Virus record (IMG/VR): IMGVR_UViG_3300032229_000759
Coordinates: 48,255-112,254 of that record
Source: a virus
Direction: 5' to 3' (one strand)
Length of the DNA: 64,000 bases
Of the stretch, positions 1 to 64,000 are shown one piece after another (position 1 is the stretch's first letter; the number at the start of each line of letters is the position of its first letter). The translations under genes were made by a program, and so were the position numbers. The notes below the pieces were generated by a model. It was not told the origin of the DNA, made no database searches, and saw nothing but the letters and a program-made list of their open reading frames with translations.

Positions 1-3000
1 TATGTAAAAAACTCTTGGTCTTTTACTATTTCTAATTTTAATACTAATCATGCGGATGTTTGGGCAGAAATTCTAGAAAATGTTGATTTATTCAATCCTA
101 ATAATTATAGCGAAAATGAATACGGAGAAACCGAAGCTAGTACTAATGTTGGCTATCAAAGATTTGCAAATAAAGTAGAAATTAATAATAAAACATTATA
201 TGATAAACAAAAAAAGATTATCTCTACTAAAAATGATTCAATTGGAGCTATTAATGTTGTTTTAACTAATCCATATTTAGTTTCTCTTATGGGAAATAGT
301 ATATATTTATATCCTCCAAGTGGCACGTTTTGTTCTAATGAAACAGTATACGGCGGTCGCGGAGATGAACTAACTATAGTTCCTATTAAATTTACCAGAA
401 TACCCAGAAAACAAATATTAAATTTTGGTATACATCCTATTCAACCCATGGGTACTTTAAGCGCCGGGGCTTTTCATCCAAACAAAGGATTAGAATACTC
501 TAATACTACCTCACCTTTTGGCCCTTTATTTACTAATTATTCCTATGTTCGTGATGAGTATTATTTTGATTATGATCGAGATATTTTTCCTATTGAAAAT
601 ACATATACCGATCCAATAACGGGTGTTGAAACAACTACTACTTCTCCGCAAAGATTCCAAAGCTATGTATTCATTGGAGATCTAACTAAAAAAGTTAAAG
701 ACGTATTAAACCAAATTCAAAATTTAAATAACGATGTTTCTAAGCTTAGGTTGTATTTAAATATTAATAATCAATGGTATATATATAATACTTCAAATTT
801 ATTTGGTTATATAGCCAATAATAAAGCTTATAGTGGTCCACCACTAGCTTTTGAATATACTCATAAAGATTATAAACAAACTTGTCCTATATTAATACCT
901 AGTTCTCCTAAAAAACATATTACTTTTAATTATTTGAGATCTCCTTTAGATAATGACGTGTTCGAAACAAGACGCTTCAACGACTTTCCTTTGTCAGTAG
1001 CTGTAGCAAAAAAATATGATCTATCATATCCATTTATTCCTGAAATTTTTAATATTGAAGAAGTTAACAACAAAGTAATTCGTATAGAAGGTATTCGTCC
1101 ATATTTTATGTTCGAAGAAGAGTTTTTACCCACACAGTCTAATGCTACATCTATAGCCGGCTTAGAAAGCACCGTTATAGAAAAAATTAATGAGACTAAT
1201 CCTTATGTGCATCTTGTGAATAAAGAACAAATTTGGATGTATAAAGGATACGGAGATAAAAGAGTCGTAGCTTCTTATTTATTAACCGGTCGAGGATCAG
1301 ATAGTTATTATGATTTTTTGTATACTAATTTTAGCAATCTTAACATAGATTTATTAGCTACTAATTCAGATGGATATATACATAATTCTTATAAAAAGAT
1401 TAGCTCTATACCGTCTATATTTATAGAAGAATCTTATAGTAAAAATTCATCCCCATTTATTGCTAAATATTTAAAAATAGAATATGTTGATACTTATGGT
1501 AATATAATAAAAAAACAAAATATAAGAAATAACGCTCGTCCTAAAGCCTATACATATTTTGTGCTAGATGGTAGGAGAAGAGATCTGGGGGATTTACCAG
1601 AAAAAATACAACAGATCACGTTGTATCAGTCTCTTCAACAAACACTAAAGAAAGAATTAGATCCCTATTTGACTAGCATAAATCCAGAACTGCGATCAAT
1701 ATCTTTTGAAGAAAAAATTAGACAAATACTCAGCAATACATATAGCGACTCTTCTGCTAATGTGCAATTTTTAAAGAATCTTCCTGACAGAGCTAAATGG
1801 TCAGATATTTTAAATTTTGACGGCAATATTATTAATGATATTACAAAATATAATTTTACTATCCATGACCATAAGCGTATCTATCCTAGTAGTTTATATC
1901 TAAATAATTTTTATAAATTAATTGTAAATTCTAATAGTAATCATTATAACTTTCGTGCTTTATTTAATGGTGAGGATGACTGCAACTATAATGGCAATGT
2001 GTATTATTGTATACATCAAAAATATAATACAGAAAATCAAGATAACTATAATATTAACAATAATTTATTATCTAATTTTAATAATTATTTACCATATATA
2101 GATATAAATATATTTTCTAATCGCTTTAGTTTCAGCGCCCCAACACCTTCGGGTACGGTGCAAATAAGTGGTATCCACCAATACTTAGACATTGACCATG
2201 ACTGGGAATCATATCATAATCCAGTAACAGGATCAGCATTATTTTGGATTAATATAGACCCAGCATTTGACCTAAAGTCTTGTTTAACTTTTGATCAAAA
2301 AATGTATTCTGATACATTTAGAATAGATGATGTGCCATATCAATTATATGATATTGATTGTACTACTAATTATAATGCTGATGGATGCCGTCAAACATTT
2401 TTCCCAACCGTTCCAAATTCAGAGATTACATCTTATAATGTTTTTAATTTTGAAACTGAGTATTTGACAAGAGTTACTGGAACGTCTCCATTTGTAAGAT
2501 TTCCTGTATATTGTGATTCAGACGCTTTAGATACTTGCGGAAGCAAATCGTGTGGTATTAAAACCGTTGGTTCAACATCTTGTAGCGGCATATATAAAAT
2601 CTATGAAGAAAAAAATATCCCCATTACCGGCATACCAGAAAGTGTGCCATATATTATATCTTATGAAGGAGGTAATTATAACCCTCTAGGTAATAATCAA
2701 CCTCACTATATTCAGCGCTTTGAATTATCCCCAGAAAATCCTTTAATTGTTAGTTCGGGTTCTTCTTGTTCATTATTGCCATTAAGACCCAAAAGAGATT
2801 CCCTAAACAATAATAATAGATTATCTGTTTTAAACGAAGACTATCAAGCAGCATTAGAAAGCTCAATAGTAAATGATCATTCTGCTACTGTAGTGGACAC
2901 AGATATATTTGCTAATGAAATGTTATTTAGATTAATGTATGGAGAAAAACAAAAAATTAATTTAAATACATTAAATAATCAAAATCAAAACATCACATAT

Positions 3001-5340
3001 ATGGATTTATTAAAGCATACAGACCCCAAAGTTACTGCCAAAGATATATATAAAAATATTCCATATGAATATGATACAACCGCCCCAGTAGAAAACAGAA
3101 TAATCACCGGATCCATATCTGTACAAGGAACCTTAAAAGTTGGTAAGTCAGTTAGTATAAGAATAGGCTCCCATAATCTTTCTTGTGGTGTGATTAAAGA
3201 GAATGGAGATATAAAAATTCAGGCCAACTATAATGGTGAATCTATTGAGGGAATTATACATCAAGAATATGTGGATAATAATTCCATTGCGGTATGTGGA
3301 GGACCGTGTTCTTCTCCAGATAGTAATACTACATATAATTTAATTAAAACATGTCAAGAATTACAACAATATAGTCATTCTTTATCAAGAGTTACTACCG
3401 GAGCTACATTGTTTAAACAGTGTCCCAAGCCGTGTGACCAAGGTTGTACCGAAGACGAATTAACAGACGTATCATTTCCATATTGGTCAGAACCATTACA
3501 AATAGGATTAGGGCCAGTGGGTAATGGGCCATGTGTTACTTATGTTGTATACAGTCCTTGCGCCGGAAACCAGGGCGGATGGTATCAAACTAATCATAAT
3601 GTTGCTCGGTCTGTAGAAGACGGAATACCACAGGGATGTAGTATTATTGCGAGTAATGAGGCAGAAATTAGTTTTAGCACCTACGCTAGAGGAGCGTTTG
3701 GAGGATGTTATCCTAAACCAATGAGAACACAAGTATCAGCAGATGGACTCTTTAATACAGGAGAAGTAGAAGATTTTAATGGTGGGTTAATGATAAATCA
3801 GCCTGGAGCGATAGGAGACGGCATTAATATCACCCAGCCTTCATGCGGCACGTGTTTCACTCTAGATTATGAAGATCCATTAACTAAAAATAAGTTATAT
3901 AATGTTTTTGGAGGAGGTTCTTATCCACCTTATCCTGGTAATACTTCCCAAAGTTGTGAATGCGCTAATTGGGAATATGGCTATTGTAGAAATACCAATA
4001 ATGCATCTTTATGTGTGTGTAACGGCTTGCAATATGACTATAACGAATTTGATTATAATTTTGAATATTGTAGATATAATATTACTTTAAAAGGTTATAA
4101 GAGACGAATAAACTATCCTTCTAATAATAGAATAATCACTATTTCTAAAGCTTGCTCATCAACCTCTGCAGGAACCACTAATGATCCTGGAGAGATTATG
4201 GGAGGAGGATCTGGCGGCCGGTCTACTGAAAACTGTATATGGATAGAATGTCCAGGTGCTATTCCTACAAAATGGCATATTTATGATGTAAAATCTAGAA
4301 CTCAAAATAATGCATATAATCCTTTATGTCCACAACAATTATGCTCTGTGAACTATACTAATACCAGCATTACAATAAACCTAGCTTCTGGACAAAGTAA
4401 ATGTTGGTATTTTACAGAATTAACGAGCAACAATGCTTGTCCATTAATCAGTGTATCGGTTCCAGATAATAGCTTTACAGTTAGCGACACCATAGATAGC
4501 TATTGTGGATCTTGTTTAAACCAAGAACCAAAATTAACAATGAATCCTCAACAGCAACCCTGGGATATTATAGAAGAACAAAGAACTTGTGTCTTAGGAT
4601 ATATATTAACAGACGGTAACCCTAACATCGATGGTCCTGTTGGTATGGGTGGTAGTGTGTGGTTGGCAGGATATTGCGGCATAAGAGCCTCTTTGTGTTA
4701 TCAAAGAGAAGGCACAGGCGGCGGTGGACAATGTGGTAAAAATGCTCCAGATTCTTATCCTTGGAGCACCTGTATTTCTTATTCAGAACCGTCTGTTTGC
4801 GTAGGAGGTAATGATTCATCTATTGTGGGAGGCTGTAATATTCCGGTTAGTTTTCCATATTCTAATGGTAAAGCTGGCGAACGCATAGTATCTTTATGGA
4901 AAAAACAAATGTCTCAAATTTGGCTAAATACCGCACCGTGTCATAATAATAAAAATAAATATACGGTGGGCGACATTGTGGAGGGGGTGGTGCCTGATTC
5001 GTGTAGTGAAGTTAAGTATACTAAAATTAATTATCCTTCTATGTCTTACAGAGCAACTTTTGGTGATCCGGTGGTTACACAAGGCACGATAGGATTTACA
5101 GTAGCATATTATACTTATACTTATCGTAGACCAAAAACTATACAAGACGTATTTAAGGGAGAGGCATTAGTAGAACAATGCAATCAGGTTACATCACATA
5201 ATCCTATAGGATCACTAAATATATCCGAAAAACACAAGACTTTTGGTTGCAGCAATGTAGCTCAGTGTTATGATACTGATGTTAATGGTTGTGATGATAC
5301 CAATTATTGTTGTAGATACGGGAAAACTAACTATGAATAA
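1..5340 (+). CDS. Giant Cys-rich protein, probable virion/tail-associated (5'-truncated by window)
   Basis: Frame 1 is open from base 1, so the ORF extends upstream of the 289 ATG (>1779 aa). The C-terminal ~750 aa are rich in Cys/Gly/Asn/Ser/Thr. Virion role is inference. Confidence 0.55.
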   Translation, partial: YVKNSWSFTISNFNTNHADVWAEILENVDLFNPNNYSENEYGETEASTNVGYQRFANKVEINNKTLYDKQKKIISTKNDSIGAINVVLTNPYLVSLMGNSIYLYPPSGTFCSNETVYGGRGDELTIVPIKFTRIPRKQILNFGIHPIQPMGTLSAGAFHPNKGLEYSNTTSPFGPLFTNYSYVRDEYYFDYDRDIFPIENTYTDPITGVETTTTSPQRFQSYVFIGDLTKKVKDVLNQIQNLNNDVSKLRLYLNINNQWYIYNTSNLFGYIANNKAYSGPPLAFEYTHKDYKQTCPILIPSSPKKHITFNYLRSPLDNDVFETRRFNDFPLSVAVAKKYDLSYPFIPEIFNIEEVNNKVIRIEGIRPYFMFEEEFLPTQSNATSIAGLESTVIEKINETNPYVHLVNKEQIWMYKGYGDKRVVASYLLTGRGSDSYYDFLYTNFSNLNIDLLATNSDGYIHNSYKKISSIPSIFIEESYSKNSSPFIAKYLKIEYVDTYGNIIKKQNIRNNARPKAYTYFVLDGRRRDLGDLPEKIQQITLYQSLQQTLKKELDPYLTSINPELRSISFEEKIRQILSNTYSDSSANVQFLKNLPDRAKWSDILNFDGNIINDITKYNFTIHDHKRIYPSSLYLNNFYKLIVNSNSNHYNFRALFNGEDDCNYNGNVYYCIHQKYNTENQDNYNINNNLLSNFNNYLPYIDINIFSNRFSFSAPTPSGTVQISGIHQYLDIDHDWESYHNPVTGSALFWINIDPAFDLKSCLTFDQKMYSDTFRIDDVPYQLYDIDCTTNYNADGCRQTFFPTVPNSEITSYNVFNFETEYLTRVTGTSPFVRFPVYCDSDALDTCGSKSCGIKTVGSTSCSGIYKIYEEKNIPITGIPESVPYIISYEGGNYNPLGNNQPHYIQRFELSPENPLIVSSGSSCSLLPLRPKRDSLNNNNRLSVLNEDYQAALESSIVNDHSATVVDTDIFANEMLFRLMYGEKQKINLNTLNNQNQNITYMDLLKHTDPKVTAKDIYKNIPYEYDTTAPVENRIITGSISVQGTLKVGKSVSIRIGSHNLSCGVIKENGDIKIQANYNGESIEGIIHQEYVDNNSIAVCGGPCSSPDSNTTYNLIKTCQELQQYSHSLSRVTTGATLFKQCPKPCDQGCTEDELTDVSFPYWSEPLQIGLGPVGNGPCVTYVVYSPCAGNQGGWYQTNHNVARSVEDGIPQGCSIIASNEAEISFSTYARGAFGGCYPKPMRTQVSADGLFNTGEVEDFNGGLMINQPGAIGDGINITQPSCGTCFTLDYEDPLTKNKLYNVFGGGSYPPYPGNTSQSCECANWEYGYCRNTNNASLCVCNGLQYDYNEFDYNFEYCRYNITLKGYKRRINYPSNNRIITISKACSSTSAGTTNDPGEIMGGGSGGRSTENCIWIECPGAIPTKWHIYDVKSRTQNNAYNPLCPQQLCSVNYTNTSITINLASGQSKCWYFTELTSNNACPLISVSVPDNSFTVSDTIDSYCGSCLNQEPKLTMNPQQQPWDIIEEQRTCVLGYILTDGNPNIDGPVGMGGSVWLAGYCGIRASLCYQREGTGGGGQCGKNAPDSYPWSTCISYSEPSVCVGGNDSSIVGGCNIPVSFPYSNGKAGERIVSLWKKQMSQIWLNTAPCHNNKNKYTVGDIVEGVVPDSCSEVKYTKINYPSMSYRATFGDPVVTQGTIGFTVAYYTYTYRRPKTIQDVFKGEALVEQCNQVTSHNPIGSLNISEKHKTFGCSNVAQCYDTDVNGCDDTNYCCRYGKTNYE

Positions 5341-5809
5341 TACTGCTTACTGTGATTTAAAGAGCACGGGCTCTTCGTTTAATAATAAGCCATTATATAA
5401 ATGCGAGTATTGTGGTTTAACTGTTGGCTTAGAAGATCCTAATACCAAAATTATGTGTTTTAAAAAGATAGAGGATCTAGCACACGACATACATAAAAAT
5501 CATTTACAAGACCCTAATACTTTTAAACCCACCCACCTATCTGATAAAAAAATACCAGAGCTTATATTAGAGGAAGCTAAAAAAGAAGCTATCAATAATG
5601 TCGTTACAGAAAATCAAACAGAAGAATTATGCACCCAAGAAGAGATTAACAACAGATTAGCTATTTGCAATACTTGCGAATACTTTAAGGATAGTTCTTG
5701 CTTACTATGTGGCTGCGTAGTAGTTAGAGAAGCTAATCATAAAAATAAGCTAGCCCATCGTAATCAAAAATGCCCTGCGGATAAATGGGGTCCTATTAAT
5801 TTACCTTAA
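5333..5809 (+). CDS. Small Cys-rich protein with N-terminal CxxC and C-terminal DUF6171-like motif
   Basis: CEYCG at N-term; RLAICNTCEYF..SCLLCGC...CPADKW at C-term; ATG 5333 overlaps the upstream stop. Confidence 0.6.
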   Translation: MNNTAYCDLKSTGSSFNNKPLYKCEYCGLTVGLEDPNTKIMCFKKIEDLAHDIHKNHLQDPNTFKPTHLSDKKIPELILEEAKKEAINNVVTENQTEELCTQEEINNRLAICNTCEYFKDSSCLLCGCVVVREANHKNKLAHRNQKCPADKWGPINLP

Positions 5810-6749
5810 AACGCAAAACCTCTGTTGGTTCTAATCCATATATAGCAGTATATTGATTAGTGGTGATTTCTCCTTTGTTGTTAATTAACACAGTAACAGG
5901 AACCCTGCTATTACCAGACCAACTTTTGAAAAAATGTAGTCCAATAACAACCTCTCCTTTAGGCTGGCTGTTTTTGGGCCAAAAAATATTTTCTACCGGC
6001 TTATCAGTTAAGTCTGTTGGAAACGCGTTTTTATCAACGTCTAAGAACACCCCGTCTATACCATTTCTATACATCCAGCATATATAGCTGTATGAGTTTA
6101 TTTTAGTAGACTTATAATTAACATGCAAATCTATATCGTCTGTGGTATTCCAGGCTATAGAAATTTGTAAATCTCCAGTGCCAGCATTAGATTTTTTGAG
6201 ACGTTTTTGTATTTCTCTAATATGGCCATTATCACCAGTACCTTGGTCACCAGTCCCAAGCCCCCTAGATGCTGTATAAGAGCCCTGGGTTGGCTTTGCT
6301 GCGGGTTGTTTAATATTTTGGGGTGTCTGATCGGGTACTAACTTATTTAAAATTTGAGGATCCAAAGAGGCGACATATGCTGTTTCAGAACTATTGTCCG
6401 CAACATCAAGTTCGGGGAATTTAACATCAACCGATTCTTCATGAACTACAGCATCAACCATCTTAGAACTTGCGCTTTGACCGATTAGAGATTCTTGTGC
6501 TTGATCCTCTAATATTTCTATTGATGGAAATTCTTCATGAGATACTTGCTGGTCTGTTTGAGTATTAAATGACAAGGTTAATACTATGGGCTTAGTATCA
6601 TTTTCGCCTAAAGATATCAGGGCTAGTATTAATAGTAATACTGTATGAAAAATGGAGCTTTGTAAAACACCACTATCGTATAGAGTTAAAACCCAATTGT
6701 CCCAGTAACTAAAGGAGTTTAACCTTTGTCCTGCTGATTTTTTTGCCAT
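5796..6749 (-). CDS. Membrane-anchored protein with C-terminal YfaP/DUF2135-like domain
   Basis: TM segment SSIFHTVLLLILALISL, acidic linker, then DLQISIAWNTTDDIDLHV...LDVD...PVENIFWP. Confidence 0.6.
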   Translation of the reverse strand: MAKKSAGQRLNSFSYWDNWVLTLYDSGVLQSSIFHTVLLLILALISLGENDTKPIVLTLSFNTQTDQQVSHEEFPSIEILEDQAQESLIGQSASSKMVDAVVHEESVDVKFPELDVADNSSETAYVASLDPQILNKLVPDQTPQNIKQPAAKPTQGSYTASRGLGTGDQGTGDNGHIREIQKRLKKSNAGTGDLQISIAWNTTDDIDLHVNYKSTKINSYSYICWMYRNGIDGVFLDVDKNAFPTDLTDKPVENIFWPKNSQPKGEVVIGLHFFKSWSGNSRVPVTVLINNKGEITTNQYTAIYGLEPTEVLRFKVN

Positions 6750-7051
6750 TTGTGCCAACCGTTGTTTGGTAACCAATTATTGTCATCATCTTTACGCTTA
6801 GGAAAGAGCGTTCCGCCTTTCTTATGCTGTCCAAAAGCTAATACTGCGCCACAATCAGCACATCTTAACTCATAATAATCATTGCCCTCTACGTTTCTTA
6901 CTATAAATCTTAAGTTTTGACTCTTACATAGTCCACACTTTTCTTCAGAAAAAATCTCTTGAATCAAAGCTAATTCTTTAAAAATTTCTTTTTGTCCAGA
7001 TGCTTCCAGCTCAAAAGACAATTTATCACTAGCTTTGTAAAAGACTTTCAT
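6719..7051 (-). CDS. Zn-ribbon hypothetical protein
   Basis: CGLC...CADC; follows the annealase gene. Confidence 0.55.
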   Translation of the reverse strand: MKVFYKASDKLSFELEASGQKEIFKELALIQEIFSEEKCGLCKSQNLRFIVRNVEGNDYYELRCADCGAVLAFGQHKKGGTLFPKRKDDDNNWLPNNGWHKWQKNQQDKG

Positions 7052-7054
7052 AAG

Positions 7055-7786
7055 TTATTTCCATTGTGGGTTATAGCCTAACATATCTGTAGTAAGTTTT
7101 GATGTATCTTGCTGATAAGCGGTCAATTGTTGTATTACGCTAATAGCTTGATCATGTGATATATTATATATGTTATCATGGTCGATAGCAAGTGATTTTA
7201 TTAAGTTATGCACATTAACGTTTAGCCTTTGTGCAATCACATCAATAAAATTAATTTGATTAACGCTAATTTTAGAAACACTATTTTCATCAGGATGGTC
7301 TTCTATTTCCTTTGCTAATTCTTCTGCTGCTACTACCTTTCTTAGCTTTAGCGCTCTTCTTAAAGCACGACCTTCTGCTCTGGTTTCCGCTACTGCAACA
7401 GGATGATTTCTATAGATTTTATCACAATTCCCCCAATAAACATCTGCTGCTCCGTCTATAGTAATATGTTGCTCATTAGCTAAATATGTAATCGAATGTA
7501 CTACCGTGGCTCTTTTTTCGTTACCGGGCTCAGGGGACTGAGTAACATTAGAAGTAGAACTGATGAGTATACAATTTAATGCTTCTTCAAATATGCGTCT
7601 TAGTCCGTCTGTTGTAGGATTGCCTTGTATTTTTTCGTCATCTGAAAGCAGACCAAGTACATAGTCTGTCCATGACAAATCACTAGTCTTGGGCTTATCA
7701 GTAGTTACCACGACCTCAGCATTCTTGACAACTCCATTTGTTTCATTACTAACCACAGACGATTTCTTTTCTTTGTCCTTCGCCAT
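7055..7786 (-). CDS. Rad52/Sak-like single-strand annealing protein
   Basis: AVAETRAEGRALRRAL motif typical of Rad52-fold phage annealases. Confidence 0.55.
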   Translation of the reverse strand: MAKDKEKKSSVVSNETNGVVKNAEVVVTTDKPKTSDLSWTDYVLGLLSDDEKIQGNPTTDGLRRIFEEALNCILISSTSNVTQSPEPGNEKRATVVHSITYLANEQHITIDGAADVYWGNCDKIYRNHPVAVAETRAEGRALRRALKLRKVVAAEELAKEIEDHPDENSVSKISVNQINFIDVIAQRLNVNVHNLIKSLAIDHDNIYNISHDQAISVIQQLTAYQQDTSKLTTDMLGYNPQWK

Positions 7787-7790
7787 TTAA

Positions 7791-8579
7791 TTAATCCTCT
7801 ATTTCTATAAGACTATTTGTTTGATAAAGCTTATTATTGAGTACTTCTAATAATTTCTTATATAAGACGTTGCTACGAGCTTGTGAAAAATCATGAGTTT
7901 GTTTAATTCTAATTAGTTTAAGTCCTTTACCAATAATTAAACCGTTTTTCTTCTCGTCATATTTTTGATTTTTCTTCAAGGCATCTTCGCCCCATATGGG
8001 CAAAAAGTGTGATGGTCCATCCACCTCAATAGCCAAATTTATAGTAGGCAGAAAAAGGTCTATTTGCAACTTGGTATTTGATAATATTTGCTCTTTGTGA
8101 AAATCTACGTGCCAACCATCCACTAGTAACTTGTTTAATAGAAATTTTTCTAGCTTAGAACCAACCTTGCTACTAAGTCTAGCAGCATCATTCGCTGCTT
8201 TAACAATATTTTCTTTGTCTTCGATACTTAATTTTTCCCAGTTGGTTTTACTTTTTTGTTTTCTTTGTTTCAGTTCCTTTGCAGACAAACTCTCCCACGA
8301 CTGCATCACCCCATTACCTATCTTATTTTTGGTGTCTTCACTTCTGGACATTCCTTTTGTGGGATGTTTATGCTTACCTGTAGATAGAGCGTTTTTTTGA
8401 GCAAGACTTTTGTCTCTGATCGGAACTTTGAATTTTTTTGCATCTCTTCTAATTTTATTAGCATATGTGTTATACTGTTCAGCAATATCGCCAAAGCTCA
8501 TTTTTTTATTTAAATAAGTATCTAATATTAGCTGTTTTTTAGTCTTATCATTCAGACTATCATAGTTTTGTGATGACAT
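7791..8579 (-). CDS. NUMOD3-like + DUF559/Vsr-like endonuclease (probable homing endonuclease)
   Basis: N-terminal HTH, KGMSRSEDTKNKIG NUMOD3-like motif, IDLFLPTINLAIEVDGPSH nuclease motif. Confidence 0.65.
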   Translation of the reverse strand: MSSQNYDSLNDKTKKQLILDTYLNKKMSFGDIAEQYNTYANKIRRDAKKFKVPIRDKSLAQKNALSTGKHKHPTKGMSRSEDTKNKIGNGVMQSWESLSAKELKQRKQKSKTNWEKLSIEDKENIVKAANDAARLSSKVGSKLEKFLLNKLLVDGWHVDFHKEQILSNTKLQIDLFLPTINLAIEVDGPSHFLPIWGEDALKKNQKYDEKKNGLIIGKGLKLIRIKQTHDFSQARSNVLYKKLLEVLNNKLYQTNSLIEIED

Positions 8580-9027
8580 TATATATCTCCTCGCTATTGA
8601 ATTCCGACATGAGAGACAGCGGCTGTTTCCAACATATGTTGCATAGTTCGTAGGTGTCTTTATTATTGGTGATTACTTCCAAGTTATTTTGCATATAAAT
8701 GCTGTGCCAAAAACCATACGGCAGCCCGGGATTCTTTGACCATTCAGGTTCTGAAATATATAAGACCTGTTTTTTGGGACCCGGAAAAGTTTTAGTCAAC
8801 ATGGCACTTTTAGTATCAAATATAAATAAGATACCATCAAAATATTTAGCTTGTTGAATATGTAGTATATAGTATTTATGATTTAAATCTATATTATTAA
8901 ATTGATTATTAAATAATACAATATTGCTATATGGTAATTTTTTGCACAGCTCGTTTATACTATTCAGTATATTTTTTTGTTGCTCGTTGTCGGCAGCAAT
9001 GTCTAACAAATAAAAGCCAATATCCAT
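8560..9027 (-). CDS. Hypothetical protein, glycosyltransferase N-terminal Rossmann-like
   Basis: MDIGFYL start and alternating beta/alpha pattern; lies in the GT cluster. Confidence 0.35.
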   Translation of the reverse strand: MDIGFYLLDIAADNEQQKNILNSINELCKKLPYSNIVLFNNQFNNIDLNHKYYILHIQQAKYFDGILFIFDTKSAMLTKTFPGPKKQVLYISEPEWSKNPGLPYGFWHSIYMQNNLEVITNNKDTYELCNICWKQPLSLMSEFNSEEIYNVITKL

Positions 9028-9030
9028 GTT

Positions 9031-9819
9031 TTAATTTCCTTTCAGAGCTTTTAAGAATATGTTTTTTATAAATGCTCCATATGAAGATTGTGTTGAATCA
9101 AATGGCGCTAATGACCTTAGCTTAACAGACTTTATATTCTCTAGAATGTCGCCTTCTATAGATATGTTTTGAATGCCACAAATTTGAGATTCTATATTAT
9201 AGGAGTTGTCCAAATCTAGTAAATAAGAATAGCTATTAAATACTAAATTGATATCTGGAGGAGATAACACACCCACATTTTGTGGGTTCTGATAATTAGC
9301 AGAATTAAATAAAACTATTTTTTCTTGACACTTAGGATATAAAACATCAGACAGGACAGTGTCGTTTATTTCGTTATCGCTAGACAACATCACTGCTGTT
9401 TTATTATTTCTAGTCTGATTACTGAGCATAAAGATTTTATCATCATATAGTCTATCATATAGGCATTCATAGTCTGCAATCCGATCTGTGGCCATATTAC
9501 TTCGTTTACCAACACACAGAATCTTATGCTTGTTCCAAAAGACTCCAATTTCATCATTTTTAATAGGAACATTAAGAAAAATACTAATCTTTACGTTGGC
9601 AGCATGATCTGTAATAAAATCATGCATTTCTTGAGAATACTCATTGGCTGGACCAATAATAATATCTGGTTTGTTTTGATGATAAACCTCAAATAAATTG
9701 CCGTGAAAATTCACAGCAGAAATATCATATTCATCAGAACTTAAACTGAATAAGTTATGTAAAAATGACTTATATTCGTTTTCGTGGTTTAGATGTGCTA
9801 GTATTTTCTTTTTGGTCAT
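9031..9819 (-). CDS. Divergent GT-B-fold-like protein
   Basis: KPDIIIG and ESQICG motifs reminiscent of GT-B; no intact EX7E. Confidence 0.35.
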   Translation of the reverse strand: MTKKKILAHLNHENEYKSFLHNLFSLSSDEYDISAVNFHGNLFEVYHQNKPDIIIGPANEYSQEMHDFITDHAANVKISIFLNVPIKNDEIGVFWNKHKILCVGKRSNMATDRIADYECLYDRLYDDKIFMLSNQTRNNKTAVMLSSDNEINDTVLSDVLYPKCQEKIVLFNSANYQNPQNVGVLSPPDINLVFNSYSYLLDLDNSYNIESQICGIQNISIEGDILENIKSVKLRSLAPFDSTQSSYGAFIKNIFLKALKGN

Positions 9820-10520
9820 TATGCGTACTCTTTAATTTTATTTTTATCTTTTAAGCCGGTTATATGTATTAATTCGTCGTGGTTTAAAGCTAGTTCTTTA
9901 TAACAAATATTGTGTCCAATAGATTTATTAATAATTTCAAATAAGAACATATTGTCATAATATGTATCTATGTTATTGGCAATCGTTGTCAAGTCTTTAT
10001 TACATAAATATACCATTCCAGACCAAATATGGGCGCCAATATCATAAAAGATATATTCTATATTGCCATTAGAATTGGATACTGAACCTAGAAATTTATG
10101 TTTCGTTTGATTTTTTTTTATTTTTTGAGACACAATCCAAGACTGATCTGTATTTAAAATTTTATTTTTTTTACATCTAATCATAGTATCTATAGAAGTA
10201 ATAAATAGTCCATCATATTTAGTATTGTCGTAGTGATCAATAATTAGCTTAAAAGCGTATCCTTGATTAGTAGTTAAAAAATAATTATTTAATATGATAT
10301 TAATATGAGAAGGAATTTTTTTTTGTAGTTTTTCGTAACCAAAACCGGCAACTATGCTAATGTCGGTAGCTTCGCCCATAAACTTAACAACGTTATCTAT
10401 TTGATGTAGTACTAATTCTTTGGCGTTATTATTAGGTTTAAGCAGTCCAATAGGCCCAAAAGACTTCATGCCCTTAGTAATTTCATAAGATAATATATAT
10501 GACGCTATTTTATTTTTCAT
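9819..10520 (-). CDS. Degenerate sugar/choline-phosphate nucleotidyltransferase (LicC/GT-A-like NTP transferase fold)
   Basis: GMKSFGPIGLL, IVAGFGYEKL, N.YFLTTN and WSGMVYL motifs; the LAAGxGxR loop is replaced. Confidence 0.5.
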   Translation of the reverse strand: MKNKIASYILSYEITKGMKSFGPIGLLKPNNNAKELVLHQIDNVVKFMGEATDISIVAGFGYEKLQKKIPSHINIILNNYFLTTNQGYAFKLIIDHYDNTKYDGLFITSIDTMIRCKKNKILNTDQSWIVSQKIKKNQTKHKFLGSVSNSNGNIEYIFYDIGAHIWSGMVYLCNKDLTTIANNIDTYYDNMFLFEIINKSIGHNICYKELALNHDELIHITGLKDKNKIKEYA

Positions 10521-10932
10521 TAATCTTTTGAATAACGGCTATGGAATAAACATCATCTTGCATATTTTTGACAACCTCGAAGCCCGACACAGCATGAATA
10601 AAGGACAAGAAATCTGTATTAGTCCAACAAGACTTTAGTCCCAGCACCAACTTAGCAAAATGCTCGCCATTAAAAGTACCAAACTTGATCTTGTGACAAA
10701 TATTTTCTGGATTTAAAAAACGAACAGTTAATGTTCCACCCCTAGTCAATTTTTTAAGAGCTTCTATAAATATAGGATTTCTATCTTCTTGGGGTAATTT
10801 GTCGAGGGTTATAAAATTAATATTTTGAACATAGCCATTAGTAATTTGATTGAGATTACTAACATTAATATTAGAACAACCGTCTACTGAATCTTCTTTA
10901 TCGTCTATTGTGATATTGATTTGATGAATCAT
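10510..10932 (-). CDS. Truncated class I SAM-methyltransferase-like protein
   Basis: LDKL...FIEALKKLTRGGTLTVRF resembles the RVLKPGG.L motif; the GxG motif I is not evident. Confidence 0.4.
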   Translation of the reverse strand: MIHQINITIDDKEDSVDGCSNINVSNLNQITNGYVQNINFITLDKLPQEDRNPIFIEALKKLTRGGTLTVRFLNPENICHKIKFGTFNGEHFAKLVLGLKSCWTNTDFLSFIHAVSGFEVVKNMQDDVYSIAVIQKINEK

Positions 10933-11855
10933 AAAATAAATGCCTTGTTGTTGGTTTGTACAATAACAGAATTAAATACCTTTGCAAAAGATTCGAAACT
11001 AAATTTATTTTTTATACTTATTGAACCATCTTCTGTGTTCTTTGGGTCAAGATTCTGAGTAACAATATTCATTAATTCATTTGGCTCATTAACAAAAACT
11101 AAGTTATCAATATCCCCATACTCTCTATTCACTGCTGGATGAGACATAGTGACGCCCACACAACCAGCAGCCACAGCACATAAAAGATTAATAATATTAT
11201 GTTCAGCTAAATCTATAACTACTTTATAGTGATTGAAAATCTCGTTAAGAGACTTTGTGGACATGCTGAGATTAGTTATAATGTCTCCTGACAAACCAGC
11301 ATTTTTTGCTACGGCAGCAATTTGTTGAGCATACGGCAATCCTTCTGTGTTTATAACTAAAATGTCTTTTGTTCGTTCGTTGAACGGAGATAAACTTTTA
11401 AAGTTTGCTGGTATGCCATAATTGATTAGATAACTATTATCTAGTTTCCATGATTCTTGAGCAGCGCCGGTGAAGAATATTTTAACATCTTTTTTAAGTC
11501 TTTGATTAATAAGTGCTAGATCTTCTTTTTTAATATACGGAGGTCTGATTGAATGAGTGCATAAAATACCGTTTAAATGAAAATTTTTAAATGTATTATT
11601 TTGACTATAACCAATAATATTATTACTTATAGTTAAGTTGTAATTATACAATGTGAGGTCTTTGGGCTCTAGATTGATTAGGTTGGGTATTGATATTGTG
11701 GGCTTGGCCTGAGCATTTACAATATTAAAATACTTATGATGATCTAATGATACCAAGGTATGATCAAAACAATTATTTTGTGGAGCATATAGAATATTAT
11801 ATGGTTCCTGAGTAAATTTTTGTAGTATATTACCCGTAGTAAAACCTAGATACAT
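10929..11855 (-). CDS. Divergent GT-B glycosyltransferase-like protein
   Basis: INYGIP, EIFNHYKVVIDL, LLCAVAAGC and KFSFESF GT4-like C-terminal features with the catalytic Glu lost. Confidence 0.5.
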   Translation of the reverse strand: MYLGFTTGNILQKFTQEPYNILYAPQNNCFDHTLVSLDHHKYFNIVNAQAKPTISIPNLINLEPKDLTLYNYNLTISNNIIGYSQNNTFKNFHLNGILCTHSIRPPYIKKEDLALINQRLKKDVKIFFTGAAQESWKLDNSYLINYGIPANFKSLSPFNERTKDILVINTEGLPYAQQIAAVAKNAGLSGDIITNLSMSTKSLNEIFNHYKVVIDLAEHNIINLLCAVAAGCVGVTMSHPAVNREYGDIDNLVFVNEPNELMNIVTQNLDPKNTEDGSISIKNKFSFESFAKVFNSVIVQTNNKAFIL

Positions 11856-12973
11856 AGACGCTCTCCAATACTATGGTAACTAAATTGATCTATAATACTT
11901 TTACCGACTTCTCTTTTATCGGCAAGTTTTTGTTTCTCTGATTTGTGCATAGCGTAGACGGATCTCATATGCTCTATTAAATTGTACATATCTATTTTAT
12001 ACCAATATTCATGGGCATTATATAAATCAAATTCATTTGTTAGCGGCCTATTATTCAATATAACAGGTGTTTTATGACTTTTGATCAACCAGCCGTTATC
12101 GTTATTAATATAGTCGGTCATACCAGTATTGTTTGTCACAATAGGGGTTTTACCTAGAACCAGTGCTTCTGCTGCTGGTCTACAAAATGCTTCGCCCATA
12201 GAGGGCATTACAAAACAATCTCCAGAGTTATGTAATCCCACGATATCTTTATCGGATAGTCTTTCTGTAATAATTAATTCTTTTTTGTATTTAGTACTAA
12301 TATTAAGTTTTCTTTTTAAATTATCTATGTCTTTTTCGATAACTCGATGAGATTCTGCTGGGCTCATGCCCCCAATACTACTTTTAATAATCAAAGACAC
12401 CGGTTGTGTAATATCAAAAGCCAAATGAAAAGCTGTGACTAAATCCAAAACATTTTTACGTTCATTATATTCCCCTATAAAATAAAATTTAAAGGTTTTA
12501 TCTATAGCAGGATGCAGAGTTAATTTATGAGTTTGATTATTTTTAATAAAGTCTATGTCAAGAGGCTGGGATATAACCCTGATGGGCTTAATGACTCCAG
12601 ACTTTTGTAGACACAATTTTTCTCTGTTGCTAGGTACCCAAACTTCATCCATTTGATTGATATTATTAATACAGGTAGACTGTCCTATGTTATTGGTTTC
12701 TAAGACAAAGAGGCCTATATTTTTTGCATATTTTTTATTGAGAAATAAATTATGGGGCAATACTTTTTGTATAACCACATCGTATTGATCAAAATAAGCA
12801 TTCTCATACGCCAAGATTTGTTCATCTGGTTCGTATTCTGATGGAGCGCTGGTGAAAAAAATGGGCCTAGTAGTGAGATTGTTATACTTAGTGCCCAGGG
12901 CTTTTATATAGCTTTGTGTAGCTAAACCCCACCCATCATTTTGCCTATACGGTCCTACAAATAAAATATTCAT
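11846..12973 (-). CDS. Glycosyltransferase family 4 (GT-B)
   Basis: MNILFVGP, RKN, FVMPSMGEAFCRPAAEA (EX7E). Confidence 0.85.
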   Translation of the reverse strand: MNILFVGPYRQNDGWGLATQSYIKALGTKYNNLTTRPIFFTSAPSEYEPDEQILAYENAYFDQYDVVIQKVLPHNLFLNKKYAKNIGLFVLETNNIGQSTCINNINQMDEVWVPSNREKLCLQKSGVIKPIRVISQPLDIDFIKNNQTHKLTLHPAIDKTFKFYFIGEYNERKNVLDLVTAFHLAFDITQPVSLIIKSSIGGMSPAESHRVIEKDIDNLKRKLNISTKYKKELIITERLSDKDIVGLHNSGDCFVMPSMGEAFCRPAAEALVLGKTPIVTNNTGMTDYINNDNGWLIKSHKTPVILNNRPLTNEFDLYNAHEYWYKIDMYNLIEHMRSVYAMHKSEKQKLADKREVGKSIIDQFSYHSIGERLCI

Positions 12974-14649
12974 TCTTTTATATTTTCTTTCATATGAGCA
13001 TATTGAATAAAGTCTTCATTTTTTAATTCTGGCAAATGATGCTTTGCGTTCTGAGCTAAGTTATTATTATTAATCATATTGTTAAGTACGGCTGTGGCCT
13101 TATCTAGACCGTAGGGTTCTGTTTGTATACCATTAATAGCGAATCCATAGTCTAGGTCACGTATCATATTTAATAGCAATATAGAAGATGCGAACTGGTG
13201 ATGGGGCATATGAGCTGATACCATCTTGGTAACAATATCGTATGGATTTCTATTATTCACAGGTAAAGACTGTAAATCAATACTGTTCAATACGGGAAGA
13301 TTTTCTGCCCATTTTCCTTGTAAACCAACCAATTGTACATTATCAAAATATTTTTCCCATTTTTCAGCAATATGGTCCCAATTATAGTGATCTTCTGTTA
13401 ATTTTCTGGTTTCAAACCGTTTCTGTTCTTTCAGTACGCTGGGCATAGCTTGGTATTCAGATAAAATTTCTATTAAATGGTTATTGTCTGGATATACTCT
13501 AATAGCTTTTGTCTCTAGTTCTTTAAAGCCTTGTCTAATTTTAATCGGATATCCATTGATTTTTCTGACAACATCACTCATCGCACTATAATCAACAGAT
13601 GCTACTGGAACTCCACAAGAGGATGCTTCTACTTGAGGCATGCCGAAGCCTTCGCAAATAGCATATTGCACATAGATATCAAAAAGATTAATCACAACAG
13701 ATAAATTTTGTGAAGAAATGCCTGAACTTACATTAGGCATAGAAAAAGATTTTTGACTACATTTTGGGCAATATGAAACAGGGTGCTGGTATAGGCTGGG
13801 TGCAAAGTATCCACAATTTTTACAACTATAAGTAAATAGTACTCTGTTGCCTACTTTATATTCTTTAAGTAGTTGAGGAATATCCCAACCCGCATCCGGA
13901 TAGCTCGTATGCAAATACAGATAAGTCTTTTCTCCAATAGGATTTTTTTCTCTTTTGAATTTATGGAGTAATCCCTTAAGGCTGGAGAATAATTCTGGTA
14001 CAAGTTTGCGTTTTTGATTACGCATAATACTGCCAATAATAAAGCTGTCCGGATCAAAACCAAAATGTTCTTTAAGACCCGATCTGTTGTCTATAGCTTT
14101 GAATGTATTAAGATCTACGCCGGGAGACGTAGTATCTATGTATCTAATTTTATTATTGCTTTGTTCTAGCAGAGTATCTCTGCCGAAATCTGAGTAAGTA
14201 AAAATAGCGTCGGCGTGTAAGAATGTATCGAGCCATTCTTCTTGTTGTGGGGCAGAATCTACCGTGGGCATCAAGACCCAGTGATAAAATGGTCTTAATG
14301 GAGAGAATTGTTGGTATGAACTCATCCAATAATCTCTGACATCGACTACTATATCGGGCTGAAAATCTAGAAGAACTCTTTCAAATCTCCATCTGCCGAA
14401 TTGATTTTCCATAGAGCTATTATATTCTGAAGCCCTAGGGTCTTTATCGTCAACAGCATTTGCATAATATCTCCAGTGAATACCCACGTCTTTAGGGTCG
14501 TTCACCTTTCCATAAGAAGCAAATTCTGCGATTTCGTACTTACCAGTACGATGCAGCCTTTGCAGTATTTCCCTAGCATAAGTACCAAAACCAGAATTTA
14601 AAAAACTAGCTTCGGAACACATCAAAATTTTAAGTTTGGTTTTAGACAT
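12970..14649 (-). CDS. Glycosyltransferase family 4 with internal Zn-ribbon
   Basis: SGFGTY, RNQKRK, EGFGMPQVEA (EX7E); CKNC..CPKC insertion; probable ATG at 14649. Confidence 0.85.
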   Translation of the reverse strand: MSKTKLKILMCSEASFLNSGFGTYAREILQRLHRTGKYEIAEFASYGKVNDPKDVGIHWRYYANAVDDKDPRASEYNSSMENQFGRWRFERVLLDFQPDIVVDVRDYWMSSYQQFSPLRPFYHWVLMPTVDSAPQQEEWLDTFLHADAIFTYSDFGRDTLLEQSNNKIRYIDTTSPGVDLNTFKAIDNRSGLKEHFGFDPDSFIIGSIMRNQKRKLVPELFSSLKGLLHKFKREKNPIGEKTYLYLHTSYPDAGWDIPQLLKEYKVGNRVLFTYSCKNCGYFAPSLYQHPVSYCPKCSQKSFSMPNVSSGISSQNLSVVINLFDIYVQYAICEGFGMPQVEASSCGVPVASVDYSAMSDVVRKINGYPIKIRQGFKELETKAIRVYPDNNHLIEILSEYQAMPSVLKEQKRFETRKLTEDHYNWDHIAEKWEKYFDNVQLVGLQGKWAENLPVLNSIDLQSLPVNNRNPYDIVTKMVSAHMPHHQFASSILLLNMIRDLDYGFAINGIQTEPYGLDKATAVLNNMINNNNLAQNAKHHLPELKNEDFIQYAHMKENIKE

Positions 14650-14651
14650 AG

Positions 14652-14679
14652 AAAAATGGGGGTGTGTTCGCACCCCCAT
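14652..14679 (-). terminator. Rho-independent terminator downstream of ssb
   Basis: ATGGGGGTG-6nt-CACCCCCAT stem followed by TTTT on the - strand. Confidence 0.7.
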
Positions 14680-14702
14680 CTCTTTTTAGTGCATCTGATG
14701 GA

Positions 14703-15074
14703 TTAGAAACTTACAACTTCTTCATTAACTTCTTTGCTCTTCTTAGATAGCTTAGTAATCTTAGAAAAGTTATTAACTCTAACCTTCAACGAGTTATGCT
14801 TAACTCCATCCTTTTCCCATGAATCATTACGTAATGATCCTTCTACTAGAACCAGATCGCCCTTCTTGAAGGACTGTCCGATAATTTCTGCGCCACTATC
14901 CCATGCTTCACATGGTACAAAAGTTGTTACCTTGTCCTTTTCTCCATTGGACTTGGTATACTCACGAGAAACAGCGACGGTAAAATTAACTACCGCAGTC
15001 TGCTTACCATTAGTATTAACAACACGCATTTCTGGATCACGAGCAAGATTACCACGTAAGATATTAATATTCAT
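14703..15074 (-). CDS. ssb: Single-stranded DNA-binding protein
   Basis: GNLARDPEMR, FTVAV, KGDLVLVEGSL; acidic/F C-terminal tail (EEVVSF); AAGGAG RBS. Confidence 0.93.
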   Translation of the reverse strand: MNINILRGNLARDPEMRVVNTNGKQTAVVNFTVAVSREYTKSNGEKDKVTTFVPCEAWDSGAEIIGQSFKKGDLVLVEGSLRNDSWEKDGVKHNSLKVRVNNFSKITKLSKKSKEVNEEVVSF

Positions 15075-15112
15075 TTATTTCTCCTTGAAAAAAATAACCA
15101 ATGTACTACACT

Positions 15113-15140
15113 ATTATAGGAACCGACGGCCAAGCGTCAA
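15113..15140 (-). promoter_or_regulatory. sigma70-type promoter upstream of ssb
   Basis: TTGACG-N16-TATAAT on the - strand. Confidence 0.7.
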
Positions 15141-16762
15141 GTTTTCGGAATATACGTTTTTTCAACTATGAGAGAGTCTCCAGACTTCGATCTGTTACCC
15201 TTTACTATAACTACGTTGCCTTCAAACAACGTATTTCTATATAGTTTGTACGACTCTGGAAAGAAAACAACAGAATCAACAGAGCCTGTGCCGTCACTCA
15301 TTGTTACGAAAGCCATCTCTAGTCCAGGAGTTTTGCCCGACTTTGTTTTAGTAACACTGATGGCTTCTATTTCTCCGCATAATATAAGATTGTCTTTAAT
15401 CATGCCATTCTTAAAATCTTTACACGTAATATTAGTCATACTTATATCATACATGTCTACCTTAGAGCAGGTCATACTGCACCCTAAAGTTTCATCCTCT
15501 ATATCGGATATCCAATCAGGATTATCTTCTAGAGCGTATGGTGGCTTATTGAAATTATTAATTAAGCCTAAAATTATATTTTTACGATTCTTGTTTGATT
15601 TACCATTATGATATAAATCATATAGTGCATCCCCCAAACTTTTGTATTTATGTGTTTTATCTGTGATAAAAGAACATTCTTTTTTAGTTAGTTCTGACAT
15701 TAAATTAAATTCAAATAACATAGAAGATCTATTTTTATTGAGATAAGAAAGAGCTCCTGCTTGTATGAGAGCTTTTGCCGATGTAGAATTAATGTTTAAT
15801 AATACTTTCATCAGCATATCTATCCATGTCATAAGATCAAAATCTAAAAATTGTTCATCTTTTAATTTAATGAGTTTGTCGAATACGGACTTACCGAAAC
15901 CTTTAATATCTGTTAGTCCAAAATAAATTTTTTCATTCTTTAATATAAAATACTGATTCATGTTTCTAATGTCTGGCAGCCGCACAGAAACATCCATCTC
16001 ATTAGCATTCTGTACTAATTCCTTGATTTCTGCTTTTGGGTCTATTTTATCTTTAGCAAATCTCAAATAGGCCGCAAAAAAAATTCTTGGAAAGTGAGCT
16101 TTTGTGTAAGCTGATAAATAACTATTAACAGCATAACTAACCGCATGACTTTTATTAAAGGAATATCTTTGAGATTTTTCTATCCATCCGAAAATTTCTT
16201 CTGCTTGTGACGATGATACTAGATTTGCTTTTTGTGAGCCCTCTATAAATTTAATTTTAATTTTAGCCATTTCTTCTGGTTTTTTCTTACCGATGGCCTT
16301 ACGCAACATGTCTGCTTCTTGCAAATTAAACCCGGCTACAACTCTGGCAATTTCCATCGCCTGTTCTTGATAAATCATCTCTCCGTATGTAGTTTTTAAA
16401 ACAGGTTCTAAAACTGAGTGGTAATAATCCACTGATTCTAGTCCATTCTTTTTATCTATATAATGATTAGAAACTGTTTTTCCATCTCTAACAGCCTCTA
16501 AACATCCGGGTCTCAAAATACTAATAAGAGCAGAAAGCTGCTCCATGTTTTGGGGTTTTAATTTTTTAGCCATAGACTTACCAAGCCTAGACTCTAGCTG
16601 AAAACACCCCTTGGTATTACCGTCTGATATAAGATCCCAAGTTCTTTGACAATCTAGATCAATGTTTTCTATTTTTGGATCAAAAATCAATTGCGTGATC
16701 TTATCTCCATCCAAAGACACATTAAAAGAACATCCGCAAGGATACTGAAATTTTTTCGACAT
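15137..16762 (-). CDS. dnaE: DNA polymerase III alpha subunit, C-terminal half (fingers/HhH/OB)
   Basis: GCFQLES, LRPG, IYQEQ, ADMLRKAIGKK, YSFNKSHA, FGLTDIKG, MAFVTMSD. Confidence 0.92.
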   Translation of the reverse strand: MSKKFQYPCGCSFNVSLDGDKITQLIFDPKIENIDLDCQRTWDLISDGNTKGCFQLESRLGKSMAKKLKPQNMEQLSALISILRPGCLEAVRDGKTVSNHYIDKKNGLESVDYYHSVLEPVLKTTYGEMIYQEQAMEIARVVAGFNLQEADMLRKAIGKKKPEEMAKIKIKFIEGSQKANLVSSSQAEEIFGWIEKSQRYSFNKSHAVSYAVNSYLSAYTKAHFPRIFFAAYLRFAKDKIDPKAEIKELVQNANEMDVSVRLPDIRNMNQYFILKNEKIYFGLTDIKGFGKSVFDKLIKLKDEQFLDFDLMTWIDMLMKVLLNINSTSAKALIQAGALSYLNKNRSSMLFEFNLMSELTKKECSFITDKTHKYKSLGDALYDLYHNGKSNKNRKNIILGLINNFNKPPYALEDNPDWISDIEDETLGCSMTCSKVDMYDISMTNITCKDFKNGMIKDNLILCGEIEAISVTKTKSGKTPGLEMAFVTMSDGTGSVDSVVFFPESYKLYRNTLFEGNVVIVKGNRSKSGDSLIVEKTYIPKT

Positions 16763-16765
16763 ATA

Positions 16766-17455
16766 TTAGGACCCAAAAGAATCTTTAAACTTTATTTTTT
16801 GACTCAGATTTCTGTGCAACTTAAGGAAACGAATTAATATTTCTGCACAATCTTTTACATCTTTTAGAGCGTCGTGAGCCCCTAATTTAGATATGCCTAA
16901 ATAATCTCTAAGAGTATCTAGTGATAAATTTTTGACATCATTATTGTTTTCAAACCAATAAAAGACCAAATTCATAATATCTAAAACATCTCGTGGATAA
17001 AAAATATCTGATCTGTCTTCTTTATTCACATTACCATATTTACGACTCAAGCGATCTATAATAGGCAAATCAAACCTATTGATATTATATCCCGCAGCGA
17101 TAGGAGCGCTGAACTGACTCTTTTTAGATGATCGAGTATGATGCATCATTAAATAATTGGTAAACAATTTCCATGATTGATCTTGTATTGGATATTCTTT
17201 CCACTCAGATAAAATTTGTTCTTTGGTTGATCCTCTGACCTTAGCATGAAAATCCAGAATATCCGTTTCATAAACATAATTATCATTTTTTTCTAACACT
17301 TCTGGCTTAAAAAAGATATTAAATTCTGAATTAGGCACAATTTCCAACTTAATAGGATCAACAATAACAGCGGCTATTTGTACTGGACTACAACCCCTGG
17401 GATCCGAGCCATCAGTTTCAAAATCAAAAACACATATTTTATTATAGTTAATCAT
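16766..17455 (-). CDS. dnaQ: DEDDh 3'-5' exonuclease (DnaQ/epsilon-like)
   Basis: VFDFETDG, AGYNINRFD, AHDALKDV. Confidence 0.85.
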   Translation of the reverse strand: MINYNKICVFDFETDGSDPRGCSPVQIAAVIVDPIKLEIVPNSEFNIFFKPEVLEKNDNYVYETDILDFHAKVRGSTKEQILSEWKEYPIQDQSWKLFTNYLMMHHTRSSKKSQFSAPIAAGYNINRFDLPIIDRLSRKYGNVNKEDRSDIFYPRDVLDIMNLVFYWFENNNDVKNLSLDTLRDYLGISKLGAHDALKDVKDCAEILIRFLKLHRNLSQKIKFKDSFGS

Positions 17456-17643
17456 TAAGCATTCTCTATTTTTTCTACTTGAATTAGCGGCAGCACCTGT
17501 ATTTTTTGGTCAGAATTAGCAGTTACACAAGCATTAAAACATGTACAACAACTTACTCTTTCTTCTGGTGTTTTAACATATTCTATACCATTCATTTTAA
17601 ATTTAGAACCAACTTCTAGGTCCATAAACTTAACCGTACTCAT
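17455..17643 (-). CDS. Small hypothetical protein (SH3-like, CC motif)
   Basis: 62 aa ORF abutting dnaQ; F.DL.VG..F...G..Y.K pattern, similar in style to 56766..56987. Confidence 0.5.
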   Translation of the reverse strand: MSTVKFMDLEVGSKFKMNGIEYVKTPEERVSCCTCFNACVTANSDQKIQVLPLIQVEKIENA

Positions 17644-17646
17644 ATT

Positions 17647-19521
17647 CTATTCTCCTTTATTAAGCATGTCTGTTATTGTCATAATTTTATCCAACATCGC
17701 TACGCCAAGAATATCGAATTTTATAATTCCCAGAGATTCTAGGTCTTGCATCTCCATTCCGGCTATCATCTGATCGTTTTTTGAATCGTATACCATAGGA
17801 CATAGGGTGTTTAGTGATTGGGCACTTATTGCTATGCCAGCGGCGTGTTTGGATTGATTAGACTTGGTGCCCTCTAATCTTATAGCCTGTTCAAATCTTT
17901 TAGCAAGCGGCCCCTGTAGTTCATTATTATCGTCAATATAACACCATTCTTTGAGTTTTTCTGGCTCATTCTCTAAAGCCCACCTAATAATAGAGGCTTC
18001 CCCAGTCTCCTCTTTCATTTCTTGAAGATCGTCCGCTATTTTAGCTTCGTCTGGAATTCCCTTAGTAATTTTATTCATTTCTTCAAATGAGATATTGCCG
18101 TAAACTCTAAGAACATCTTTTATAGCGCCTCGGCCTTTAATAGTATTGAAAGTAATCATTTGAGATACTTTGTCATGACCATAACACGTTTTAATATATT
18201 CAATAATGTTTTCTCTTTTATTGATAGGTACGTCTACGTCGATATCGGGCATGGAAATATGATCTTTACTATTTCTACCAGCATTATAAAATCTATCAAA
18301 TAAAAGATTATACTTTAATGGGTCTATACTGGTAATACCAATAAGATATGAAACTAAACAACCAGCAGCACTACCTCTACCTGGGCCGGGTAGCCAATTA
18401 TTTTTTCTTACATAGTCCACTATATCTTGCACAATTAAAAAGTAACTAGACAGCCCGGCTCCTTGTAGTACTTCTAGTTCATATTTAATTCTATCGACAT
18501 AAGATACTTGTAATTCTTTATCTATGGCTGGCGCTATTTTATTCTTCCATCCGTGGCGACATAGTTCTCTCAAGTATTCATCAGCAGACATATTATTAGG
18601 ACAGGCAAATGGGGGCAGATTTGGCTTACTGAGTATGTTGTATTCTTCGCACATATCAGTTATAATTCTGGTATTTTCTATTTCTTCTTCTGTGTGCAAA
18701 AAATTCATTTCTTCTTGGGATAGTATATGAAAATTATCCGAAGTAAAAAAACAGCCTAGCGGAACTTCTTCGTCATTACTAATTTTTCTGCTAATTTCCG
18801 GAAAAGTTGTTTTAAGATTATTGCATAATAAAACTCTTTGATCCACAGCATCTTCTTTACGACAATAATGGGCGTCTGGGGTGCCGATAATTTTTGTATT
18901 AGTAAGCTTACTTAGCTCTCTAATAGCATCCGTTAAAATAATCTGTAATGGAGTATTTTCTTTATCCATTAATTGGGCTTCTAGAAAGAAATTCTCTTTA
19001 CCAAATACATTTTGTAACTTACCGATTTCTGTTAATCCAACAGTCTTCCAATCGGGTATAAGCTGATTCTCATGTGTTATTTTATCTGCTAAGTAAGAGC
19101 CTAGATGGCCACAAAACCCAATAATATTGCCAGTTAATAATGAGCCCAAAGTTTCTAAATTAATTCTAGGTTTGTGATAGAAAAAATCTGGACGATTACT
19201 TTCTGAAACTATTTTAATGAGATCCTGCCAACCGGCGTAATTTTTTGCTAAAACAAGAAAGTGACTTAGGTTTTTGTTTTCTTTAGATTGATCTGTAGGG
19301 TCTCCATCACACAAATATAACTCACAACCCAAAATAGGTTTAATATTTTGTTTCTTCATTTCTGCATAGAACTTAACAGCTCCGGCTATATTTCCGTGGT
19401 CTGTTAGGGCACAAGCTGAGGCCCCTATCTCTATGCATCGTTGTGCAATATCTTTGGGTTGTGGTAGGCCGTCCAATAAGCTGTATGTAGAGTGACAATG
19501 GAGGGGATTATAGGTTTTCAT
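17647..19521 (-). CDS. dnaE: DNA polymerase III alpha subunit, N-terminal half (PHP + palm/thumb)
   Basis: HCHSTYSLLDG, TDHG, GPGRGSAAG, MPDIDVD, KHAAG, KFDILG. Confidence 0.93.
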   Translation of the reverse strand: MKTYNPLHCHSTYSLLDGLPQPKDIAQRCIEIGASACALTDHGNIAGAVKFYAEMKKQNIKPILGCELYLCDGDPTDQSKENKNLSHFLVLAKNYAGWQDLIKIVSESNRPDFFYHKPRINLETLGSLLTGNIIGFCGHLGSYLADKITHENQLIPDWKTVGLTEIGKLQNVFGKENFFLEAQLMDKENTPLQIILTDAIRELSKLTNTKIIGTPDAHYCRKEDAVDQRVLLCNNLKTTFPEISRKISNDEEVPLGCFFTSDNFHILSQEEMNFLHTEEEIENTRIITDMCEEYNILSKPNLPPFACPNNMSADEYLRELCRHGWKNKIAPAIDKELQVSYVDRIKYELEVLQGAGLSSYFLIVQDIVDYVRKNNWLPGPGRGSAAGCLVSYLIGITSIDPLKYNLLFDRFYNAGRNSKDHISMPDIDVDVPINKRENIIEYIKTCYGHDKVSQMITFNTIKGRGAIKDVLRVYGNISFEEMNKITKGIPDEAKIADDLQEMKEETGEASIIRWALENEPEKLKEWCYIDDNNELQGPLAKRFEQAIRLEGTKSNQSKHAAGIAISAQSLNTLCPMVYDSKNDQMIAGMEMQDLESLGIIKFDILGVAMLDKIMTITDMLNKGE

Positions 19522-20561
19522 TCAGAGCTTCCGGGTGCTTTGTAGTGTCCTATACTATAGCCTGGAGTTTGGTATTCGTCAATCACAGCTTTTATCCCCT
19601 TTAGGTCTGTGTCGTGTTTTACTTGTTCACACTTGGTCATATATTGGTCTTTAGGGATTAGTTGACCATCTCTATATTCTAGAATTGGCAGTATGGAAGT
19701 ATTGGCAAAAGTGGTTTTACCAAAATGACACAACTTGTTACATTTCCAGCTTTTGTTTAATTGTGGTCTTTGTGTATTTTTAATAATTTCAAATTTTTCT
19801 TTAATCATTAATTCTGTTTTATATAAGTCGCTCTTATCAAAACAAATAGAAAATACTCCGCCATCATTAATGAAATTAATAGATATCATCACATGATCTA
19901 TTTCTGGATACAAATGCTGTATAGCATAATGATACATTCTTAACTGTGGATCATTTTGTAGTTTTTGATGTGTTTTTTCTTCTCCGGTTGCCCAGTCTAA
20001 TCTTCTTCCTGTTTTCCAGTCTATTACTTCTAGAGTCTTGTCGTTAACCTTGGTAATTAAGTCTATAGTGCCCTTAATAGCTAAATTACCCTCTAGTATA
20101 CCTTCTTTAGTATCATATTTATAATATGACCATGGTTTTTTAATTTCTATATCAAAATGTTGTTCAGGCTCTACGATATGTCGATTTCTCGGATCAAACA
20201 TTCCATTGTTATACGTTAGTGCTTTGTGTACCCAGGTATGACAATCTTTATAGTCTTTAATATCCCATTCGTGATGTGTAAACTTGCTAGTATAATACTT
20301 ATATATTTTTTCTGTAATAGTATCTAAATTATATTTTTCAATATTAACCTCTCCAATAATATCGTCTACAAAACTTTTATTTTTATTTTGTTCAGTCAGT
20401 TTGATAAAAGCTAAAATCTCTAAAACCTTATGGCATATGGTTCCCTTGTCTGCTTTTTTATTGGACGGCGATCTTATTCCTAATATATATTCGAAAAAAT
20501 ATTGTTGTGGGCACATAGAGTGGGTGCCATAACTAGATGATCTAAGATAGGTTATTATCAT
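19518..20561 (-). CDS. PD-(D/E)XK exonuclease, Cas4/AddB/RecB-like
   Basis: SS..CPQQY, GTICH, GTIDL, IDWKTG, QLRMY and C-terminal Cys cluster CNKLC..C. Confidence 0.82.
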   Translation of the reverse strand: MIITYLRSSSYGTHSMCPQQYFFEYILGIRSPSNKKADKGTICHKVLEILAFIKLTEQNKNKSFVDDIIGEVNIEKYNLDTITEKIYKYYTSKFTHHEWDIKDYKDCHTWVHKALTYNNGMFDPRNRHIVEPEQHFDIEIKKPWSYYKYDTKEGILEGNLAIKGTIDLITKVNDKTLEVIDWKTGRRLDWATGEEKTHQKLQNDPQLRMYHYAIQHLYPEIDHVMISINFINDGGVFSICFDKSDLYKTELMIKEKFEIIKNTQRPQLNKSWKCNKLCHFGKTTFANTSILPILEYRDGQLIPKDQYMTKCEQVKHDTDLKGIKAVIDEYQTPGYSIGHYKAPGSSE

Positions 20562-21151
20562 ATATGGTTTTTATTCACGAGGGTGGACAGGAAGGAAAAG
20601 ACAATTTGAGTTTGTTGTTTTATGTCTATGGTATTATTATCTATAATAAGATCAAAATTGTTAGAGTCATAATTTTCTGGATCTAATGCAATTTCGCTCG
20701 AATGAGTAGAATGATAAGGATTACGAGTTAATTTGATAACATATCCCCCTGCTGATTTGACCGCTTCAACCTCGTTGGGGAACCTACAATCTGCAATAAT
20801 AGCGACCTCTGGCTGTTCTAAAACGATTTTTTTAATGGTTGCGCCTGCCCACACATCATTTTTTAATGTGCGGAAAATATCGGTTCCCACGAATTGCATC
20901 ACTTCTCTCGCCGTAAGGTTGGTATTATTCCAATACATATTGGTCAATGTGTTTTTATCTATATCATCTCCATAACACTGACTATGTGTCATCCCCAATA
21001 TATTCATACATATATCTTGTTTTAGCGGATCGGCAAAGTTGTAAATTTTACCAGATAAATTTATCTGTTCTTTAAAAAAATATAGACTAGCTTCTGCACA
21101 AGTTGTTTTGCCAGATTGTTTTCTTCCGGCAAAAGCTATAATATATGTCAT
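20558..21151 (-). CDS. Deoxynucleoside monophosphate kinase (T4 gp1-like)
   Basis: AGRKQSGKTT, FADPLK, REVMQFVGT, DCRFPNE, HSSE. Confidence 0.88.
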   Translation of the reverse strand: MTYIIAFAGRKQSGKTTCAEASLYFFKEQINLSGKIYNFADPLKQDICMNILGMTHSQCYGDDIDKNTLTNMYWNNTNLTAREVMQFVGTDIFRTLKNDVWAGATIKKIVLEQPEVAIIADCRFPNEVEAVKSAGGYVIKLTRNPYHSTHSSEIALDPENYDSNNFDLIIDNNTIDIKQQTQIVFSFLSTLVNKNHI

Positions 21152-22299
21152 ATAATACCTTTTAAAAACTCCTTAATTTCTGTGTTAATTTGTTCACAGG
21201 ACATTTCTCCAACATCGTTGGCGCTAATTGTTGGTACAAAAATACGATATGTGTTTTTGCATTTGTTTTTTATTTGTTCTGCTGCTTTACGCCCCGCTTC
21301 ATCATTATCGGTCAAGATTACTAGTGTCATTGCTCCAGAAGAATCCAAAATAATTTTTTGTCTATCGCTTAAAGAAGAACCAAACATAGCAACACTATTA
21401 TGTATGCCATTTTCTTCTAGTCTCCACACATTGCCAGGGCTTTCTACAATAAGTGCTGTGGCTGTCGCTTTAATATTCTCTTTAGCAAACCAAAAATTAT
21501 ATAAACAATTTTGGCTTTTAAAGTTAGCACTATGTTTCCATTTTGGATTTTGCCATCTTTTTTCTTCATCGGGACAAACATTGTTGCTGTCATGATAACA
21601 ATCGCAGTTATTACATTTGTCAAATAAACTCCTACCAGAACAGCCTATCATATATTTATAGTCGTTGTCATATATAGGCACAACTACTCTATTATACATT
21701 TCTTTATCTGGCTTGTTGCAAACCCCGACGTCGTATTTATCTAGTGTGTCTAGCGAATAATTTCTATTAATATAATATTCTGCGGGCCTGATTAAAGAAT
21801 TTCTAACCTGATTTCTGGTAGGAAATTTAGTAGAATTTTCTTTAGGGGTAGTATTAATATAATTGACTACGCTAGTAAACAGTCTTTTATCTTTTTCTAC
21901 CTTAGAAATTTTGATGTGTGATATGTCTTTTTTAATAAACGCTAGAGCAAAATCTATGGCTTCATCAAATGAACACGCTTTGTCCCCATTTTTTTCCCAT
22001 TTATACTTTTGATGAGAAATAATACCTCTTAAAAAACCGAGCACGGAACCCTTAAAAATTTTCTCACAGCCATGTGTTCTGCATTTCCAGTTACCCCTAT
22101 AAGTATCGCCCTCTGGATATAAATTCACAGCAGATATATTATCTCCACCGTGTATGGGACAAGCCATAGAAATCATTTTATTATTTGATCTATACTCTAT
22201 TTCAAACAAATCTAAAAGAGCGTGTATATTGTCACACACTTCGTCGCAAACTATCTTAAGTTTTGCTTGATCATTCAAAAGGGATTTCTTCACTTGCAT
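21148..22299 (-). CDS. dnaG: DnaG-type DNA primase
   Basis: CPIH..C..C Zn domain, RVVVPI, TOPRIM LIVES..DNDEAG; probable ATG 22299 overlapping the end of dnaB. Confidence 0.85.
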   Translation of the reverse strand: MQVKKSLLNDQAKLKIVCDEVCDNIHALLDLFEIEYRSNNKMISMACPIHGGDNISAVNLYPEGDTYRGNWKCRTHGCEKIFKGSVLGFLRGIISHQKYKWEKNGDKACSFDEAIDFALAFIKKDISHIKISKVEKDKRLFTSVVNYINTTPKENSTKFPTRNQVRNSLIRPAEYYINRNYSLDTLDKYDVGVCNKPDKEMYNRVVVPIYDNDYKYMIGCSGRSLFDKCNNCDCYHDSNNVCPDEEKRWQNPKWKHSANFKSQNCLYNFWFAKENIKATATALIVESPGNVWRLEENGIHNSVAMFGSSLSDRQKIILDSSGAMTLVILTDNDEAGRKAAEQIKNKCKNTYRIFVPTISANDVGEMSCEQINTEIKEFLKGII

Positions 22300-23728
22300 T
22301 TTGTTCTTCAACAATAAAGCCATCTGATGTTCTTCCTCTATTATTAGCAACTTCCAATTTAGTTCTACCTTCGGTAATCTTGGCACACCAGCCTTGCATA
22401 TGACAATTTATATAATCGTTGTCATCCAAGCCTCCGCCATGCCTACTAATTAATGGTATTAGTTTACGATTGCCATTATCCGGACCATCTTCCGCAATTT
22501 CCTCTGGCGTTTTTCTTTTAAATATACTGAAATTACTACACAGCCATATAATTCTATCTGAGCCACTCGCCGTATCGGTGCTTTCTTTGGTTATACCGTC
22601 TCTGTTTAACTGTATAAAGGCTACTATTGGCACTTTGTATCTAACAGCAAAGTTATGCAATGATGTCATCATAAAACCAAGAATTTGATATTCCTTTAAG
22701 TCTTGGCTCATACCAGCACTATCCATAAGTTTAAGATAATCATAAAAAATAACGCAGTCTTTAGCTGTTCCATCATCTTTAAGACCAACTTCTTTTAGAA
22801 GCCAGCGTCTCATAATAGCTAGCTGATCTTCAAAGGGCTTGCCCGCTATGCTTTTGTGATATAGGGGCGTTTTGGCTAATAGACGAGAAGCTGATATTAG
22901 TTTGTTTTTTTTGTCTGGAGAATCTGCAAACTTACCAGTTTCTATAGTGTTGATTTCAATCTCTGTCATCATTGCTAAGATACGATTAATATGGTCCTCT
23001 TTATTCATTTCGGTATCCATATTAAGTACAGGTACGCCCAGTTTTGCTATATTATAACCTAAATTATCCGATAATAAAGTCTTACCAGTTTTGGGTCTAG
23101 CTGCTATTACATTAACCGTGCCTCTTCTTAGACCTCCGCCAATAGATTGATCATAGGCCGGAAATCCAGTGGGAATACCCACTTGATCAATGGGATTAGA
23201 TTCCAAAGCCAGAATATATTCCTCTATGTTTTCGCCAATAGTTACCGGATGATTATCTGTATCATTTAACAAGGAGGTGAAATTAAAAATAGTTTCTTCT
23301 GCTATTCCTAAAATAGACCCTACAGGCTCTGTGCCATTAACATCCAAGATTTTTTCTTGTGCTAGTTCCAGCTGTTTACGCAATAGCCTAGCAATTTCTA
23401 ATTTTCTGATTTTAGCTGCAAATTTTCTAACATTATCTAGACTAACAGGAAAATCCATAATAGCCTTCAAGTGTTGGGTTTCTTCTTTTTTTGTAATTAT
23501 ATGAGAAAAACCCAGCTCTTCTGCCACAGAAAATATAGTTGCTATATCTATACTTGGCTTTTGTTCTCTTTCACAAACTGTTTTTAGACATTTAAATATA
23601 ATAGCATTACTATCTATAGTAAAAGAGGTGTCTTGAATAATATCCGCTATGTCCAAATACGCCACTTCGCCATAATTGCAAATGCCAGATAAAACGGCGC
23701 GTTCTGCGGCCACATCACATAAAATCAT
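22271..23728 (-). CDS. dnaB: Replicative DNA helicase
   Basis: AERAVL, GIPTGF, AARPKTGKT, DTEM, YDYL, QLNR. Confidence 0.93.
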   Translation of the reverse strand: MILCDVAAERAVLSGICNYGEVAYLDIADIIQDTSFTIDSNAIIFKCLKTVCEREQKPSIDIATIFSVAEELGFSHIITKKEETQHLKAIMDFPVSLDNVRKFAAKIRKLEIARLLRKQLELAQEKILDVNGTEPVGSILGIAEETIFNFTSLLNDTDNHPVTIGENIEEYILALESNPIDQVGIPTGFPAYDQSIGGGLRRGTVNVIAARPKTGKTLLSDNLGYNIAKLGVPVLNMDTEMNKEDHINRILAMMTEIEINTIETGKFADSPDKKNKLISASRLLAKTPLYHKSIAGKPFEDQLAIMRRWLLKEVGLKDDGTAKDCVIFYDYLKLMDSAGMSQDLKEYQILGFMMTSLHNFAVRYKVPIVAFIQLNRDGITKESTDTASGSDRIIWLCSNFSIFKRKTPEEIAEDGPDNGNRKLIPLISRHGGGLDDNDYINCHMQGWCAKITEGRTKLEVANNRGRTSDGFIVEEQNASEEIPFE

Positions 23729-23752
23729 ACAAATATTCCTGTATCCTTTTTA

Positions 23753-24133
23753 TTAACCCGCTGTTCCTGAACACCTGTTACACTTATATCTATCTAGAGA
23801 ATCGGTAATCAAAACAGGATTAACTTCTTCTTTTTTCCCGCACACCCTGCAAGAAACCTTAATTAGTTTAAATTTTCTAGCCCTTGGCACAGGAGGCTGA
23901 GTCGCTAATTTTTTATCAACTTCTACATCTTCTTTGTGCATTCGTCTTTCTGGCATATCGTCAAACTTATTACGACTATGTGATACGTCGTTGGTTTTTA
24001 TATTATTGTTTGTAGGATTAGTCACGGCTTCATGATCTTTTGTCTCAGTTTTAGTTTCTTGGGGAGGAAGCATAGACTGTAACATTTGAATCATTTGCTG
24101 AATTTGCTGAGGATTTAAACTTATATTATCCAT
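23753..24133 (-). CDS. Hypothetical protein with C-terminal Zn finger
   Basis: CRVC...CNRC. Confidence 0.5.
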   Translation of the reverse strand: MDNISLNPQQIQQMIQMLQSMLPPQETKTETKDHEAVTNPTNNNIKTNDVSHSRNKFDDMPERRMHKEDVEVDKKLATQPPVPRARKFKLIKVSCRVCGKKEEVNPVLITDSLDRYKCNRCSGTAG

Positions 24134-24617
24134 ATTTAGTACTCTTAATTTTTTGAATTGATAATAAAATGTCCGATAGATTCTTCATAGAATTAGCTAA
24201 ATAAGACAGTCTATCAGTTCTCTGTTTAGCATAGATTTTTATTTTATTGAGAGCCTGGGCCTTATCATTATGCTTAATAGCCTGATTAGATTTTTCTATG
24301 TATCCATAGCCTTTATAGTTGTTGATATCATCTGCTATAGCAGCTTTAGTGTTTTCGTCGGCCCAATTGTGTCTGGCTATTTCTCTATTAATGGTTCTTT
24401 GTATATGAAAAGAAAATTGACCAAGCCTATAGGAAATTTGTCCACAGTCTTCTGGTGTTAATTTTTCCAGCTCGTCCCTGCTCATCGTCAAATAACCATT
24501 GAGTTCCTGTTCAGATAATACGCCGGGATTGTATTTGGGCAAGCCGAGTTGATTTTCGTACTCGTCTAATAGAACATCCCAATCCTGTAGTTCTTCTTTA
24601 GCTGTTTTGGTGCTCAT
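24126..24617 (-). CDS. Helical hypothetical protein, possible UvsY-like recombination mediator
   Basis: Coiled-coil character and position downstream of recA; function is inference. Confidence 0.35.
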   Translation of the reverse strand: MSTKTAKEELQDWDVLLDEYENQLGLPKYNPGVLSEQELNGYLTMSRDELEKLTPEDCGQISYRLGQFSFHIQRTINREIARHNWADENTKAAIADDINNYKGYGYIEKSNQAIKHNDKAQALNKIKIYAKQRTDRLSYLANSMKNLSDILLSIQKIKSTKYG

Positions 24618-25017
24618 TTTTAATTCTGTCCTTCCATTCATCTAGTTTTTCGTGAAACGGCAACTCTATATAGCTGATACTATTGACATGGCACCACTCT
24701 TGTTTTTCTTGGTCTCTTTTTTTGTGTTTGATAAAACCTAATAAATTATTATGATAAAAAGGCACAAACTTATAGTGTTGTTCACCATGTACTTCTATGC
24801 ATCTCTTTAAAAGGGGTATATAAAAATCTAAGTATAATGTTTCAGACCTTCTTAAGGGTATCGCTACTTCTTCCAAAACCTGCATAGTTGGAAATAGTTC
24901 ATGTATTAAATTTCTAGCGGTTAGATGAAATGAAGATTTATTTTTTATACTTCCATGGGCGATACCGCCTATTAATTGCCATTTTACGGTATTGCCATCT
25001 AAATCTTTGACATTCAT
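24598..25017 (-). CDS. DUF559/Vsr-like PD-(D/E)XK endonuclease
   Basis: LDFYIPLLKRCIEVHGEQHY, RDQEKQEWC. Confidence 0.7.
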   Translation of the reverse strand: MNVKDLDGNTVKWQLIGGIAHGSIKNKSSFHLTARNLIHELFPTMQVLEEVAIPLRRSETLYLDFYIPLLKRCIEVHGEQHYKFVPFYHNNLLGFIKHKKRDQEKQEWCHVNSISYIELPFHEKLDEWKDRIKNEHQNS

Positions 25018-26033
25018 TTGATACCCATGGTGCTTTTAACTTCTTTTAATAAGCTATGATAAACTTTGGGATTATCTACTAAATATTGTCTTAGCTTTTC
25101 TGTTCCTTGAAATTTGGGTTTGTCTTCTACAGAAGTAAGCGTGTACCATGCTCCGCCCTTATGTATGAGTCCAATATCCACAGCCAACATCAATAACTCC
25201 ATTTGCTTATCTATGCCTTGTCCATATCTGATATAGCTGGTTATAGTACCGCCAGGAGAACCTAAAGCAGAACAAATAACTTGCCATTGTATTTCTTGTC
25301 CAATTTGCTGACCATCTTCTGATGAACCAACTTTCCACGCTTTATGAAATTGTGCTCTCAGTTTAATATCTGTTTGGTAGGCAATAGCTTGTCCACTTTT
25401 TTCTTTCCATTCAACGTGACCAGTGCCGGGATTGCCCATTAAATGAGTAATACCAATAACAATATTTCTATTTACCGGAATAACGTTTGCTACTTTACGA
25501 CAAAACTTAGCTAATAATTTAGCTCCGTCTGCTCTTTGCATCTTATTCATATCCGATGTAATCTCGGTTTCTGTACATAAAGCAGAATACGAGTCTATGA
25601 TTAAAACTGATCCTGGTATTTCGTTTATAATTCTTTCGGCGATCTGTAGATATTCTTCTGCGTGTAATATTTTTCCTTGTTGAGATCCTATGACATGAAA
25701 ACGCTCTAGATTTAATCCTGGTATACCTTCCAAATCTCTCTTTTTTAATCTACCTTCTATATTTAGGTAATACACTTCTCTGCCTTCTTTAAAGCCAGCG
25801 TAAGCATATTCGGGTTTTTGTGCTGTTGCGGCAAAATCTAATGAGGTTGTGGTTTTTCCACACTTAGGTTGCCCTGTTAAAATCATGAAACTTCCTTCTG
25901 GTACTCCTCCATTTAAGATAATATCAAGAGAAGGACTTACTGGGATTGTAATAAGTTTTTTATCAACAACGGCACTAGCAGTTAGCATAATTTCTGTGCC
26001 GAAATTTTTAATTACGTCATCTTTTAAACTCAT
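25014..26033 (-). CDS. recA: RecA/UvsX-like recombinase
   Basis: SLDIILNGGVPEG, GQPKCGKTT, IIDS, GLIHKGGAWY. Confidence 0.88.
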   Translation of the reverse strand: MSLKDDVIKNFGTEIMLTASAVVDKKLITIPVSPSLDIILNGGVPEGSFMILTGQPKCGKTTTSLDFAATAQKPEYAYAGFKEGREVYYLNIEGRLKKRDLEGIPGLNLERFHVIGSQQGKILHAEEYLQIAERIINEIPGSVLIIDSYSALCTETEITSDMNKMQRADGAKLLAKFCRKVANVIPVNRNIVIGITHLMGNPGTGHVEWKEKSGQAIAYQTDIKLRAQFHKAWKVGSSEDGQQIGQEIQWQVICSALGSPGGTITSYIRYGQGIDKQMELLMLAVDIGLIHKGGAWYTLTSVEDKPKFQGTEKLRQYLVDNPKVYHSLLKEVKSTMGIK

Positions 26034-26464
26034 TGATCTAATCCTTTTAGTTTAGAAATAATATTTTTACCTGAAGAAATTTCTGTAGGCCCAAATGTCT
26101 TATTTTGATTTCTATTAATGGCCAGAGTAAGATTTTGATTTTCTTGTGTCATTAGAGTGATTTGTTCTTCTATTATAGAAGGTAAGTGAGGAGCCCGCAA
26201 AGAGTAAATTTTTTTACCCTGTGGTGTCTGTAGAGCGCGAACTATAGCTTTGGGCTCGTATTGTTTAACTAATTTATTAGCAGATGCTATTTGATTTCTA
26301 TAAAAGGCTGCCCATTTTTTTTGAGTCCAAAATTTATAATGAAGATCTGCTTTATCCAAAATAGCCTTGCGTTCACAAATCAATTCCGTAATGAACTGAG
26401 CAGCGGTGACTTGTTTGCCGTTAGAATATTTAGAAAGATACTTGTCTGGAGAATTATCCATCAT
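26030..26464 (-). CDS. Hypothetical protein
   Basis: ORF coupled to recA; probable ATG 26464. Confidence 0.55.
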   Translation of the reverse strand: MMDNSPDKYLSKYSNGKQVTAAQFITELICERKAILDKADLHYKFWTQKKWAAFYRNQIASANKLVKQYEPKAIVRALQTPQGKKIYSLRAPHLPSIIEEQITLMTQENQNLTLAINRNQNKTFGPTEISSGKNIISKLKGLDQ

Positions 26465-26867
26465 TTTTTGTATTAAAGTTTTGACAAGTTTTTTCCAAAG
26501 AATCGTGAAAGATTTCAAAAAATTTATTCATATATTGTTGATAATCTTCTTTGGCCTTAACAGGAATATGATAAAATTTTTCTAATACCTCTATATTATC
26601 TGATAAATATCCTTTACTATCAACCTCTGAGACTTCTGCTTTGATGGTTACTGTAATCTCATATGGTCCTACAGTCAGTGTTTTAGGATGTAAAACCTCT
26701 GGATGTTTACTACTAAAGTCGGGATTGTCAGACATCTTATCCCAATGATCAAACTTATGTGTCTTAGCATCATGCAGCACAGAGGATAGTTTAGTCTCTA
26801 TTTTTTCTAAGAGAGCCTTTTCTTCTGTGCTTAAATCTTTAAAGATATCTGTATGATCTTGATTCAT
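26454..26867 (-). CDS. Hypothetical protein
   Basis: ORF in tightly packed operon. Confidence 0.55.
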   Translation of the reverse strand: MNQDHTDIFKDLSTEEKALLEKIETKLSSVLHDAKTHKFDHWDKMSDNPDFSSKHPEVLHPKTLTVGPYEITVTIKAEVSEVDSKGYLSDNIEVLEKFYHIPVKAKEDYQQYMNKFFEIFHDSLEKTCQNFNTKNDG

Positions 26868-27229
26868 TTTTGATTAGGCCTAAAGATTCCCTTTTCTCTT
26901 TTTGGTATATTATGTGATGCTTTTTTAAATTCATCATTTAATTGAGAGGCTTCTTTGGTCATTATCGACACGTTTCGTGTTTTACCAGCGCTCTCTGTAA
27001 TCATTAGATTTTTAGAACTGGGCTTTTTAACTGGAGAAGACACTGTTTTAATTTTTGAGGTTTCCTCGTCTTGAGTATTAGTTTTAATAACATTAGACAC
27101 CTGAGTATCTGTTAAAGACAATTCACCAGAAATTTTAGACAGAGACCATCCTTGACTATGTAGCCAAAGAGTCGCGTACTTTTGTGTTTTATTAACTCTA
27201 GACATTTCACTCATCCTCTCTTTCTGCAT
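26864..27229 (-). CDS. Hypothetical protein with N-terminal HTH
   Basis: LHSQGWSLSKISGELSLTDTQV HTH-like. Confidence 0.5.
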   Translation of the reverse strand: MQKERMSEMSRVNKTQKYATLWLHSQGWSLSKISGELSLTDTQVSNVIKTNTQDEETSKIKTVSSPVKKPSSKNLMITESAGKTRNVSIMTKEASQLNDEFKKASHNIPKREKGIFRPNQK

Positions 27230-27608
27230 TAGATAACCAAGCCGTATTTTTAGTAGACAAAAACTTTACATACCACTCAAATACTTTTTGACTTACTTCC
27301 TTGTGTTTATTGTTAGATCTGCACACACGATCCAAAAAACTCTTTGGGTGTTCTTGACCATAAATAGACACAGGATTATAAAACTTGCCACTAGTATTAA
27401 GTCTAACAATATATTTTATAGTATTATCTTTGCGTATAATTTTTTTAGCAAAGACGCTCTCAGAATCTAATTTCACTCTAGGATTACCTTCTGTATCTAT
27501 AAAGTCTTCTAATCCAGCGAGTGTATAATAGTTATCTTCTGATGATGCATCGGTGCTTTCTGCGGTATATCTACTTTCTGGTTTATAAATAAAACTGTTG
27601 TCGCTCAT
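27207..27608 (-). CDS. Hypothetical protein
   Basis: ORF in operon. Confidence 0.55.
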   Translation of the reverse strand: MSDNSFIYKPESRYTAESTDASSEDNYYTLAGLEDFIDTEGNPRVKLDSESVFAKKIIRKDNTIKYIVRLNTSGKFYNPVSIYGQEHPKSFLDRVCRSNNKHKEVSQKVFEWYVKFLSTKNTAWLSNAEREDE

Positions 27609-27622
27609 AATAAGTAGCCTCT

Positions 27623-27976
27623 CTATTTGGACCAACGATATTTAAAATTGGGTTTTTGTATTCTAGACATGCCAGACGGTAATTCTTTGGTAGATTTTTG
27701 TTCTTTGTATTCGTTATGTTTTGATTCTAGATTAGCTTTATGGTCACTGCTCATTTTATCTCTATTACGATTGGCTAAATCTCCAATAGTTTTTAGATCG
27801 CTATCATTTTTTATGACGGACGTATTTAAACTACCCAAATCCTCTAAATAGTTTCTAGATACAAAATCTATACTTTGGCATTGAGGACACATAGTTTTTT
27901 CTTTATATTCACGAATAGAACATACTATACTAAATACGGTATTACATTTATCGCAAGAATATGTGTATTCAGGCAT
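27623..27976 (-). CDS. FmdB-family Zn-ribbon protein
   Basis: MPEYTYSCDKC...F....CPQC. Confidence 0.8.
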   Translation of the reverse strand: MPEYTYSCDKCNTVFSIVCSIREYKEKTMCPQCQSIDFVSRNYLEDLGSLNTSVIKNDSDLKTIGDLANRNRDKMSSDHKANLESKHNEYKEQKSTKELPSGMSRIQKPNFKYRWSK

Positions 27977-28556
27977 TATAATAAGACTCGGGTAGATAAA
28001 CAGACCATTCCTCCGGTATGTCTGATCTTATCTTAAGGAGAAGGTTCGATACTGGCAAGTACTTTAAGCTTCTATTCGGGACTATAGGAAGATTTCTTAG
28101 TGGCATATTGGCCTGTGATGGTGTTCTATTACCCTTTTTTCTATTACAGGCTACGCAGGCCGTAACTATATTAGTCCAACAAGTAGGTGAACCACTTTTA
28201 TTTTTCCACACAGACTTAGGAATAACATGATCGTAGGTTAATTCTGCTGTGTCTTTTTGAATCCCACAGTATTGACAGCTATAACTATCCCTAATAAATA
28301 AATTTTTTCTCGAAAAATTCACACTTTGATAATTTATCTTAAAATACTTAACAGTTTTTACTACTGCCGGGATGGGTATTTTTTTATTATTTGTGCCCTG
28401 TATATAATCGTTTTTATAGAAGTCAATAATATCAACGCCAAATTTAGAATTTAGCTGATGTTTACATGACCAAATAATAGCTCTTTTCCAACTAATAATA
28501 CCCAAAGGAGAATAATCAGCATTTAATACCAAGCATTGACTATTTATCTGTCTCAT
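27969..28556 (-). CDS. HNH endonuclease (McrA-like)
   Basis: CLVLNADY.PL, RD.YSCQYCG, LTYDHVIP, NIVTACVACN.KKG. Confidence 0.9.
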   Translation of the reverse strand: MRQINSQCLVLNADYSPLGIISWKRAIIWSCKHQLNSKFGVDIIDFYKNDYIQGTNNKKIPIPAVVKTVKYFKINYQSVNFSRKNLFIRDSYSCQYCGIQKDTAELTYDHVIPKSVWKNKSGSPTCWTNIVTACVACNRKKGNRTPSQANMPLRNLPIVPNRSLKYLPVSNLLLKIRSDIPEEWSVYLPESYYNA

Positions 28557-29274
28557 GTTCGAAATTGTCTAATCTACTAATAATTTTTGCAATAATGGGA
28601 TTTCTAACGATATCTGATAACTCTAATTTAGATATACCTATACCATCAACACCAGACAAGGCTCTAATAACATTATAGAATCCACCTTGTATATGTTTAT
28701 GTAAATCAGACTGACTGGTATCCCCAGTTAAAACCATTTTGCTACCATTACCAATACGTGTCAATAACATTTTTAACTGATCATACGAAGCGTTTTGACA
28801 TTCATCAGCAACAATAAATGCATTATGAAAATTACGACCTCTCATTAATCCTAATGGAACAATTTCTATTTTATTATTTGTTTTTAGGCTGCTATACATA
28901 GCAGAAGATATGAAGTGATTAACCTCATCAAATAATGGCAATAAATACGGGTGTAGTTTTTCTTCTGCTGTACCGGGTAAATATCCTATTTTTTCTCCTG
29001 ATTCTACTACTGGTCTAGTAATAATAATCTTAGCTACTTTATTATCTAATAAATATTCTAAAGCCATGCCAATAGCAATGTGTGTTTTACCACTACCGGC
29101 AACTCCTTGACAAAAAGTAATCGTGTTTTCTGCTACTGCTCTGATATATTCTTTTTGATTTTCTGATCTTGGTCTTAATCTATTCCTGTAAATTTGACTA
29201 GGCGACGAAATTTCGTTTGTAGCATCTATAGTTCTGGATTTTCTCTTGGCGCTTTTGTTATTTTTTTTTCTCAA
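28540..29274 (-). CDS. phoH: PhoH-like ATPase
   Basis: GVAGSGKT, ITRPVVE, GYLPG, MRGR, DECQN, TRIG, GDTSQSD. Confidence 0.93.
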   Translation of the reverse strand: MRKKNNKSAKRKSRTIDATNEISSPSQIYRNRLRPRSENQKEYIRAVAENTITFCQGVAGSGKTHIAIGMALEYLLDNKVAKIIITRPVVESGEKIGYLPGTAEEKLHPYLLPLFDEVNHFISSAMYSSLKTNNKIEIVPLGLMRGRNFHNAFIVADECQNASYDQLKMLLTRIGNGSKMVLTGDTSQSDLHKHIQGGFYNVIRALSGVDGIGISKLELSDIVRNPIIAKIISRLDNFEHETDK

Positions 29275-29343
29275 TGCGTACCCTTTGACTATAAAGACAG
29301 GTATACCAATTTACATTAATATACACCACTTATATAGCATTTC

Positions 29344-29805
29344 TTATTGTAATCCACTAGATCCAAAGCCTTTATTGGATCGACTAGTTTCTGACAAATC
29401 ATTGGATTCCTCAAACTCAAAATTATAGTGTTTTTCGATGATTAATTGGGCTATACGATCCCCTCCCTTTAATTTAATCGACTCATAGGGGTCTGTATTA
29501 TGTAGCACCACTCCTAGTTCTCCTCTGTATGAAGAGTCAATCACTCCTGCTAAAACATCTAGGCCATTTTTAAAAGCCAAACCGGATCTTGGCGCTATTC
29601 TGCCATAATAGTGTTTGGGTATCTCCACCATCAATCCTGTTCTAACCAATATTCGACCCAGAGGAGGAATATGTATATCGTCTAAACATCTAAGATCTAC
29701 CCCGGCATCGTCTGGACTATTTCTAGATGGCCTGGATGCTCTAGAATCAACAATTTTAAATTTAATGAAATGTGTGCCCTTATCCCCTGATATAGTTTTG
29801 ATCAT
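29344..29805 (-). CDS. dut: Trimeric dUTPase
   Basis: AGVDL, APRSGLA, GVIDSSYRGE, DRIAQL, RSNKGFGSSG. Confidence 0.95.
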   Translation of the reverse strand: MIKTISGDKGTHFIKFKIVDSRASRPSRNSPDDAGVDLRCLDDIHIPPLGRILVRTGLMVEIPKHYYGRIAPRSGLAFKNGLDVLAGVIDSSYRGELGVVLHNTDPYESIKLKGGDRIAQLIIEKHYNFEFEESNDLSETSRSNKGFGSSGLQ

Positions 29806-32000
29806 AGCAGACAAGCCCCTCCAGCACAACTGATTTCTTCAATACCCACAGTATTATCTTCTGTTTCAGACAACTGGGTATAGTCTACTTTCTTAAACGA
29901 ATCATATAAATCACAATATATTTTCCAGTTATATGCGTCTTTCATACAATATGTTAATCGTCTTAAATCATCAGCAAAATATTTATTAGCAAATCTTTTC
30001 ATTTTTGTTAAAAACAATAGTTTGTCTTGAGAATCTGCTTCTTTGCTTTGGTTAAGACTTACATAGTCACATGCTGCCCACAGATTATTATTGAAGGCAT
30101 TTAAACCCAGCTCTATAAGTCCAGAACACCACAAAGCAGCGTCTCCATATTCTTTAACTATTTCACGACTAGTGTAAACTGTAGTGAATGGGGCTTGAGG
30201 ATAATCTTTGTCTCCACTTTGAGGTATTAAAGAAATGCCTGCAAAATACTTACGATTATCATATATAAACTGAGTTACATCATCCCACTCATCTGGCTTT
30301 ACTGTCACTGTATTGCTTACATTATGACTCAAATATTCTTGAGTACATAAAGATCTGTTCTTTCCGGACTGCACCCAATTCTTTTGGGTTTCTTTTACTA
30401 CTTTTAACATCTCGACAGCGGGAAGCTGATTCTTTAATTTAGCTCCGTCTGGCACTTCAATAGGAAACTTAACCACCTCGTCTGTATTGTTCGCGGACCA
30501 TACAGACTTTGCACACGCTTGAGGATTAACTTTCTTAAAGTGTTGATATGGTGCTTCTAAAACATTTGCCTGTACATGGCGAATATATCTTTTTGCATGA
30601 TGGGGATGTATGCCAGAACTTGTACCCAACATACTAGAAGATGTTCCTTCTGGCTTTAGGCATGTAACTCTAGCAGCCTGATTGATTTTGATCTTGGTCG
30701 CAATTTTTTTATTGGTATCTACTGCTATTTTTGCACCCTTGGTCAAAACCTTTTCAGATAATACTAATTCATGCTTTTCCATAGTACCGGTCAATGACAC
30801 ACCAAGCAAAGCTTCTCTATTAAAAATTCTTTCGCTAATTTCTCCTAAATAGTCTAGCTTAGTAAAACCTGCTTGTAGTGTACCTATAATAGCTGCGGCT
30901 TTACAAGACTCAAAAAAATCATCTTCATCTACTACAGAAGAACAATTAATAGTAGATAAATTACATCCTTGCCATCCGCTTTTACCTGTCACTTCATCTA
31001 CTGGCCACATACCTATTTCTACACAAGGATTAAAAATCATAGCATCAGATTCGCTCCAAATAAATCCGGGTTCTCCGAATTCTTTCACTGATTGCATAAG
31101 CTTGGAAAAATCTTCAAACTTCGTAGACTCTTTAATTAATAGTGCAGAATTATTGCTTCTGGCTCTTTGTGGATTGTCCATGTACCAGTTGCCGGTCTTT
31201 GCTTTAGCCATTTCTTCATCATCATGACTAAATAGTGCTAATGATGCACTTCTACGAACACCGCCTGATAGTACAGCATCACTACTGTGCATAACAATAT
31301 CGTATGCATCAATCGGCTTTAATTTTTTTTGCCCATTATTAATACATCTATCCAATAATGCTCGAATTTTTTCTAAACCATTTGCTAAAGGCTCATGTCC
31401 TGGTGCTTTACCTACGCCCGAAGCTAACGAAGAACCTTTTGGCCTAATATTAGAATAATCAAAAATAATATTGGTATTTTTATATTGCTTGAATTCATCC
31501 ACGGGCTTACTAAAATATGAGCTTAATAAAACACCCAGAGCATCAGACCAACCTTCGATACTATCTTCTATAGTATATGTAATAGTATTTTTTATAGTAT
31601 TTTTTGGATTATGTTCTAATTCTGGTAATTTAGCGACGTGATGCTTTTGTACGCTAAAACCAGTGCCGCTACCACACAACAGCAACCAGAAACATTCTTG
31701 AAAAAATCTGAGACGATCACAATAACTAGCAGTACAATTATAAATTTTAGCGTTACGTTTTAGAATGGGATCTCCACCAAACTGTAAGGCTCTTTGACTA
31801 CCTAATACTTTTCTTTTATACATCATATCATAAGCCCAGTCGATATCTTCGGCTATGCCAAACTCATCGTACTTGAGATGCATCATATTCCTAACTCTGT
31901 CTACCGCTTCTTTCCACGTTTCTCTGCGATTTTTGTCTTCTAACCAACGAGCATATTTGCTAACGAATGTATAATTTTGTAGCTCTTGAATAGCAGACAT
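29802..32000 (-). CDS. nrdJ: Class II (adenosylcobalamin-dependent) ribonucleotide reductase, monomeric RTPR type
   Basis: RRETW, YNC, GGVRRSA, NPCVEI, CNL, KPEGT and C-terminal CAGGAC; no NrdB gene nearby. Confidence 0.9.
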   Translation of the reverse strand: MSAIQELQNYTFVSKYARWLEDKNRRETWKEAVDRVRNMMHLKYDEFGIAEDIDWAYDMMYKRKVLGSQRALQFGGDPILKRNAKIYNCTASYCDRLRFFQECFWLLLCGSGTGFSVQKHHVAKLPELEHNPKNTIKNTITYTIEDSIEGWSDALGVLLSSYFSKPVDEFKQYKNTNIIFDYSNIRPKGSSLASGVGKAPGHEPLANGLEKIRALLDRCINNGQKKLKPIDAYDIVMHSSDAVLSGGVRRSASLALFSHDDEEMAKAKTGNWYMDNPQRARSNNSALLIKESTKFEDFSKLMQSVKEFGEPGFIWSESDAMIFNPCVEIGMWPVDEVTGKSGWQGCNLSTINCSSVVDEDDFFESCKAAAIIGTLQAGFTKLDYLGEISERIFNREALLGVSLTGTMEKHELVLSEKVLTKGAKIAVDTNKKIATKIKINQAARVTCLKPEGTSSSMLGTSSGIHPHHAKRYIRHVQANVLEAPYQHFKKVNPQACAKSVWSANNTDEVVKFPIEVPDGAKLKNQLPAVEMLKVVKETQKNWVQSGKNRSLCTQEYLSHNVSNTVTVKPDEWDDVTQFIYDNRKYFAGISLIPQSGDKDYPQAPFTTVYTSREIVKEYGDAALWCSGLIELGLNAFNNNLWAACDYVSLNQSKEADSQDKLLFLTKMKRFANKYFADDLRRLTYCMKDAYNWKIYCDLYDSFKKVDYTQLSETEDNTVGIEEISCAGGACLL

Positions 32001-32070
32001 AAAATCTCCTTTAATGATATTTATTGTTTATTAGAATTTAAATTTTTAGGATAGTAAACCTATACACCAG

Positions 32071-32901
32071 TCAAATAGTATGCTTCTGCTCATTCAAGAA
32101 ATGCATATGACATAAATTTCCAAGCTCAGAATAAGCGATGTTTTTGTGACTACCATCATGAATCTGGTTAATGTATATCCAATTAATAATTTTTTTTGTG
32201 CTATCTTCTGATAGCAAATATTCCATACTCAAATTATTTTTATCTACGGTAGCTTTAATCATATGCTCACAATCACAACCCTGGATTGCATGCCATGGCT
32301 GAATACCCGGGTTTTGTTGACATATTTGATCGTATTTATTTTTTAAATCATAAATTTCATCACGACTAGGAATAAAATTGATTGCTTTTTTGATAATATA
32401 AAAATTAGTCTGTGGATAACAATATTTTGTATCTAATATGGCTTGACATAATTCGTTTTGGTTATAATCAGAAAAAGCTCCGTAGCCGATATTATTGATA
32501 TAATAAAAGTCTTTGTTGGCAGACACCTGTTTATTAAAAATAGATGCTTCTACTAAAACATCATTAGATAATTTCCATACATAGTCATAATCCAAAGACT
32601 TAACATAATCAAAAATTATCGAGTCAGATAAAAATGTACCAAAAGTATGTCCTAAATTTTCCGTGACCACAATATGTATTTTACTATTGGGTATAAGTGG
32701 AGACAGCGTTGCTTCTACCTTATTGATCAGGTCTTGCTGTCCATTTAATGAGAAGACTAAATCCCTAAATCTGCTTAAAAATGATCTATTAATAGATACA
32801 TATGTAGACAAAATATCGAGATCACCAGTACTCTTGAGCGTTCCTACGGAACCATATATAGACCTATCAACAATTTCACCTAGGGTTATTGAACTTTCCA
32901 A
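32071..32901 (-). CDS. Hypothetical protein, GT-A-like
   Basis: DYDYVWKLSNDV motif; probable TTG start at 32901 after AAGGGG. Confidence 0.4.
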   Translation of the reverse strand: MESSITLGEIVDRSIYGSVGTLKSTGDLDILSTYVSINRSFLSRFRDLVFSLNGQQDLINKVEATLSPLIPNSKIHIVVTENLGHTFGTFLSDSIIFDYVKSLDYDYVWKLSNDVLVEASIFNKQVSANKDFYYINNIGYGAFSDYNQNELCQAILDTKYCYPQTNFYIIKKAINFIPSRDEIYDLKNKYDQICQQNPGIQPWHAIQGCDCEHMIKATVDKNNLSMEYLLSEDSTKKIINWIYINQIHDGSHKNIAYSELGNLCHMHFLNEQKHTI

Positions 32902-33890
32902 AATGAATAAATCCCCTTGTCTAACTCGTAAGAATCCCATATAAACTGCTGTCTGGATGGTTGTGCTTGAGCCCACGACCACATATCAGACAAGCCATCC
33001 TGCAAAGATGTTATATGTCTAAATCCAAGAATGTCAACAGATTTTTGATACGTGGGAAAAGCATATTTAACCTCGTGTCTACCTTCTAGATAAACTTTAC
33101 TGCCTCCGCCCATCACTTGAATTAAAACATCTGCTGCGTTATCAATAGTGCATTCGTGTATGCCTCCCAGATTAATAATTTGTTTGGAAGCCGAGGGTAA
33201 AACAGCAGAAAGGAATAATGGCTCTAGGCTATCATCAATATAGCTGAAAGCCCTTTGCTGTTGTCCGTCTCCAAAAATAGTAATAGGTTTATTATTCAAG
33301 TGTTGGTTCATCCATATGCCTAGAACATTACGATACTTATCCCAAATATTCTGTTTTTTTCCATAGACATTATGAGGTCTAATAATGCACCAATCCAAGT
33401 TGTGTTGTTGACCAGCTGATTGTATATCCATCTCACAAGCAAACTTGGCTATTCCATACGGATCAATGGGCTGAGGAATCATCGCTTCATCAAATGGTGT
33501 TGGATTATTTCCATAAACAGCCATACTAGAAGTGAACACCAATCTTTTTACGTTATGCTTAATGCAATTATTGATTACGTTCGCTGTGCAAATTAAATTA
33601 TTTTTGTAGTTAAATTTTCTAATAAATGGACTCAAGCCTTCCGCCGCATATGCCGCTAAATGAAACACATAATCCGGCTGTGTTTGTTCAAAAATTTCAT
33701 CCACTTTACGATCTAGCAAATTAATTGGATAAAAGTTTACTTGAGGATGTATATTTTCAATATATCCTCCGCTCAGATCATCTATGCCATAAACATTATA
33801 TTCATTAAAATATTTAGTTATAATATAGTCAGCTAAATTAGAACCCAATAATCCTGCGGCCCCGGTAATTAAAATATTTTTTTTATTCAT
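32886..33890 (-). CDS. NAD-dependent nucleotide-sugar epimerase/dehydratase (GalE-like)
   Basis: ITGAAGLLGS, FHLAA, TSSMAVYG, YGIAK, RPHNVYG. Confidence 0.92.
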   Translation of the reverse strand: MNKKNILITGAAGLLGSNLADYIITKYFNEYNVYGIDDLSGGYIENIHPQVNFYPINLLDRKVDEIFEQTQPDYVFHLAAYAAEGLSPFIRKFNYKNNLICTANVINNCIKHNVKRLVFTSSMAVYGNNPTPFDEAMIPQPIDPYGIAKFACEMDIQSAGQQHNLDWCIIRPHNVYGKKQNIWDKYRNVLGIWMNQHLNNKPITIFGDGQQQRAFSYIDDSLEPLFLSAVLPSASKQIINLGGIHECTIDNAADVLIQVMGGGSKVYLEGRHEVKYAFPTYQKSVDILGFRHITSLQDGLSDMWSWAQAQPSRQQFIWDSYELDKGIYSFWKVQ

Positions 33891-34698
33891 AAAAATTAAT
33901 ACCTCTAATTATTTCTTTTGCATTTGGCTTGTGAGAATTTGAGGGCCTGTGTATATATGGAGCAAATCCCCATTTTTGAGCAAATATTGTGGATGCTATC
34001 TGCTCGCTGCCGATAAAGGTGCTAGCATCATTTGTATCTGTAGATTTTTTAGTTGCTATACTACCAAAATGATAAAAATTTAAATTTCTAGTACGCATAA
34101 ATGTTATGTTTAATAGTTCTAGTTTGAGGAAAAAATCCCAGTCACAAACAAACGGAGACGGATAAATTAAATCAAAACCACCTACGGCCATAAATAATTT
34201 TTTACTAATGCAGAATGGAAATATCTCTCCGTCGTTCGTTAGTTCTTCTGAGGTTCTAAAAGAGGGTTCTATTTCTAAAAATTCTCTGTATCTGAAATCA
34301 TCTACTGATCCAAAGTCGTGCGTGATAAAATTAAAAATACTATGTTGTTTTTCTATTTGATTTGGGGATATCACCACATTCTGAGTCATCTTATCACATA
34401 AAATGCGATCCCATTCTTTTGGAAAAACATTATCGTCATTTAGAATTAATAACCAAGAATGATGAGCATAATATGCTCCTATATTAATAGAGAACGGCAT
34501 GCCTTTATTTTGTGGATTAATAACAAAATGAACATACGGATTTTCTTGATACGATAGTATGATAGATTCATATAATTCTGGAAATCCATCAATTACACAG
34601 ATGAGTTCGCTTTCGGTTGTTCTGGTTTCTAAAAAAGACTGAATACAAAAGCTTAAGCACTTGGGGTTTTTAAACGATGGAACAATCGCTGAAATCAT
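33883..34698 (-). CDS. Glycosyltransferase family 2
   Basis: SAIVPSF, VIDG, LNDD, VGGFD, DWDF. Confidence 0.85.
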   Translation of the reverse strand: MISAIVPSFKNPKCLSFCIQSFLETRTTESELICVIDGFPELYESIILSYQENPYVHFVINPQNKGMPFSINIGAYYAHHSWLLILNDDNVFPKEWDRILCDKMTQNVVISPNQIEKQHSIFNFITHDFGSVDDFRYREFLEIEPSFRTSEELTNDGEIFPFCISKKLFMAVGGFDLIYPSPFVCDWDFFLKLELLNITFMRTRNLNFYHFGSIATKKSTDTNDASTFIGSEQIASTIFAQKWGFAPYIHRPSNSHKPNAKEIIRGINFYE

Positions 34699-35513
34699 TA
34701 TTTTAATCCTAGCTTTGGGCAAGAAATGGTGGACGGCTTGTCTATTACCCTATTATAAACAAGATTGTACCAAAAGTCATATTTATATGGATTATCTGTC
34801 ATCGCATCGAATACAGAATAACATTCTTCATCTGTTGCTACGGTATTAGGCCACATCTCTAAACCCAGAGCATGATCGACACCCCTATTGTATTTTGTTT
34901 CCGGGCTTAGTAGTTCGGAGTTAAACCAAAAAAATGTACCAGCATAATGAAATTTAACACCAAACATATTACCATATATAGTTTTTAAGCATCCAATAAA
35001 TTTATATTTATGAGTTAAAATTATTGGCTTGATATTATTAAAAAATAAATCTAGATTATATTTATATAATGTATTTACCCATGCTGTTATCGCATAGTCT
35101 TTTTCTGAATGAGTACATCCTTTGCTATGACCATAAAAAGTATAGCTAGATTTGATATTATTAGCTTGTAGTAATTGAAATAATAGTGGTGATGCTTTAT
35201 CAAAAAAGTGAAGGGTTTCACGACTATCGACGTTATTGATAACTGGTATAAATTGCACACCATGTGACTCAAATGTTTTGATAATTAAATTAAAAATTTT
35301 ATTATTGTCAAATTTATTGTCTGGACTAGAAAGAGTAAATATTTTATAGCCATTAAAAATTTCAATATGTTCTTTTATTTTGGATATGGCATAGCAAATC
35401 TTCTCATGCTCTATACAATGAAAATGAAAAATTAGATTAAATTTGATTTCATTATCTTCTACTGGTGTTTTTTTATTTATAACATTTTTATTGCCAAATA
35501 GCCAATTAAGCAT
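34698..35513 (-). CDS. Hypothetical glycosyltransferase-associated protein
   Basis: FYGHSKG and HYAGTFFW motifs seen in viral glycan clusters. Confidence 0.45.
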   Translation of the reverse strand: MLNWLFGNKNVINKKTPVEDNEIKFNLIFHFHCIEHEKICYAISKIKEHIEIFNGYKIFTLSSPDNKFDNNKIFNLIIKTFESHGVQFIPVINNVDSRETLHFFDKASPLLFQLLQANNIKSSYTFYGHSKGCTHSEKDYAITAWVNTLYKYNLDLFFNNIKPIILTHKYKFIGCLKTIYGNMFGVKFHYAGTFFWFNSELLSPETKYNRGVDHALGLEMWPNTVATDEECYSVFDAMTDNPYKYDFWYNLVYNRVIDKPSTISCPKLGLK

Positions 35514-36204
35514 AAGAGCCCCAATCGGCTAGTGGAGACAACCACTCTGTTTCACCATGAGTGCTATAGCCCGGAATAGAAGAAATTAAAAAAGCTTGAT
35601 TTTGCATAAGTTCTATAAACATTTGAAAGTCGTTAGGGTGTGTAGAGGATGTCCATTTCCTTAATATTTGCTCGTATTTTTTTATGTTTTCTCCTGTACT
35701 AGCAAATGTCATGGTTGTGGAATTAGTAATTTTCCAATGACATGACGATGTTAAATACACCCTAGTATTTTCAGCACCCCCTTTACAGAATTGATTTCCT
35801 CCTAATTCTGGGTCAAGATATTTATCTGGATGATCATATAGAGTAATAAAAGGAAAATTAAGGCCAAAGCCTTCTAATAAAATTTTATCAGCCAGAGGCT
35901 TATGTAGATAATCGTTCTCTACAAAATATATTTGGGCTTCTGAAGGCAGCTTGAGAGCCATATCTAGGGCGATATTAAAAGTACCGGCTCCGTGCCCAAC
36001 AGAAACTAAATGAATATTTTTATAATCAACTTTGCTACTTAAAAACTCTAGTGTTTGTCCACTAACGTTATCGGCAATAATATATAAATTAGCCAGATAG
36101 TTATGAAAAATATTACAAAAATTATGAAAACAGGAATAGTTATTTATGTAATTTGGTTTATTTTTTTTGTAACCATTATTAGATATTCTGTATATAATGT
36201 GCAT
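35506..36204 (-). CDS. GT-A fold glycosyltransferase
   Basis: YFVENDYLH, LYDHPDKY, STTMTF, PGYSTH. Confidence 0.65.
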   Translation of the reverse strand: MHIIYRISNNGYKKNKPNYINNYSCFHNFCNIFHNYLANLYIIADNVSGQTLEFLSSKVDYKNIHLVSVGHGAGTFNIALDMALKLPSEAQIYFVENDYLHKPLADKILLEGFGLNFPFITLYDHPDKYLDPELGGNQFCKGGAENTRVYLTSSCHWKITNSTTMTFASTGENIKKYEQILRKWTSSTHPNDFQMFIELMQNQAFLISSIPGYSTHGETEWLSPLADWGSYA

Positions 36205-36208
36205 AATT

Positions 36209-36796
36209 TTATCTTAAGTCTATAATAATACAGATATCGTCTGATCTATTGATGGATAAGCTGGCGTTATAAATAGATGCTTTACTTCTTAAATGTGTAG
36301 GTATTGAGGAAAAAACATCTACAGCTACTTCATGAGAAATAATGTCTTCTATAATATAGACGCCTTTAGGAGATAAAAATTGAGTACACGTGTTAACCAA
36401 GTGTTTTTGGAGAGAAGACTCATGAGAAGCATCGTCTATTATTAGATCAAATGAATATTGCTTGTTGCGTAACCAGTCTAAAAAAATATCTAAAGAGACA
36501 TCTCCCTCATAAAAATCATCAAATAAATCACACCAAATTAGTTTAGATGGTATATGATGAGAAATAATGCCTTTGGTTAGATCTGCTCCTACTAAAAATT
36601 TACCAATCTTATTGTCTCTTAAAAATTTAGCAAAGCCACAAGAAGCTGTTCCTATTTCTAGTATGGTTTCTGGTTTTGTTATAAAAACAGAATTATATAA
36701 ATTTTTATAGTTATGTCCCGCCTTAGCATCTAATAAAATACTACCTCTAAACTTATCTGTATCTTCTAATGATGATAAATAGTCAAACTCAAACAT
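36209..36796 (-). CDS. Class I SAM-dependent methyltransferase
   Basis: ILEIGT, FDLIIDDASH, LSPKGVYIIED. Confidence 0.85.
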   Translation of the reverse strand: MFEFDYLSSLEDTDKFRGSILLDAKAGHNYKNLYNSVFITKPETILEIGTASCGFAKFLRDNKIGKFLVGADLTKGIISHHIPSKLIWCDLFDDFYEGDVSLDIFLDWLRNKQYSFDLIIDDASHESSLQKHLVNTCTQFLSPKGVYIIEDIISHEVAVDVFSSIPTHLRSKASIYNASLSINRSDDICIIIDLR

Positions 36797-36804
36797 ATTA
36801 AACC

Positions 36805-37410
36805 CTATAATAGTTTACTTACAGTAATGTCAAAATTGTTATGTTTAATCACTTGATAATTATTTTCTTTTAAATAGTCTATGGTTTTTTGTAGTTTAGA
36901 ACCAGACTTAAATGGACCATCACTATGCACCGCTTCGAAAGTAATATTATTAATATTATGCTTATTAAAATCGATACTTAATATAATGTCACAGTCATGG
37001 CCTTCCGTGTCGATATATAAATGCTCTATTATACCATCTAGTCCATTATGAGCTATAAAATCTGTGAAGCTATAACACAGAACTCTTACTACAGCTATGT
37101 TACCAGAGTGCCCGTGCGTCACCAAATGATCATGGTTGAATGAGCAGTGTTCATCAAGATTATTTATATTGTTTCTTAGTTCTTTTTGATAATATAATTC
37201 TAAGTTTCCGGTATAGTTTGATATAGCACAATTATAAAATTTTATATCGTTTAGTAATGTAAACGGCTCATAATTTTCTTTAAGTCTTTTAAAATTAGAT
37301 TCTAGAGGTTCTATCAAATGTATTTGAGTATTATCAATACGAAGACCAACAGCACTCATTAATTCATCTTTACCTCCACAGGCACCAATTTGTATAATGT
37401 GTTTTTTCAT
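36805..37410 (-). CDS. FkbM-family methyltransferase
   Basis: IQIGACGG, IEPL, NCAIS, IDTEGHD. Confidence 0.85.
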   Translation of the reverse strand: MKKHIIQIGACGGKDELMSAVGLRIDNTQIHLIEPLESNFKRLKENYEPFTLLNDIKFYNCAISNYTGNLELYYQKELRNNINNLDEHCSFNHDHLVTHGHSGNIAVVRVLCYSFTDFIAHNGLDGIIEHLYIDTEGHDCDIILSIDFNKHNINNITFEAVHSDGPFKSGSKLQKTIDYLKENNYQVIKHNNFDITVSKLL

Positions 37411-38042
37411 GTTAAAGTCTCATAAAAGGTATTCTGTTCTCTTTGTTTAAGAATATTTTTTTTATGTATGATAGCAAGATCGGGGGAGGCTTTAATTACT
37501 GCGTTCTGTGTATGTCCTGTGATGTGCTCATGAACTCTACCCTCCCATTTAATGGAGGGTGAATTTCGATAGATTCTAGGTTGATAGTCTGGCCAATTAA
37601 CCCAGCCAAACTCGTTGGTTTTCCATGACCATTTTTTTACATCTTCTGGCGTTAATCCTTCAACAATATTAATTCTTGGCAAATGATATAGATCTATATC
37701 CTGTGCTTCTTTAAGTATTTCTCTGTATGTCAAAAGCGTTTTTGGTTCTATAAGCTCATCAGCATCCAAATTAAAAATATATTTTTGTGATGCTAAAGAA
37801 TTCATATAGTTTTTCATTTCAGCAAAATTATTTTCAAAATGAAACTCTGCATACTTATCAACAGACATAGATTTTATTATATCTTGAATTTCAGTATATA
37901 AACTAGACATCTTTTCGAGATCTCTTTGATATGTTTGCAAAACTATGATTTCTTCATTGTCTGTTTTGTGAGTCTTTAATAGACTAAGGAGCTGGGTAAT
38001 TTCATTTTTTTCTTGGTATGTAGAAATACAATAAGATATCAT
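37407..38042 (-). CDS. Glycosyltransferase family 2
   Basis: NFAEMKN, LDADE, WPDYQPR, VHE. Confidence 0.85.
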   Translation of the reverse strand: MISYCISTYQEKNEITQLLSLLKTHKTDNEEIIVLQTYQRDLEKMSSLYTEIQDIIKSMSVDKYAEFHFENNFAEMKNYMNSLASQKYIFNLDADELIEPKTLLTYREILKEAQDIDLYHLPRINIVEGLTPEDVKKWSWKTNEFGWVNWPDYQPRIYRNSPSIKWEGRVHEHITGHTQNAVIKASPDLAIIHKKNILKQREQNTFYETLT

Positions 38043-38500
38043 ATAGATATTCCTTGCAGCCAAGATAGATCAGGATTGATATATTCAATACTCATGCCAC
38101 TCATTTTGATAAATAAATCAAATCTGTTTTGTTGTTCTTGGTCAAATAGGTGTGTGCCGTGTCCTTGTTTCATAAAAACTTTAGTAACTCCTTCTTGCCA
38201 CAAAGCCATGATACAATCGTTGCATGACTGGCCAGTAACATAAGCTATTCCATTTTCTGGCCTAATAGTACAATTAGATAGGGCGTTTCTTTCAGCATGA
38301 ATCATCCAAGGATACTTATCTGGTCTGGTTTTAGGTAGCTGTGAATCGTCTAGACCCTTGGGAAAACCATTGTACCCAACGCCTAAAATGCGATTGTTAG
38401 AGTCTGTAATAATACATCCGTGTTTGGTTTGTAGGTCATGACTACGCATCGACACCGCGTGTGCCAAACCAATAAAATATTCTTGCCAGCTAGGTCTCAT
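38039..38500 (-). CDS. dCMP deaminase
   Basis: RPSWQEYF, GYNGFP, HAERNA, SCNDC; probable start 38500. Confidence 0.92.
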   Translation of the reverse strand: MRPSWQEYFIGLAHAVSMRSHDLQTKHGCIITDSNNRILGVGYNGFPKGLDDSQLPKTRPDKYPWMIHAERNALSNCTIRPENGIAYVTGQSCNDCIMALWQEGVTKVFMKQGHGTHLFDQEQQNRFDLFIKMSGMSIEYINPDLSWLQGISI

Positions 38501-38505
38501 ATCAT

Positions 38506-38533
38506 GTAATAGAAAAAAGACAGATCGAGTCAA
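38506..38533 (-). promoter_or_regulatory. sigma70-type promoter, near-leaderless, for the dCMP deaminase/glycan operon
   Basis: TTGACT-N16-TATTAC, 5 nt before the ATG. Confidence 0.5.
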
Positions 38534-38543
38534 GGATCTAGAG

Positions 38544-41267
38544 TTATTCGAGATTGTCTACACAACTGTTATCTGATGTAATTTCACCAGCCACGTTTCC
38601 ATAATTGCATGAGCCGCTTACAAACACAGCATTACCTAGTACAGAACCATAATTATTAGAATAGTTGATAAAATAACCAGAAGATTGAATCGTACCATAA
38701 TTGTTTGATCTTGAAAAAAATCCACGATTTAAATCTCCTTGGTTCGTGCTGGAACTAAATGTACCAAACTGTACCTTACCAAAGTTATAACTATCGCTAT
38801 TAAAATAACCTTCTAGCAAAGCTCCAAAATTATTACTGTTAGAAGTAAAATAAGATGTGGTTTTGGTGTTTCCGGCATTAGTAGCATTATTAAAAGTAAC
38901 GACACCCACATTGTCTAGACTGCCACTATTTGTTCCAAAATAGAATGACACATTACCGGATCCAGTGATATTGCCCTCGTTGTTTGCTAAAACCCCACTA
39001 AATGTAACTGTGCCATTTAATTTAATGTTATCTTTATTTTTACTGGAGTCATTAAACAATAAATTATTAGCATTATTAATACTACCTAAATTAATAGAAT
39101 AATTATAAAATTTAATATTTTTTTGTTGAGACTCAATACTTGATAAGTTTTGACTATAATCAAAAAATTCTATAATAGAACCGTCTATATCTGACTTATT
39201 AGATGAAAAATTATAAAATTTAGCCCTAGATAAAATGTTACCCTCGTTAATTCCACTATTAATAAAAGTACCTAAATCAACTTCTCCTCTGTTGATAGAA
39301 TATAAGCCAAATTGTGCTTCATAACAGGTTTTATAGTTAATAGCATTTTCAGAAAAAAAACTAGCAGATAAACCTGTTCCATAATTTTGACTATTTCCAA
39401 TAAAATTGACTAGGTTCGCCATGCCATAGTTTTTGCTTTCATTTCCAAAAATAGCAGCCTCTATTACGGATCCATAATTCTTACTAACATTATAAAATGA
39501 TCCATTTTTAATTATACCACTATTAACACTACTTCCACTAAAATAACAAAAATCACCCAATCCTTGATTTATGCTGTTGCCATTAAAATACATATTAACA
39601 CCACTGCCATCAACGTCCGACACGGATCTGTCATAAAAATTACCCAGAGACTGTATTTTATTTGAGTTTTTAGATTGATTATAAAATGATCCAGAAAGAC
39701 TGACTATCTTTTTATTAGAACTACTGTCATAAAACAATCCGTGTCTTATGGTTCCAGAATTAATGCCGCTGCTATAGAAATATCCCGAGCCTTGGCTAAT
39801 ATTACCGCTTGCGCCATTATTTGATCCGTTATAAAAATATATTTGTCTACCGTTTATTGTTCCTAGGTTATGTGATTGGTTGTAAAAATAAATTAAATTG
39901 GAACCATTAATACTATTATTATTCAAAGCTTTACTATCAAAAGCGATGTTTTTGGCTTGATTAATACTTCCTTTATTTGGAGAGTTTTGAAAAATACAAT
40001 TAGTAATATCTGTAACATTACCCCTATTTTCACAGCCAGATTGAAATATGCATGTATTAATCTGAGATAGATCGTTTTCATTATGAGAATTATTTAAAAA
40101 TTCTATTTTTATACCGGAGCCGGTAATATGTCCATTGTTTGTAGAAAAATCTGAAAACTGAATATTGCAAGTAGCGTCACTAGAAATGTCACCATTATTT
40201 GAAGACATATTAAAATTGATAATACCGATGCCATCTATTGATCCGCTGCTAGCATTTGCAGAATTTCTGAAGTCGCAGGAGCCACTCGTCAAAGTACCGT
40301 GATTGGTGGAATATTCTAAAATTGAATTGCCTAAAACTTTACCATAATTGTTAGCAAAAATAAATTTAGTATTATTTAAAAGCTTGCCATAATTAGATGC
40401 ATTCCCACTAAAAAGACTTAAGCCATCTACAGCTCCATAATTAGTAGAAGATCCTAAAAATTGACTATAGCCAGAAACGATACCGTAATTATTAGAATCA
40501 ATAAAAATAGTAGGACCCACACAAGTACTATAATTATTACTACCAGAAAAAACAACAGGACCACTTAAAACGCCATTATTAGTACTATTAATAAATAATA
40601 GTTTGCCATCAAGAACTCCGTTATTTGTGCTGTTGTCAAAAGTAAAATTACCATATCCACTAGCAATAGATATCGAGTTGTTAATAAAACTAAATGTGCC
40701 ATCCAACAAAATGCCACTATCTTGAATATCGCAAGCGTCGAAGATGCCAGAGGTGCTTTGTATAATATTTTGAAATTGTTCTCTTCTTTTAGTTATGTCT
40801 GTATTAACAAACTGAACAGTCTCTGTGCTGATATAACAGTCTTCGAGTTGCGAATTCAAGATGAGTCCCGACTTAGCTATATCTAATACAGTATGTTTAA
40901 TAATTCCACTATCTATAGATAAAGATGCAATAGACCACTCACACACGCTGTCTGATTCCCAGTGTTCACATAGTATGTAGGGGTCTATAATTAATATCTC
41001 CCCTTCCATTCTCTCGCACCCAAAAGAAAAATAAACCGGGTCTTCTGGATCAATTAATGTACCAGCTATAATTTTTAAATTAGTAAATTCTAATAAAGGT
41101 ATACGATTAAAACATGAATCAATAGATAAATTTAAAATATAATTAGTCGGTATAATGCTTGCATCATCTATTTCATTTCTGGGAATAGCTCGGTTTGGTT
41201 TTGATAACTGATCGTCTTTGTACCAATTATTAGGATTACAAAAGACTGGAGAAGACGGTTGTGTCAT
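38544..41267 (-). CDS. Beta-solenoid repeat protein
   Basis: About 40 imperfect 14-18 aa repeats F-x-N/D-x-S-x-N-x-G-x-I/V. Confidence 0.7.
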   Translation of the reverse strand: MTQPSSPVFCNPNNWYKDDQLSKPNRAIPRNEIDDASIIPTNYILNLSIDSCFNRIPLLEFTNLKIIAGTLIDPEDPVYFSFGCERMEGEILIIDPYILCEHWESDSVCEWSIASLSIDSGIIKHTVLDIAKSGLILNSQLEDCYISTETVQFVNTDITKRREQFQNIIQSTSGIFDACDIQDSGILLDGTFSFINNSISIASGYGNFTFDNSTNNGVLDGKLLFINSTNNGVLSGPVVFSGSNNYSTCVGPTIFIDSNNYGIVSGYSQFLGSSTNYGAVDGLSLFSGNASNYGKLLNNTKFIFANNYGKVLGNSILEYSTNHGTLTSGSCDFRNSANASSGSIDGIGIINFNMSSNNGDISSDATCNIQFSDFSTNNGHITGSGIKIEFLNNSHNENDLSQINTCIFQSGCENRGNVTDITNCIFQNSPNKGSINQAKNIAFDSKALNNNSINGSNLIYFYNQSHNLGTINGRQIYFYNGSNNGASGNISQGSGYFYSSGINSGTIRHGLFYDSSSNKKIVSLSGSFYNQSKNSNKIQSLGNFYDRSVSDVDGSGVNMYFNGNSINQGLGDFCYFSGSSVNSGIIKNGSFYNVSKNYGSVIEAAIFGNESKNYGMANLVNFIGNSQNYGTGLSASFFSENAINYKTCYEAQFGLYSINRGEVDLGTFINSGINEGNILSRAKFYNFSSNKSDIDGSIIEFFDYSQNLSSIESQQKNIKFYNYSINLGSINNANNLLFNDSSKNKDNIKLNGTVTFSGVLANNEGNITGSGNVSFYFGTNSGSLDNVGVVTFNNATNAGNTKTTSYFTSNSNNFGALLEGYFNSDSYNFGKVQFGTFSSSTNQGDLNRGFFSRSNNYGTIQSSGYFINYSNNYGSVLGNAVFVSGSCNYGNVAGEITSDNSCVDNLE

Positions 41268-41282
41268 ATAAATTATATTATA

Positions 41283-42860
41283 CTAGGGTTTAAAATATAA
41301 AGGACCCATATTATCATTTAATAATTTATATTTATGTATAGGATAAAAAGGTCTATAATCTAAATTTTGAGCAGGGAAGCCGTCTACTAGGGACAATGCG
41401 ACTATTAAACCAAATGCTCGTTGTCTGTCTGAGCACTCAAAAGGAACACAAGATCCTTGTTCTGTACAACCTCTGGTCCTGTTTTGATCTTCTGGTAGAC
41501 AGGGCGGTGGGCAATATTGATCTTGACAATCTATAAAATCAGGAGCCCTATTGAATCTTGTTATACAATTTAAGTGACTTTCTGTGATTAAAAAACTACC
41601 CGGAGGAATAGGTCCCCAACTAGGTTCTCCTCCACTATTCCATTCTCCCCAACTATTAGCTATTAAAAAAACACATTCTGGATATTCAATTTTAGTATCA
41701 TCGTATCCTATAATATTATATGTATGATAAATATTTTTATCTGGATAAGTTAAACCTGTTGAGTCCCTCTGGTCTGGAAAACCCACGTTAGTAAATAATA
41801 AAACACCATATCCATTATATAATAAGTCTTTAACACTAGAGATAATATTTGTTGTAACAGCAGATATCGTTCGTGCTCTCTGTACATTTTTAAGATCCTC
41901 TACATTGCCGTATGAATCATAAAAAGATTTTTGAGTGTCTTCTTCGTTTTGTTTTTTAATTTCTATAACAGTATTATTAATATAATCGTAACCATTTAAT
42001 GATTGAAAATGTTTTAGAAACATGTCATTATGACAAGCATAAAAATTAGATCCTGTATTATTAATAAAATTAGCATAACCCCCATAGCTTTTTCTTTTTA
42101 GTATACCTATGTGTTTCAAAATTTTATCAATCCAACCAGACAAAACATTTCCTCCAAATAAATTGTCTTCAGTCGGTACTAAATACGAAAAATCAAACCG
42201 ACTTGTTCCTGGACCTCCACAACATTCATTGATTCTGCGAACACAATCTCCACCACAACAAGGGTTGTCACCAGTATCGTCTTCCGGACAGGCTCCACAA
42301 CTACCGCATATTTTACTCCCATCTTCAGCTAAACCACAGGAGTGCGGCGCTCCAACTGCACCAATAATTGTACCTCCATTTTTTGTATTTTCTATACAAC
42401 TCATATCCCCACAGCCAGTAGCCCTACCAGATAAATTTGTTTCTGATATAATATCTGGTCCTAGCATCATCAAACAATCCCAAAGAGAATTACCACAAAA
42501 ATATTCTAAATATTCCGTCGCCATTCGATGCTCCCATTTAGTATATGACCTACTAGCTTCTATGGCACACGCTCTGGCGAGATCACAGCCGTTTCGTACA
42601 GCATGGGACGTTCCGCTTTTAATAGTGGGTTGAATTTCTGTAAAAGCTCCAGCATCTATAGTGGTCAAAAACTTGTAGGGTAATCCTAATTGGTTAGCTC
42701 CGCTACCATCAATTTTTTGAGAAATTTTATTATAACATGGATACTTCACATGTTTCAAAAATTGTACCATCCTTATCAAGTCATAAGGAGTACCCACACC
42801 CTCATAATTTATACAGGGGTTTAAAGAATATTGATAATATAATTGTTTGGGTGTTAACAT
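41283..42860 (-). CDS. Papain-like (C1) peptidase paralog lacking the catalytic Cys, with Cys-rich inserts
   Basis: Aligns with 44144..45070 (SHAVRNGCD, FLIANSWGEWNSGGEPSWGPIPPGSFLI) but has QPTIKSGTSHA instead of QVTGDCVSHA. Confidence 0.75.
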   Translation of the reverse strand: MLTPKQLYYQYSLNPCINYEGVGTPYDLIRMVQFLKHVKYPCYNKISQKIDGSGANQLGLPYKFLTTIDAGAFTEIQPTIKSGTSHAVRNGCDLARACAIEASRSYTKWEHRMATEYLEYFCGNSLWDCLMMLGPDIISETNLSGRATGCGDMSCIENTKNGGTIIGAVGAPHSCGLAEDGSKICGSCGACPEDDTGDNPCCGGDCVRRINECCGGPGTSRFDFSYLVPTEDNLFGGNVLSGWIDKILKHIGILKRKSYGGYANFINNTGSNFYACHNDMFLKHFQSLNGYDYINNTVIEIKKQNEEDTQKSFYDSYGNVEDLKNVQRARTISAVTTNIISSVKDLLYNGYGVLLFTNVGFPDQRDSTGLTYPDKNIYHTYNIIGYDDTKIEYPECVFLIANSWGEWNSGGEPSWGPIPPGSFLITESHLNCITRFNRAPDFIDCQDQYCPPPCLPEDQNRTRGCTEQGSCVPFECSDRQRAFGLIVALSLVDGFPAQNLDYRPFYPIHKYKLLNDNMGPLYFKP

Positions 42861-42919
42861 AGTTAGCCATAATACGAGATAAGCTATCTATGATATAATA
42901 CACTCTTGTAATATTTTGA

Positions 42920-43168
42920 CTAATTTGTTGTTAGCTTATTATATAACACTAGTGATAAAACAGCCCCTGCTGCACCAGCAAATAAACCGGCTGGAGACAA
43001 TGAATCGTAACTACCTATTAAATATAGAATAGCTCCACCCATATAGGATCCAGCTACGCCTAAAGCTACGGTTTTTATAAATCCAAAATTCTCTTCTCCG
43101 GGCACTATGCTTTTAGCAATAGATCCCACGAATAAACCATAAACACACCACACTAATAAACTAAACAT
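42920..43168 (-). CDS. GlsB/YeaQ/YmgE transglycosylase-associated membrane protein
   Basis: GLFVGSIAKSIVPG...GFIKTVALGVAGSYMGG. Confidence 0.8.
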   Translation of the reverse strand: MFSLLVWCVYGLFVGSIAKSIVPGEENFGFIKTVALGVAGSYMGGAILYLIGSYDSLSPAGLFAGAAGAVLSLVLYNKLTTN

Positions 43169-43559
43169 TTGCTGTCTCCACTAGGGTTTGTAGTTCTTCA
43201 TCCGTGAGGGTTTCTCCGTTGTCTAAAAGACTATTAACTATTGACAAAGAATATTTATTATAATCATCAGGCTTCATTTCTCTTCTTAAGAGTTTCTTGA
43301 TTCTCATTTTAGTAAACCATCCTCGGCGAACACTATACTCTTTTACTTGTTCTCCATATAATGAGTATTTCTCGGATAGTGAGCAATCTTTATTCAATTT
43401 ATTTTTATTGCATTCTTGTAGTATTCTTATCAAAGTAAGTATAATACTAATTATCATCAAAATAGTAAAGGGGTCGAAACTATGATTATCATTCTTAGGA
43501 AGATTAGACTTCTCTAAAACTTTTAATGCAATATTTTTAAGTTGTTCTTTATTATCCAT
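43161..43559 (-). CDS. Single-TM hypothetical protein
   Basis: FDPFTILMIISIILTLIRIL TM segment. Confidence 0.6.
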   Translation of the reverse strand: MDNKEQLKNIALKVLEKSNLPKNDNHSFDPFTILMIISIILTLIRILQECNKNKLNKDCSLSEKYSLYGEQVKEYSVRRGWFTKMRIKKLLRREMKPDDYNKYSLSIVNSLLDNGETLTDEELQTLVETANV

Positions 43560-43561
43560 TA

Positions 43562-43885
43562 TTATTTACCTTGTGGCTTTTTAATAGGGCAAACACCATT
43601 GGGACAATCATTTTTGACTGGGGCAGCCGCGGCTTGAGTTGACAATCCTTGTTCTGGTTCGCAATAATTACACTCTATTTTTTTAATACCATCACCACTC
43701 ATATACCATCCCTTGCCTTTGCAAACGGGACAATCTTTGCGCTTGTGTTTAACAACAGCGTTGTCTGAATGCTTGCTTTTAATAATAGCTCCAGCAAGTG
43801 TTACTGGAGCGGTCGTAGATCCATAATATGGTCCGCTGAACCATAATAATGAAACACCCAATAAACAAATAATGCTTTTATTCAT
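43562..43885 (-). CDS. Exported/membrane protein with DnaJ-type CxxCxGxG finger
   Basis: N-terminal hydrophobic segment, CPVCKGKG, CNYC, C-terminal CPNGVCP. Confidence 0.6.
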   Translation of the reverse strand: MNKSIICLLGVSLLWFSGPYYGSTTAPVTLAGAIIKSKHSDNAVVKHKRKDCPVCKGKGWYMSGDGIKKIECNYCEPEQGLSTQAAAAPVKNDCPNGVCPIKKPQGK

Positions 43886-43886
43886 T

Positions 43887-44090
43887 TTATTTTCTCCATG
43901 GAAGAGGAACTATATTGTCTATAGTATCAACCACTTTTTTAAGAGGTCGTGGACGATTAGGTTTATTTACTGGGGGATTGTCAACTTTAGGCTTTGGAGA
44001 TAGTTTGATTATTAGATTAACCAAACGTTCAAGAACACTTACTATCAGATTTACGAGACCTCGTATTTTTAATCGATCTCTAAGATTCAT
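43887..44090 (-). CDS. Small basic amphipathic protein
   Basis: AAGGAG RBS before ATG 44090. Confidence 0.55.
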   Translation of the reverse strand: MNLRDRLKIRGLVNLIVSVLERLVNLIIKLSPKPKVDNPPVNKPNRPRPLKKVVDTIDNIVPLPWRK

Positions 44091-44143
44091 AGAATACTCC
44101 TTATGGTATATATTATAATACACCATTAATAGCAGTCTAATAA

Positions 44144-45070
44144 TTATAGATAATCATCAAATCCGTAGTCTGGTAGTTTTTGTACAGGAAAGCCGTCAAA
44201 GTTGCTAAATGCGTATGCTCCGTTTTGAGCCAGCATACCTTTTGCTACATCTGCATGGATTAAAAAAGAACCGTCTGGGATAGGACCCCAATCTGGATGT
44301 CCACCGTCGTTCCATTTACCCCAACTGTTTTGAACCAGGAATGCTAATTCTCCATTAGTATCATCGCATGCTGTCCATGCCATAGCATGTGCCCATGAGC
44401 CAGACTGTTTAGCAAAACCTTTTTTATCTCGTGTGCTACTGAATCCATAACTAGAACAAACACTTAATCCATAACCATTAGCTAAAGCGTCTCGTGCTTC
44501 TTCTACTGTTCTTACAAGACTGACTGTTTTTATTTGATGGTCATTTGCTAAATCTATAACGGGGTCTGGCAATCCTCGACCACCCCATCCTGCTCCAAGC
44601 ATACCTTGATACTTAGAAAGATCTACAACGCCCTTATAGTTTTTCCTTACTAAAACACCACCATACTTACTCACAAACTCTGCTGCTCTAGCACAACTCA
44701 TACCCTGTCCGCCGTGTCCACGAGCACCGTAAATCCCCTCTGTTGCGCCCCTGGCTATCCAACTCTCTCTATCTGCATGAACATCAATTTCTACTGCTCG
44801 ACTAATATCACAAGCGTTTCGTGTAGCATGTGAAACACAATCTCCAGTAACTTGTCTTTCATTATAAGGATGTTTATCAAACTTTAAAACACTCTTATAG
44901 GGGGTTGACAACTTGCCTTTTCCTGTGCCGCTTACTCTTCTGCTAGCATCACCAAATAATGGATATTTAGACACCTCCATTAAATGGTCATATACGTGAG
45001 GCTCCCAAAGGCACCCGCTAAATCCTTGACGATACTGATCGTATAATTCTTTTGGAGTAAAACGTGGCAT
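44144..45070 (-). CDS. Papain-like (C1-type) cysteine peptidase
   Basis: Q-VTGD-C, WAHAM and QNSWG give an intact Cys-His-Asn triad plus the oxyanion Gln. Confidence 0.82.
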   Translation of the reverse strand: MPRFTPKELYDQYRQGFSGCLWEPHVYDHLMEVSKYPLFGDASRRVSGTGKGKLSTPYKSVLKFDKHPYNERQVTGDCVSHATRNACDISRAVEIDVHADRESWIARGATEGIYGARGHGGQGMSCARAAEFVSKYGGVLVRKNYKGVVDLSKYQGMLGAGWGGRGLPDPVIDLANDHQIKTVSLVRTVEEARDALANGYGLSVCSSYGFSSTRDKKGFAKQSGSWAHAMAWTACDDTNGELAFLVQNSWGKWNDGGHPDWGPIPDGSFLIHADVAKGMLAQNGAYAFSNFDGFPVQKLPDYGFDDYL

Positions 45071-45561
45071 TATTTACTAGCCTCATTATAAGCCCAGGCT
45101 AAAGCATTAAAACCCTCTACTGCCTTAACTCTTAGGTTAGAAGTTAAATTAATGTTATCATCCCCGATACTTGCTACAATAACTTCTTTAGCTTCTTTGG
45201 GTAGATCAGCATACTTACCCTTGATGTCTAATCGTAGCATAACACCGGCTATGCTATTAGCTTGACGAATTTCATCAGTATTTTTGATTACTAAATCTTC
45301 ACCATCTAGTTGTACTAATCGGCCCAAATCTATGCTTAAGTCTCGTAATCTTTTGAAATCGTTTTTTGAACCATTAGAAGCTTTTAACAAATTAATTACG
45401 TCTTGTGCTTCTTTCTTAACATTTTCATCTGATGGAGATACCAATTCCATGACATCTATATTAGTAGGATTATTATTTCCTCTTAAAAAATTCAAATCAA
45501 ATTTAGACAAGCCTAATATGATTAGTAGACCAGCAATCGCTAGAATAATTTTATTATTCAT
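45070..45561 (-). CDS. Signal-anchored/exported hypothetical protein
   Basis: MNNKIILAIAGLLIILGL N-terminus. Confidence 0.6.
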   Translation of the reverse strand: MNNKIILAIAGLLIILGLSKFDLNFLRGNNNPTNIDVMELVSPSDENVKKEAQDVINLLKASNGSKNDFKRLRDLSIDLGRLVQLDGEDLVIKNTDEIRQANSIAGVMLRLDIKGKYADLPKEAKEVIVASIGDDNINLTSNLRVKAVEGFNALAWAYNEASK

Positions 45562-45932
45562 TTGACTTCACCTTCTTTATTGGCACAGATCGTGGGACTA
45601 AGATAGGGAAACATTTGATCAGCAACCTTCACGGCTTCTGCACAACCATTTTGTACTGCTAGGTCTCTGGTCTGTTTCCAGCTTACGACTAATTTAAAAA
45701 ATGTATCTTCGTTGATTTTAGAAGCTACATTATCAAAAGCTACTGGTGGAATGGTAGGAGTTATTGACTTAATGCCCTTAAACTTATCAACCAAATCCGC
45801 TACTAGTTTTTGAACTGGACTGAGTTTATCTTTAAATAAAACCCATAGTACTAAGCCCATACCGGCATATAGGGCTAGGTCTGTGCCACTCACCCTGCTA
45901 CTAAACTCTTGAAAGCTTTCTGTAAAATTCAT
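45558..45932 (-). CDS. Single-TM hypothetical protein
   Basis: LALYAGMGLVLWVLF. Confidence 0.6.
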   Translation of the reverse strand: MNFTESFQEFSSRVSGTDLALYAGMGLVLWVLFKDKLSPVQKLVADLVDKFKGIKSITPTIPPVAFDNVASKINEDTFFKLVVSWKQTRDLAVQNGCAEAVKVADQMFPYLSPTICANKEGEVK

Positions 45933-45946
45933 TAGATTATTCCTTA

Positions 45947-46375
45947 TTATTTTTCTGATATTCTGGGTTTAACATTAACAAATGCGTTAGCTTTTATAGC
46001 CGGATCAACAAATACGCCAGTATTTCTAAAAGTAGTTACCATCGCGTCAATTGTGGAACTTACCAAAATCATAAGAAATGCTTTGACATACTTATGTATA
46101 ATAGGTTCTAAGAGATTTGGCACAAAGGGAATATCTACTACTATAAAAACACTATCATAGAACTTATTCAATAATTCCATAGCGATAGCTTTTTTATCTT
46201 TACCAGCTAAATCTGACGACGTACTTTCTATGGTCTGAATAATACTAGCAACAGCTAATTGCAAAATTTTCCATGCTTGAGCTAAAGCTACAACTTTAAT
46301 TTCATTCAGAGATATTTTTGCTTGATTTATTAGTTTTTCTAGTTCTAGGTTTATTGCTTCTTTTACTGTTAACAT
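45947..46375 (-). CDS. Hypothetical amphipathic helical protein
   Basis: GKDKKAIAMELL...IPFVP motif. Confidence 0.55.
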   Translation of the reverse strand: MLTVKEAINLELEKLINQAKISLNEIKVVALAQAWKILQLAVASIIQTIESTSSDLAGKDKKAIAMELLNKFYDSVFIVVDIPFVPNLLEPIIHKYVKAFLMILVSSTIDAMVTTFRNTGVFVDPAIKANAFVNVKPRISEK

Positions 46376-46658
46376 CTTTTTTACTCCTATCGTTAATTTT
46401 ATTTGCTATGTTTCGTTCTTGTTGACTTGCTGTATCCCACCAAGTTTTTTTAATTTCTTTTCTACTATTAATATACTTATATAATATTGCTAATTGACCA
46501 CCAATCAAAATCATACTTTCAACACCATGACTGACATCACGAATAAGATCTTCTTTTTGGCTGTTCTCTCCTATTAAACCTATTAGATATAAACCACTAA
46601 AAATAAAGCTTACTGCTGTAAACCAGAATTCGCTTGTACGATAACCCGGCTTTACCAT
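46302..46658 (-). CDS. Holin-like two-TM membrane protein
   Basis: KPGYRTSEFW N-terminal motif common in phage holin-like proteins; two hydrophobic segments; basic tail. Confidence 0.5.
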   Translation of the reverse strand: MVKPGYRTSEFWFTAVSFIFSGLYLIGLIGENSQKEDLIRDVSHGVESMILIGGQLAILYKYINSRKEIKKTWWDTASQQERNIANKINDRSKKDVNSKRSNKPRTRKTNKSSKNISE

Positions 46659-46698
46659 ATTTAATCTCCCAAATGTTACATTATATAATAAACAAAAA

Positions 46699-46896
46699 TT
46701 ATAAAGTATCTACTGATTTCACAAAAATACCATTATAGAATCTGTTGTCATATTTAGCTTCTATTCCACTCATTGCTGGATTATTTTTAACATAATAATT
46801 ATATGTATTATATTTACCTGTAAATGTAGTAGTAGTTACCGAAGAACCATTTTTAACTGGATTACCAGAAACTGCTGTTTTAATATCGTTTGCCAT
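46699..46896 (-). CDS. Small hypothetical protein
   Basis: 65 aa ORF filling the gap between neighbours. Confidence 0.5.
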   Translation of the reverse strand: MANDIKTAVSGNPVKNGSSVTTTTFTGKYNTYNYYVKNNPAMSGIEAKYDNRFYNGIFVKSVDTL

Positions 46897-46901
46897 AAAA
46901 T

Positions 46902-47219
46902 TTACCTTTCTATTCTATCTTCTAGGGCTTCTAAAGTTTTACCAAGAGTTGCTATTTGAATTTTAAGCTCGTTCATGACTTCTGTATTACGTTGTAGTGC
47001 ATTTGCAAAAACTGTTTGATTTTCTTTATTACTATTTAATCTTTCCATAATAAATTGTCTATCGTGTAAATAGGGAGATTGAGTTTCTATCATATGAGTT
47101 ACTTCTGTTTTTGTAGCCATATTTTTACCAATAGACACCCAAAAACCAACCATTGTTACAATAATACCAATGCTTGTTGTTGCTATGTTTTCCCAAAAAT
47201 GTATGATTGTATCACTCAT
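46902..47219 (-). CDS. TM + coiled-coil protein (holin/spanin-like architecture)
   Basis: IGIIVTMVGFWV TM followed by heptad repeats; GGAG RBS. Confidence 0.5.
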   Translation of the reverse strand: MSDTIIHFWENIATTSIGIIVTMVGFWVSIGKNMATKTEVTHMIETQSPYLHDRQFIMERLNSNKENQTVFANALQRNTEVMNELKIQIATLGKTLEALEDRIER

Positions 47220-47235
47220 AAATTTTCTCCATAAG

Positions 47236-47278
47236 AACTAAAAGCCAACGACACTCAAGGCATCATTGGCTTTAAGTT
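47236..47278 (-). terminator. Intrinsic terminator-like hairpin
   Basis: AAAGCCAATGATGC-CTTGA-GTGTCGTTGGCTTT-TAGTT. Confidence 0.65.
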
Positions 47279-47300
47279 AGCTTATTAGTTGTTAATAAAT

Positions 47301-47867
47301 TCAGCCAGTTTTAGCCTTGTAATCATTACCTGTTACTGGGGCGGGTTGGCCTAACTTATAAGTTAATTGACCAGGAACAGCACGACTTGGTGTTGCTGCT
47401 GTGTCTGTTGCTAAAGAATCTGTAGCCACAACAGGGAAACCATTATCAAACTGACCAGTATATCTGTTATACTTGTTAGCTCTAATAGCTGTTGTAAATC
47501 TACGGGTTCTTAACGTTTCTAACTTATGAATACTTCTGACTAAAGCGGGTACATTGGCACCTGATAATAGTGCTGTGTTGCTTACTCCGCCTATTGTAGA
47601 TGTGGTTCTCATAGCGACCCCATCTCTATCTCCGTATGCAAAAGCGCCTCCAGATACAGCTTTATCAGCCGAGCCGTTATCAATTACTGTCGATGCAAAA
47701 ACGCCTGTGTTGTAGCGAGAAACACCTACATTAGTAAGTTTACCAGAAGCTACTGATCCGCCTCTAGCAACAGTTCCTCTATTATTAACAGCCCCACTTG
47801 ATGCGGTATTTGGTGGTACAGAATATGCGTTACCGTTTACTTTTGATATAGCCATTTTGTTCTCCAT
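47301..47867 (-). CDS. Gly/Ala/Thr-rich hypothetical protein, possibly virion structural
   Basis: Composition; followed by a terminator. Confidence 0.5.
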   Translation of the reverse strand: MENKMAISKVNGNAYSVPPNTASSGAVNNRGTVARGGSVASGKLTNVGVSRYNTGVFASTVIDNGSADKAVSGGAFAYGDRDGVAMRTTSTIGGVSNTALLSGANVPALVRSIHKLETLRTRRFTTAIRANKYNRYTGQFDNGFPVVATDSLATDTAATPSRAVPGQLTYKLGQPAPVTGNDYKAKTG

Positions 47868-47898
47868 TAAATGATGAAAATGCTATTATGATAATACC

Positions 47899-48567
47899 CT
47901 AAAAGTTTTCAAAAGTGCTATTATTTTGTGTAATCAGCTCTAATCCATTTAATGAGTTTACTTTTAATCCATACAGATTAGCTTTTTTAATGTTCTGAAT
48001 CTGGCTAATATTCCAAATATTGCCGTTGCAGATAATATTAATGGGTACTTTTTTGTTGATAAGGGCGGAAGCTAGGATATTATCGTTGATATCATCTAAA
48101 GCATATCCTGTTGACGGATATATGGTGTTAATATTATGATCAATTAGTATTTGAGCAACTTTGTACAGTAATTCGTATGTAAAAACCCTGTATTCGAGAA
48201 TATATCTGAGTTCTACACTATATTTTTCACAAATTTCTTTATTGTATTTAATATCGTCTCTAAATTTTTCATACTTACGATTACAAAAATTATATGGTTG
48301 TGCTACCACATTAATAATGGTTGCTCCATTTTTTATTGCTGTTTCTATAGCTGCTCCACGAGTTTTAGTATCTAAAATACCAAATGGATAATCTATAGAA
48401 GAAGCTATTTTAATACCAGTAGTTGAACTAGTCAGTGCTTTAACAAGTCTGATCTGCGGAGCGAATACGCCGATAGTGGAGGGCTTAAAAGTTATAGCCT
48501 GCTGAATATTTTTTCTAATTTCATCATCAGATAATGAAATATCATATATGGAATATTCAATAATCAT
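47899..48567 (-). CDS. DeoC (deoxyribose-phosphate aldolase)-fold protein, catalytic residues lost
   Basis: IDYPFG, AIKNGATIINVV, YILE, IYPSTGY; the Schiff-base Lys is absent. Confidence 0.72.
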   Translation of the reverse strand: MIIEYSIYDISLSDDEIRKNIQQAITFKPSTIGVFAPQIRLVKALTSSTTGIKIASSIDYPFGILDTKTRGAAIETAIKNGATIINVVAQPYNFCNRKYEKFRDDIKYNKEICEKYSVELRYILEYRVFTYELLYKVAQILIDHNINTIYPSTGYALDDINDNILASALINKKVPINIICNGNIWNISQIQNIKKANLYGLKVNSLNGLELITQNNSTFENF

Positions 48568-49244
48568 TTTTTAAATTTGTGTGACTTAAGTAGTTCTATA
48601 TTAGGATACTTCTTACTACCTAATACACCATCAGCAAAACCATATTCTACTGCTTCATTAGCTTTTAAAATCCAGTCACACTTATTAGCCAATTGAGATG
48701 TAATGTGTTTACGGGCCATCATTTTTTTCCAATTTTTTTGTTTGGCCATTTCACTTTCCATACATCTATCGGTGAAGATATCAATCATTTTATCACACTC
48801 TTCTTCGTTCCATTTAATAGAACTAGCAGCAGCCTTAGAGTGTTCATCATGTAAACTAAATGAACCATAATGAATCAACATATTTGTGTTAGGCATTAAA
48901 ATTCTTAAATGAGCCGCCTGTAATAAAACACTACTTGATGATTCTACTTTAGCATAAGACAATATTATAATTTTAGACTTAGAGTATTTTATAGTGTCGT
49001 ACATACCTAAGCAATCTTGCCAAGCCCCTCCGGGCAAGTGCATATGTACTAAAATAGTATCGGCAGATAGCGTATTGAGATATCTGATATTTTTTTCAAA
49101 CATAACAGAACATCGCCAATCAACGCCGCTTTCTTCTTCATTTTCTGAAATATACGAGTGTAAATATATTTCTCTATTTTTAGGGTCTAAGTTAAAATTA
49201 TGTATATCATTAATATCGCTGTCGTTGCTTGAATTAATTACCAT
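48564..49244 (-). CDS. clpP: ClpP-like serine protease
   Basis: REIYL, PGG..GMYDTI, VESSSS (Ser), MLIH (His), DWILKANEAVEYGFAD (Asp). Confidence 0.88.
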   Translation of the reverse strand: MVINSSNDSDINDIHNFNLDPKNREIYLHSYISENEEESGVDWRCSVMFEKNIRYLNTLSADTILVHMHLPGGAWQDCLGMYDTIKYSKSKIIILSYAKVESSSSVLLQAAHLRILMPNTNMLIHYGSFSLHDEHSKAAASSIKWNEEECDKMIDIFTDRCMESEMAKQKNWKKMMARKHITSQLANKCDWILKANEAVEYGFADGVLGSKKYPNIELLKSHKFKK

Positions 49245-49246
49245 AT

Positions 49247-49675
49247 TTATTCCGTATCAAGATGATTATATATTTGATCGTTGATTTCTTTCATTACTCT
49301 AGCATCATCAAAAACCTTGCCAATAGCTATACGGAATCTATATCTTGTAAAAATATCCAATGACTCTACTCCATCAACATTCTCCAGTATATCTACTATA
49401 GTAGGAGTAATAGTAAAATTAGTATGACCAACCCAAAAATTAAAAATTTTACTAGAAGCAGTATTTTCGGTATATGGAATAATACCCATAGGAGTAGCAA
49501 TAGCTTTCATGGGTTTTTTAAGATGATCTATAGGGTTGTATTCATTGCCTTCTTCTAGGTCATCAGACTCTTCAATACTATTAGCGTTTAGCTCATTAGC
49601 ATCGTCTTCTCCAAATGGATCAAACCATTTTTGCCAAATAATTAAACTTTCTTCATTATATATATTGGTTGTCAT
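49247..49675 (-). CDS. Hypothetical protein, C-terminus resembles the Nfu/NifU N-terminal domain
   Basis: LENVDGVESLDIFTRYRFRIAIGKVFD. Confidence 0.4.
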   Translation of the reverse strand: MTTNIYNEESLIIWQKWFDPFGEDDANELNANSIEESDDLEEGNEYNPIDHLKKPMKAIATPMGIIPYTENTASSKIFNFWVGHTNFTITPTIVDILENVDGVESLDIFTRYRFRIAIGKVFDDARVMKEINDQIYNHLDTE

Positions 49676-49686
49676 TATACTAATAT

Positions 49687-50061
49687 TTATTTATAATTTT
49701 TAAATACGTTAGAGGGTTTAATAACAGCGTTTTCATTTTTGTCCACCAAGCCGCTCCAATTTTTTAATAAACACTCAATAAACATAGCATCTTCTATATT
49801 ATTTTTTTTATTTACGCTCAACAACGTTTCTATAATTTCTCTTTTCATTTGACCGCTATCTATAAGATAAATAAGAGTGGCATATTTAGACGCTAATGCT
49901 TTAATAGATTCATGAGACAACTTATCTAAATCAGGCCAATAGCATAAAATATTAATAGAATCTTCAATAGTCAATTCTAAATTCAGACTACATATAAAAC
50001 TATGGTTATCCGCCTTATTAGTCGATGAACGAGAAAATAATTGTTTTAAAAACTTATACAT
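49687..50061 (-). CDS. Hypothetical protein
   Basis: ORF in operon. Confidence 0.55.
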   Translation of the reverse strand: MYKFLKQLFSRSSTNKADNHSFICSLNLELTIEDSINILCYWPDLDKLSHESIKALASKYATLIYLIDSGQMKREIIETLLSVNKKNNIEDAMFIECLLKNWSGLVDKNENAVIKPSNVFKNYK

Positions 50062-50401
50062 AGGCTAATGATTTTCTTGCGTGACTATCTATAAATGCCA
50101 TGTTGGTACTTATATAATAAGCACTCATGAGTTTGGTGCCAGGAGGTATATTACAAGCATAGAACGCTATAATCTCATTGTCTTCTTTTGCCAAGTCTAC
50201 TAAAATCGGCCTTGTCCAACCAAAAGATAAGTCTATGTGTTGTTCAAAAATGTTCTGTAAACAAACTGGGATAGATTCATCTTCTTCGTTGATCTGAATT
50301 GATATGGGGACATAATTAGTGTCTGATAAAGAAACCACACACCTCTCTAGTCTTTCTATATCATAAGAAGCAACTAATAATTTTAGACTATTAATGAGCA
50401 T
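50054..50401 (-). CDS. Hypothetical protein, possible degenerate Nudix fold
   Basis: DESIPVCLQNIFEQHIDL resembles the Nudix box helix (ESxxxAAxRELxEETGL) without its Glu residues. Confidence 0.35.
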   Translation of the reverse strand: MLINSLKLLVASYDIERLERCVVSLSDTNYVPISIQINEEDESIPVCLQNIFEQHIDLSFGWTRPILVDLAKEDNEIIAFYACNIPPGTKLMSAYYISTNMAFIDSHARKSLAYV

Positions 50402-50975
50402 ATGTTCTAATTCTAGCTAGTCCCTTTTGGATATTTTGACGAATTGCTTCTCTCGTCACTCCAAAAATATTACCTATTTCAGATAATGTTTTTTCTTCAA
50501 AATAGTACAGTCTAATTTGTTCTCTTTGTTTATCTGTAATAATACCAGAATTTAATAGATTATTAATGTTTGACTTTAATAATGAGTCAGACTCTTTGTT
50601 TTCTAATAGGGTCGCAGGGTCATACTCTATATTGTCTGGAATATTATTTGTAAAATTTATGTCATAAGCATCTACATTATCTAGAGAATAATGAGTATTT
50701 TGTTTACGATACTTATTAGTCAAATAAGTTTTAATAGCCCATATACCACACTGATTACGATAGGAATATTTAGTTTTTGACTTACCATTAAAGCCTACTC
50801 TATCTTTGTCCCACTTCCAGTCGCCGACCATAATTGCAGATGCTATATCAGCTATCGCATCATCATTATTTAAAAGCTCCTGCCTTAAAGAACCATAAAA
50901 TGTAGGAGCAAATTTAGAAACTATTTTTTTCGCTAAAGTTATATACGTAGACAGACTATCAAACTGTTTTTCCAT
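50391..50975 (-). CDS. Phage RNA polymerase sigma factor (sigma70 regions 2 and 4)
   Basis: KWD..KYSYRNQCGIWAI (region 2-like); KTLSEIGNIFGVTREAIRQ (region 4 HTH). Confidence 0.85.
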   Translation of the reverse strand: MEKQFDSLSTYITLAKKIVSKFAPTFYGSLRQELLNNDDAIADIASAIMVGDWKWDKDRVGFNGKSKTKYSYRNQCGIWAIKTYLTNKYRKQNTHYSLDNVDAYDINFTNNIPDNIEYDPATLLENKESDSLLKSNINNLLNSGIITDKQREQIRLYYFEEKTLSEIGNIFGVTREAIRQNIQKGLARIRTYAH

Positions 50976-51012
50976 TTATGTTTCCTTGTGTTAGAATCCT
51001 AAATACCAATTA

Positions 51013-51582
51013 TTATTTACTGAGCTTTTTCCATGTGTCTGGATCTGGTCTATCTTTATCTCCGGGCTTGGCGGGTCTATATCTTTTTCCCATTTTTTCT
51101 TTTTTTCTGCGGATATTTTCCCATAGTCCAGGTCTTTTGGCTGCTTCTGTATTATCGGCAGCGTCGGACACATACATGACAAAATCATGGATCGTTCTCA
51201 TGTAATCCTCTGTGATGGCGATTTTACCCTGTAGCCAGCTTTCTGTCAAGTTTTCTCTTACAGATGGATTTTCCAAGTTGTTGATAATTTCTTGTGCATG
51301 AGTGGCTATGGCTCTTAAAGATCCGAGACTCATTTCATAGAAATCTTTTTTATATTCCATCATTTCTTGTTCGACGGTTTCTTCTTCCATATTTTCTACG
51401 TCTAGAAAATTTTCTTCTCCCTTAGTTTTTTTAAGGTCTTGAAGTTTCTTTTTTATCATTTCTAATTCTAGTTGATCTTCTAAATCTTCTTTAAGATTTT
51501 CTTCATATTCGTTTGAAGATACGGCTTTATAGCTATTAATATTTTGAGTAATTGAATTTAATAAATCATATAATCTTGACAT
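51013..51582 (-). CDS. Hypothetical phage protein
   Basis: Acidic coiled coil, ESWLQGKI and GLWENIRRKK motifs. Confidence 0.6.
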   Translation of the reverse strand: MSRLYDLLNSITQNINSYKAVSSNEYEENLKEDLEDQLELEMIKKKLQDLKKTKGEENFLDVENMEEETVEQEMMEYKKDFYEMSLGSLRAIATHAQEIINNLENPSVRENLTESWLQGKIAITEDYMRTIHDFVMYVSDAADNTEAAKRPGLWENIRRKKEKMGKRYRPAKPGDKDRPDPDTWKKLSK

Positions 51583-51584
51583 AG

Positions 51585-52127
51585 TTACACCTGAATACTA
51601 AGGAAGTTGTCTAGACCCATTTGTTCTATAAGCTTAAGATATCCTTCATATAAAATGATGCCGTTCTCGCTACCTTGCAATAGTGGTATCATAATATTGG
51701 CTGTAAGTTCATCACCAGCTGCCCTAGCGGCTAAAATTGTTTCTTTTTCTGCTACTGCTGCTTCTTTTACAGAATTAAGATTGTATTGGATAATTCCTAG
51801 AATGTCATGCCTGGACCATGATACTGGGCTGACTACTAGTGGTTGATAGTCTACATCAAAAAATTCTAATCTTTTCAAATTTTCCATAGCGTGCTGATGT
51901 TCTTCTTCTGCATCTTTTTTGATAACATTCGCTAATTTTGTATATCCCCATCTTTCTAAATGAACAGCCTGTGCTGATAAAGATGTTGTTTGTTGCCAAT
52001 GAATATTTAATGATTTTTTAAGTAATTCTACTACCATGTTATTTGAATAGTTTTCTATCACCTGCGATTCGGTTTCCATAAATTTATTCTCTTGTTCTTT
52101 TAATAGATCAGATATAGGTTTATTCAT
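51585..52127 (-). CDS. Bacterioferritin-like protein with remodelled ferroxidase centre
   Basis: RWGYTKLA, EEHQHA and LIEQMGLDNFL align with Bfr. Confidence 0.78.
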   Translation of the reverse strand: MNKPISDLLKEQENKFMETESQVIENYSNNMVVELLKKSLNIHWQQTTSLSAQAVHLERWGYTKLANVIKKDAEEEHQHAMENLKRLEFFDVDYQPLVVSPVSWSRHDILGIIQYNLNSVKEAAVAEKETILAARAAGDELTANIMIPLLQGSENGIILYEGYLKLIEQMGLDNFLSIQV

Positions 52128-52128
52128 T

Positions 52129-52641
52129 TTACCACGCCTTACAAGACCAGTATCTTGCCTTCCATTTAGGTCCGGGATTATCACAATTATGTCTTGCTCT
52201 AAAACTTCTACGACGCTCTGGTATATTTTTTTTAATTTTCATATCTGGGTCGCCAAAGTTAACTTTAACAACATTGCCCTTATCGTTTTTGACATAAACA
52301 CTAAATTTTTTAGGGCCGTCTGGTGTTCTGAATGGTTTATTAAGCTTAACCTTTCTGCCATTTTTTTCAGCAGCAATGAGTCTGTTATCTTCATCATAAA
52401 CGTCTTTAATTTCTACTTCTATAACAAATTCATCCCACTCATCATCATATTCTGCTTTTAGAAAAGCTAAATTGGTTTGAACTTCTTCTATAAGAGAATG
52501 TTCGTTAGATCTTGTCTGACCTAGACAAATAGCTACTCTTTGTTGAGGATTAGAATATTCCTTCTTCATAGTCTCGCTAGACATACATCTAGCAACGAAC
52601 TTATCTTTATCTTCATTGTTATCTGGTGATGGTATGGGCAT
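52129..52641 (-). CDS. Conserved phage protein (DUF6321-like C-terminus)
   Basis: KKFSVYVK..VKVNFGDP..RRRSFRARHNC..ARYWSCKAW. Confidence 0.65.
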   Translation of the reverse strand: MPIPSPDNNEDKDKFVARCMSSETMKKEYSNPQQRVAICLGQTRSNEHSLIEEVQTNLAFLKAEYDDEWDEFVIEVEIKDVYDEDNRLIAAEKNGRKVKLNKPFRTPDGPKKFSVYVKNDKGNVVKVNFGDPDMKIKKNIPERRRSFRARHNCDNPGPKWKARYWSCKAW

Positions 52642-52651
52642 AGTATATCTC

Positions 52652-53716
52652 CTATAGGTTTTCTATACACCGCACAAATTGATTGGCCGCATTTTCCCAG
52701 CTAAATTGTTTGGCCGTGTCTATGCCTTTATTATTAGTAGTAATATTATTTGTATAAACATGTCTCATAAAATCTACTATTTGATCTTTTTCTTTTGATC
52801 CTATTTTAGCCCAACTACCTTCTCCGTGAAACCACTTACCATCATAAGCAAGTTCTTTTTCTGTAATATCTATTAAATAAGAATTTTCTTTATTGCAATA
52901 TTCTGTATGTGCAGAATAATTTGTAGCTATAACCGGCTTATTCATAGCCATAGTCTCTAAAAGTTCTAAATTCCAGCCTTCTGCTCTGGAGAGATATAAT
53001 CCGCAATTAGCATAAGACAGAGCTTCTGCTAAATCTTTTTGAGTAGATAGTCTAGGAAAAATCTTAATTTTATTTTTTAGTTTAGATTTACCAGCTAAAG
53101 ACAACCATTCTTTTTCTTGTGTCTCGTTCAAAAATGGATTATTAGTGATCATCCATAGTTCCACATTGTCATTATTTTCAAAAGCCCTATTGAAACACTC
53201 TATCACTAGATCGTGACCTTTTCTAATTTCCCATTTGCCTATAGTAATAAAAACATAATTATTAGTAGGCTTAGTATTATATAAATCAGCCGAGAAAATA
53301 GATGTATCAACACCCAGATTTACAATATCTATTGGTTTGTGGACTTCATTATTCAATAATACTTCTTTAGCCCATTGACTACTAGCTATTAATTTATCAG
53401 GAAAATTTAGATGATATTTTTCTGTGTCTGTAAAAGTGTCTAATTCAAAAAATGGATATGCTACATATGGTCCGTTTCCTATTCTTGAAAGAAGATCGAA
53501 TTGGTGCCATATCTTTACCGAGACATCATTATATTTGTGAGACGTTTGTTTTTTTATAGCCTCATTGATGATTTCTTGTTCTAGAACACTGTCTATTCTT
53601 GGTTGACCCATAGGAAAAAGAGCTATACTATGATCTTTAGATAAATTTTTTAACAAATTAAGTGCTACGTTACCATAGCCGGTCATACCTATAGGAGCAT
53701 TAAGATTGATATTCAT
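52652..53716 (-). CDS. Glycosyltransferase family 4
   Basis: TGYG, GKWEIRKG, EGWNLELLE, FSWENAA. Confidence 0.87.
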   Translation of the reverse strand: MNINLNAPIGMTGYGNVALNLLKNLSKDHSIALFPMGQPRIDSVLEQEIINEAIKKQTSHKYNDVSVKIWHQFDLLSRIGNGPYVAYPFFELDTFTDTEKYHLNFPDKLIASSQWAKEVLLNNEVHKPIDIVNLGVDTSIFSADLYNTKPTNNYVFITIGKWEIRKGHDLVIECFNRAFENNDNVELWMITNNPFLNETQEKEWLSLAGKSKLKNKIKIFPRLSTQKDLAEALSYANCGLYLSRAEGWNLELLETMAMNKPVIATNYSAHTEYCNKENSYLIDITEKELAYDGKWFHGEGSWAKIGSKEKDQIVDFMRHVYTNNITTNNKGIDTAKQFSWENAANQFVRCIENL

Positions 53717-53719
53717 ATT

Positions 53720-54853
53720 TTATGTACCAAATACGGGACTGTTGTTAGAATGAATTTTATTGACCATGCAAAAAGAACCACACCTAGCCATGTGTTTAAT
53801 ATTATTAGATCCTATATAGCAACAACAGGATCGTATACCTCCTAATAATTCTTGAATAATTTTCTGGATAGGTCCTTTATATGGTACGGTAATCTTTGTA
53901 CCTTCTGATGCTCTATAGTCTTTAATAGAGTCCTCATATAGTTCTTGAGCCTTATGTGTGCTCATACCATAGTAGGTAAATTTAATTTTTCTTTTGTCTG
54001 TTGGATAGCCAGGATCTAAAGCCTGCCAAAAATTTTGACTACTGGTTCCAGCCTTATATTCGTATTGCCATTCTCCATCACAAGGATCAGACCCGGCAAA
54101 ATATCCTCCTAGCATTACAAAATCAGCGCCTCCGCACAAGGCTTTACATACATCTCCTACTGTTTTATGTCCACCATCTGACGCAATAAGTCCTAATTTT
54201 TTAGGTCCAGACTCTAAGCCATGTGCCACATAAGAATTTTCTAATACACAAGATAATTGTGGAATACCGCAGCCAGTAATAAATCTCGTAGTACAAGCAG
54301 AGCCTCCACCTATACCACATTTAACTATATCTACTCCCCCATAAATAATCAATTCTTGAGTAGAGGCTGTGTTTGTCACATTTCCAGCTACAATAATAGA
54401 TTCTGGAAAATGCTCTCTAACCTTTTGACAATATTTGACAAAGGCTTCCATGTGTCCGTTCGGCACATCTATACATATATTGGGTTGTATACCCGTAATT
54501 TCTTTCAGTTCTAATAGGTGTTTAAGGTCGCTCTTCTTATAGCCTATCGATACAAAGACATAATCTAAATGGTCAGGACATTCTGCAAAATATTTAACTA
54601 AATCGTTTACCGAATGATATTTATGTAAACAAGCTATCATTCGATGTTCTGCTAAACGACGAGCCATATCAAATGAACAAAAGCTCATGTTCGCACACAT
54701 AATAGGTATACCAGACCAAACCCTAGGGGAATGATAAAAATTAAATGTTCTATATAAATTAATCTCTGACCTACTGTTTAGCGTTGATCTTTGGGGAACA
54801 ATCAATACATCATCAAAATCTAGCTTTGTTTCATTCATTATTTTTTGCATCAC
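53720..54853 (-). CDS. guaC: GMP reductase
   Basis: LDFDDVLIVPQRSTL.SR, CIDVPNGH, AGNV, GIGGGSACTTR, YGMST, YRASEG. Confidence 0.9.
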   Translation of the reverse strand: MMQKIMNETKLDFDDVLIVPQRSTLNSRSEINLYRTFNFYHSPRVWSGIPIMCANMSFCSFDMARRLAEHRMIACLHKYHSVNDLVKYFAECPDHLDYVFVSIGYKKSDLKHLLELKEITGIQPNICIDVPNGHMEAFVKYCQKVREHFPESIIVAGNVTNTASTQELIIYGGVDIVKCGIGGGSACTTRFITGCGIPQLSCVLENSYVAHGLESGPKKLGLIASDGGHKTVGDVCKALCGGADFVMLGGYFAGSDPCDGEWQYEYKAGTSSQNFWQALDPGYPTDKRKIKFTYYGMSTHKAQELYEDSIKDYRASEGTKITVPYKGPIQKIIQELLGGIRSCCCYIGSNNIKHMARCGSFCMVNKIHSNNSPVFGT

Positions 54854-55271
54854 TGAACTCTATTTTTTCTCTGTCTAAAAAGTATTTATTACCATAATCA
54901 ACAAAAATTTCTTCACCAGCTTTTATGTCTTGTGTAGCGACTAAATCTGCTATAAAATTATTATAATCAAATTTCCATTCTGTATTATTAATATCTTTAT
55001 GATTATACATCATGCCATAACCAAGAATCATATGCAAAATAAAACCATGATTTTTACACTCTAAACATGGACAGAGAGGTTGAGCATATAAGTACCTATA
55101 GATTTGAGGATCTGAATGGTATCTGGATCTAAAGCCTAAAGGCACAGTAGGACATCTTTCTATAAGTTCTCCTTCCGCTATATCTGTTACAGCAAATATG
55201 CCTCTACCATGTACAACAGAAGAACCCAGAGTAATTTTAGAAGGTGGCGTAAATTTTATTTCATTTGTCAT
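54831..55271 (-). CDS. SET-domain protein-lysine methyltransferase
   Basis: HGRGIFA, YNH, DIKAGEEIFVDYG. Confidence 0.87.
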   Translation of the reverse strand: MTNEIKFTPPSKITLGSSVVHGRGIFAVTDIAEGELIERCPTVPLGFRSRYHSDPQIYRYLYAQPLCPCLECKNHGFILHMILGYGMMYNHKDINNTEWKFDYNNFIADLVATQDIKAGEEIFVDYGNKYFLDREKIEFSDAKNNE

Positions 55272-55293
55272 ATTATTTGTTTTAAATTATAGA

Positions 55294-55827
55294 TTAGTTT
55301 ATATTAAAAAAGTACCAACGCTTATTTCTGTCAATTAATTCTGACTGGTCTATATGTGTGAGATAAGTAATGATGTCATTCCAAGAAGAAAAAATCATTT
55401 CATGAGGTATGGTGCCAAATAGCCAGTCTGGCGTATGTTTTTTACCTTGAACCATATGAAGAATGATGGGTTTTTTCTGTCTATTAGCCCAAAAAATTTC
55501 TTCTAATGTTCCACAAGGATGGATATCTAAGTCTAAGTTCACTACAAGAAAATCGCTGATATCTACCATACGTAAATCTACATTCCTAATATTCTTCATA
55601 AGAAGACTTAATTCATCATATTTTTCTAATGATTTAAGTTCGGTTTTATAGGCATGTGTTTGTTCATCTTCCAATCCTATGTCCGTTGGTTTGATAATAG
55701 GATTTAAAACTGACACCCCCATTTGCTCTAGGTGAGGAGTGATAAAATCTCTCCAAGTAGAACCTCTATCTGGTACTCTATCCATAGGACCGGCTAAGTA
55801 GGCCCTATGTTTATTTAATCTATTCAT
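55294..55827 (-). CDS. Nucleoside 2-deoxyribosyltransferase-like protein
   Basis: YLAGPM, DLRMVDISDFLVV, GTLEEI. Confidence 0.8.
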   Translation of the reverse strand: MNRLNKHRAYLAGPMDRVPDRGSTWRDFITPHLEQMGVSVLNPIIKPTDIGLEDEQTHAYKTELKSLEKYDELSLLMKNIRNVDLRMVDISDFLVVNLDLDIHPCGTLEEIFWANRQKKPIILHMVQGKKHTPDWLFGTIPHEMIFSSWNDIITYLTHIDQSELIDRNKRWYFFNIN

Positions 55828-55981
55828 GGTTCCTGGGTAATAAAAAGTCTAATAGGTTGTGAGAAAATTTAATGTTCTCAGACGATTTGCGGATAGTCTT
55901 AAGGTATCCATCAATCAAGCCGACCGATAGGCAAAAAATTAATAAGAAATAAAAACCCTGATTTATATTATTTGTTAGCAT
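55820..55981 (-). CDS. Small membrane protein (53 aa; below the ORF-track cutoff)
   Basis: MLTNNINQGFYFLLIFCLSVGLIDGYLKTIRKSSENIKFSHNLLDFLLPRNHE; overlaps both neighbours and fills the gap. Confidence 0.55.
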   Translation of the reverse strand: MLTNNINQGFYFLLIFCLSVGLIDGYLKTIRKSSENIKFSHNLLDFLLPRNHE

Positions 55982-56510
55982 AAATAAAAACATTCATATC
56001 GTGCCAAATATCGTTGATTAAACAAGTAATAAAATTCCAGTCTCCACCAGCTAATCCGCTCCCAAACTTAGGTGCATGTATTTCAATACTACATCCATCT
56101 TTCTGTTTTTGCAAGTCTTTGACATATAACTTTACTTGATTCATACAGTATACTAAAGCCCCATAATTCAGAGGTCTTTTATTATTGTGGCTAATAAGTT
56201 TATTTTGAGCAATCATGTTAGCAAAAGTTATACTGTGTCTATATTGCTTATTTTCTTTGACTGTTATAAACTGTGTGTGTCCTAGTTTAGCTTGTTGTCC
56301 AAGTATATGAAAATTAGCTTTTACTTCTGGATATATATTAGCTACTTGACCAGCAAAACCGGCACCAAATGCGTTAACATTATTACAAATATGAGGTATA
56401 ATAACAGAGCATCCAGCGGCTCCAGCATTAATTCTTTCTCTAGTAATATCAAAAATATTATCGTCTTTTATAAGATTAAATATGTTGTTTTGAGATGTTT
56501 TTGTTTTCAT
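55968..56510 (-). CDS. Macrodomain protein (ADP-ribose binding/hydrolase)
   Basis: HICNNVNAFGAGFA, NMIAQ, PKFGSGLAGGDW. Confidence 0.85.
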   Translation of the reverse strand: MKTKTSQNNIFNLIKDDNIFDITRERINAGAAGCSVIIPHICNNVNAFGAGFAGQVANIYPEVKANFHILGQQAKLGHTQFITVKENKQYRHSITFANMIAQNKLISHNNKRPLNYGALVYCMNQVKLYVKDLQKQKDGCSIEIHAPKFGSGLAGGDWNFITCLINDIWHDMNVFIYANK

Positions 56511-56755
56511 ACTTTATCCCATTTATCTAATGGACATTTTTGATCAGCCCATGCTAATTTGTTTAAAAAAACTTTTTTCTGATTTACATTACAACCACAA
56601 ACAAGACACTGACTCTTTTTAGTATCCAACATTTCACACGATTGACATATACTATATCTATGATTGATTATTGCTTGACTAGATTTGGGCAACCCAGCAC
56701 CAACATGAAACCACAAAGACTTCAAAAATGTTTTGACTCTTATTAGAAAGCGCAT
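56507..56755 (-). CDS. DUF6171-like Cys-rich small protein
   Basis: RYSICQSC..CLVCGC..KLAW...CPLDKW. Confidence 0.65.
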   Translation of the reverse strand: MRFLIRVKTFLKSLWFHVGAGLPKSSQAIINHRYSICQSCEMLDTKKSQCLVCGCNVNQKKVFLNKLAWADQKCPLDKWDKV

Positions 56756-56765
56756 AAGATTATTG

Positions 56766-56987
56766 CTATTTTAGTGGAGAAAAATTATTATTAATATCTA
56801 AATGGTATAGCTGCGTAGGCTCTATCATAATAGATCCCAAAAACCATCTGACTAGTCCATCATTTAAACCTAGACACATGTAAGAAGTTTGCTTATTCTT
56901 AGTCTCTCTATAGTCAGAAGAAAGCACATAAAAATAGTTTTGATATGCAAAAGTATCCCCAGCCTCTATTTCCTCAAGATACTTCAT
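56766..56987 (-). CDS. Small hypothetical protein
   Basis: LEEIEAGDTF SH3-like pattern. Confidence 0.55.
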   Translation of the reverse strand: MKYLEEIEAGDTFAYQNYFYVLSSDYRETKNKQTSYMCLGLNDGLVRWFLGSIMIEPTQLYHLDINNNFSPLK

Positions 56988-57162
56988 CTTCCCAGTCTTC
57001 CCATTTTTCTTCCTGTATCATTTCTTCTTTGGCTTTTTTGAACTGTTTTTTCAGTTTTTGGGTATCTTTAAAATCTGATACATTGTCCTTTTTTTTGGAA
57101 AACTTTTGTTCTATATTTTTCCTTCTGTTGTTTTTTCTTCTGTCAAAATCGAAATCATTCAT
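56974..57162 (-). CDS. Small charged hypothetical protein
   Basis: Basic core with EEKWEDWEDE tail; probable ATG 57162. Confidence 0.55.
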   Translation of the reverse strand: MNDFDFDRRKNNRRKNIEQKFSKKKDNVSDFKDTQKLKKQFKKAKEEMIQEEKWEDWEDEVS

Positions 57163-57187
57163 TTTGGAAAACACCCTGTTACGTTTC

Positions 57188-57215
57188 ATAATAGTTAGAA
57201 ATCTGAGCAAGTCAA
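57188..57215 (-). promoter_or_regulatory. sigma70-type promoter
   Basis: TTGACT-N16-TATTAT with upstream T-tract (UP-like). Confidence 0.55.
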
Positions 57216-57286
57216 GAAAAAAAATAAAAAATTGATGCTTGACGCACGATACATATGTTCATATAACTTATGCAGTGGGTTTGATA

Positions 57287-58219
57287 TTATAGAATGGGTC
57301 TTATTATACCATTACCCTCATATGCTTTCATGTCTTTGTATCTCAAATCCTTTAATCTCCATGTCTTTTTAGCAAAGACAGCGATGTAGTCATTGCTAGA
57401 TTTTAGCATATTTTCTAAAGAAGCAAACTTGATTTTCTTAGCATAACTGAGTAAAAGTGCCGCACAACCAACAGCGAATGGAGTAGCCATACTAGTCCCT
57501 GTCATAGAAGCGTAGCCATTGCCGGGTACAGCACTGACTATATCTTCTCCTGGCGCTAAAAAATCCAACTCTTCTCCACAACAACTGAAATCACATAAAG
57601 ATAAATTTCTATCAATTGCTCCTATACTAATTGTGTGTGGGTATTTAGCTGGATACTGTATTCCTGATTCTATGCCGCTGTTACCAGCAGCACAAAAAAT
57701 AATTACATTTTTTTGACAAGCATAATTAATAGCTTTTTCTATGTGAATGGATGGATATTCTGATCCTAGAGACATGGTTAGCATATCGGCTCCGTGGTCC
57801 ACAGCCCACACAATGCCTTCTGCGACATTTTTATTACTTCCAGACCCCTGACCATCAAGCGCTTTAATAGGCATGATCTTGGCTTTAGGAGCAACTCCCA
57901 CCATACCTATGCCATTATTTATGGCAGCTATTGTGGCTGACACATGAGTGCCATGACCATTATCATCTTGTGGGTCTGATTTTTTATCAATAATATTGAC
58001 ACCACTAATTAAATTATCTTTAATATCTTCATGAGTTAAATCGCAACCAGTATCTATTACTGCTACAGTAACATTTTCTCCCTCAGAATATTTCCATTGT
58101 TTGGCAACATCAAATTTTTGAATAGGCCAACTGTAAAACTGTGTAGAGGTTGTTGATAAACCATAAATATCAGTTCTAATATGTGGTAATAATTTACATT
58201 GTTTTCTATTATATAGCAT
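57287..58219 (-). CDS. Subtilisin-family (S8) serine protease
   Basis: AVIDTG, GHGTHV, AAGN, GTSMATP. Confidence 0.93.
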   Translation of the reverse strand: MLYNRKQCKLLPHIRTDIYGLSTTSTQFYSWPIQKFDVAKQWKYSEGENVTVAVIDTGCDLTHEDIKDNLISGVNIIDKKSDPQDDNGHGTHVSATIAAINNGIGMVGVAPKAKIMPIKALDGQGSGSNKNVAEGIVWAVDHGADMLTMSLGSEYPSIHIEKAINYACQKNVIIFCAAGNSGIESGIQYPAKYPHTISIGAIDRNLSLCDFSCCGEELDFLAPGEDIVSAVPGNGYASMTGTSMATPFAVGCAALLLSYAKKIKFASLENMLKSSNDYIAVFAKKTWRLKDLRYKDMKAYEGNGIIRPIL

Positions 58220-58226
58220 AAGTATT

Positions 58227-58997
58227 TTACTCTGATTTAGAGGTGTGTTCTAGGATCCATTTATGGAAATTACTTATTCTAGTATGAGAACTTTCATCAC
58301 TATAACTAGAGTTGGGGCTTCCGTCTTTAGAAAGAACAGCAGAATTAATACCCGCTAATTTACCATCTATAAATAATCCTCCGCCACTATCTCCATTTGC
58401 TATCAAAAATTCTAATTCTGTAATTTTATCTTTATGAGATTTGGATGGAGAACAAATTAATGTGCCTTTTTCTATTTTATCAATAAAATTAGAGCCTGCT
58501 CTTTTTTTATTGTCGCTTAAATTAGAACCAGTATTAAATGTGCCAGTATATCCTAATCCAGCAATACTACAAATTTTACCTTCTTCATCATTATCGCAGT
58601 ATAACTCTGGGAAAAATTTTAAATTAATTGGTTCTGTGGTATATCCTAAAGCAATATCGTGTTGTCCAAAAACACTATTATTATAGTCACTGTGACATAT
58701 TATTTTTTTAATCTCGTATTTTTTATCCTCTACAATAATAAAAGAATATTTTTTTGAGTGTACAACGTGAGCAGCTGTTACAATCCAGCGTGGATTAATA
58801 ACTACTGCTGATCCCATATACTTTTGTTCATCCTCATCTATGCAGCAAATTTTAACTACATTATGAAATTTAGATCCATAAGTTACATATTTATGATCTG
58901 GAGTACCGGGGTCTATTGTTCCGGCTTGTAGACGAAAAGACAATAATGATAATGCTATTACCATACCAATAAATAGCAATCGGTTCATCTGAAACAC
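58227..58997 (-). CDS. Trypsin-like (S1) serine protease with signal peptide
   Basis: TAAHV, HDIAL, GDSGG; hydrophobic N-terminus ending LQA. Confidence 0.9.
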   Translation of the reverse strand: MFQMNRLLFIGMVIALSLLSFRLQAGTIDPGTPDHKYVTYGSKFHNVVKICCIDEDEQKYMGSAVVINPRWIVTAAHVVHSKKYSFIIVEDKKYEIKKIICHSDYNNSVFGQHDIALGYTTEPINLKFFPELYCDNDEEGKICSIAGLGYTGTFNTGSNLSDNKKRAGSNFIDKIEKGTLICSPSKSHKDKITELEFLIANGDSGGGLFIDGKLAGINSAVLSKDGSPNSSYSDESSHTRISNFHKWILEHTSKSE

Positions 58998-59117
58998 CTA
59001 TGGAGGTATTAATTTTAAGGCTTATTTTTTACCTTATTAAAATACACCATAGGGTCTTTATTATCTCTTTATTATGGCTTTTAAAGTTCGGCTTGTCTTC
59101 TTAGATATAGAAAATAT

Positions 59118-59495
59118 TTATTTGCGCATCCACTGCAAGTATTCTTTCATATTCGAAAATCCTCTTTTATGTTTCTTTTCTATGTTATTTTGTATAATAA
59201 TACTGTGTGGGATTAATGATATTTGATATTCTTTCATTAATTCAGGATTAGTATCAGAATCAACAAAACATATAATATAATTCTCAAATTGATCTTCAGA
59301 ATTTTTAATCTCTTTTTCCAATACCTTACAATATTTGCACCAATCCGCAGTAAATATAACTAATAAATTTTTGTGAGCTTGATTAGATTCTATTACAGCA
59401 TCAATCATAGACTCTAAATATACGGGACTTTCTGCATACGTATGATTTATGCCTGATGTCACTACGATGAATAGTAATAATAAAATAATTTTCAT
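59118..59495 (-). CDS. Exported thioredoxin-like protein
   Basis: Signal peptide, FTADWCKYC, IP cis-Pro motif. Confidence 0.85.
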   Translation of the reverse strand: MKIILLLLFIVVTSGINHTYAESPVYLESMIDAVIESNQAHKNLLVIFTADWCKYCKVLEKEIKNSEDQFENYIICFVDSDTNPELMKEYQISLIPHSIIIQNNIEKKHKRGFSNMKEYLQWMRK

Positions 59496-60391
59496 TTCTT
59501 GTAAGCACCTAAAACCCTTCCTTTTTGAGTTCTGACTACGAATCCTTTTCTAACTAAATATGGCTCAATACTATTTTCAATAGTTTCTATAGCAATACCT
59601 GTCATAGAAGATATGCTTTTTAGACCCAAAGGATTGCCGATAGACTTTTGTAATAGCTGTAAATAGATTCTATCATAGTTGTCTAACCCATCGTTATCAA
59701 TCCCTTGATTTTGGAAAATTTCATCTACGCTCATATTTTTTTCAGCATAGTACGCTTTGCAGTTTTTGTACCACAACAATCTGGCATTTAATATACGTGG
59801 TGTTCCTTTGCTTCTGCGAGCAATTTCTGTCAAATCTTCATCATCAATCATTAGTCCGAACTTTGTAGCGTTCAACCTTGCTAGTTTAGCTAGGTCATCT
59901 ACAGCATAAAAACTTAAGTGTTCTTTAATTTGAAATCTATCGTAAAAGGGTTGGCTTAAACTTCCTCCACTGGTAGTAGCCCCCACTAATGTGAACATTG
60001 GTAGTTCTATATTTTCTGGTTTATTTTCTACTACAATAGATAATACAAAATCCTCTATGACCGGATATAGAAATTCTTCCACCAACTTAGGTAGTCTGTG
60101 GATCTCGTCAATGAATAAAACCGATCTTGGTGCTATACCCATTAAGTAAGGCAAAATATTTTTTACACTACGAATATTTGCCCCGTTCACTGTATACAAA
60201 TTAACATTCAACTCCGTAGCAATAGCACTGGCTATGGTAGTCTTACCCAATCCCGGTGGGCCGTCTATTAAAACATGGGGCATCGTAGCATCAGAGTTTT
60301 TACAGCCGCGAGTTAATACTCGTAATCTGTCAACCACATCTGACTGTCCAACAATATCATCGAAGGTACTGGGTCTAATCGCATTTGCCAT
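59492..60391 (-). CDS. ruvB: Holliday junction branch-migration helicase RuvB
   Basis: IRPSTFDDIVGQ, GPPGLGKTT, FIDEIHRL, GATT, DRF, GTPR, EPYL, RTQKGR. Confidence 0.93.
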   Translation of the reverse strand: MANAIRPSTFDDIVGQSDVVDRLRVLTRGCKNSDATMPHVLIDGPPGLGKTTIASAIATELNVNLYTVNGANIRSVKNILPYLMGIAPRSVLFIDEIHRLPKLVEEFLYPVIEDFVLSIVVENKPENIELPMFTLVGATTSGGSLSQPFYDRFQIKEHLSFYAVDDLAKLARLNATKFGLMIDDEDLTEIARRSKGTPRILNARLLWYKNCKAYYAEKNMSVDEIFQNQGIDNDGLDNYDRIYLQLLQKSIGNPLGLKSISSMTGIAIETIENSIEPYLVRKGFVVRTQKGRVLGAYKK

Positions 60392-60773
60392 GTTCTATGT
60401 CTCCAAGTTTATAAGCCAAAGATTTTTTTACTATATTTGCTACGGTGTCATTTTTTTGAATATTACAGGAAGTTATGAGTTGTTGACATTCTTCTAACGG
60501 AAAACCATAGTTTTCTAGGATAGTAATAGCTTTACCTATATTTAGGTTAGATAAGTCTACATCTGGTTTTGTATATTGTCTGTGATATTTGAGCTTAATA
60601 TTTTGTATTTTTTTAACTTTCAGTATGGTTTTACAATCACAAACAACCTTAAATCCTTTAGTTTTAGTTTCTTCTAAAGAAAGCCAATGATTAATGCCGC
60701 AAGCCGGACACTGATACTTAAAATGTATATCTTGGTCAATCGGTTTTAGGTTTTTTATTATTGTCTGGTTCAT
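60375..60773 (-). CDS. Zn-ribbon + RuvA C-terminal (domain III)-like protein
   Basis: CPAC..CDC N-terminus; KAITILENYGFPLEEC...TVANIVKKSL resembles RuvA_C; overlaps the ruvB start. Confidence 0.6.
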   Translation of the reverse strand: MNQTIIKNLKPIDQDIHFKYQCPACGINHWLSLEETKTKGFKVVCDCKTILKVKKIQNIKLKYHRQYTKPDVDLSNLNIGKAITILENYGFPLEECQQLITSCNIQKNDTVANIVKKSLAYKLGDIEHGKCD

Positions 60774-61164
60774 TTTTTATCCAAAATACAAAGTCGTTTT
60801 TCTCGTTGTCAAATGCTGTGTCTAAAATATTCTTGTTTACTAATTGTGCTAAAATATTACTAACTAATCTGCTATTTAATTCTTCCAGAACTTTGTACAA
60901 GATTTCATCTGTAATTTTGAATGATTCTATTTTAGTTTTTGGATTAATACTAATCTTAGTATGATTCCGTATAATTAAAGCGCTTTCATCATGAGATAAT
61001 ACTTTGTCTAGTTCTTCTATTTCCATATCATTTAATACAGATAGTGTGTCGGACAAAGGATCGTCTATTTCATCGTTCATAGTACCAAAGAATTTAAATA
61101 CTAAAGACCTAGCGTGGTCTACGAAACTATCAAAATCTTTGATTAAATACCATTTTTTACTCAT
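60736..61164 (-). CDS. Hypothetical protein
   Basis: ORF in operon. Confidence 0.55.
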   Translation of the reverse strand: MSKKWYLIKDFDSFVDHARSLVFKFFGTMNDEIDDPLSDTLSVLNDMEIEELDKVLSHDESALIIRNHTKISINPKTKIESFKITDEILYKVLEELNSRLVSNILAQLVNKNILDTAFDNEKNDFVFWIKNEPDNNKKPKTD

Positions 61165-61165
61165 T

Positions 61166-61573
61166 TTAATTTAGTATGTCAAACATACCTTTGTAGTAGT
61201 GCGGTTGATTCATAAAATGTACAGCGTGTGATTGTATATGATTAATGTACTGATGTTGTAAGGGATCGAGAATAAAATATTTCTTTTTCCAAACCTGACT
61301 ATTCTGATAGTTACTCCCCAAATACTGGAAGGTTTTATTCTTGCCAGTATTGGAGAAATAACTACTCACAGGAAACGACTCTTTCGGTAAATGACCAATA
61401 TACCACACATTTGGTGAATTTTCAACTAAGCCATCTAGAGCATCATATAATATTTTTCCCCAAGCGTCCCATGCTTCTGGATCAAACTTGAAATAATGTT
61501 TATACTGACTCTCTAAATCATCGTGACTATCATCGTAATCATCGTCGCCATAGTTGTCATATTCTTCGTGCAT
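61166..61573 (-). CDS. Hypothetical protein with acidic N-terminus
   Basis: ORF in operon. Confidence 0.55.
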   Translation of the reverse strand: MHEEYDNYGDDDYDDSHDDLESQYKHYFKFDPEAWDAWGKILYDALDGLVENSPNVWYIGHLPKESFPVSSYFSNTGKNKTFQYLGSNYQNSQVWKKKYFILDPLQHQYINHIQSHAVHFMNQPHYYKGMFDILN

Positions 61574-61579
61574 TTTATG

Positions 61580-62650
61580 TTAACCTATGCAAAATTTATC
61601 ACTAAGTTGAGAAGCAAGGTCTTTAGCCGCACTGGCGAGAAACCGATTGTTGCTAAAGTATAGTGCTGTAGACGCTTGGTTGAGGTACTCGACCACCGTT
61701 TTTAAAAGTTTGGTCTGTGACCCATCAAGGTTTATATCCTCGTCTGAGACAGACTCTAGGGTGTCGTTCTCGTCAACAGGAACCACAGGCATAGGATCAC
61801 CATAAGCCTTTGTATACTTTGTAGCAGAACTGTGCTGCAATTCATTTAGAATCTTTGCAGCAACATCTGCTGATACTGGAACACCAGTTTCATCGGCTTG
61901 CTTATAAGCCTTAGCATACCCCTTATACCATTCATCACTACACTTATCGGGAATTATCTGTAGAGTTGCTGGCTGACCAGTAAGAGCACTCTTAAGATCG
62001 GCCACATTAACTACTTGACCAGTACTGCCGGGAAGCAGACTTGTAAAATACGAAGCCTTCTTTTCCCAGCCTTTACGCCACCAAGTATAAGGAACACGAT
62101 AAATCTGGTTAGGCTTAATTGCTCGCGGATCACCACCAAAATAGTTAACCAGTTTCTTTTGCAGGCCATTCCAGAAAGTTTTATTTGAACCAATCATTTG
62201 ACGACTAGCATCATCAAAAATCCAGTAGCACTGATACCCATTACGAGTATCAACAACCCAACTTGGTTTAACAGGAAAGTTATTGATTTTAGCAAGGAAC
62301 TCTTTCTTTTTCTGCATTACAACACTTGGCTTAAAGTAACTACCCTGATCATCACGACCAGCATCCATGTCGCAAAAACAACAAGTAAACTCTTTAATAG
62401 CGTATAGTTTACGTCCGCCATTTACATAAAAATAAACATCAGAACTATTATTGATATTGGCATGAATGGCCTCGTCAAGAGTATTAGTATGATACATATT
62501 ACTAATCTTTTTACGAGGATTGCCATTATGGCAAAAAATATTATTTTGCTTGAAAGAATTCAAGAAACGATTTCTTTCAATAGTATTACCATTAGCAAAA
62601 ACATTGTTATCATTTGAAAACGGGTTAAATCCAAGAACATCATTGAACAT
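61580..62650 (-). CDS. RepB-type (AEP superfamily) DNA primase-like protein
   Basis: VYFYVN, FCDMD, VVDTRNGYQCYW, DP..IYRVP. Confidence 0.7.
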   Translation of the reverse strand: MFNDVLGFNPFSNDNNVFANGNTIERNRFLNSFKQNNIFCHNGNPRKKISNMYHTNTLDEAIHANINNSSDVYFYVNGGRKLYAIKEFTCCFCDMDAGRDDQGSYFKPSVVMQKKKEFLAKINNFPVKPSWVVDTRNGYQCYWIFDDASRQMIGSNKTFWNGLQKKLVNYFGGDPRAIKPNQIYRVPYTWWRKGWEKKASYFTSLLPGSTGQVVNVADLKSALTGQPATLQIIPDKCSDEWYKGYAKAYKQADETGVPVSADVAAKILNELQHSSATKYTKAYGDPMPVVPVDENDTLESVSDEDINLDGSQTKLLKTVVEYLNQASTALYFSNNRFLASAAKDLASQLSDKFCIG

Positions 62651-62722
62651 ATTAGTTCCAACTTTCCTGTGTACTATCTAGATATTGGGACAGCAACCTT
62701 TACTATCATTAGCAATATCAAA

Positions 62723-62803
62723 AAGATGGTAGAGGAATCGAACCTCTATTGTAGGATAGTAAAAACTATATAGGTACTATCTTACAAGTTCCAAACACCA
62801 CCT
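62723..62803 (-). ncRNA. tRNA-like RNA (acceptor stem + T arm, tmRNA-TLD-like)
   Basis: AGGUGGU/ACCAUCU acceptor with G3.U70; AGAGG-UUCGAUU-CCUCU T arm; 9-nt GG-containing D segment; 13-bp helix in place of the anticodon arm; no CCA. Confidence 0.6.
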
Positions 62804-62816
62804 TGACTATTTAATT

Positions 62817-63686
62817 TTAATAGTTTCCGTAGGGCCCATTGTCCAAATCTGATTCGTCTTCATCCTCTTCTTCATCGTCAAAACTGTTCCAATAAGCATC
62901 ATCATATTCATCATACAGAGCCTCTTCTTCGTCATCATAATCGTCCTCACTAAACTCACTCTTATAGAGAGGCTTAAGAAGTTCACCTTGATACTCGCCA
63001 ACTACTTCATAGCGACAAGTACGAAGTTTTTCACAGTTACAATCATTAGGAACACTAACAACGTCCTTGGGATTAATCTTTACAATCACGATCTTGTCAC
63101 CAGAATCTACGCTACCATAACTAGCAACATAGTTCAAAGCACCAGCATGAAGTCCCTGAGAGCATCCAACACCACGATTATCGTCAACCTTTGCTCGTCT
63201 CATTTCACAAACGCTACCAACACGGTTATCAAATGTGCCAGCGTACTTATCCTTATAATCATTTCGCACAGCCTTATAGGCCAAGAAATGACCATCCTCA
63301 GTAATAGGAAGATACTGATGCTCCAAGAAATCATACAGTTCAGTCTGACTCTGCATACTTGGATTTTCCATCAGATTATCAAGAAAATTAACAAGAGGCT
63401 GAAAAGGCAAGCCCTTGCTCATAAACTCAAGAATACGCTTGCTGATCGCCCCATGAACTTCTTCACCATCATAAAGCACCTGACCATTCTTGACCTCAAC
63501 CCTACCCTGACTAAATGTAGCCACAGCAGTTTGAATATCTACAAGTTCCAGCAACTCATCTTCACTGGCAGATTGCAGACTATCCATAATCAACCTATAG
63601 TTAATATGATCCGGCAATACCTGATGAGCCTTATTCTTAAGGATCAGCGTAAGATTGCCATCAACCCACATAAAAGGAACGCTCAT
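62817..63686 (-). CDS. rIIB: rIIB-like protein
   Basis: LYDFL...LPITEDGHFLAYK, DN.VG..C.M.R..VDDN, CSQGLH, KINPKDVVSVP, KLRTCRYEVV. Confidence 0.85.
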   Translation of the reverse strand: MSVPFMWVDGNLTLILKNKAHQVLPDHINYRLIMDSLQSASEDELLELVDIQTAVATFSQGRVEVKNGQVLYDGEEVHGAISKRILEFMSKGLPFQPLVNFLDNLMENPSMQSQTELYDFLEHQYLPITEDGHFLAYKAVRNDYKDKYAGTFDNRVGSVCEMRRAKVDDNRGVGCSQGLHAGALNYVASYGSVDSGDKIVIVKINPKDVVSVPNDCNCEKLRTCRYEVVGEYQGELLKPLYKSEFSEDDYDDEEEALYDEYDDAYWNSFDDEEEDEDESDLDNGPYGNY

Positions 63687-63711
63687 TATATCTCTCCTGT
63701 TTCCTGTGAAA

Positions 63712-63999
63712 TTAAATTATCGAATTACCAATCAACTCTTTAAACTTATCAACATTATCAAACTTTGTTGACCAAGAACTTTTCTTGCTATAGTAACTAT
63801 TACTAGAACCAAAACTGAGAGGATTAGTTGAACGAAGTTCACGCAAATCGCCTCGACACTCTTGGCTACACACAATATACTTCAGCATCGGCTGTTTGTC
63901 AAGAGCCTCTTTAATACTATTACGCAACTCATCGACTTTTGGAAGTTTATCCTTCAGTGAATAATCTGCCTTGATAAGTTTGGTCATAGATTCTTGCTC
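63712..63999 (-). CDS. C-terminal fragment of a gene truncated by the window, probably rIIA-like
   Basis: Frame stays open to the window edge; immediately upstream of rIIB; YPML-like QPMLKYI motif. Confidence 0.45.
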   Translation of the reverse strand, partial: EQESMTKLIKADYSLKDKLPKVDELRNSIKEALDKQPMLKYIVCSQECRGDLRELRSTNPLSFGSSNSYYSKKSSWSTKFDNVDKFKELIGNSII

Positions 64000-64000
64000 A

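Follow-up and report, generated by a model that had tools for sequence, protein, structure and literature searches.

The canonical lysis genes of tailed phages form holin-endolysin(-spanin) cassettes, such as lambda S-R-Rz/Rz1 and T4 t/e, in which co-oriented small membrane genes are compactly arranged around one leaderless hydrolase. In the SAR (signal-anchored) endolysins, such as P1 Lyz, phage 21 R21 and Mu gp22 with its releasin gp25, the enzyme is placed behind an anchor, and both leaderless and anchored forms are found among lysozymes. Peptidases of family C1, which includes papain, the cathepsins and xylellain, are classically proteases rather than peptidoglycan peptidases. A viral C1 peptidase, the baculovirus V-CATH, is produced as an inactive precursor and, together with a chitinase, breaks down host barriers at the end of infection, releasing the progeny. 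Moreover, papain-like cores with Cys-His catalysis have been recruited as phage lysin domains (PMC10318531).

The locus described here lies in a window of 64,000 nucleotides of a viral genome (Table 1) and resembles the canonical cassettes in its architecture. Eleven co-oriented ORFs, abutting or overlapping, occupied positions 42920-47219 of the minus strand, exactly as delimited in the initial annotation, and a Kyte-Doolittle scan found hydrophobic or signal segments in eight of them. Such segments were enriched in the block: when a greedy ORF set lacking the 118-aa gene was scanned, they occurred in 7 of the 10 block ORFs and in 15 of the 102 ORFs of the contig (hypergeometric P = 3e-5). 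The cassette was syntenic across 80 related viral loci, which belong to a large group of giant phages, uncultured and of aquatic origin, and this synteny was still recognisable where peptidase identity fell to 50-57%. We read the block as a proteolytic module directed at the envelope and, most probably, as the lysis cassette of the phage; a C1 peptidase that is leaderless and zymogen-like would stand in for the endolysin. To this reading we give about an even chance. The block differs from the canonical cassettes in several respects: the hydrolase is of the C1 papain type, instead of a muramidase, transglycosylase, amidase or M15/M23/CHAP/NlpC enzyme, about 11 genes are involved, several of them highly conserved, and dedicated anchored or exported partners (an anchor domain, a zinc finger and a thioredoxin) are present.

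Table 1. Positions of the cassette genes and associated features in the window
Feature	Positions	Strand	Basis and remarks
Terminator-like hairpin	47241..47273	-	Between upstream 188-aa gene and first cassette gene
105-aa type-II-like membrane protein	46902..47219	-	Hydropathy; TM 12-30, heptad-rich coiled-coil-like C-terminus
65-aa small soluble protein	46699..46896	-	ORF; in 51 loci
118-aa KPGYRTSEFW protein	46302..46658	-	Starts MVKPGYRTSEFW; TM 11-29, very basic tail, pI 10.0
142-aa membrane protein, putative LLH-type (superfamily 6) holin relative	45947..46375	-	Overlaps 118-aa gene by 74 nt
124-aa single-TM protein	45558..45932	-	Hydropathy; 77 loci, median 62% identity
163-aa signal-anchored partner	45070..45561	-	TM 5-23, helical domain ending ..ALAWAYNEA; stop overlaps peptidase start (ATGA)
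308-aa leaderless family C1 papain-fold cysteine peptidase	44144..45070	-	Profile search, AF2 model, structural alignment
Promoter-like site with GGTGTAT(T/A) motif	44112..44139	-	Motif 44118-44124; heads second half of cassette
79-aa ORF, small cationic amphipathic protein	43887..44126	-	Pro/Lys-rich tail; in only 27/80 loci
107-aa exported protein	43562..43885	-	Sequence motif; signal peptide, DnaJ-type CxxCxGxG..CxxC zinc finger
132-aa single-TM protein	43161..43559	-	Hydropathy; in 72 loci
82-aa GlsB/YeaQ-family 3-TM membrane protein	42920..43168	-	PF04226 E 7e-6; median 77% identity
525-aa peptidase paralogue	41283..42860	-	BLASTP; catalytic Cys replaced by Gly, His and NSWG kept, 26 Cys
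125-aa exported thioredoxin	59118..59495	-	PF00085, 52 bits; signal peptide, WCKYC; 12 kb from cassette

The 308-aa protein, initially read as an intact papain-like peptidase, was confirmed as a family C1 papain-fold enzyme with a complete catalytic set (Q73, C78, H228 and N248), in which C78, H228 and also W250 were invariant and Q73 near-invariant. As a single sequence it gave no match in Pfam, PF00112 included, or in PHROGs. A 67-sequence profile matched the C1 peptidases of the PDB, its Cys, His and NSWG aligning with those of xylellain (3ois, E 3e-6), and the AF2 model (pLDDT 94.7) was superposed by VIA-align on xylellain (Z 20.3, rmsd 3.1 over 233 residues) and on papain and procathepsins (Z 17-19). 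The fold, the Gln/Cys/His/Asn set and the NSWG motif are thus shared with these enzymes, whereas identity to known C1 structures was only 12-18%, the I29-type globular prodomain is absent, and the family, with 1,439 representative clusters in a 50%-identity library, is encoded by phages and accompanied by membrane, zinc-finger and thioredoxin partners. Model residues 2-50 aligned with the C-terminal part of propeptides, and mature C1 enzymes began at about model residue 49-51, so that the pro-segment-like N-terminus (about residues 1-50) sits where the cathepsin propeptide crosses the active-site cleft. The peptidase is therefore probably self-inhibited by its first ~50 residues; in xylellain, too, an N-terminal segment occupies this position. 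CHAP, NlpC/P60 and the N-terminal peptidase of mycobacteriophage Lysin A have Cys-His catalysis and a papain-like core in common with this enzyme, but they are separate families in the clan, the C1 NSWG and the oxyanion Gln being specific to papain proper. In BFVD, the same fold was found in phage proteins automatically named 'Peptidoglycan binding-like' and 'N acetylmuramidase', which indicates that it occurs within lysin-like multidomain proteins; distant matches included Lysin A proteins and, among the weak ones, a viral cathepsin. The parallel with V-CATH is one of use only, since that enzyme belongs to a eukaryotic virus, acts on insect tissue and is not accompanied by holin-like membrane proteins.

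Regarding the small membrane genes, the TM-coiled-coil and single-TM or exported proteins described initially were recovered by hydropathy, and the GlsB/YeaQ assignment held, with a PF04226 score of 26.6 bits above the cut-off of 25.3. The holin, in turn, had been sought in the KPGYRTSEFW protein, and this attribution was not sustained. Although its gene was found in 77/80 loci, neither this 118-aa protein nor 21 orthologues had any Pfam or PHROG match, and the nearest named Atlas cluster was Phage_holin_1, with a score of only 0.76. A weaker second hydrophobic stretch was read by eye from the translation, and the protein may be called holin-like in architecture only. The holin matches fell instead on the 142-aa neighbour, which itself matched phrog_6918 'holin' (E 0.006); in the pooled orthologue set, nine members matched phrog_6918 (best 3e-5) and four PF09682 (best 2e-4), and six-frame PF09682 matches, all under the 24.9-bit cut-off, were found at the orthologous position in three relatives (G002, G003 and G005). 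Every holin match lies below its curated cut-off, and the signal pointing to the 142-aa gene as the LLH-holin-like member of the cassette is weak but recurrent. The 132-aa gene stays beside the peptidase in remote relatives, and its likely orthologue in G005 also gave a sub-threshold PF09682 match. The 105-aa protein is among the best conserved of the cassette (median 82% identity, 57 loci); an Atlas lead to the Mu releasin family DUF2730 (score 0.92) was not upheld by hhalign (probability 2%), and no relationship to the releasin was detectable. Neither a TM segment (hydropathy) nor a Pfam match was found for the 65-aa protein, and the 124-aa and 79-aa products had no family match. The latter is probably about 67 aa long, starting from an internal Met, because the promoter-like motif sits in the first codons of the 79-aa ORF.

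Distant relatives showed a feature absent from the initial annotation, namely various fusions between the anchor, the peptidase, the zinc finger and the thioredoxin, which link these parts as Rosetta-stone evidence. A profile of the 163-aa protein, built from 83 orthologous ORFs (66 distinct sequences), matched 11 fused peptidase homologues over their first ~160 residues (E 8e-14 to 1e-3), as well as anchor plus zinc-finger proteins in L102-L104 (E 1e-7 to 2e-5). The CxxCxGxG zinc finger, represented in the cassette by the 107-aa protein (phrog_12574, E 1.4e-5), was found C-terminal to the peptidase, as part of one polypeptide, in P0153, P0157, P0210 and P0215; in the last two a thioredoxin-like domain followed in the same protein, and in P0174 and P0194 the peptidase was fused to a thioredoxin-like domain. 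In L100, L101 and G006, a zinc finger plus thioredoxin (WCGPC) with a signal peptide or lipobox is encoded directly 3′ of the peptidase. Both kinds of zinc-finger fusion, with the anchor domain and with thioredoxin, were seen in loci of a second clade, where a thioredoxin domain is encoded in the gene immediately after the peptidase. The 125-aa thioredoxin of the present phage aligned with the C-terminal domains of the fused homologues (hhalign probability 87%, E 4e-6) and is likely the redox partner of the peptidase. A thioredoxin was detected in only five of the nine genomes searched, which counts against the lysis reading.

The free-standing forms of these partners bear signal peptides, a lipobox or N-in/C-out anchors, and for this reason the peptidase most likely acts outside the cytoplasmic membrane. 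Topology was predicted from the positive-inside rule and from signal peptides read by eye: the residues flanking the anchors are positive on the N-terminal side and neutral or acidic on the C-terminal side (+2.4 and -0.1 in the 163-aa protein), a bias that predicts an N-in/C-out orientation. In this way, the partners, and the peptidase domain in the fused relatives, would be placed beyond the cytoplasmic membrane, where a lysis enzyme must act. The arrangement is similar to that of the SAR endolysins, including the coexistence of leaderless and anchored forms within one enzyme family; here, however, the anchor is separated from the enzyme by a helical domain of ~110 residues (54-168 in the fused-homologue model) and a disordered linker, and the comparison does not extend to a releasable anchor. 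A very small chance is left to a host-takeover protease on the inner face of the membrane, with anchors pointing inward, which would break down host proteins as a source of amino acids or knock out defences. The lack of a signal peptide in the peptidase would suit this role, as would the S8 subtilase without signal peptide and the ClpP-like protein also encoded by the phage, but the charge bias predicts the opposite orientation, and signal peptides or a lipobox are present on free-standing homologues of the fused zinc-finger and thioredoxin domains.

The initial observation that no muralytic enzyme was recognisable in the window was found to hold well beyond it. Six-frame searches for 15 endolysin Pfam families (GH24, GH19, GH25, GH108, SLT, Amidase_2, Amidase_3, M15_3, M15_4, VanY, M23, NlpC/P60, CHAP, Hydrolase_2 and Muramidase) gave no match in the contig (G000) or in any of five complete relatives of 223-244 kb. 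In three complete genomes of the second clade, five of these families were likewise missing; PF05257 and PF00877 were not found in the searched genomes of this phage group. Nor was a canonical holin-endolysin cassette found elsewhere. Since roughly half the genes of these phages lack annotation, an endolysin of unknown fold could hide among them. It is conceivable, though fairly unlikely, that such an enzyme degrades the peptidoglycan and that the peptidase is an accessory lysis factor clearing a later barrier, such as outer-membrane-to-wall protein tethers or an S-layer, as spanins or mycobacteriophage LysB do. This would agree with the usual action of C1 peptidases on proteins, with the presence of Cwp84, a C1-family S-layer-processing protease, among the structural matches (Z 17.1), with the many unannotated ORFs and with the fact that no spanin-like pair was recognised within the block. 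Against it stand the 15 absent families and the cassette itself, in which no candidate hydrolase fold was seen besides the peptidase; moreover, the block would be a lysis cassette under this explanation too.

Considering the conserved cassette, the exported partners and the lack of a recognisable wall-cutting enzyme in complete genomes of two clades, the peptidase system is the best candidate for host bursting in this phage group. According to the proposed lysis mechanism, the 308-aa peptidase would be made in the cytoplasm and kept inactive by its N-terminus, while the 163-aa protein, the exported zinc-finger protein and the exported thioredoxin, which could hold the catalytic thiol reduced, would be pre-positioned in or beyond the inner membrane. 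Late in infection, permeabilisation by small membrane proteins, the candidates being the LLH-holin-like 142-aa protein and the putatively 2-TM, basic-tailed 118-aa protein, would give the peptidase access to the periplasm, where it would cut peptide links of the wall, whether in peptidoglycan stems or in protein tethers. The fused relatives would then represent a signal-anchored version of the same system. Of the initial proposal of a C1 peptidase in the endolysin position, the cassette, the fold with its catalytic residues and the absence of known endolysin families were upheld; synteny, fusions and export signals have been added here, whereas topology, timing, substrate and the lysis role are what we infer.

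The lysis reading is weakened by the conservation of the peptidase (median 81% identity over 80 loci, compared with 50-60% for most neighbours), which is unusual for a lysis gene, as endolysins and holins normally diverge fast; several membrane partners were likewise highly conserved. As to timing, the site heading the second half of the cassette contains a sigma-70-like match (TAGACT-16-TATAAT), and GGTGTAT has 12 sites in the contig; about half of them fall within the 2.3% of non-coding DNA or at its borders, just 5′ of genes and on their coding strand. Since this motif precedes nucleotide-metabolism and structural genes alike, late expression of the cassette can only be inferred. These data would also fit a periplasmic, non-lytic module for envelope remodelling during infection, though this is a rather improbable explanation; for example, the receptor might be destroyed or masked against superinfecting phages and progeny loss on debris, or other exports of the phage, among them its secreted trypsin-like protease, might be processed. 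It draws on the same evidence for extracytoplasmic action; a fixed host target would suit the high conservation of peptidase and partners better than typical lysis genes do, further enzymes (the trypsin-like protease and the thioredoxin) are exported with signal peptides, and the promoter-like motif is common to non-late genes. However, a leaderless peptidase needs a membrane lesion to enter the periplasm, which is a terminal event, holin-like genes adjoin it, and the eight complete genomes yielded no other lysis enzyme.

A role in virion morphogenesis, or as a virion-delivered effector, has also been considered. The enzyme would then act in head maturation or process tail fibres, or would itself be ejected, and the small membrane proteins would help in ejection or assembly. 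Besides the very high conservation, inteins occupied all three catalytic residue positions among peptidase homologues, as is typical of core genes, and in one relative (G001) the cassette was interrupted by 16 kb of fibre-like Mtd_N/Laminin_G genes; the Cys-rich inactive paralogue and the 907-aa repeat protein after the cassette, and the ClpP-like gene before it, could be read in the same sense. Nevertheless, we regard this role as highly unlikely, because the head module of G001 (TerL, portal, MCP) lies on the opposite strand, roughly 110 kb away, and because prohead assembly, being cytoplasmic, is at odds with fusions to N-in/C-out anchors, partners bearing signal peptides and a thioredoxin of periplasmic type; head maturation in particular is hard to square with membrane-anchored and exported fusions.

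The planctomycete host assumed initially, with its Cys/Pro-rich envelope, found no support: the GC content is 33%, the replication and transcription genes are bacterial, and the labels of mis-binned relatives were varied (Flavobacteriales, Aureispira, SAR202, Dehalococcoidia and even Promethearchaeota). Regarding the surroundings of the cassette, the hairpin at its upstream end has a 14-bp stem followed by a T-rich tail, with an RNA fold of -23.9 kcal/mol (z -4.9) equalled by none of 200 shuffles, and the ClpP-like gene is located 3.5 kb upstream. Elsewhere, the phage encodes the exported trypsin-like protease and the S8 subtilase mentioned above. The 907-aa repeat protein and the 525-aa paralogue come after the cassette; the latter was related to the peptidase by BLASTP (E 6e-23 and 3e-15), and a GTGTAT motif was found ahead of its gene, at 42903.

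The 11 abutting minus-strand ORFs of the block that the initial annotation had described around a papain-like peptidase were all recovered in place (window 42920-47219), and a hydrophobic or signal segment was observed in eight of them, TM and signal predictions being made throughout by hydropathy and reading by eye. The enrichment in membrane proteins was also borne out, with a hydrophobic segment in 7 of 10 block ORFs versus 15 of 102 contig-wide (P = 3e-5), in a test performed on a greedy ORF set that did not include the 118-aa gene. The GlsB/YeaQ protein reached 26.6 bits against a threshold of 25.3 for Transgly_assoc (PF04226) and displayed three hydrophobic segments. Over 80 related viral loci, median identity was 81% for the peptidase, 82% for the 105-aa TM/coiled-coil protein and 77% for GlsB, the remaining cassette genes standing at 54-63% and the ClpP-like and dCMP deaminase genes at 70%. 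Synteny extended further, since small TM proteins still flanked the peptidase in loci where it was only 50-57% identical; upstream of it, these distant loci carried a ClpP-like gene and relatives of the 222-aa gene, the 188-aa gene and a second 142-aa gene located outside the block. The cassette is a stable unit. In the related genome G001, 16 kb of Mtd_N, Laminin_G_3 and Gly_rich_2 fibre-like genes (loci L093 and L094) were found inside the cassette, between the orthologues of its 142-aa and 65-aa genes.

A strong terminator-like hairpin (-23.9 kcal/mol, z -4.9) separates the cassette from the 188-aa gene. The product of the latter is basic, rich in Gly, Ser, Ala and Thr and without a family match; even distant relatives keep its gene beside ClpP-like and DeoC-like ones, the hairpin lies directly 3' of it, and the protein may be abundant. 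The motif GGTGTAT(T/A) heads the cassette's second half, and a peptidase paralogue is preceded by a shorter GTGTAT. The full motif was also found upstream of two plus-strand structural genes, the RNR gene and other genes, in the rare non-coding DNA. Its count in the window corresponds to chance (7 GGTGTAT found versus 6.3 expected), and only its non-coding placement is unusual. GGTGTAT(T/A) probably represents a promoter element specific to the phage and may be recognised by the phage's own sigma factor; such a promoter-like motif fixes no timing for the cassette.

Coordinates of the features discussed (window positions, unless the whole contig G000 or the related genome G001 is named)
Feature	Positions	Strand	Remarks
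907-aa repeat protein	38544-41267	-	follows the paralogue
Peptidase paralogue	41283-42860		525 aa
GTGTAT	42903		shorter motif
GlsB/YeaQ protein	42920-43168	-	82 aa
Zinc-finger protein	43562-43885	-	107 aa
GGTGTAT(T/A) in the cassette	44118-44124	-	
C1 peptidase	44144-45070	-	308 aa
Anchor protein	45070-45561	-	163 aa
124-aa protein	45558-45932	-	
142-aa protein of the cassette	45947-46375	-	
KPGYRTSEFW protein	46302-46658	-	118 aa
65-aa protein	46699-46896	-	
TM/coiled-coil protein	46902-47219	-	105 aa
188-aa protein	47301-47867	-	
Second 142-aa gene	49247-49675		
Sigma factor	50391-50975	-	sigma-70 region 4
S8 subtilase	57287-58219	-	
Trypsin-like protease	58227-58997	-	
Thioredoxin	59118-59495	-	
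GGTGTAT(T/A) sites	29327, 32068, 44124, 52671, 59048	-	coding strand, just upstream of genes
GGTGTAT(T/A) sites	G000 59, 18986	+	coding strand, just upstream of genes
Tape-measure-like ORF	G000 24696-34178	+	3,160 aa
Tape-measure-like ORF	G001 75495-91670	+	5,391 aa
Insertion of fibre-like genes	G001 157.8-173.8 kb		16 kb

Single-sequence searches of the 308-aa protein returned no Pfam (E <= 0.1), PHROG or PDB match, so that its assignment to the C1 peptidases required a family profile and a fold. For PF00112, the window's protein remained unmatched at E <= 0.1, and one homologue, P0310, has a precomputed match. The family profile retrieved xylellain (E 3e-6), caricain and cathepsins from the PDB with their catalytic motifs aligned. 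The AF2 model (pLDDT 94.7) gave a Foldseek probability of 1.00 to the papain fold and, by VIA-align, Z 20.3 to xylellain and 17-19 to about 50 papain/cathepsin entries. The model thus places the predicted catalytic Cys on an L-domain helix and the His on an R-domain beta-barrel, as in papain. In a 67-sequence alignment (31-53% identity), C78, G123, H228 and W250 were invariant and Q73 and S249 were kept in at least 90%, the catalytic residues being aligned in the profile with those of 3ois and caricain. In sequence, the protein therefore presents the canonical catalytic set, namely a Cys-His dyad, an Asn and an oxyanion-hole Gln, in the usual order and motifs (Q..C, H, NSW). The peptidase described as intact in the initial annotation was accordingly upheld in both fold and catalytic set, and the 308-aa protein is a predicted C1 peptidase that would hydrolyse peptide bonds through its thiol. 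The neighbouring 525-aa protein is a paralogue with Gly in place of the catalytic Cys, His and NSWG kept, and 26 Cys.

Mature papains begin at about model residue 49-51, and model residues 2-50 correspond in the alignment to the C-terminal portion of propeptides, which in zymogens passes through the cleft. Because of this alignment, we infer that the peptidase may be self-inhibited by its N-terminal segment. The family is very large, with 2,103 matches in one library (the best 120 at 78-100% identity) and 1,439 clusters in a library of 50%-identity representatives.

Among 150 representatives, inteins were observed at all three catalytic positions: before C78 in 18, where the catalytic Cys serves as the +1 residue, directly after H228 in seven and after N248 in one. 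Examples of such intein-bearing homologues are P0047, P0122, P0133 and P0125, and some proteins hold two inteins. Since inteins are usually found in DNA-handling proteins, the catalytic residues of a protease are an unusual target for them and an oddity in itself.

The site of action was addressed through distant homologues of 490-800 aa whose length is not due to inteins. A Pfam scan of ten of these fused proteins found no domain at E <= 0.01, and a PDB phmmer search with P0215 and P0194 retrieved nothing useful. At their N-termini, a TM helix leads into a domain that closes with ..AIAWA.., the motif that also ends the window's 163-aa protein, whose stop codon overlaps the peptidase start. 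A profile of the 163-aa protein, built from 83 orthologous ORFs (66 distinct sequences), matched the first ~160 residues of 11 fused homologues (E 8e-14 to 1e-3). In the AF2 model of one of them, P0171 (pLDDT 85.7, pTM 0.78), the TM helix spans residues 2-32, the helical domain 54-168 and the disordered linker 177-218, ahead of a C1 domain with Z 22.1 to xylellain. In this linker between anchor and peptidase, an RGPP motif recurs (P0153, P0166, P0171, P0174, P0194, P0209 and P0215) and could be a processing site. It was also considered that the 163-aa protein might be the missing globular I29 prodomain; this was unsupported, as P0171 residues 54-168, assessed inside the whole fused model, were covered by no procathepsin alignment.

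Past the peptidase domain, several fused homologues contain a zinc finger (CxxCxGxG..C..C) that resembles the one in the exported 107-aa protein. The family profile of the latter found nothing in the fused proteins at E <= 0.01, and the link is based on the visible CxxCxGxG motif and on second-clade matches (E 9e-5 to 3e-3). A second C-terminal element consists of a hydrophobic strand plus CPPC (CSSC in one of four) and a TP(T/Q)T loop in two of four; when four such domains were compared by hhalign with the window's thioredoxin, which carries a signal peptide and a WCKYC motif, the probability was 87% (E 4e-6). In the second clade, the gene directly after the peptidase encodes a zinc finger with a signal peptide or lipobox plus a WCGPC thioredoxin (loci L100 and L101 and genome G006, the G006 thioredoxin match lying above the Pfam cut-off), and in L102-L104 an anchor, a 163-aa-like domain and a zinc finger are united in one protein downstream of the peptidase.

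Since the four elements are repeatedly joined in polypeptides with a single N-terminal TM segment, the predicted anchor domain, C1 peptidase, zinc finger and thioredoxin must share one compartment. Free-standing versions of the partners carry a signal peptide, lipobox or anchor, and the anchors have a positively charged N flank (mean +2.4) and a neutral to strongly acidic C flank. To judge from these signals, this compartment most probably corresponds to the periplasm or to the membrane's outer face. The window's peptidase itself is leaderless, unlike signal-anchored (SAR-type) endolysins, an N-terminal anchor being found only in the fused distant homologues; a protease of host takeover, which would face inward, is considered most improbable. 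With the fusion network, what had been a vague "membrane cassette" becomes a multi-protein model that can be put to the test.

The same data bear on a role in the virion. Prohead proteases are encoded between the portal and the major capsid protein and are active in the cytoplasm. In G001, the TerL (677 aa), portal (728 aa) and MCP (337 aa) genes lie together at 39-47 kb on the plus strand, and the peptidase lies at 155 kb on the other strand, outside this head module; moreover, its homologues have anchors predicted to face outward and exported domains as fusion partners. Head maturation, which the initial annotation had named among the findings that would overturn its proposal, fits poorly on both counts, and participation in virion morphogenesis more generally, or as an effector delivered by the virion, is very improbable.

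Phage lysis is taken to require a peptidoglycan hydrolase that belongs to one of a limited number of families. Six-frame HMM searches of the contig and five complete relatives for 15 of them (GH24, GH19, GH25, GH108, SLT, Amidase_2, Amidase_3, M15_3, M15_4, VanY, M23, NlpC/P60, CHAP, Hydrolase_2 and Muramidase), each run on at least four of the relatives, found none, which extended beyond the window the absence previously noted. As positive controls, control genomes were matched for most families and a search of this contig for S8 was successful; no control genome was matched for GH19, GH108 and Muramidase, so that these three negatives are weaker. In the second clade, whose peptidase is 54% identical to the window's, GH24, Amidase_2, SLT, M15_3 and M15_4 were absent from three complete genomes of 167-174 kb. 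The peptidase itself matches no known muralytic family, its fold being C1, and no described C1-type phage lysis enzyme was found in the open-access literature. The BFVD matches to its model included uncultured-phage proteins auto-named "Peptidase C1A", "Peptidoglycan binding-like" (484 aa) and "N acetylmuramidase (fragment)", and these automatic names suggest that C1-fold domains are already present in lysin-like multidomain proteins. It is possible that an endolysin of novel fold is hidden in these genomes; an accessory lysis role of the peptidase beside such an unrecognised muralytic enzyme is regarded as quite unlikely.

The best holin lead shifted to another gene. The KPGYRTSEFW protein, which had been described as holin-like, does have such a build: it is small, its tail is very basic, and of its two hydrophobic segments one is clear and the other weaker. 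Neither the window's copy nor 21 orthologues matched any family, and its nearest named Atlas cluster, at 0.76, was at chance level. The 142-aa protein of the cassette is the only one with a recurrent named match. In the pooled orthologue set, nine members matched phrog_6918 "holin" (best E 3e-5), and four of 120 pooled cassette proteins matched PF09682 Holin_LLH (best E 2e-4). These matches were assigned to the 142-aa gene because the window's copy matches phrog_6918 and because the six-frame PF09682 matches, obtained in three complete relatives, coincide in position with its orthologues. The best six-frame score for this family (Holin superfamily 6, LLH type) was 18.2 bits, under the gathering threshold of 24.9. 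With all matches below curated thresholds, an LLH-type holin is a lead for the 142-aa protein, not a membership. For the 105-aa protein, a relation to the Mu releasin (DUF2730, PF10805) was suggested by language-model resemblance only (0.92, Atlas) and was rejected: hhalign against 17 gp25 relatives gave a probability of 2.2%, and there was no Pfam match.

On these grounds, we propose that the anchor, zinc-finger and thioredoxin partners would be exported or membrane-anchored during infection, while the leaderless peptidase with its pro-segment would build up in the cytoplasm. Once holin-like proteins opened the membrane, the peptidase would reach its partners, contact with which would activate it and keep it reduced, and the activated enzyme would cut peptide links of the wall; the fused relatives would represent a signal-anchored variant of the same system. 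That the block is a lysis cassette acting in this way is given an even chance. The broader proposal is more tentative and stays below that: a protease system replacing the muralytic enzyme, in which a holin-released, zymogen-like C1 peptidase would be captured, activated and kept reduced by pre-placed periplasmic partners and would cut protein or peptide links of the envelope, thus constituting a new endolysin enzyme class with its own redox and activation apparatus in a large and abundant uncultured aquatic phage lineage. What a plain lysis role chiefly leaves unexplained is that the peptidase and some membrane partners are so unusually well conserved. A non-lytic role in the same periplasm, such as receptor destruction or the processing of exported phage proteins, is judged unlikely.

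Should the peptidase be a lysis enzyme, it would add a new catalytic class to the endolysins, offer a worked example of a thiol enzyme kept active in the oxidising periplasm and provide a marker gene for a large group of uncultured phages. The lineage is very abundant, shows none of the listed hydrolase families and has kept a conserved papain-type peptidase instead. It counts 1,439 peptidase clusters at 50% identity and genomes of 167-244 kb, with matches in Tara ocean data and many JGI/ENA metagenomes.

The window makes up the right-hand 64 kb of an IMG/VR virus record of 112,254 bp, estimated as 81% complete by CheckV, and has a GC content of about 33%. The relatives found via the peptidase measure 223-244 kb and are 100% complete by CheckV, with terminal repeats in two; the family is therefore one of jumbo phages, and the present contig is incomplete, the head module being among the missing parts. 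From 5.8 kb to 64 kb the window's genes are on the minus strand; among them are a module of bacterial type for replication and nucleotide metabolism (split DnaE, DnaB, primase, SSB, RecA, RNR, dUTPase and PhoH), a sigma-70 region-4 protein, a ClpP-like protein, RuvB, GMP reductase, ferritin-like and SET proteins, an S8 subtilase, a trypsin-like protease and a thioredoxin; the plus strand encodes tail and fibre genes, giant ORFs included. Besides the tape-measure-like ORFs, others reach 4,009-4,690 aa, and the phages may be siphophage-like jumbo viruses with extremely long tails. The best TerL match, only 26% identical, was to Bacillus siphophage terminases. Neither the block nor the peptidase had a relative among 50,697 phage records searched by megablast and tblastn, and the phage collection contains no cultured relative.

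The planctomycete host on which the lysis proposal had partly been argued received no support. A single-protein scan of genome contigs returned only phage contigs mis-binned into MAGs, eight in number (two Flavobacteriales, two Promethearchaeota, Aureispira, SAR202, Dehalococcoidia and an unclassified bacterium), and as host evidence these labels are weak and contradictory.

Other minus-strand genes deserve mention. After the inactive paralogue, the 907-aa protein is rich in Asn, Gly and Ser with repeats of ~19 residues (..SxNxG..), has no Pfam match and is 28-33% identical to its versions in relatives; it resembles a beta-helix fibre or spike. The trypsin-like serine protease has a clear signal peptide and intact H/D/S, and the adjoining S8 subtilase has intact D/H/S and no signal peptide. 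Together with the ClpP-like gene and the two papain-like genes, five protease-fold genes are thus encoded within 20 kb.

Follow-up and report, generated by a model that had tools for sequence, protein, structure and literature searches.

A RuvA domain III-like protein with a basic zinc ribbon, encoded directly ahead of ruvB in a group of large uncultured phages

Introduction

The locus described here raises the question of how a phage RuvB motor is served when the gene ahead of it encodes not RuvA, but a small zinc-ribbon protein whose C-terminus resembles a single domain of RuvA. RuvA both recognises the junction and drives the ATPase cycle of RuvB, the latter via its domain III. This domain binds a hydrophobic surface formed by helix alpha3 and the presensor-1 hairpin of RuvB, where it acts as a nucleotide-exchange factor, an ATPase activator and a fulcrum (Wald et al., PMC9477746).

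We analysed 64 kb from the 3' end of an IMG/VR viral contig of 112 kb (CheckV 81%); this stretch is called the window in the following. On its minus strand three ORFs of 142, 132 and 299 aa overlap head to tail (Table 1). An initial annotation of this DNA had proposed that a RuvB is encoded here together with a partner that joins a zinc ribbon to a RuvA domain III, and both ORFs are indeed present on that strand; we refer to the 132-aa partner as the adaptor.

Table 1. Features of the adaptor-ruvB locus and related genes, in window coordinates.
Feature	Position	Strand	Remarks
ruvB	59492-60391	-	299-aa AAA+ motor; domains: large ATPase, lid, C-terminal winged helix
RuvB presensor-1 beta-hairpin	60002-60043	-	aligns to E. 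coli RuvB L135-L152
Adaptor gene ("mini-RuvA"), 132 aa	60375-60773	-	zinc ribbon, then a linker, then a domain resembling RuvA domain III
Adaptor N-terminal basic zinc-ribbon domain	60582-60752	-	residues about 8-64; C22, C25, C45, C47
Adaptor flexible linker	60552-60581	-	residues 65-74; low pLDDT
Adaptor RuvA domain III-like three-helix domain	60405-60551	-	residues 75-123; profile and structure matches
Adaptor/ruvB dual-use junction	60375-60404	-	read directly from sequence
Upstream gene, 142 aa	60736-61164	-	38-nt overlap with adaptor start; possible third component
Thioredoxin-like ORF			after ruvB
UvsX-like recombinase	25014-26033		in the window

Results

The 3' end of the adaptor gene overlaps the start of ruvB by 17 nt, so that the ruvB ATG (60389-60391) sits within the last codons of the adaptor gene; a GGAG (60401-60404), 9 nt ahead of this ATG and likewise inside the adaptor 3' end, is the Shine-Dalgarno sequence of ruvB. 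The location of both signals within the last adaptor codons suggests that the two genes are translationally coupled. Their order, adaptor and then ruvB, matches that of bacterial ruvA and ruvB. A scan for promoters and terminators that might mark operon boundaries returned signals at chance level only. Elsewhere, the window encodes a DnaB-like helicase, a primase, an exonuclease, an HNH/endo VII-like gene, a ribonucleotide reductase and PhoH, and its DNA polymerase is represented by two ORFs that an exonuclease-subunit-like ORF separates. Considering the UvsX-like, helicase, primase and polymerase genes together, the RuvB thus belongs to a phage that has machinery of its own for recombination and replication.

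In a Pfam scan, the 299-aa ORF matched RuvB_N (6.8e-46, 156.4 bits vs a cut-off of 27), AAA_lid_4 (7.5e-08, 32.5 bits vs 27) and RuvB_C (4.6e-18, 65.4 bits vs 24.7), and solved RuvB chains in the PDB match it at 1.8e-64 and below. The motifs GPPGLGKTT, LFIDEIHR, GATT, DRF, GTPRI and RTQKGR line up with their counterparts in the RuvB of E. coli and S. thermophilus, and Walker A, Walker B, sensor 1, the Arg finger, sensor 2 and the basic hairpin of the head domain are all present in the alignments; approximately 20 N-terminal residues of E. coli RuvB are missing. Judged by its sequence, the ORF is a genuine RuvB with intact catalytic motifs. In deposited phage records, all tblastn matches to this RuvB fall below 60% identity, and the best-listed ones, mostly in unannotated records, are ~37-41% identical; these matches were left out of further analysis.

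The RuvA-binding element of RuvB is the hairpin spanning L135-L152 in E. coli (PMC2628435, PMC9477746). This presensor-1 beta-hairpin is present in the phage RuvB, and its strands are conserved with bacterial RuvB; when aligned with RuvB of E. coli and S. thermophilus, its tip shows a gap of 4 residues, in agreement with the initial annotation, which had put the phage hairpin at about four residues shorter than that of E. coli. We considered the shortening as a signature of co-evolution with the adaptor and rejected this: in phage relatives the tip varies in length, being either short or carrying a charged insert of 5-7 residues, and each of the two forms occurs both with and without an adaptor.

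Scanned alone, the 132-aa protein matched nothing in Pfam or PHROG, and tblastn gave no match among 50,697 phage records. An exhaustive profile search (E up to 1e-3) assembled a family of 540 representatives at the 50% identity level, and the 150 of these that were listed are 118-184 aa long. Fused or longer forms were not seen among proteins of 269-2000 aa (weak evidence), BFVD holds no two-domain look-alike, and a search for related loci starting from two divergent family members led to no loci beyond those already found.

The AlphaFold model of the adaptor (overall pLDDT 78.7) shows a knuckle domain, a low-confidence linker, and three helices at residues 74-122. The knuckle domain is four-stranded and extends over residues 17-52 (strands 17-21, 28-32, 42-44 and 50-52), with a pLDDT of 90-97 over residues 21-60. 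The cysteines of its CxxC...CxC pattern, C22, C25, C45 and C47, do not vary among 35 aligned homologues, and an alignment of 155 family sequences shows them to be 99-100% conserved. Also invariant in the family are Y20, W30, P11, G90 and E95, and nearly so L86, Y89, F91 and K116 (L86 is Leu in 89%, and Y89 is conserved in at least 90% in A1). In alignment and model alike, the two Cys pairs sit on beta-hairpin knuckles, the arrangement that defines a zinc ribbon; with four invariant cysteines, modelled knuckles and no match to RuvA_N or HHH_5 in this protein, the N-terminus is a zinc ribbon in place of OB and HhH domains, just as the initial annotation had it. Compared with named families, the ribbon gave weak sub-threshold matches to Zn_ribbon_CSL, Zn_ribbon_5, Zn_ribbon_SprT and DZR in Pfam and to LysW and ZitP; none of these generic look-alikes reached above any family cut-off. 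The domain is basic, with a net charge of +6 here, a family average of +3.5 and six conserved K/R positions. The linker that follows is 5-70 residues long across the family, and is analogous to the flexible linker preceding domain III in RuvA (PMC2628435).

For the C-terminal domain, a profile built from 35 family members was searched against all PDB sequences. Its top match, at E 0.001, is 1ixs_A, the domain III fragment of T. thermophilus RuvA that was crystallised with RuvB, and RuvA chains of S. thermophilus and E. coli are also among the 11 matches. When the 35 members were scanned singly, RuvA_C (PF07499) was their commonest Pfam match (five of the 35 matched it, with 2.7e-4 as the best value and none reaching the Pfam cut-off), while the window's own adaptor sequence did not match this model. 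The initial annotation had read the resemblance to the RuvA C-terminus from that single sequence, where it is undetectable by such a search; it is at the level of profile and structure that the resemblance holds.

With a single-sequence template, hhalign aligned adaptor residues 77-120 to E. coli RuvA 158-200 (E 0.0011, probability 20%), pairing L86, Y89, G90 and F91 with L167, L170, G171 and Y172, and E95, K116 and L119 with E176, R196 and L199. The L167A and L170A mutations of E. coli RuvA abolish RuvB activity in vivo, leaving junction binding unaffected (PMC2628435). In a Foldseek search of the PDB, RuvA domain III chains rank first (7pbm_H, 7pbl_G, 7x7p_A, 1bdx, 1hjp), with TM-scores by target of 0.78-0.87, those of the two leading chains being 0.79-0.87, and E-values above 0.1; the rmsd is ~1 Å for 7pbl_G (1.0 Å) and 7x7p_A vs 4.2 Å for 7pbm_H. 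A Foldseek-independent VIA search of 48,161 chains returned RuvA domain III in all of its top five positions (Z 8.1, 7.4, 6.5, 6.2 and 5.7), the best of them superposing with an rmsd of 0.9 Å over 48 residues, and generic UBA and CUE domains start at Z 4.9. The E-values near 1e-3 are modest because the domain comprises only ~48 residues; it is the agreement of independent tests (profile, Pfam, hhalign and structure searches), together with the gene context, that leads us to conclude that the C-terminal domain of the adaptor is a homologue of RuvA domain III.

A scan of IMG/VR for RuvB yielded 227 related stretches, and we kept the best 80 loci, in which RuvB is 72-81% identical and several of which lie on complete genomes of 200-238 kb. 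Within these best 80 of 227, an adaptor homologue of 130-170 aa lies directly upstream of or overlaps ruvB in ~65 of 78 loci, overlap or abutment being the rule; the pairing is thus not due to chance. Adaptor homologues are 32-47% identical to the query, vs 72-81% for RuvB. The adaptor is missing from the other 13 of the 78 loci; in these, the 142-aa gene is the direct neighbour of ruvB, ~50 nt away. Relocation of the adaptor to another site was rejected, as three complete adaptor-less genomes gave no match anywhere at E up to 1. On a maximum-likelihood tree of RuvB, adaptor absence needs 6 changes, at least 4 of which are forced by well-supported branches, indicating that the adaptor was lost repeatedly while RuvB stayed. 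Going by this tree, the adaptor is lost 4-6 times, and RuvB and the 142-aa gene are kept. RuvB can hence evidently work without the adaptor, perhaps together with host RuvA, and because related phages keep RuvB without it, the adaptor would not be an obligatory subunit.

The 142-aa gene has a homologue in 80 of 80 loci (again the best 80 of 227), and is therefore linked to ruvB more tightly than the adaptor is. Where the adaptor was lost, the 142-aa protein has the same length and contains no compensating domain III. Its AF2 model (pLDDT 82, pTM 0.70) found no convincing match in fold searches (Z below 5, Foldseek E above 0.1), and the ESM Atlas held nothing above chance level for this protein; weak winged-helix hints came from a MarR-like match at E 1 (profile vs PDB) and an APAF-1-like WHD at E 0.0067 (Pfam). 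We also considered that it might be a disguised RuvA body, and rejected this since its predicted secondary structure is not OB plus HhH, and no fold match was found.

These distributions bear on a further claim of the initial annotation, namely that adaptor and RuvB form a co-evolved, orthogonal pair. The variable hairpin tip, the repeated loss of the adaptor and the tighter linkage of the 142-aa gene leave this claim unsupported: the tip is independent of the adaptor and the hairpin strands are conserved, the contact residues differ at most conservatively from those of E. coli RuvA, and the adaptor, absent from three complete relatives, is not obligatory. Cross-talk of the adaptor or the phage RuvB with host RuvA or RuvB is possible.

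The initial annotation had also put the adaptor in the place of RuvA, and the search for a true ruvA or ruvC is in line with this. RuvA_N (PF01330; the OB fold of domain I) has no match in the adaptor, the contig or five complete relatives; HHH_5 (PF14520; domain II) has none in the adaptor, the contig or four complete relatives; the RuvA_C Pfam model has none in the contig, and RuvC none in five complete relatives (200-238 kb). The positive controls for these searches matched in the expected bacteria. Endonuclease_7-family genes are found in all four complete relatives searched, and a RecA-family (UvsX/RecA-like) match in five of five genomes, that is, the window's contig and four relatives.

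Discussion

The most economical reading is that the 132-aa protein is an adaptor that docks on RuvB. We think it rather probable that it serves the RuvB of the phage as a minimal RuvA-like adaptor, acting as an accessory enhancer or targeting factor. Judging from its homology, its fold and the conserved contact residues, the C-terminal domain would dock on the surface formed by helix alpha3 and the presensor-1 hairpin; the docked domain III would then recruit RuvB and, as in bacteria, promote nucleotide exchange, activate the ATPase and provide a fulcrum. With less certainty, we suggest that the basic zinc ribbon on its flexible linker replaces RuvA domains I and II as the anchor, its putative target being most likely DNA, and second most likely the 142-aa protein. 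We speculate that RuvB anchored in this manner might pull duplex DNA against a fixed point, in branch migration or fork remodelling. The gene context suggests that the module may serve recombination-dependent replication of the phage, alongside the UvsX-like recombinase and the Endonuclease_7-family nuclease.

The adaptor is probably monomeric, and it is not obvious how a monomer could stand in for the RuvA tetramer, the platform that keeps a Holliday junction open. One could tentatively go further, to a step that we consider rather doubtful, and suppose that the zinc ribbon re-aims RuvB away from the Holliday junction, for instance to a fork, to the end of a duplex, to a specific site in the phage DNA, or to a protein-DNA complex that the 142-aa protein defines. 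If this were the case, the locus would encode a natural modular motor-adaptor system, an AAA+ DNA translocase with a swapped targeting head, and the adaptor losses would point to lineages that rely on host RuvA instead.

Many zinc ribbons serve to bind other proteins, and the ribbon might accordingly tether RuvB to a protein, be it the 142-aa protein, a replisome component or a recombination protein, that supplies substrate recognition; if the tether were the 142-aa protein, then this protein, the adaptor and RuvB would make up a three-part machine. The presence of the 142-aa gene in 80 of 80 loci, its 38-nt overlap with the adaptor gene, its persistence beside ruvB where the adaptor was lost and its weak winged-helix-like hints all fit such a tether, but its model has no convincing fold match, and at adaptor-less loci the protein is unchanged in length and carries no compensating domain III; we regard this arrangement as unlikely. 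Quite improbable, in our view, is that the domain III module is directed at the host, binding host RuvB or competing with host RuvA as a decoy and not a loader. The fast evolution of the adaptor (32-47% identity vs 72-81% for RuvB) is what one would expect of a conflict gene, some lineages do without it, its contact residues are conservative relative to bacterial RuvA, and cross-species RuvA-RuvB complementation is known, making cross-binding plausible (PMC9477746). A decoy would, however, have no need of a conserved basic zinc ribbon and linker, and the adaptor gene always lies directly before, and apparently coupled to, the phage ruvB, and never elsewhere in complete genomes.

It is also conceivable that the C-terminal domain is just a generic UBA-like three-helix bundle without a functional link to RuvB, its position beside ruvB being incidental. 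In favour of this are the small size of the domain, Foldseek E-values that exceed 0.1, an hhalign probability of 20%, and the UBA and CUE domains further down the structure list. Nonetheless, RuvA domain III of several species tops both the profile and the structure searches, well above UBA, RuvA_C is the commonest Pfam match among the members, and dozens of diverged loci preserve the gene order ruvA-ruvB, and we therefore hold an incidental bundle to be very improbable.

A RuvB-docking adaptor, our preferred reading, would mean that this family splits the two roles of RuvA in nature, with domain III kept and the recognition body exchanged for a 50-residue zinc ribbon. Its carriers are an abundant group of uncultured phages of 200-240 kb. 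The pair could provide a minimal system for asking what a differently anchored domain III alone does to RuvB, and an example of an AAA+ DNA motor that domain swapping may have retargeted; with its repeated losses, the adaptor offers natural comparisons between its presence and its absence.

Comparison with known systems

Neither our literature searches nor Pfam or PHROG yielded a description of a phage protein that joins a zinc ribbon to RuvA domain III. A review of jumbo phages describes their RuvC as not coupled to a RuvB-like ATPase (PMC7824862); the phage lineage studied here has RuvB but no RuvC or RuvA. Generic zinc-ribbon modules share with the adaptor the two Cys knuckles on short beta-strands, but the adaptor family differs from them in an HW motif after the first knuckle and in the CxC of the second.

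The closest known system is bacterial RuvA-RuvB (E. coli; T. thermophilus, 1IXR/1IXS; S. thermophilus/S. typhimurium, 7PBL series; P. aeruginosa, 7X7Q). Common to both are the order of partner and then ruvB, the three RuvB domains and the presensor-1 hairpin, and, on the partner's side, a domain III fold that follows a flexible linker and has the hydrophobic L..(L/Y)G(Y/F) and C-terminal L positions. They differ in that bacterial RuvA domains I (OB) and II (HhH) tetramerise and hold the Holliday junction, whereas the phage partner has a basic four-Cys zinc ribbon instead; moreover, the phage side is without RuvC, its partner is dispensable in some lineages, and its RuvB has a hairpin tip that is 4 residues shorter and lacks ~20 N-terminal residues. 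The best match to the adaptor itself, by sequence as well as by structure, is the isolated RuvA domain III fragment (1IXS, 7X7P), which is likewise without the junction-binding body and still binds RuvB. While that fragment is a laboratory construct, the phage version is a natural fusion to a zinc ribbon, maintained as a conserved gene family.

Gene neighbourhood of ruvB

The constant neighbour of ruvB is the 142-aa gene, which lies beside it in all of the best 80 of 227 related IMG/VR stretches found with RuvB, including those loci that lack the adaptor (the zinc ribbon protein with a RuvA domain III-like domain). AlphaFold2 gave a confident model of its product (pTM 0.70), and comparison of this fold yielded no convincing match; the C-terminal half shows weak similarity to MarR-like winged helices, and an invariant NDFxFW motif is found close to the C-terminus. 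Many adaptor homologues terminate in a G-x-x-N-G tail, which may reflect nucleotide-level constraint from the embedded Shine-Dalgarno sequence and start codon of ruvB rather than protein function.

Features of the ruvB region and the polymerase genes
Feature	Position	Strand	Basis
DNA polymerase, split	17647-19521 and 15137-16762	-	PHROG 405
229-aa polymerase exonuclease subunit-like ORF	16766-17455	-	match to polymerase exonuclease subunit
Three ORFs directly downstream of ruvB	57287-59495	-	thioredoxin-like, trypsin-like, subtilase S8
Adaptor 3' end with ruvB start signals	60375-60404	-	tail motif, also at equivalent ends in related loci
142-aa gene	60736-61164	-	neighbour of ruvB in related loci
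356-aa protein	61580-62650	-	weak PHROG matches
Gap with hairpin	62651-62816, hairpin 62730-62748	-	terminator scan
289-aa protein, rIIB-like	62817-63686	-	PHROG 609, 2e-71

Flanking genes

The 356-aa protein, encoded just upstream of the RuvB module, had no match in a Pfam scan. Its PHROG matches, at E 6e-5 and 3e-3, are all weak and point to a DNA polymerase/primase family; it may be a divergent primase-polymerase. The DNA polymerase is encoded by two ORFs within 15137-19521, with the exonuclease subunit-like ORF between them.

The initial annotation placed a tRNA-like element in the gap, where the terminator scan, overall at chance level, picked out the hairpin. Its stem-loop, GGTTCGATTCC, resembles a tRNA T-arm. 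ARAGORN called no tRNA or tmRNA over 56000-64000. The 289-aa protein beyond matches the C-terminal part of the rIIB-like lysis-inhibition families strongly and is far shorter than their profiles.

Of the three ORFs downstream of ruvB, one is thioredoxin-like (Pfam Thioredoxin, 6.8e-14) and the other two encode proteases, a 256-aa trypsin-like protein and a 310-aa subtilase S8. Inspection by eye of the thioredoxin-like and trypsin-like translations revealed N-terminal hydrophobic stretches that look like putative signal peptides; redox and protease genes that look secreted are not commonly found in the replication region of a phage.
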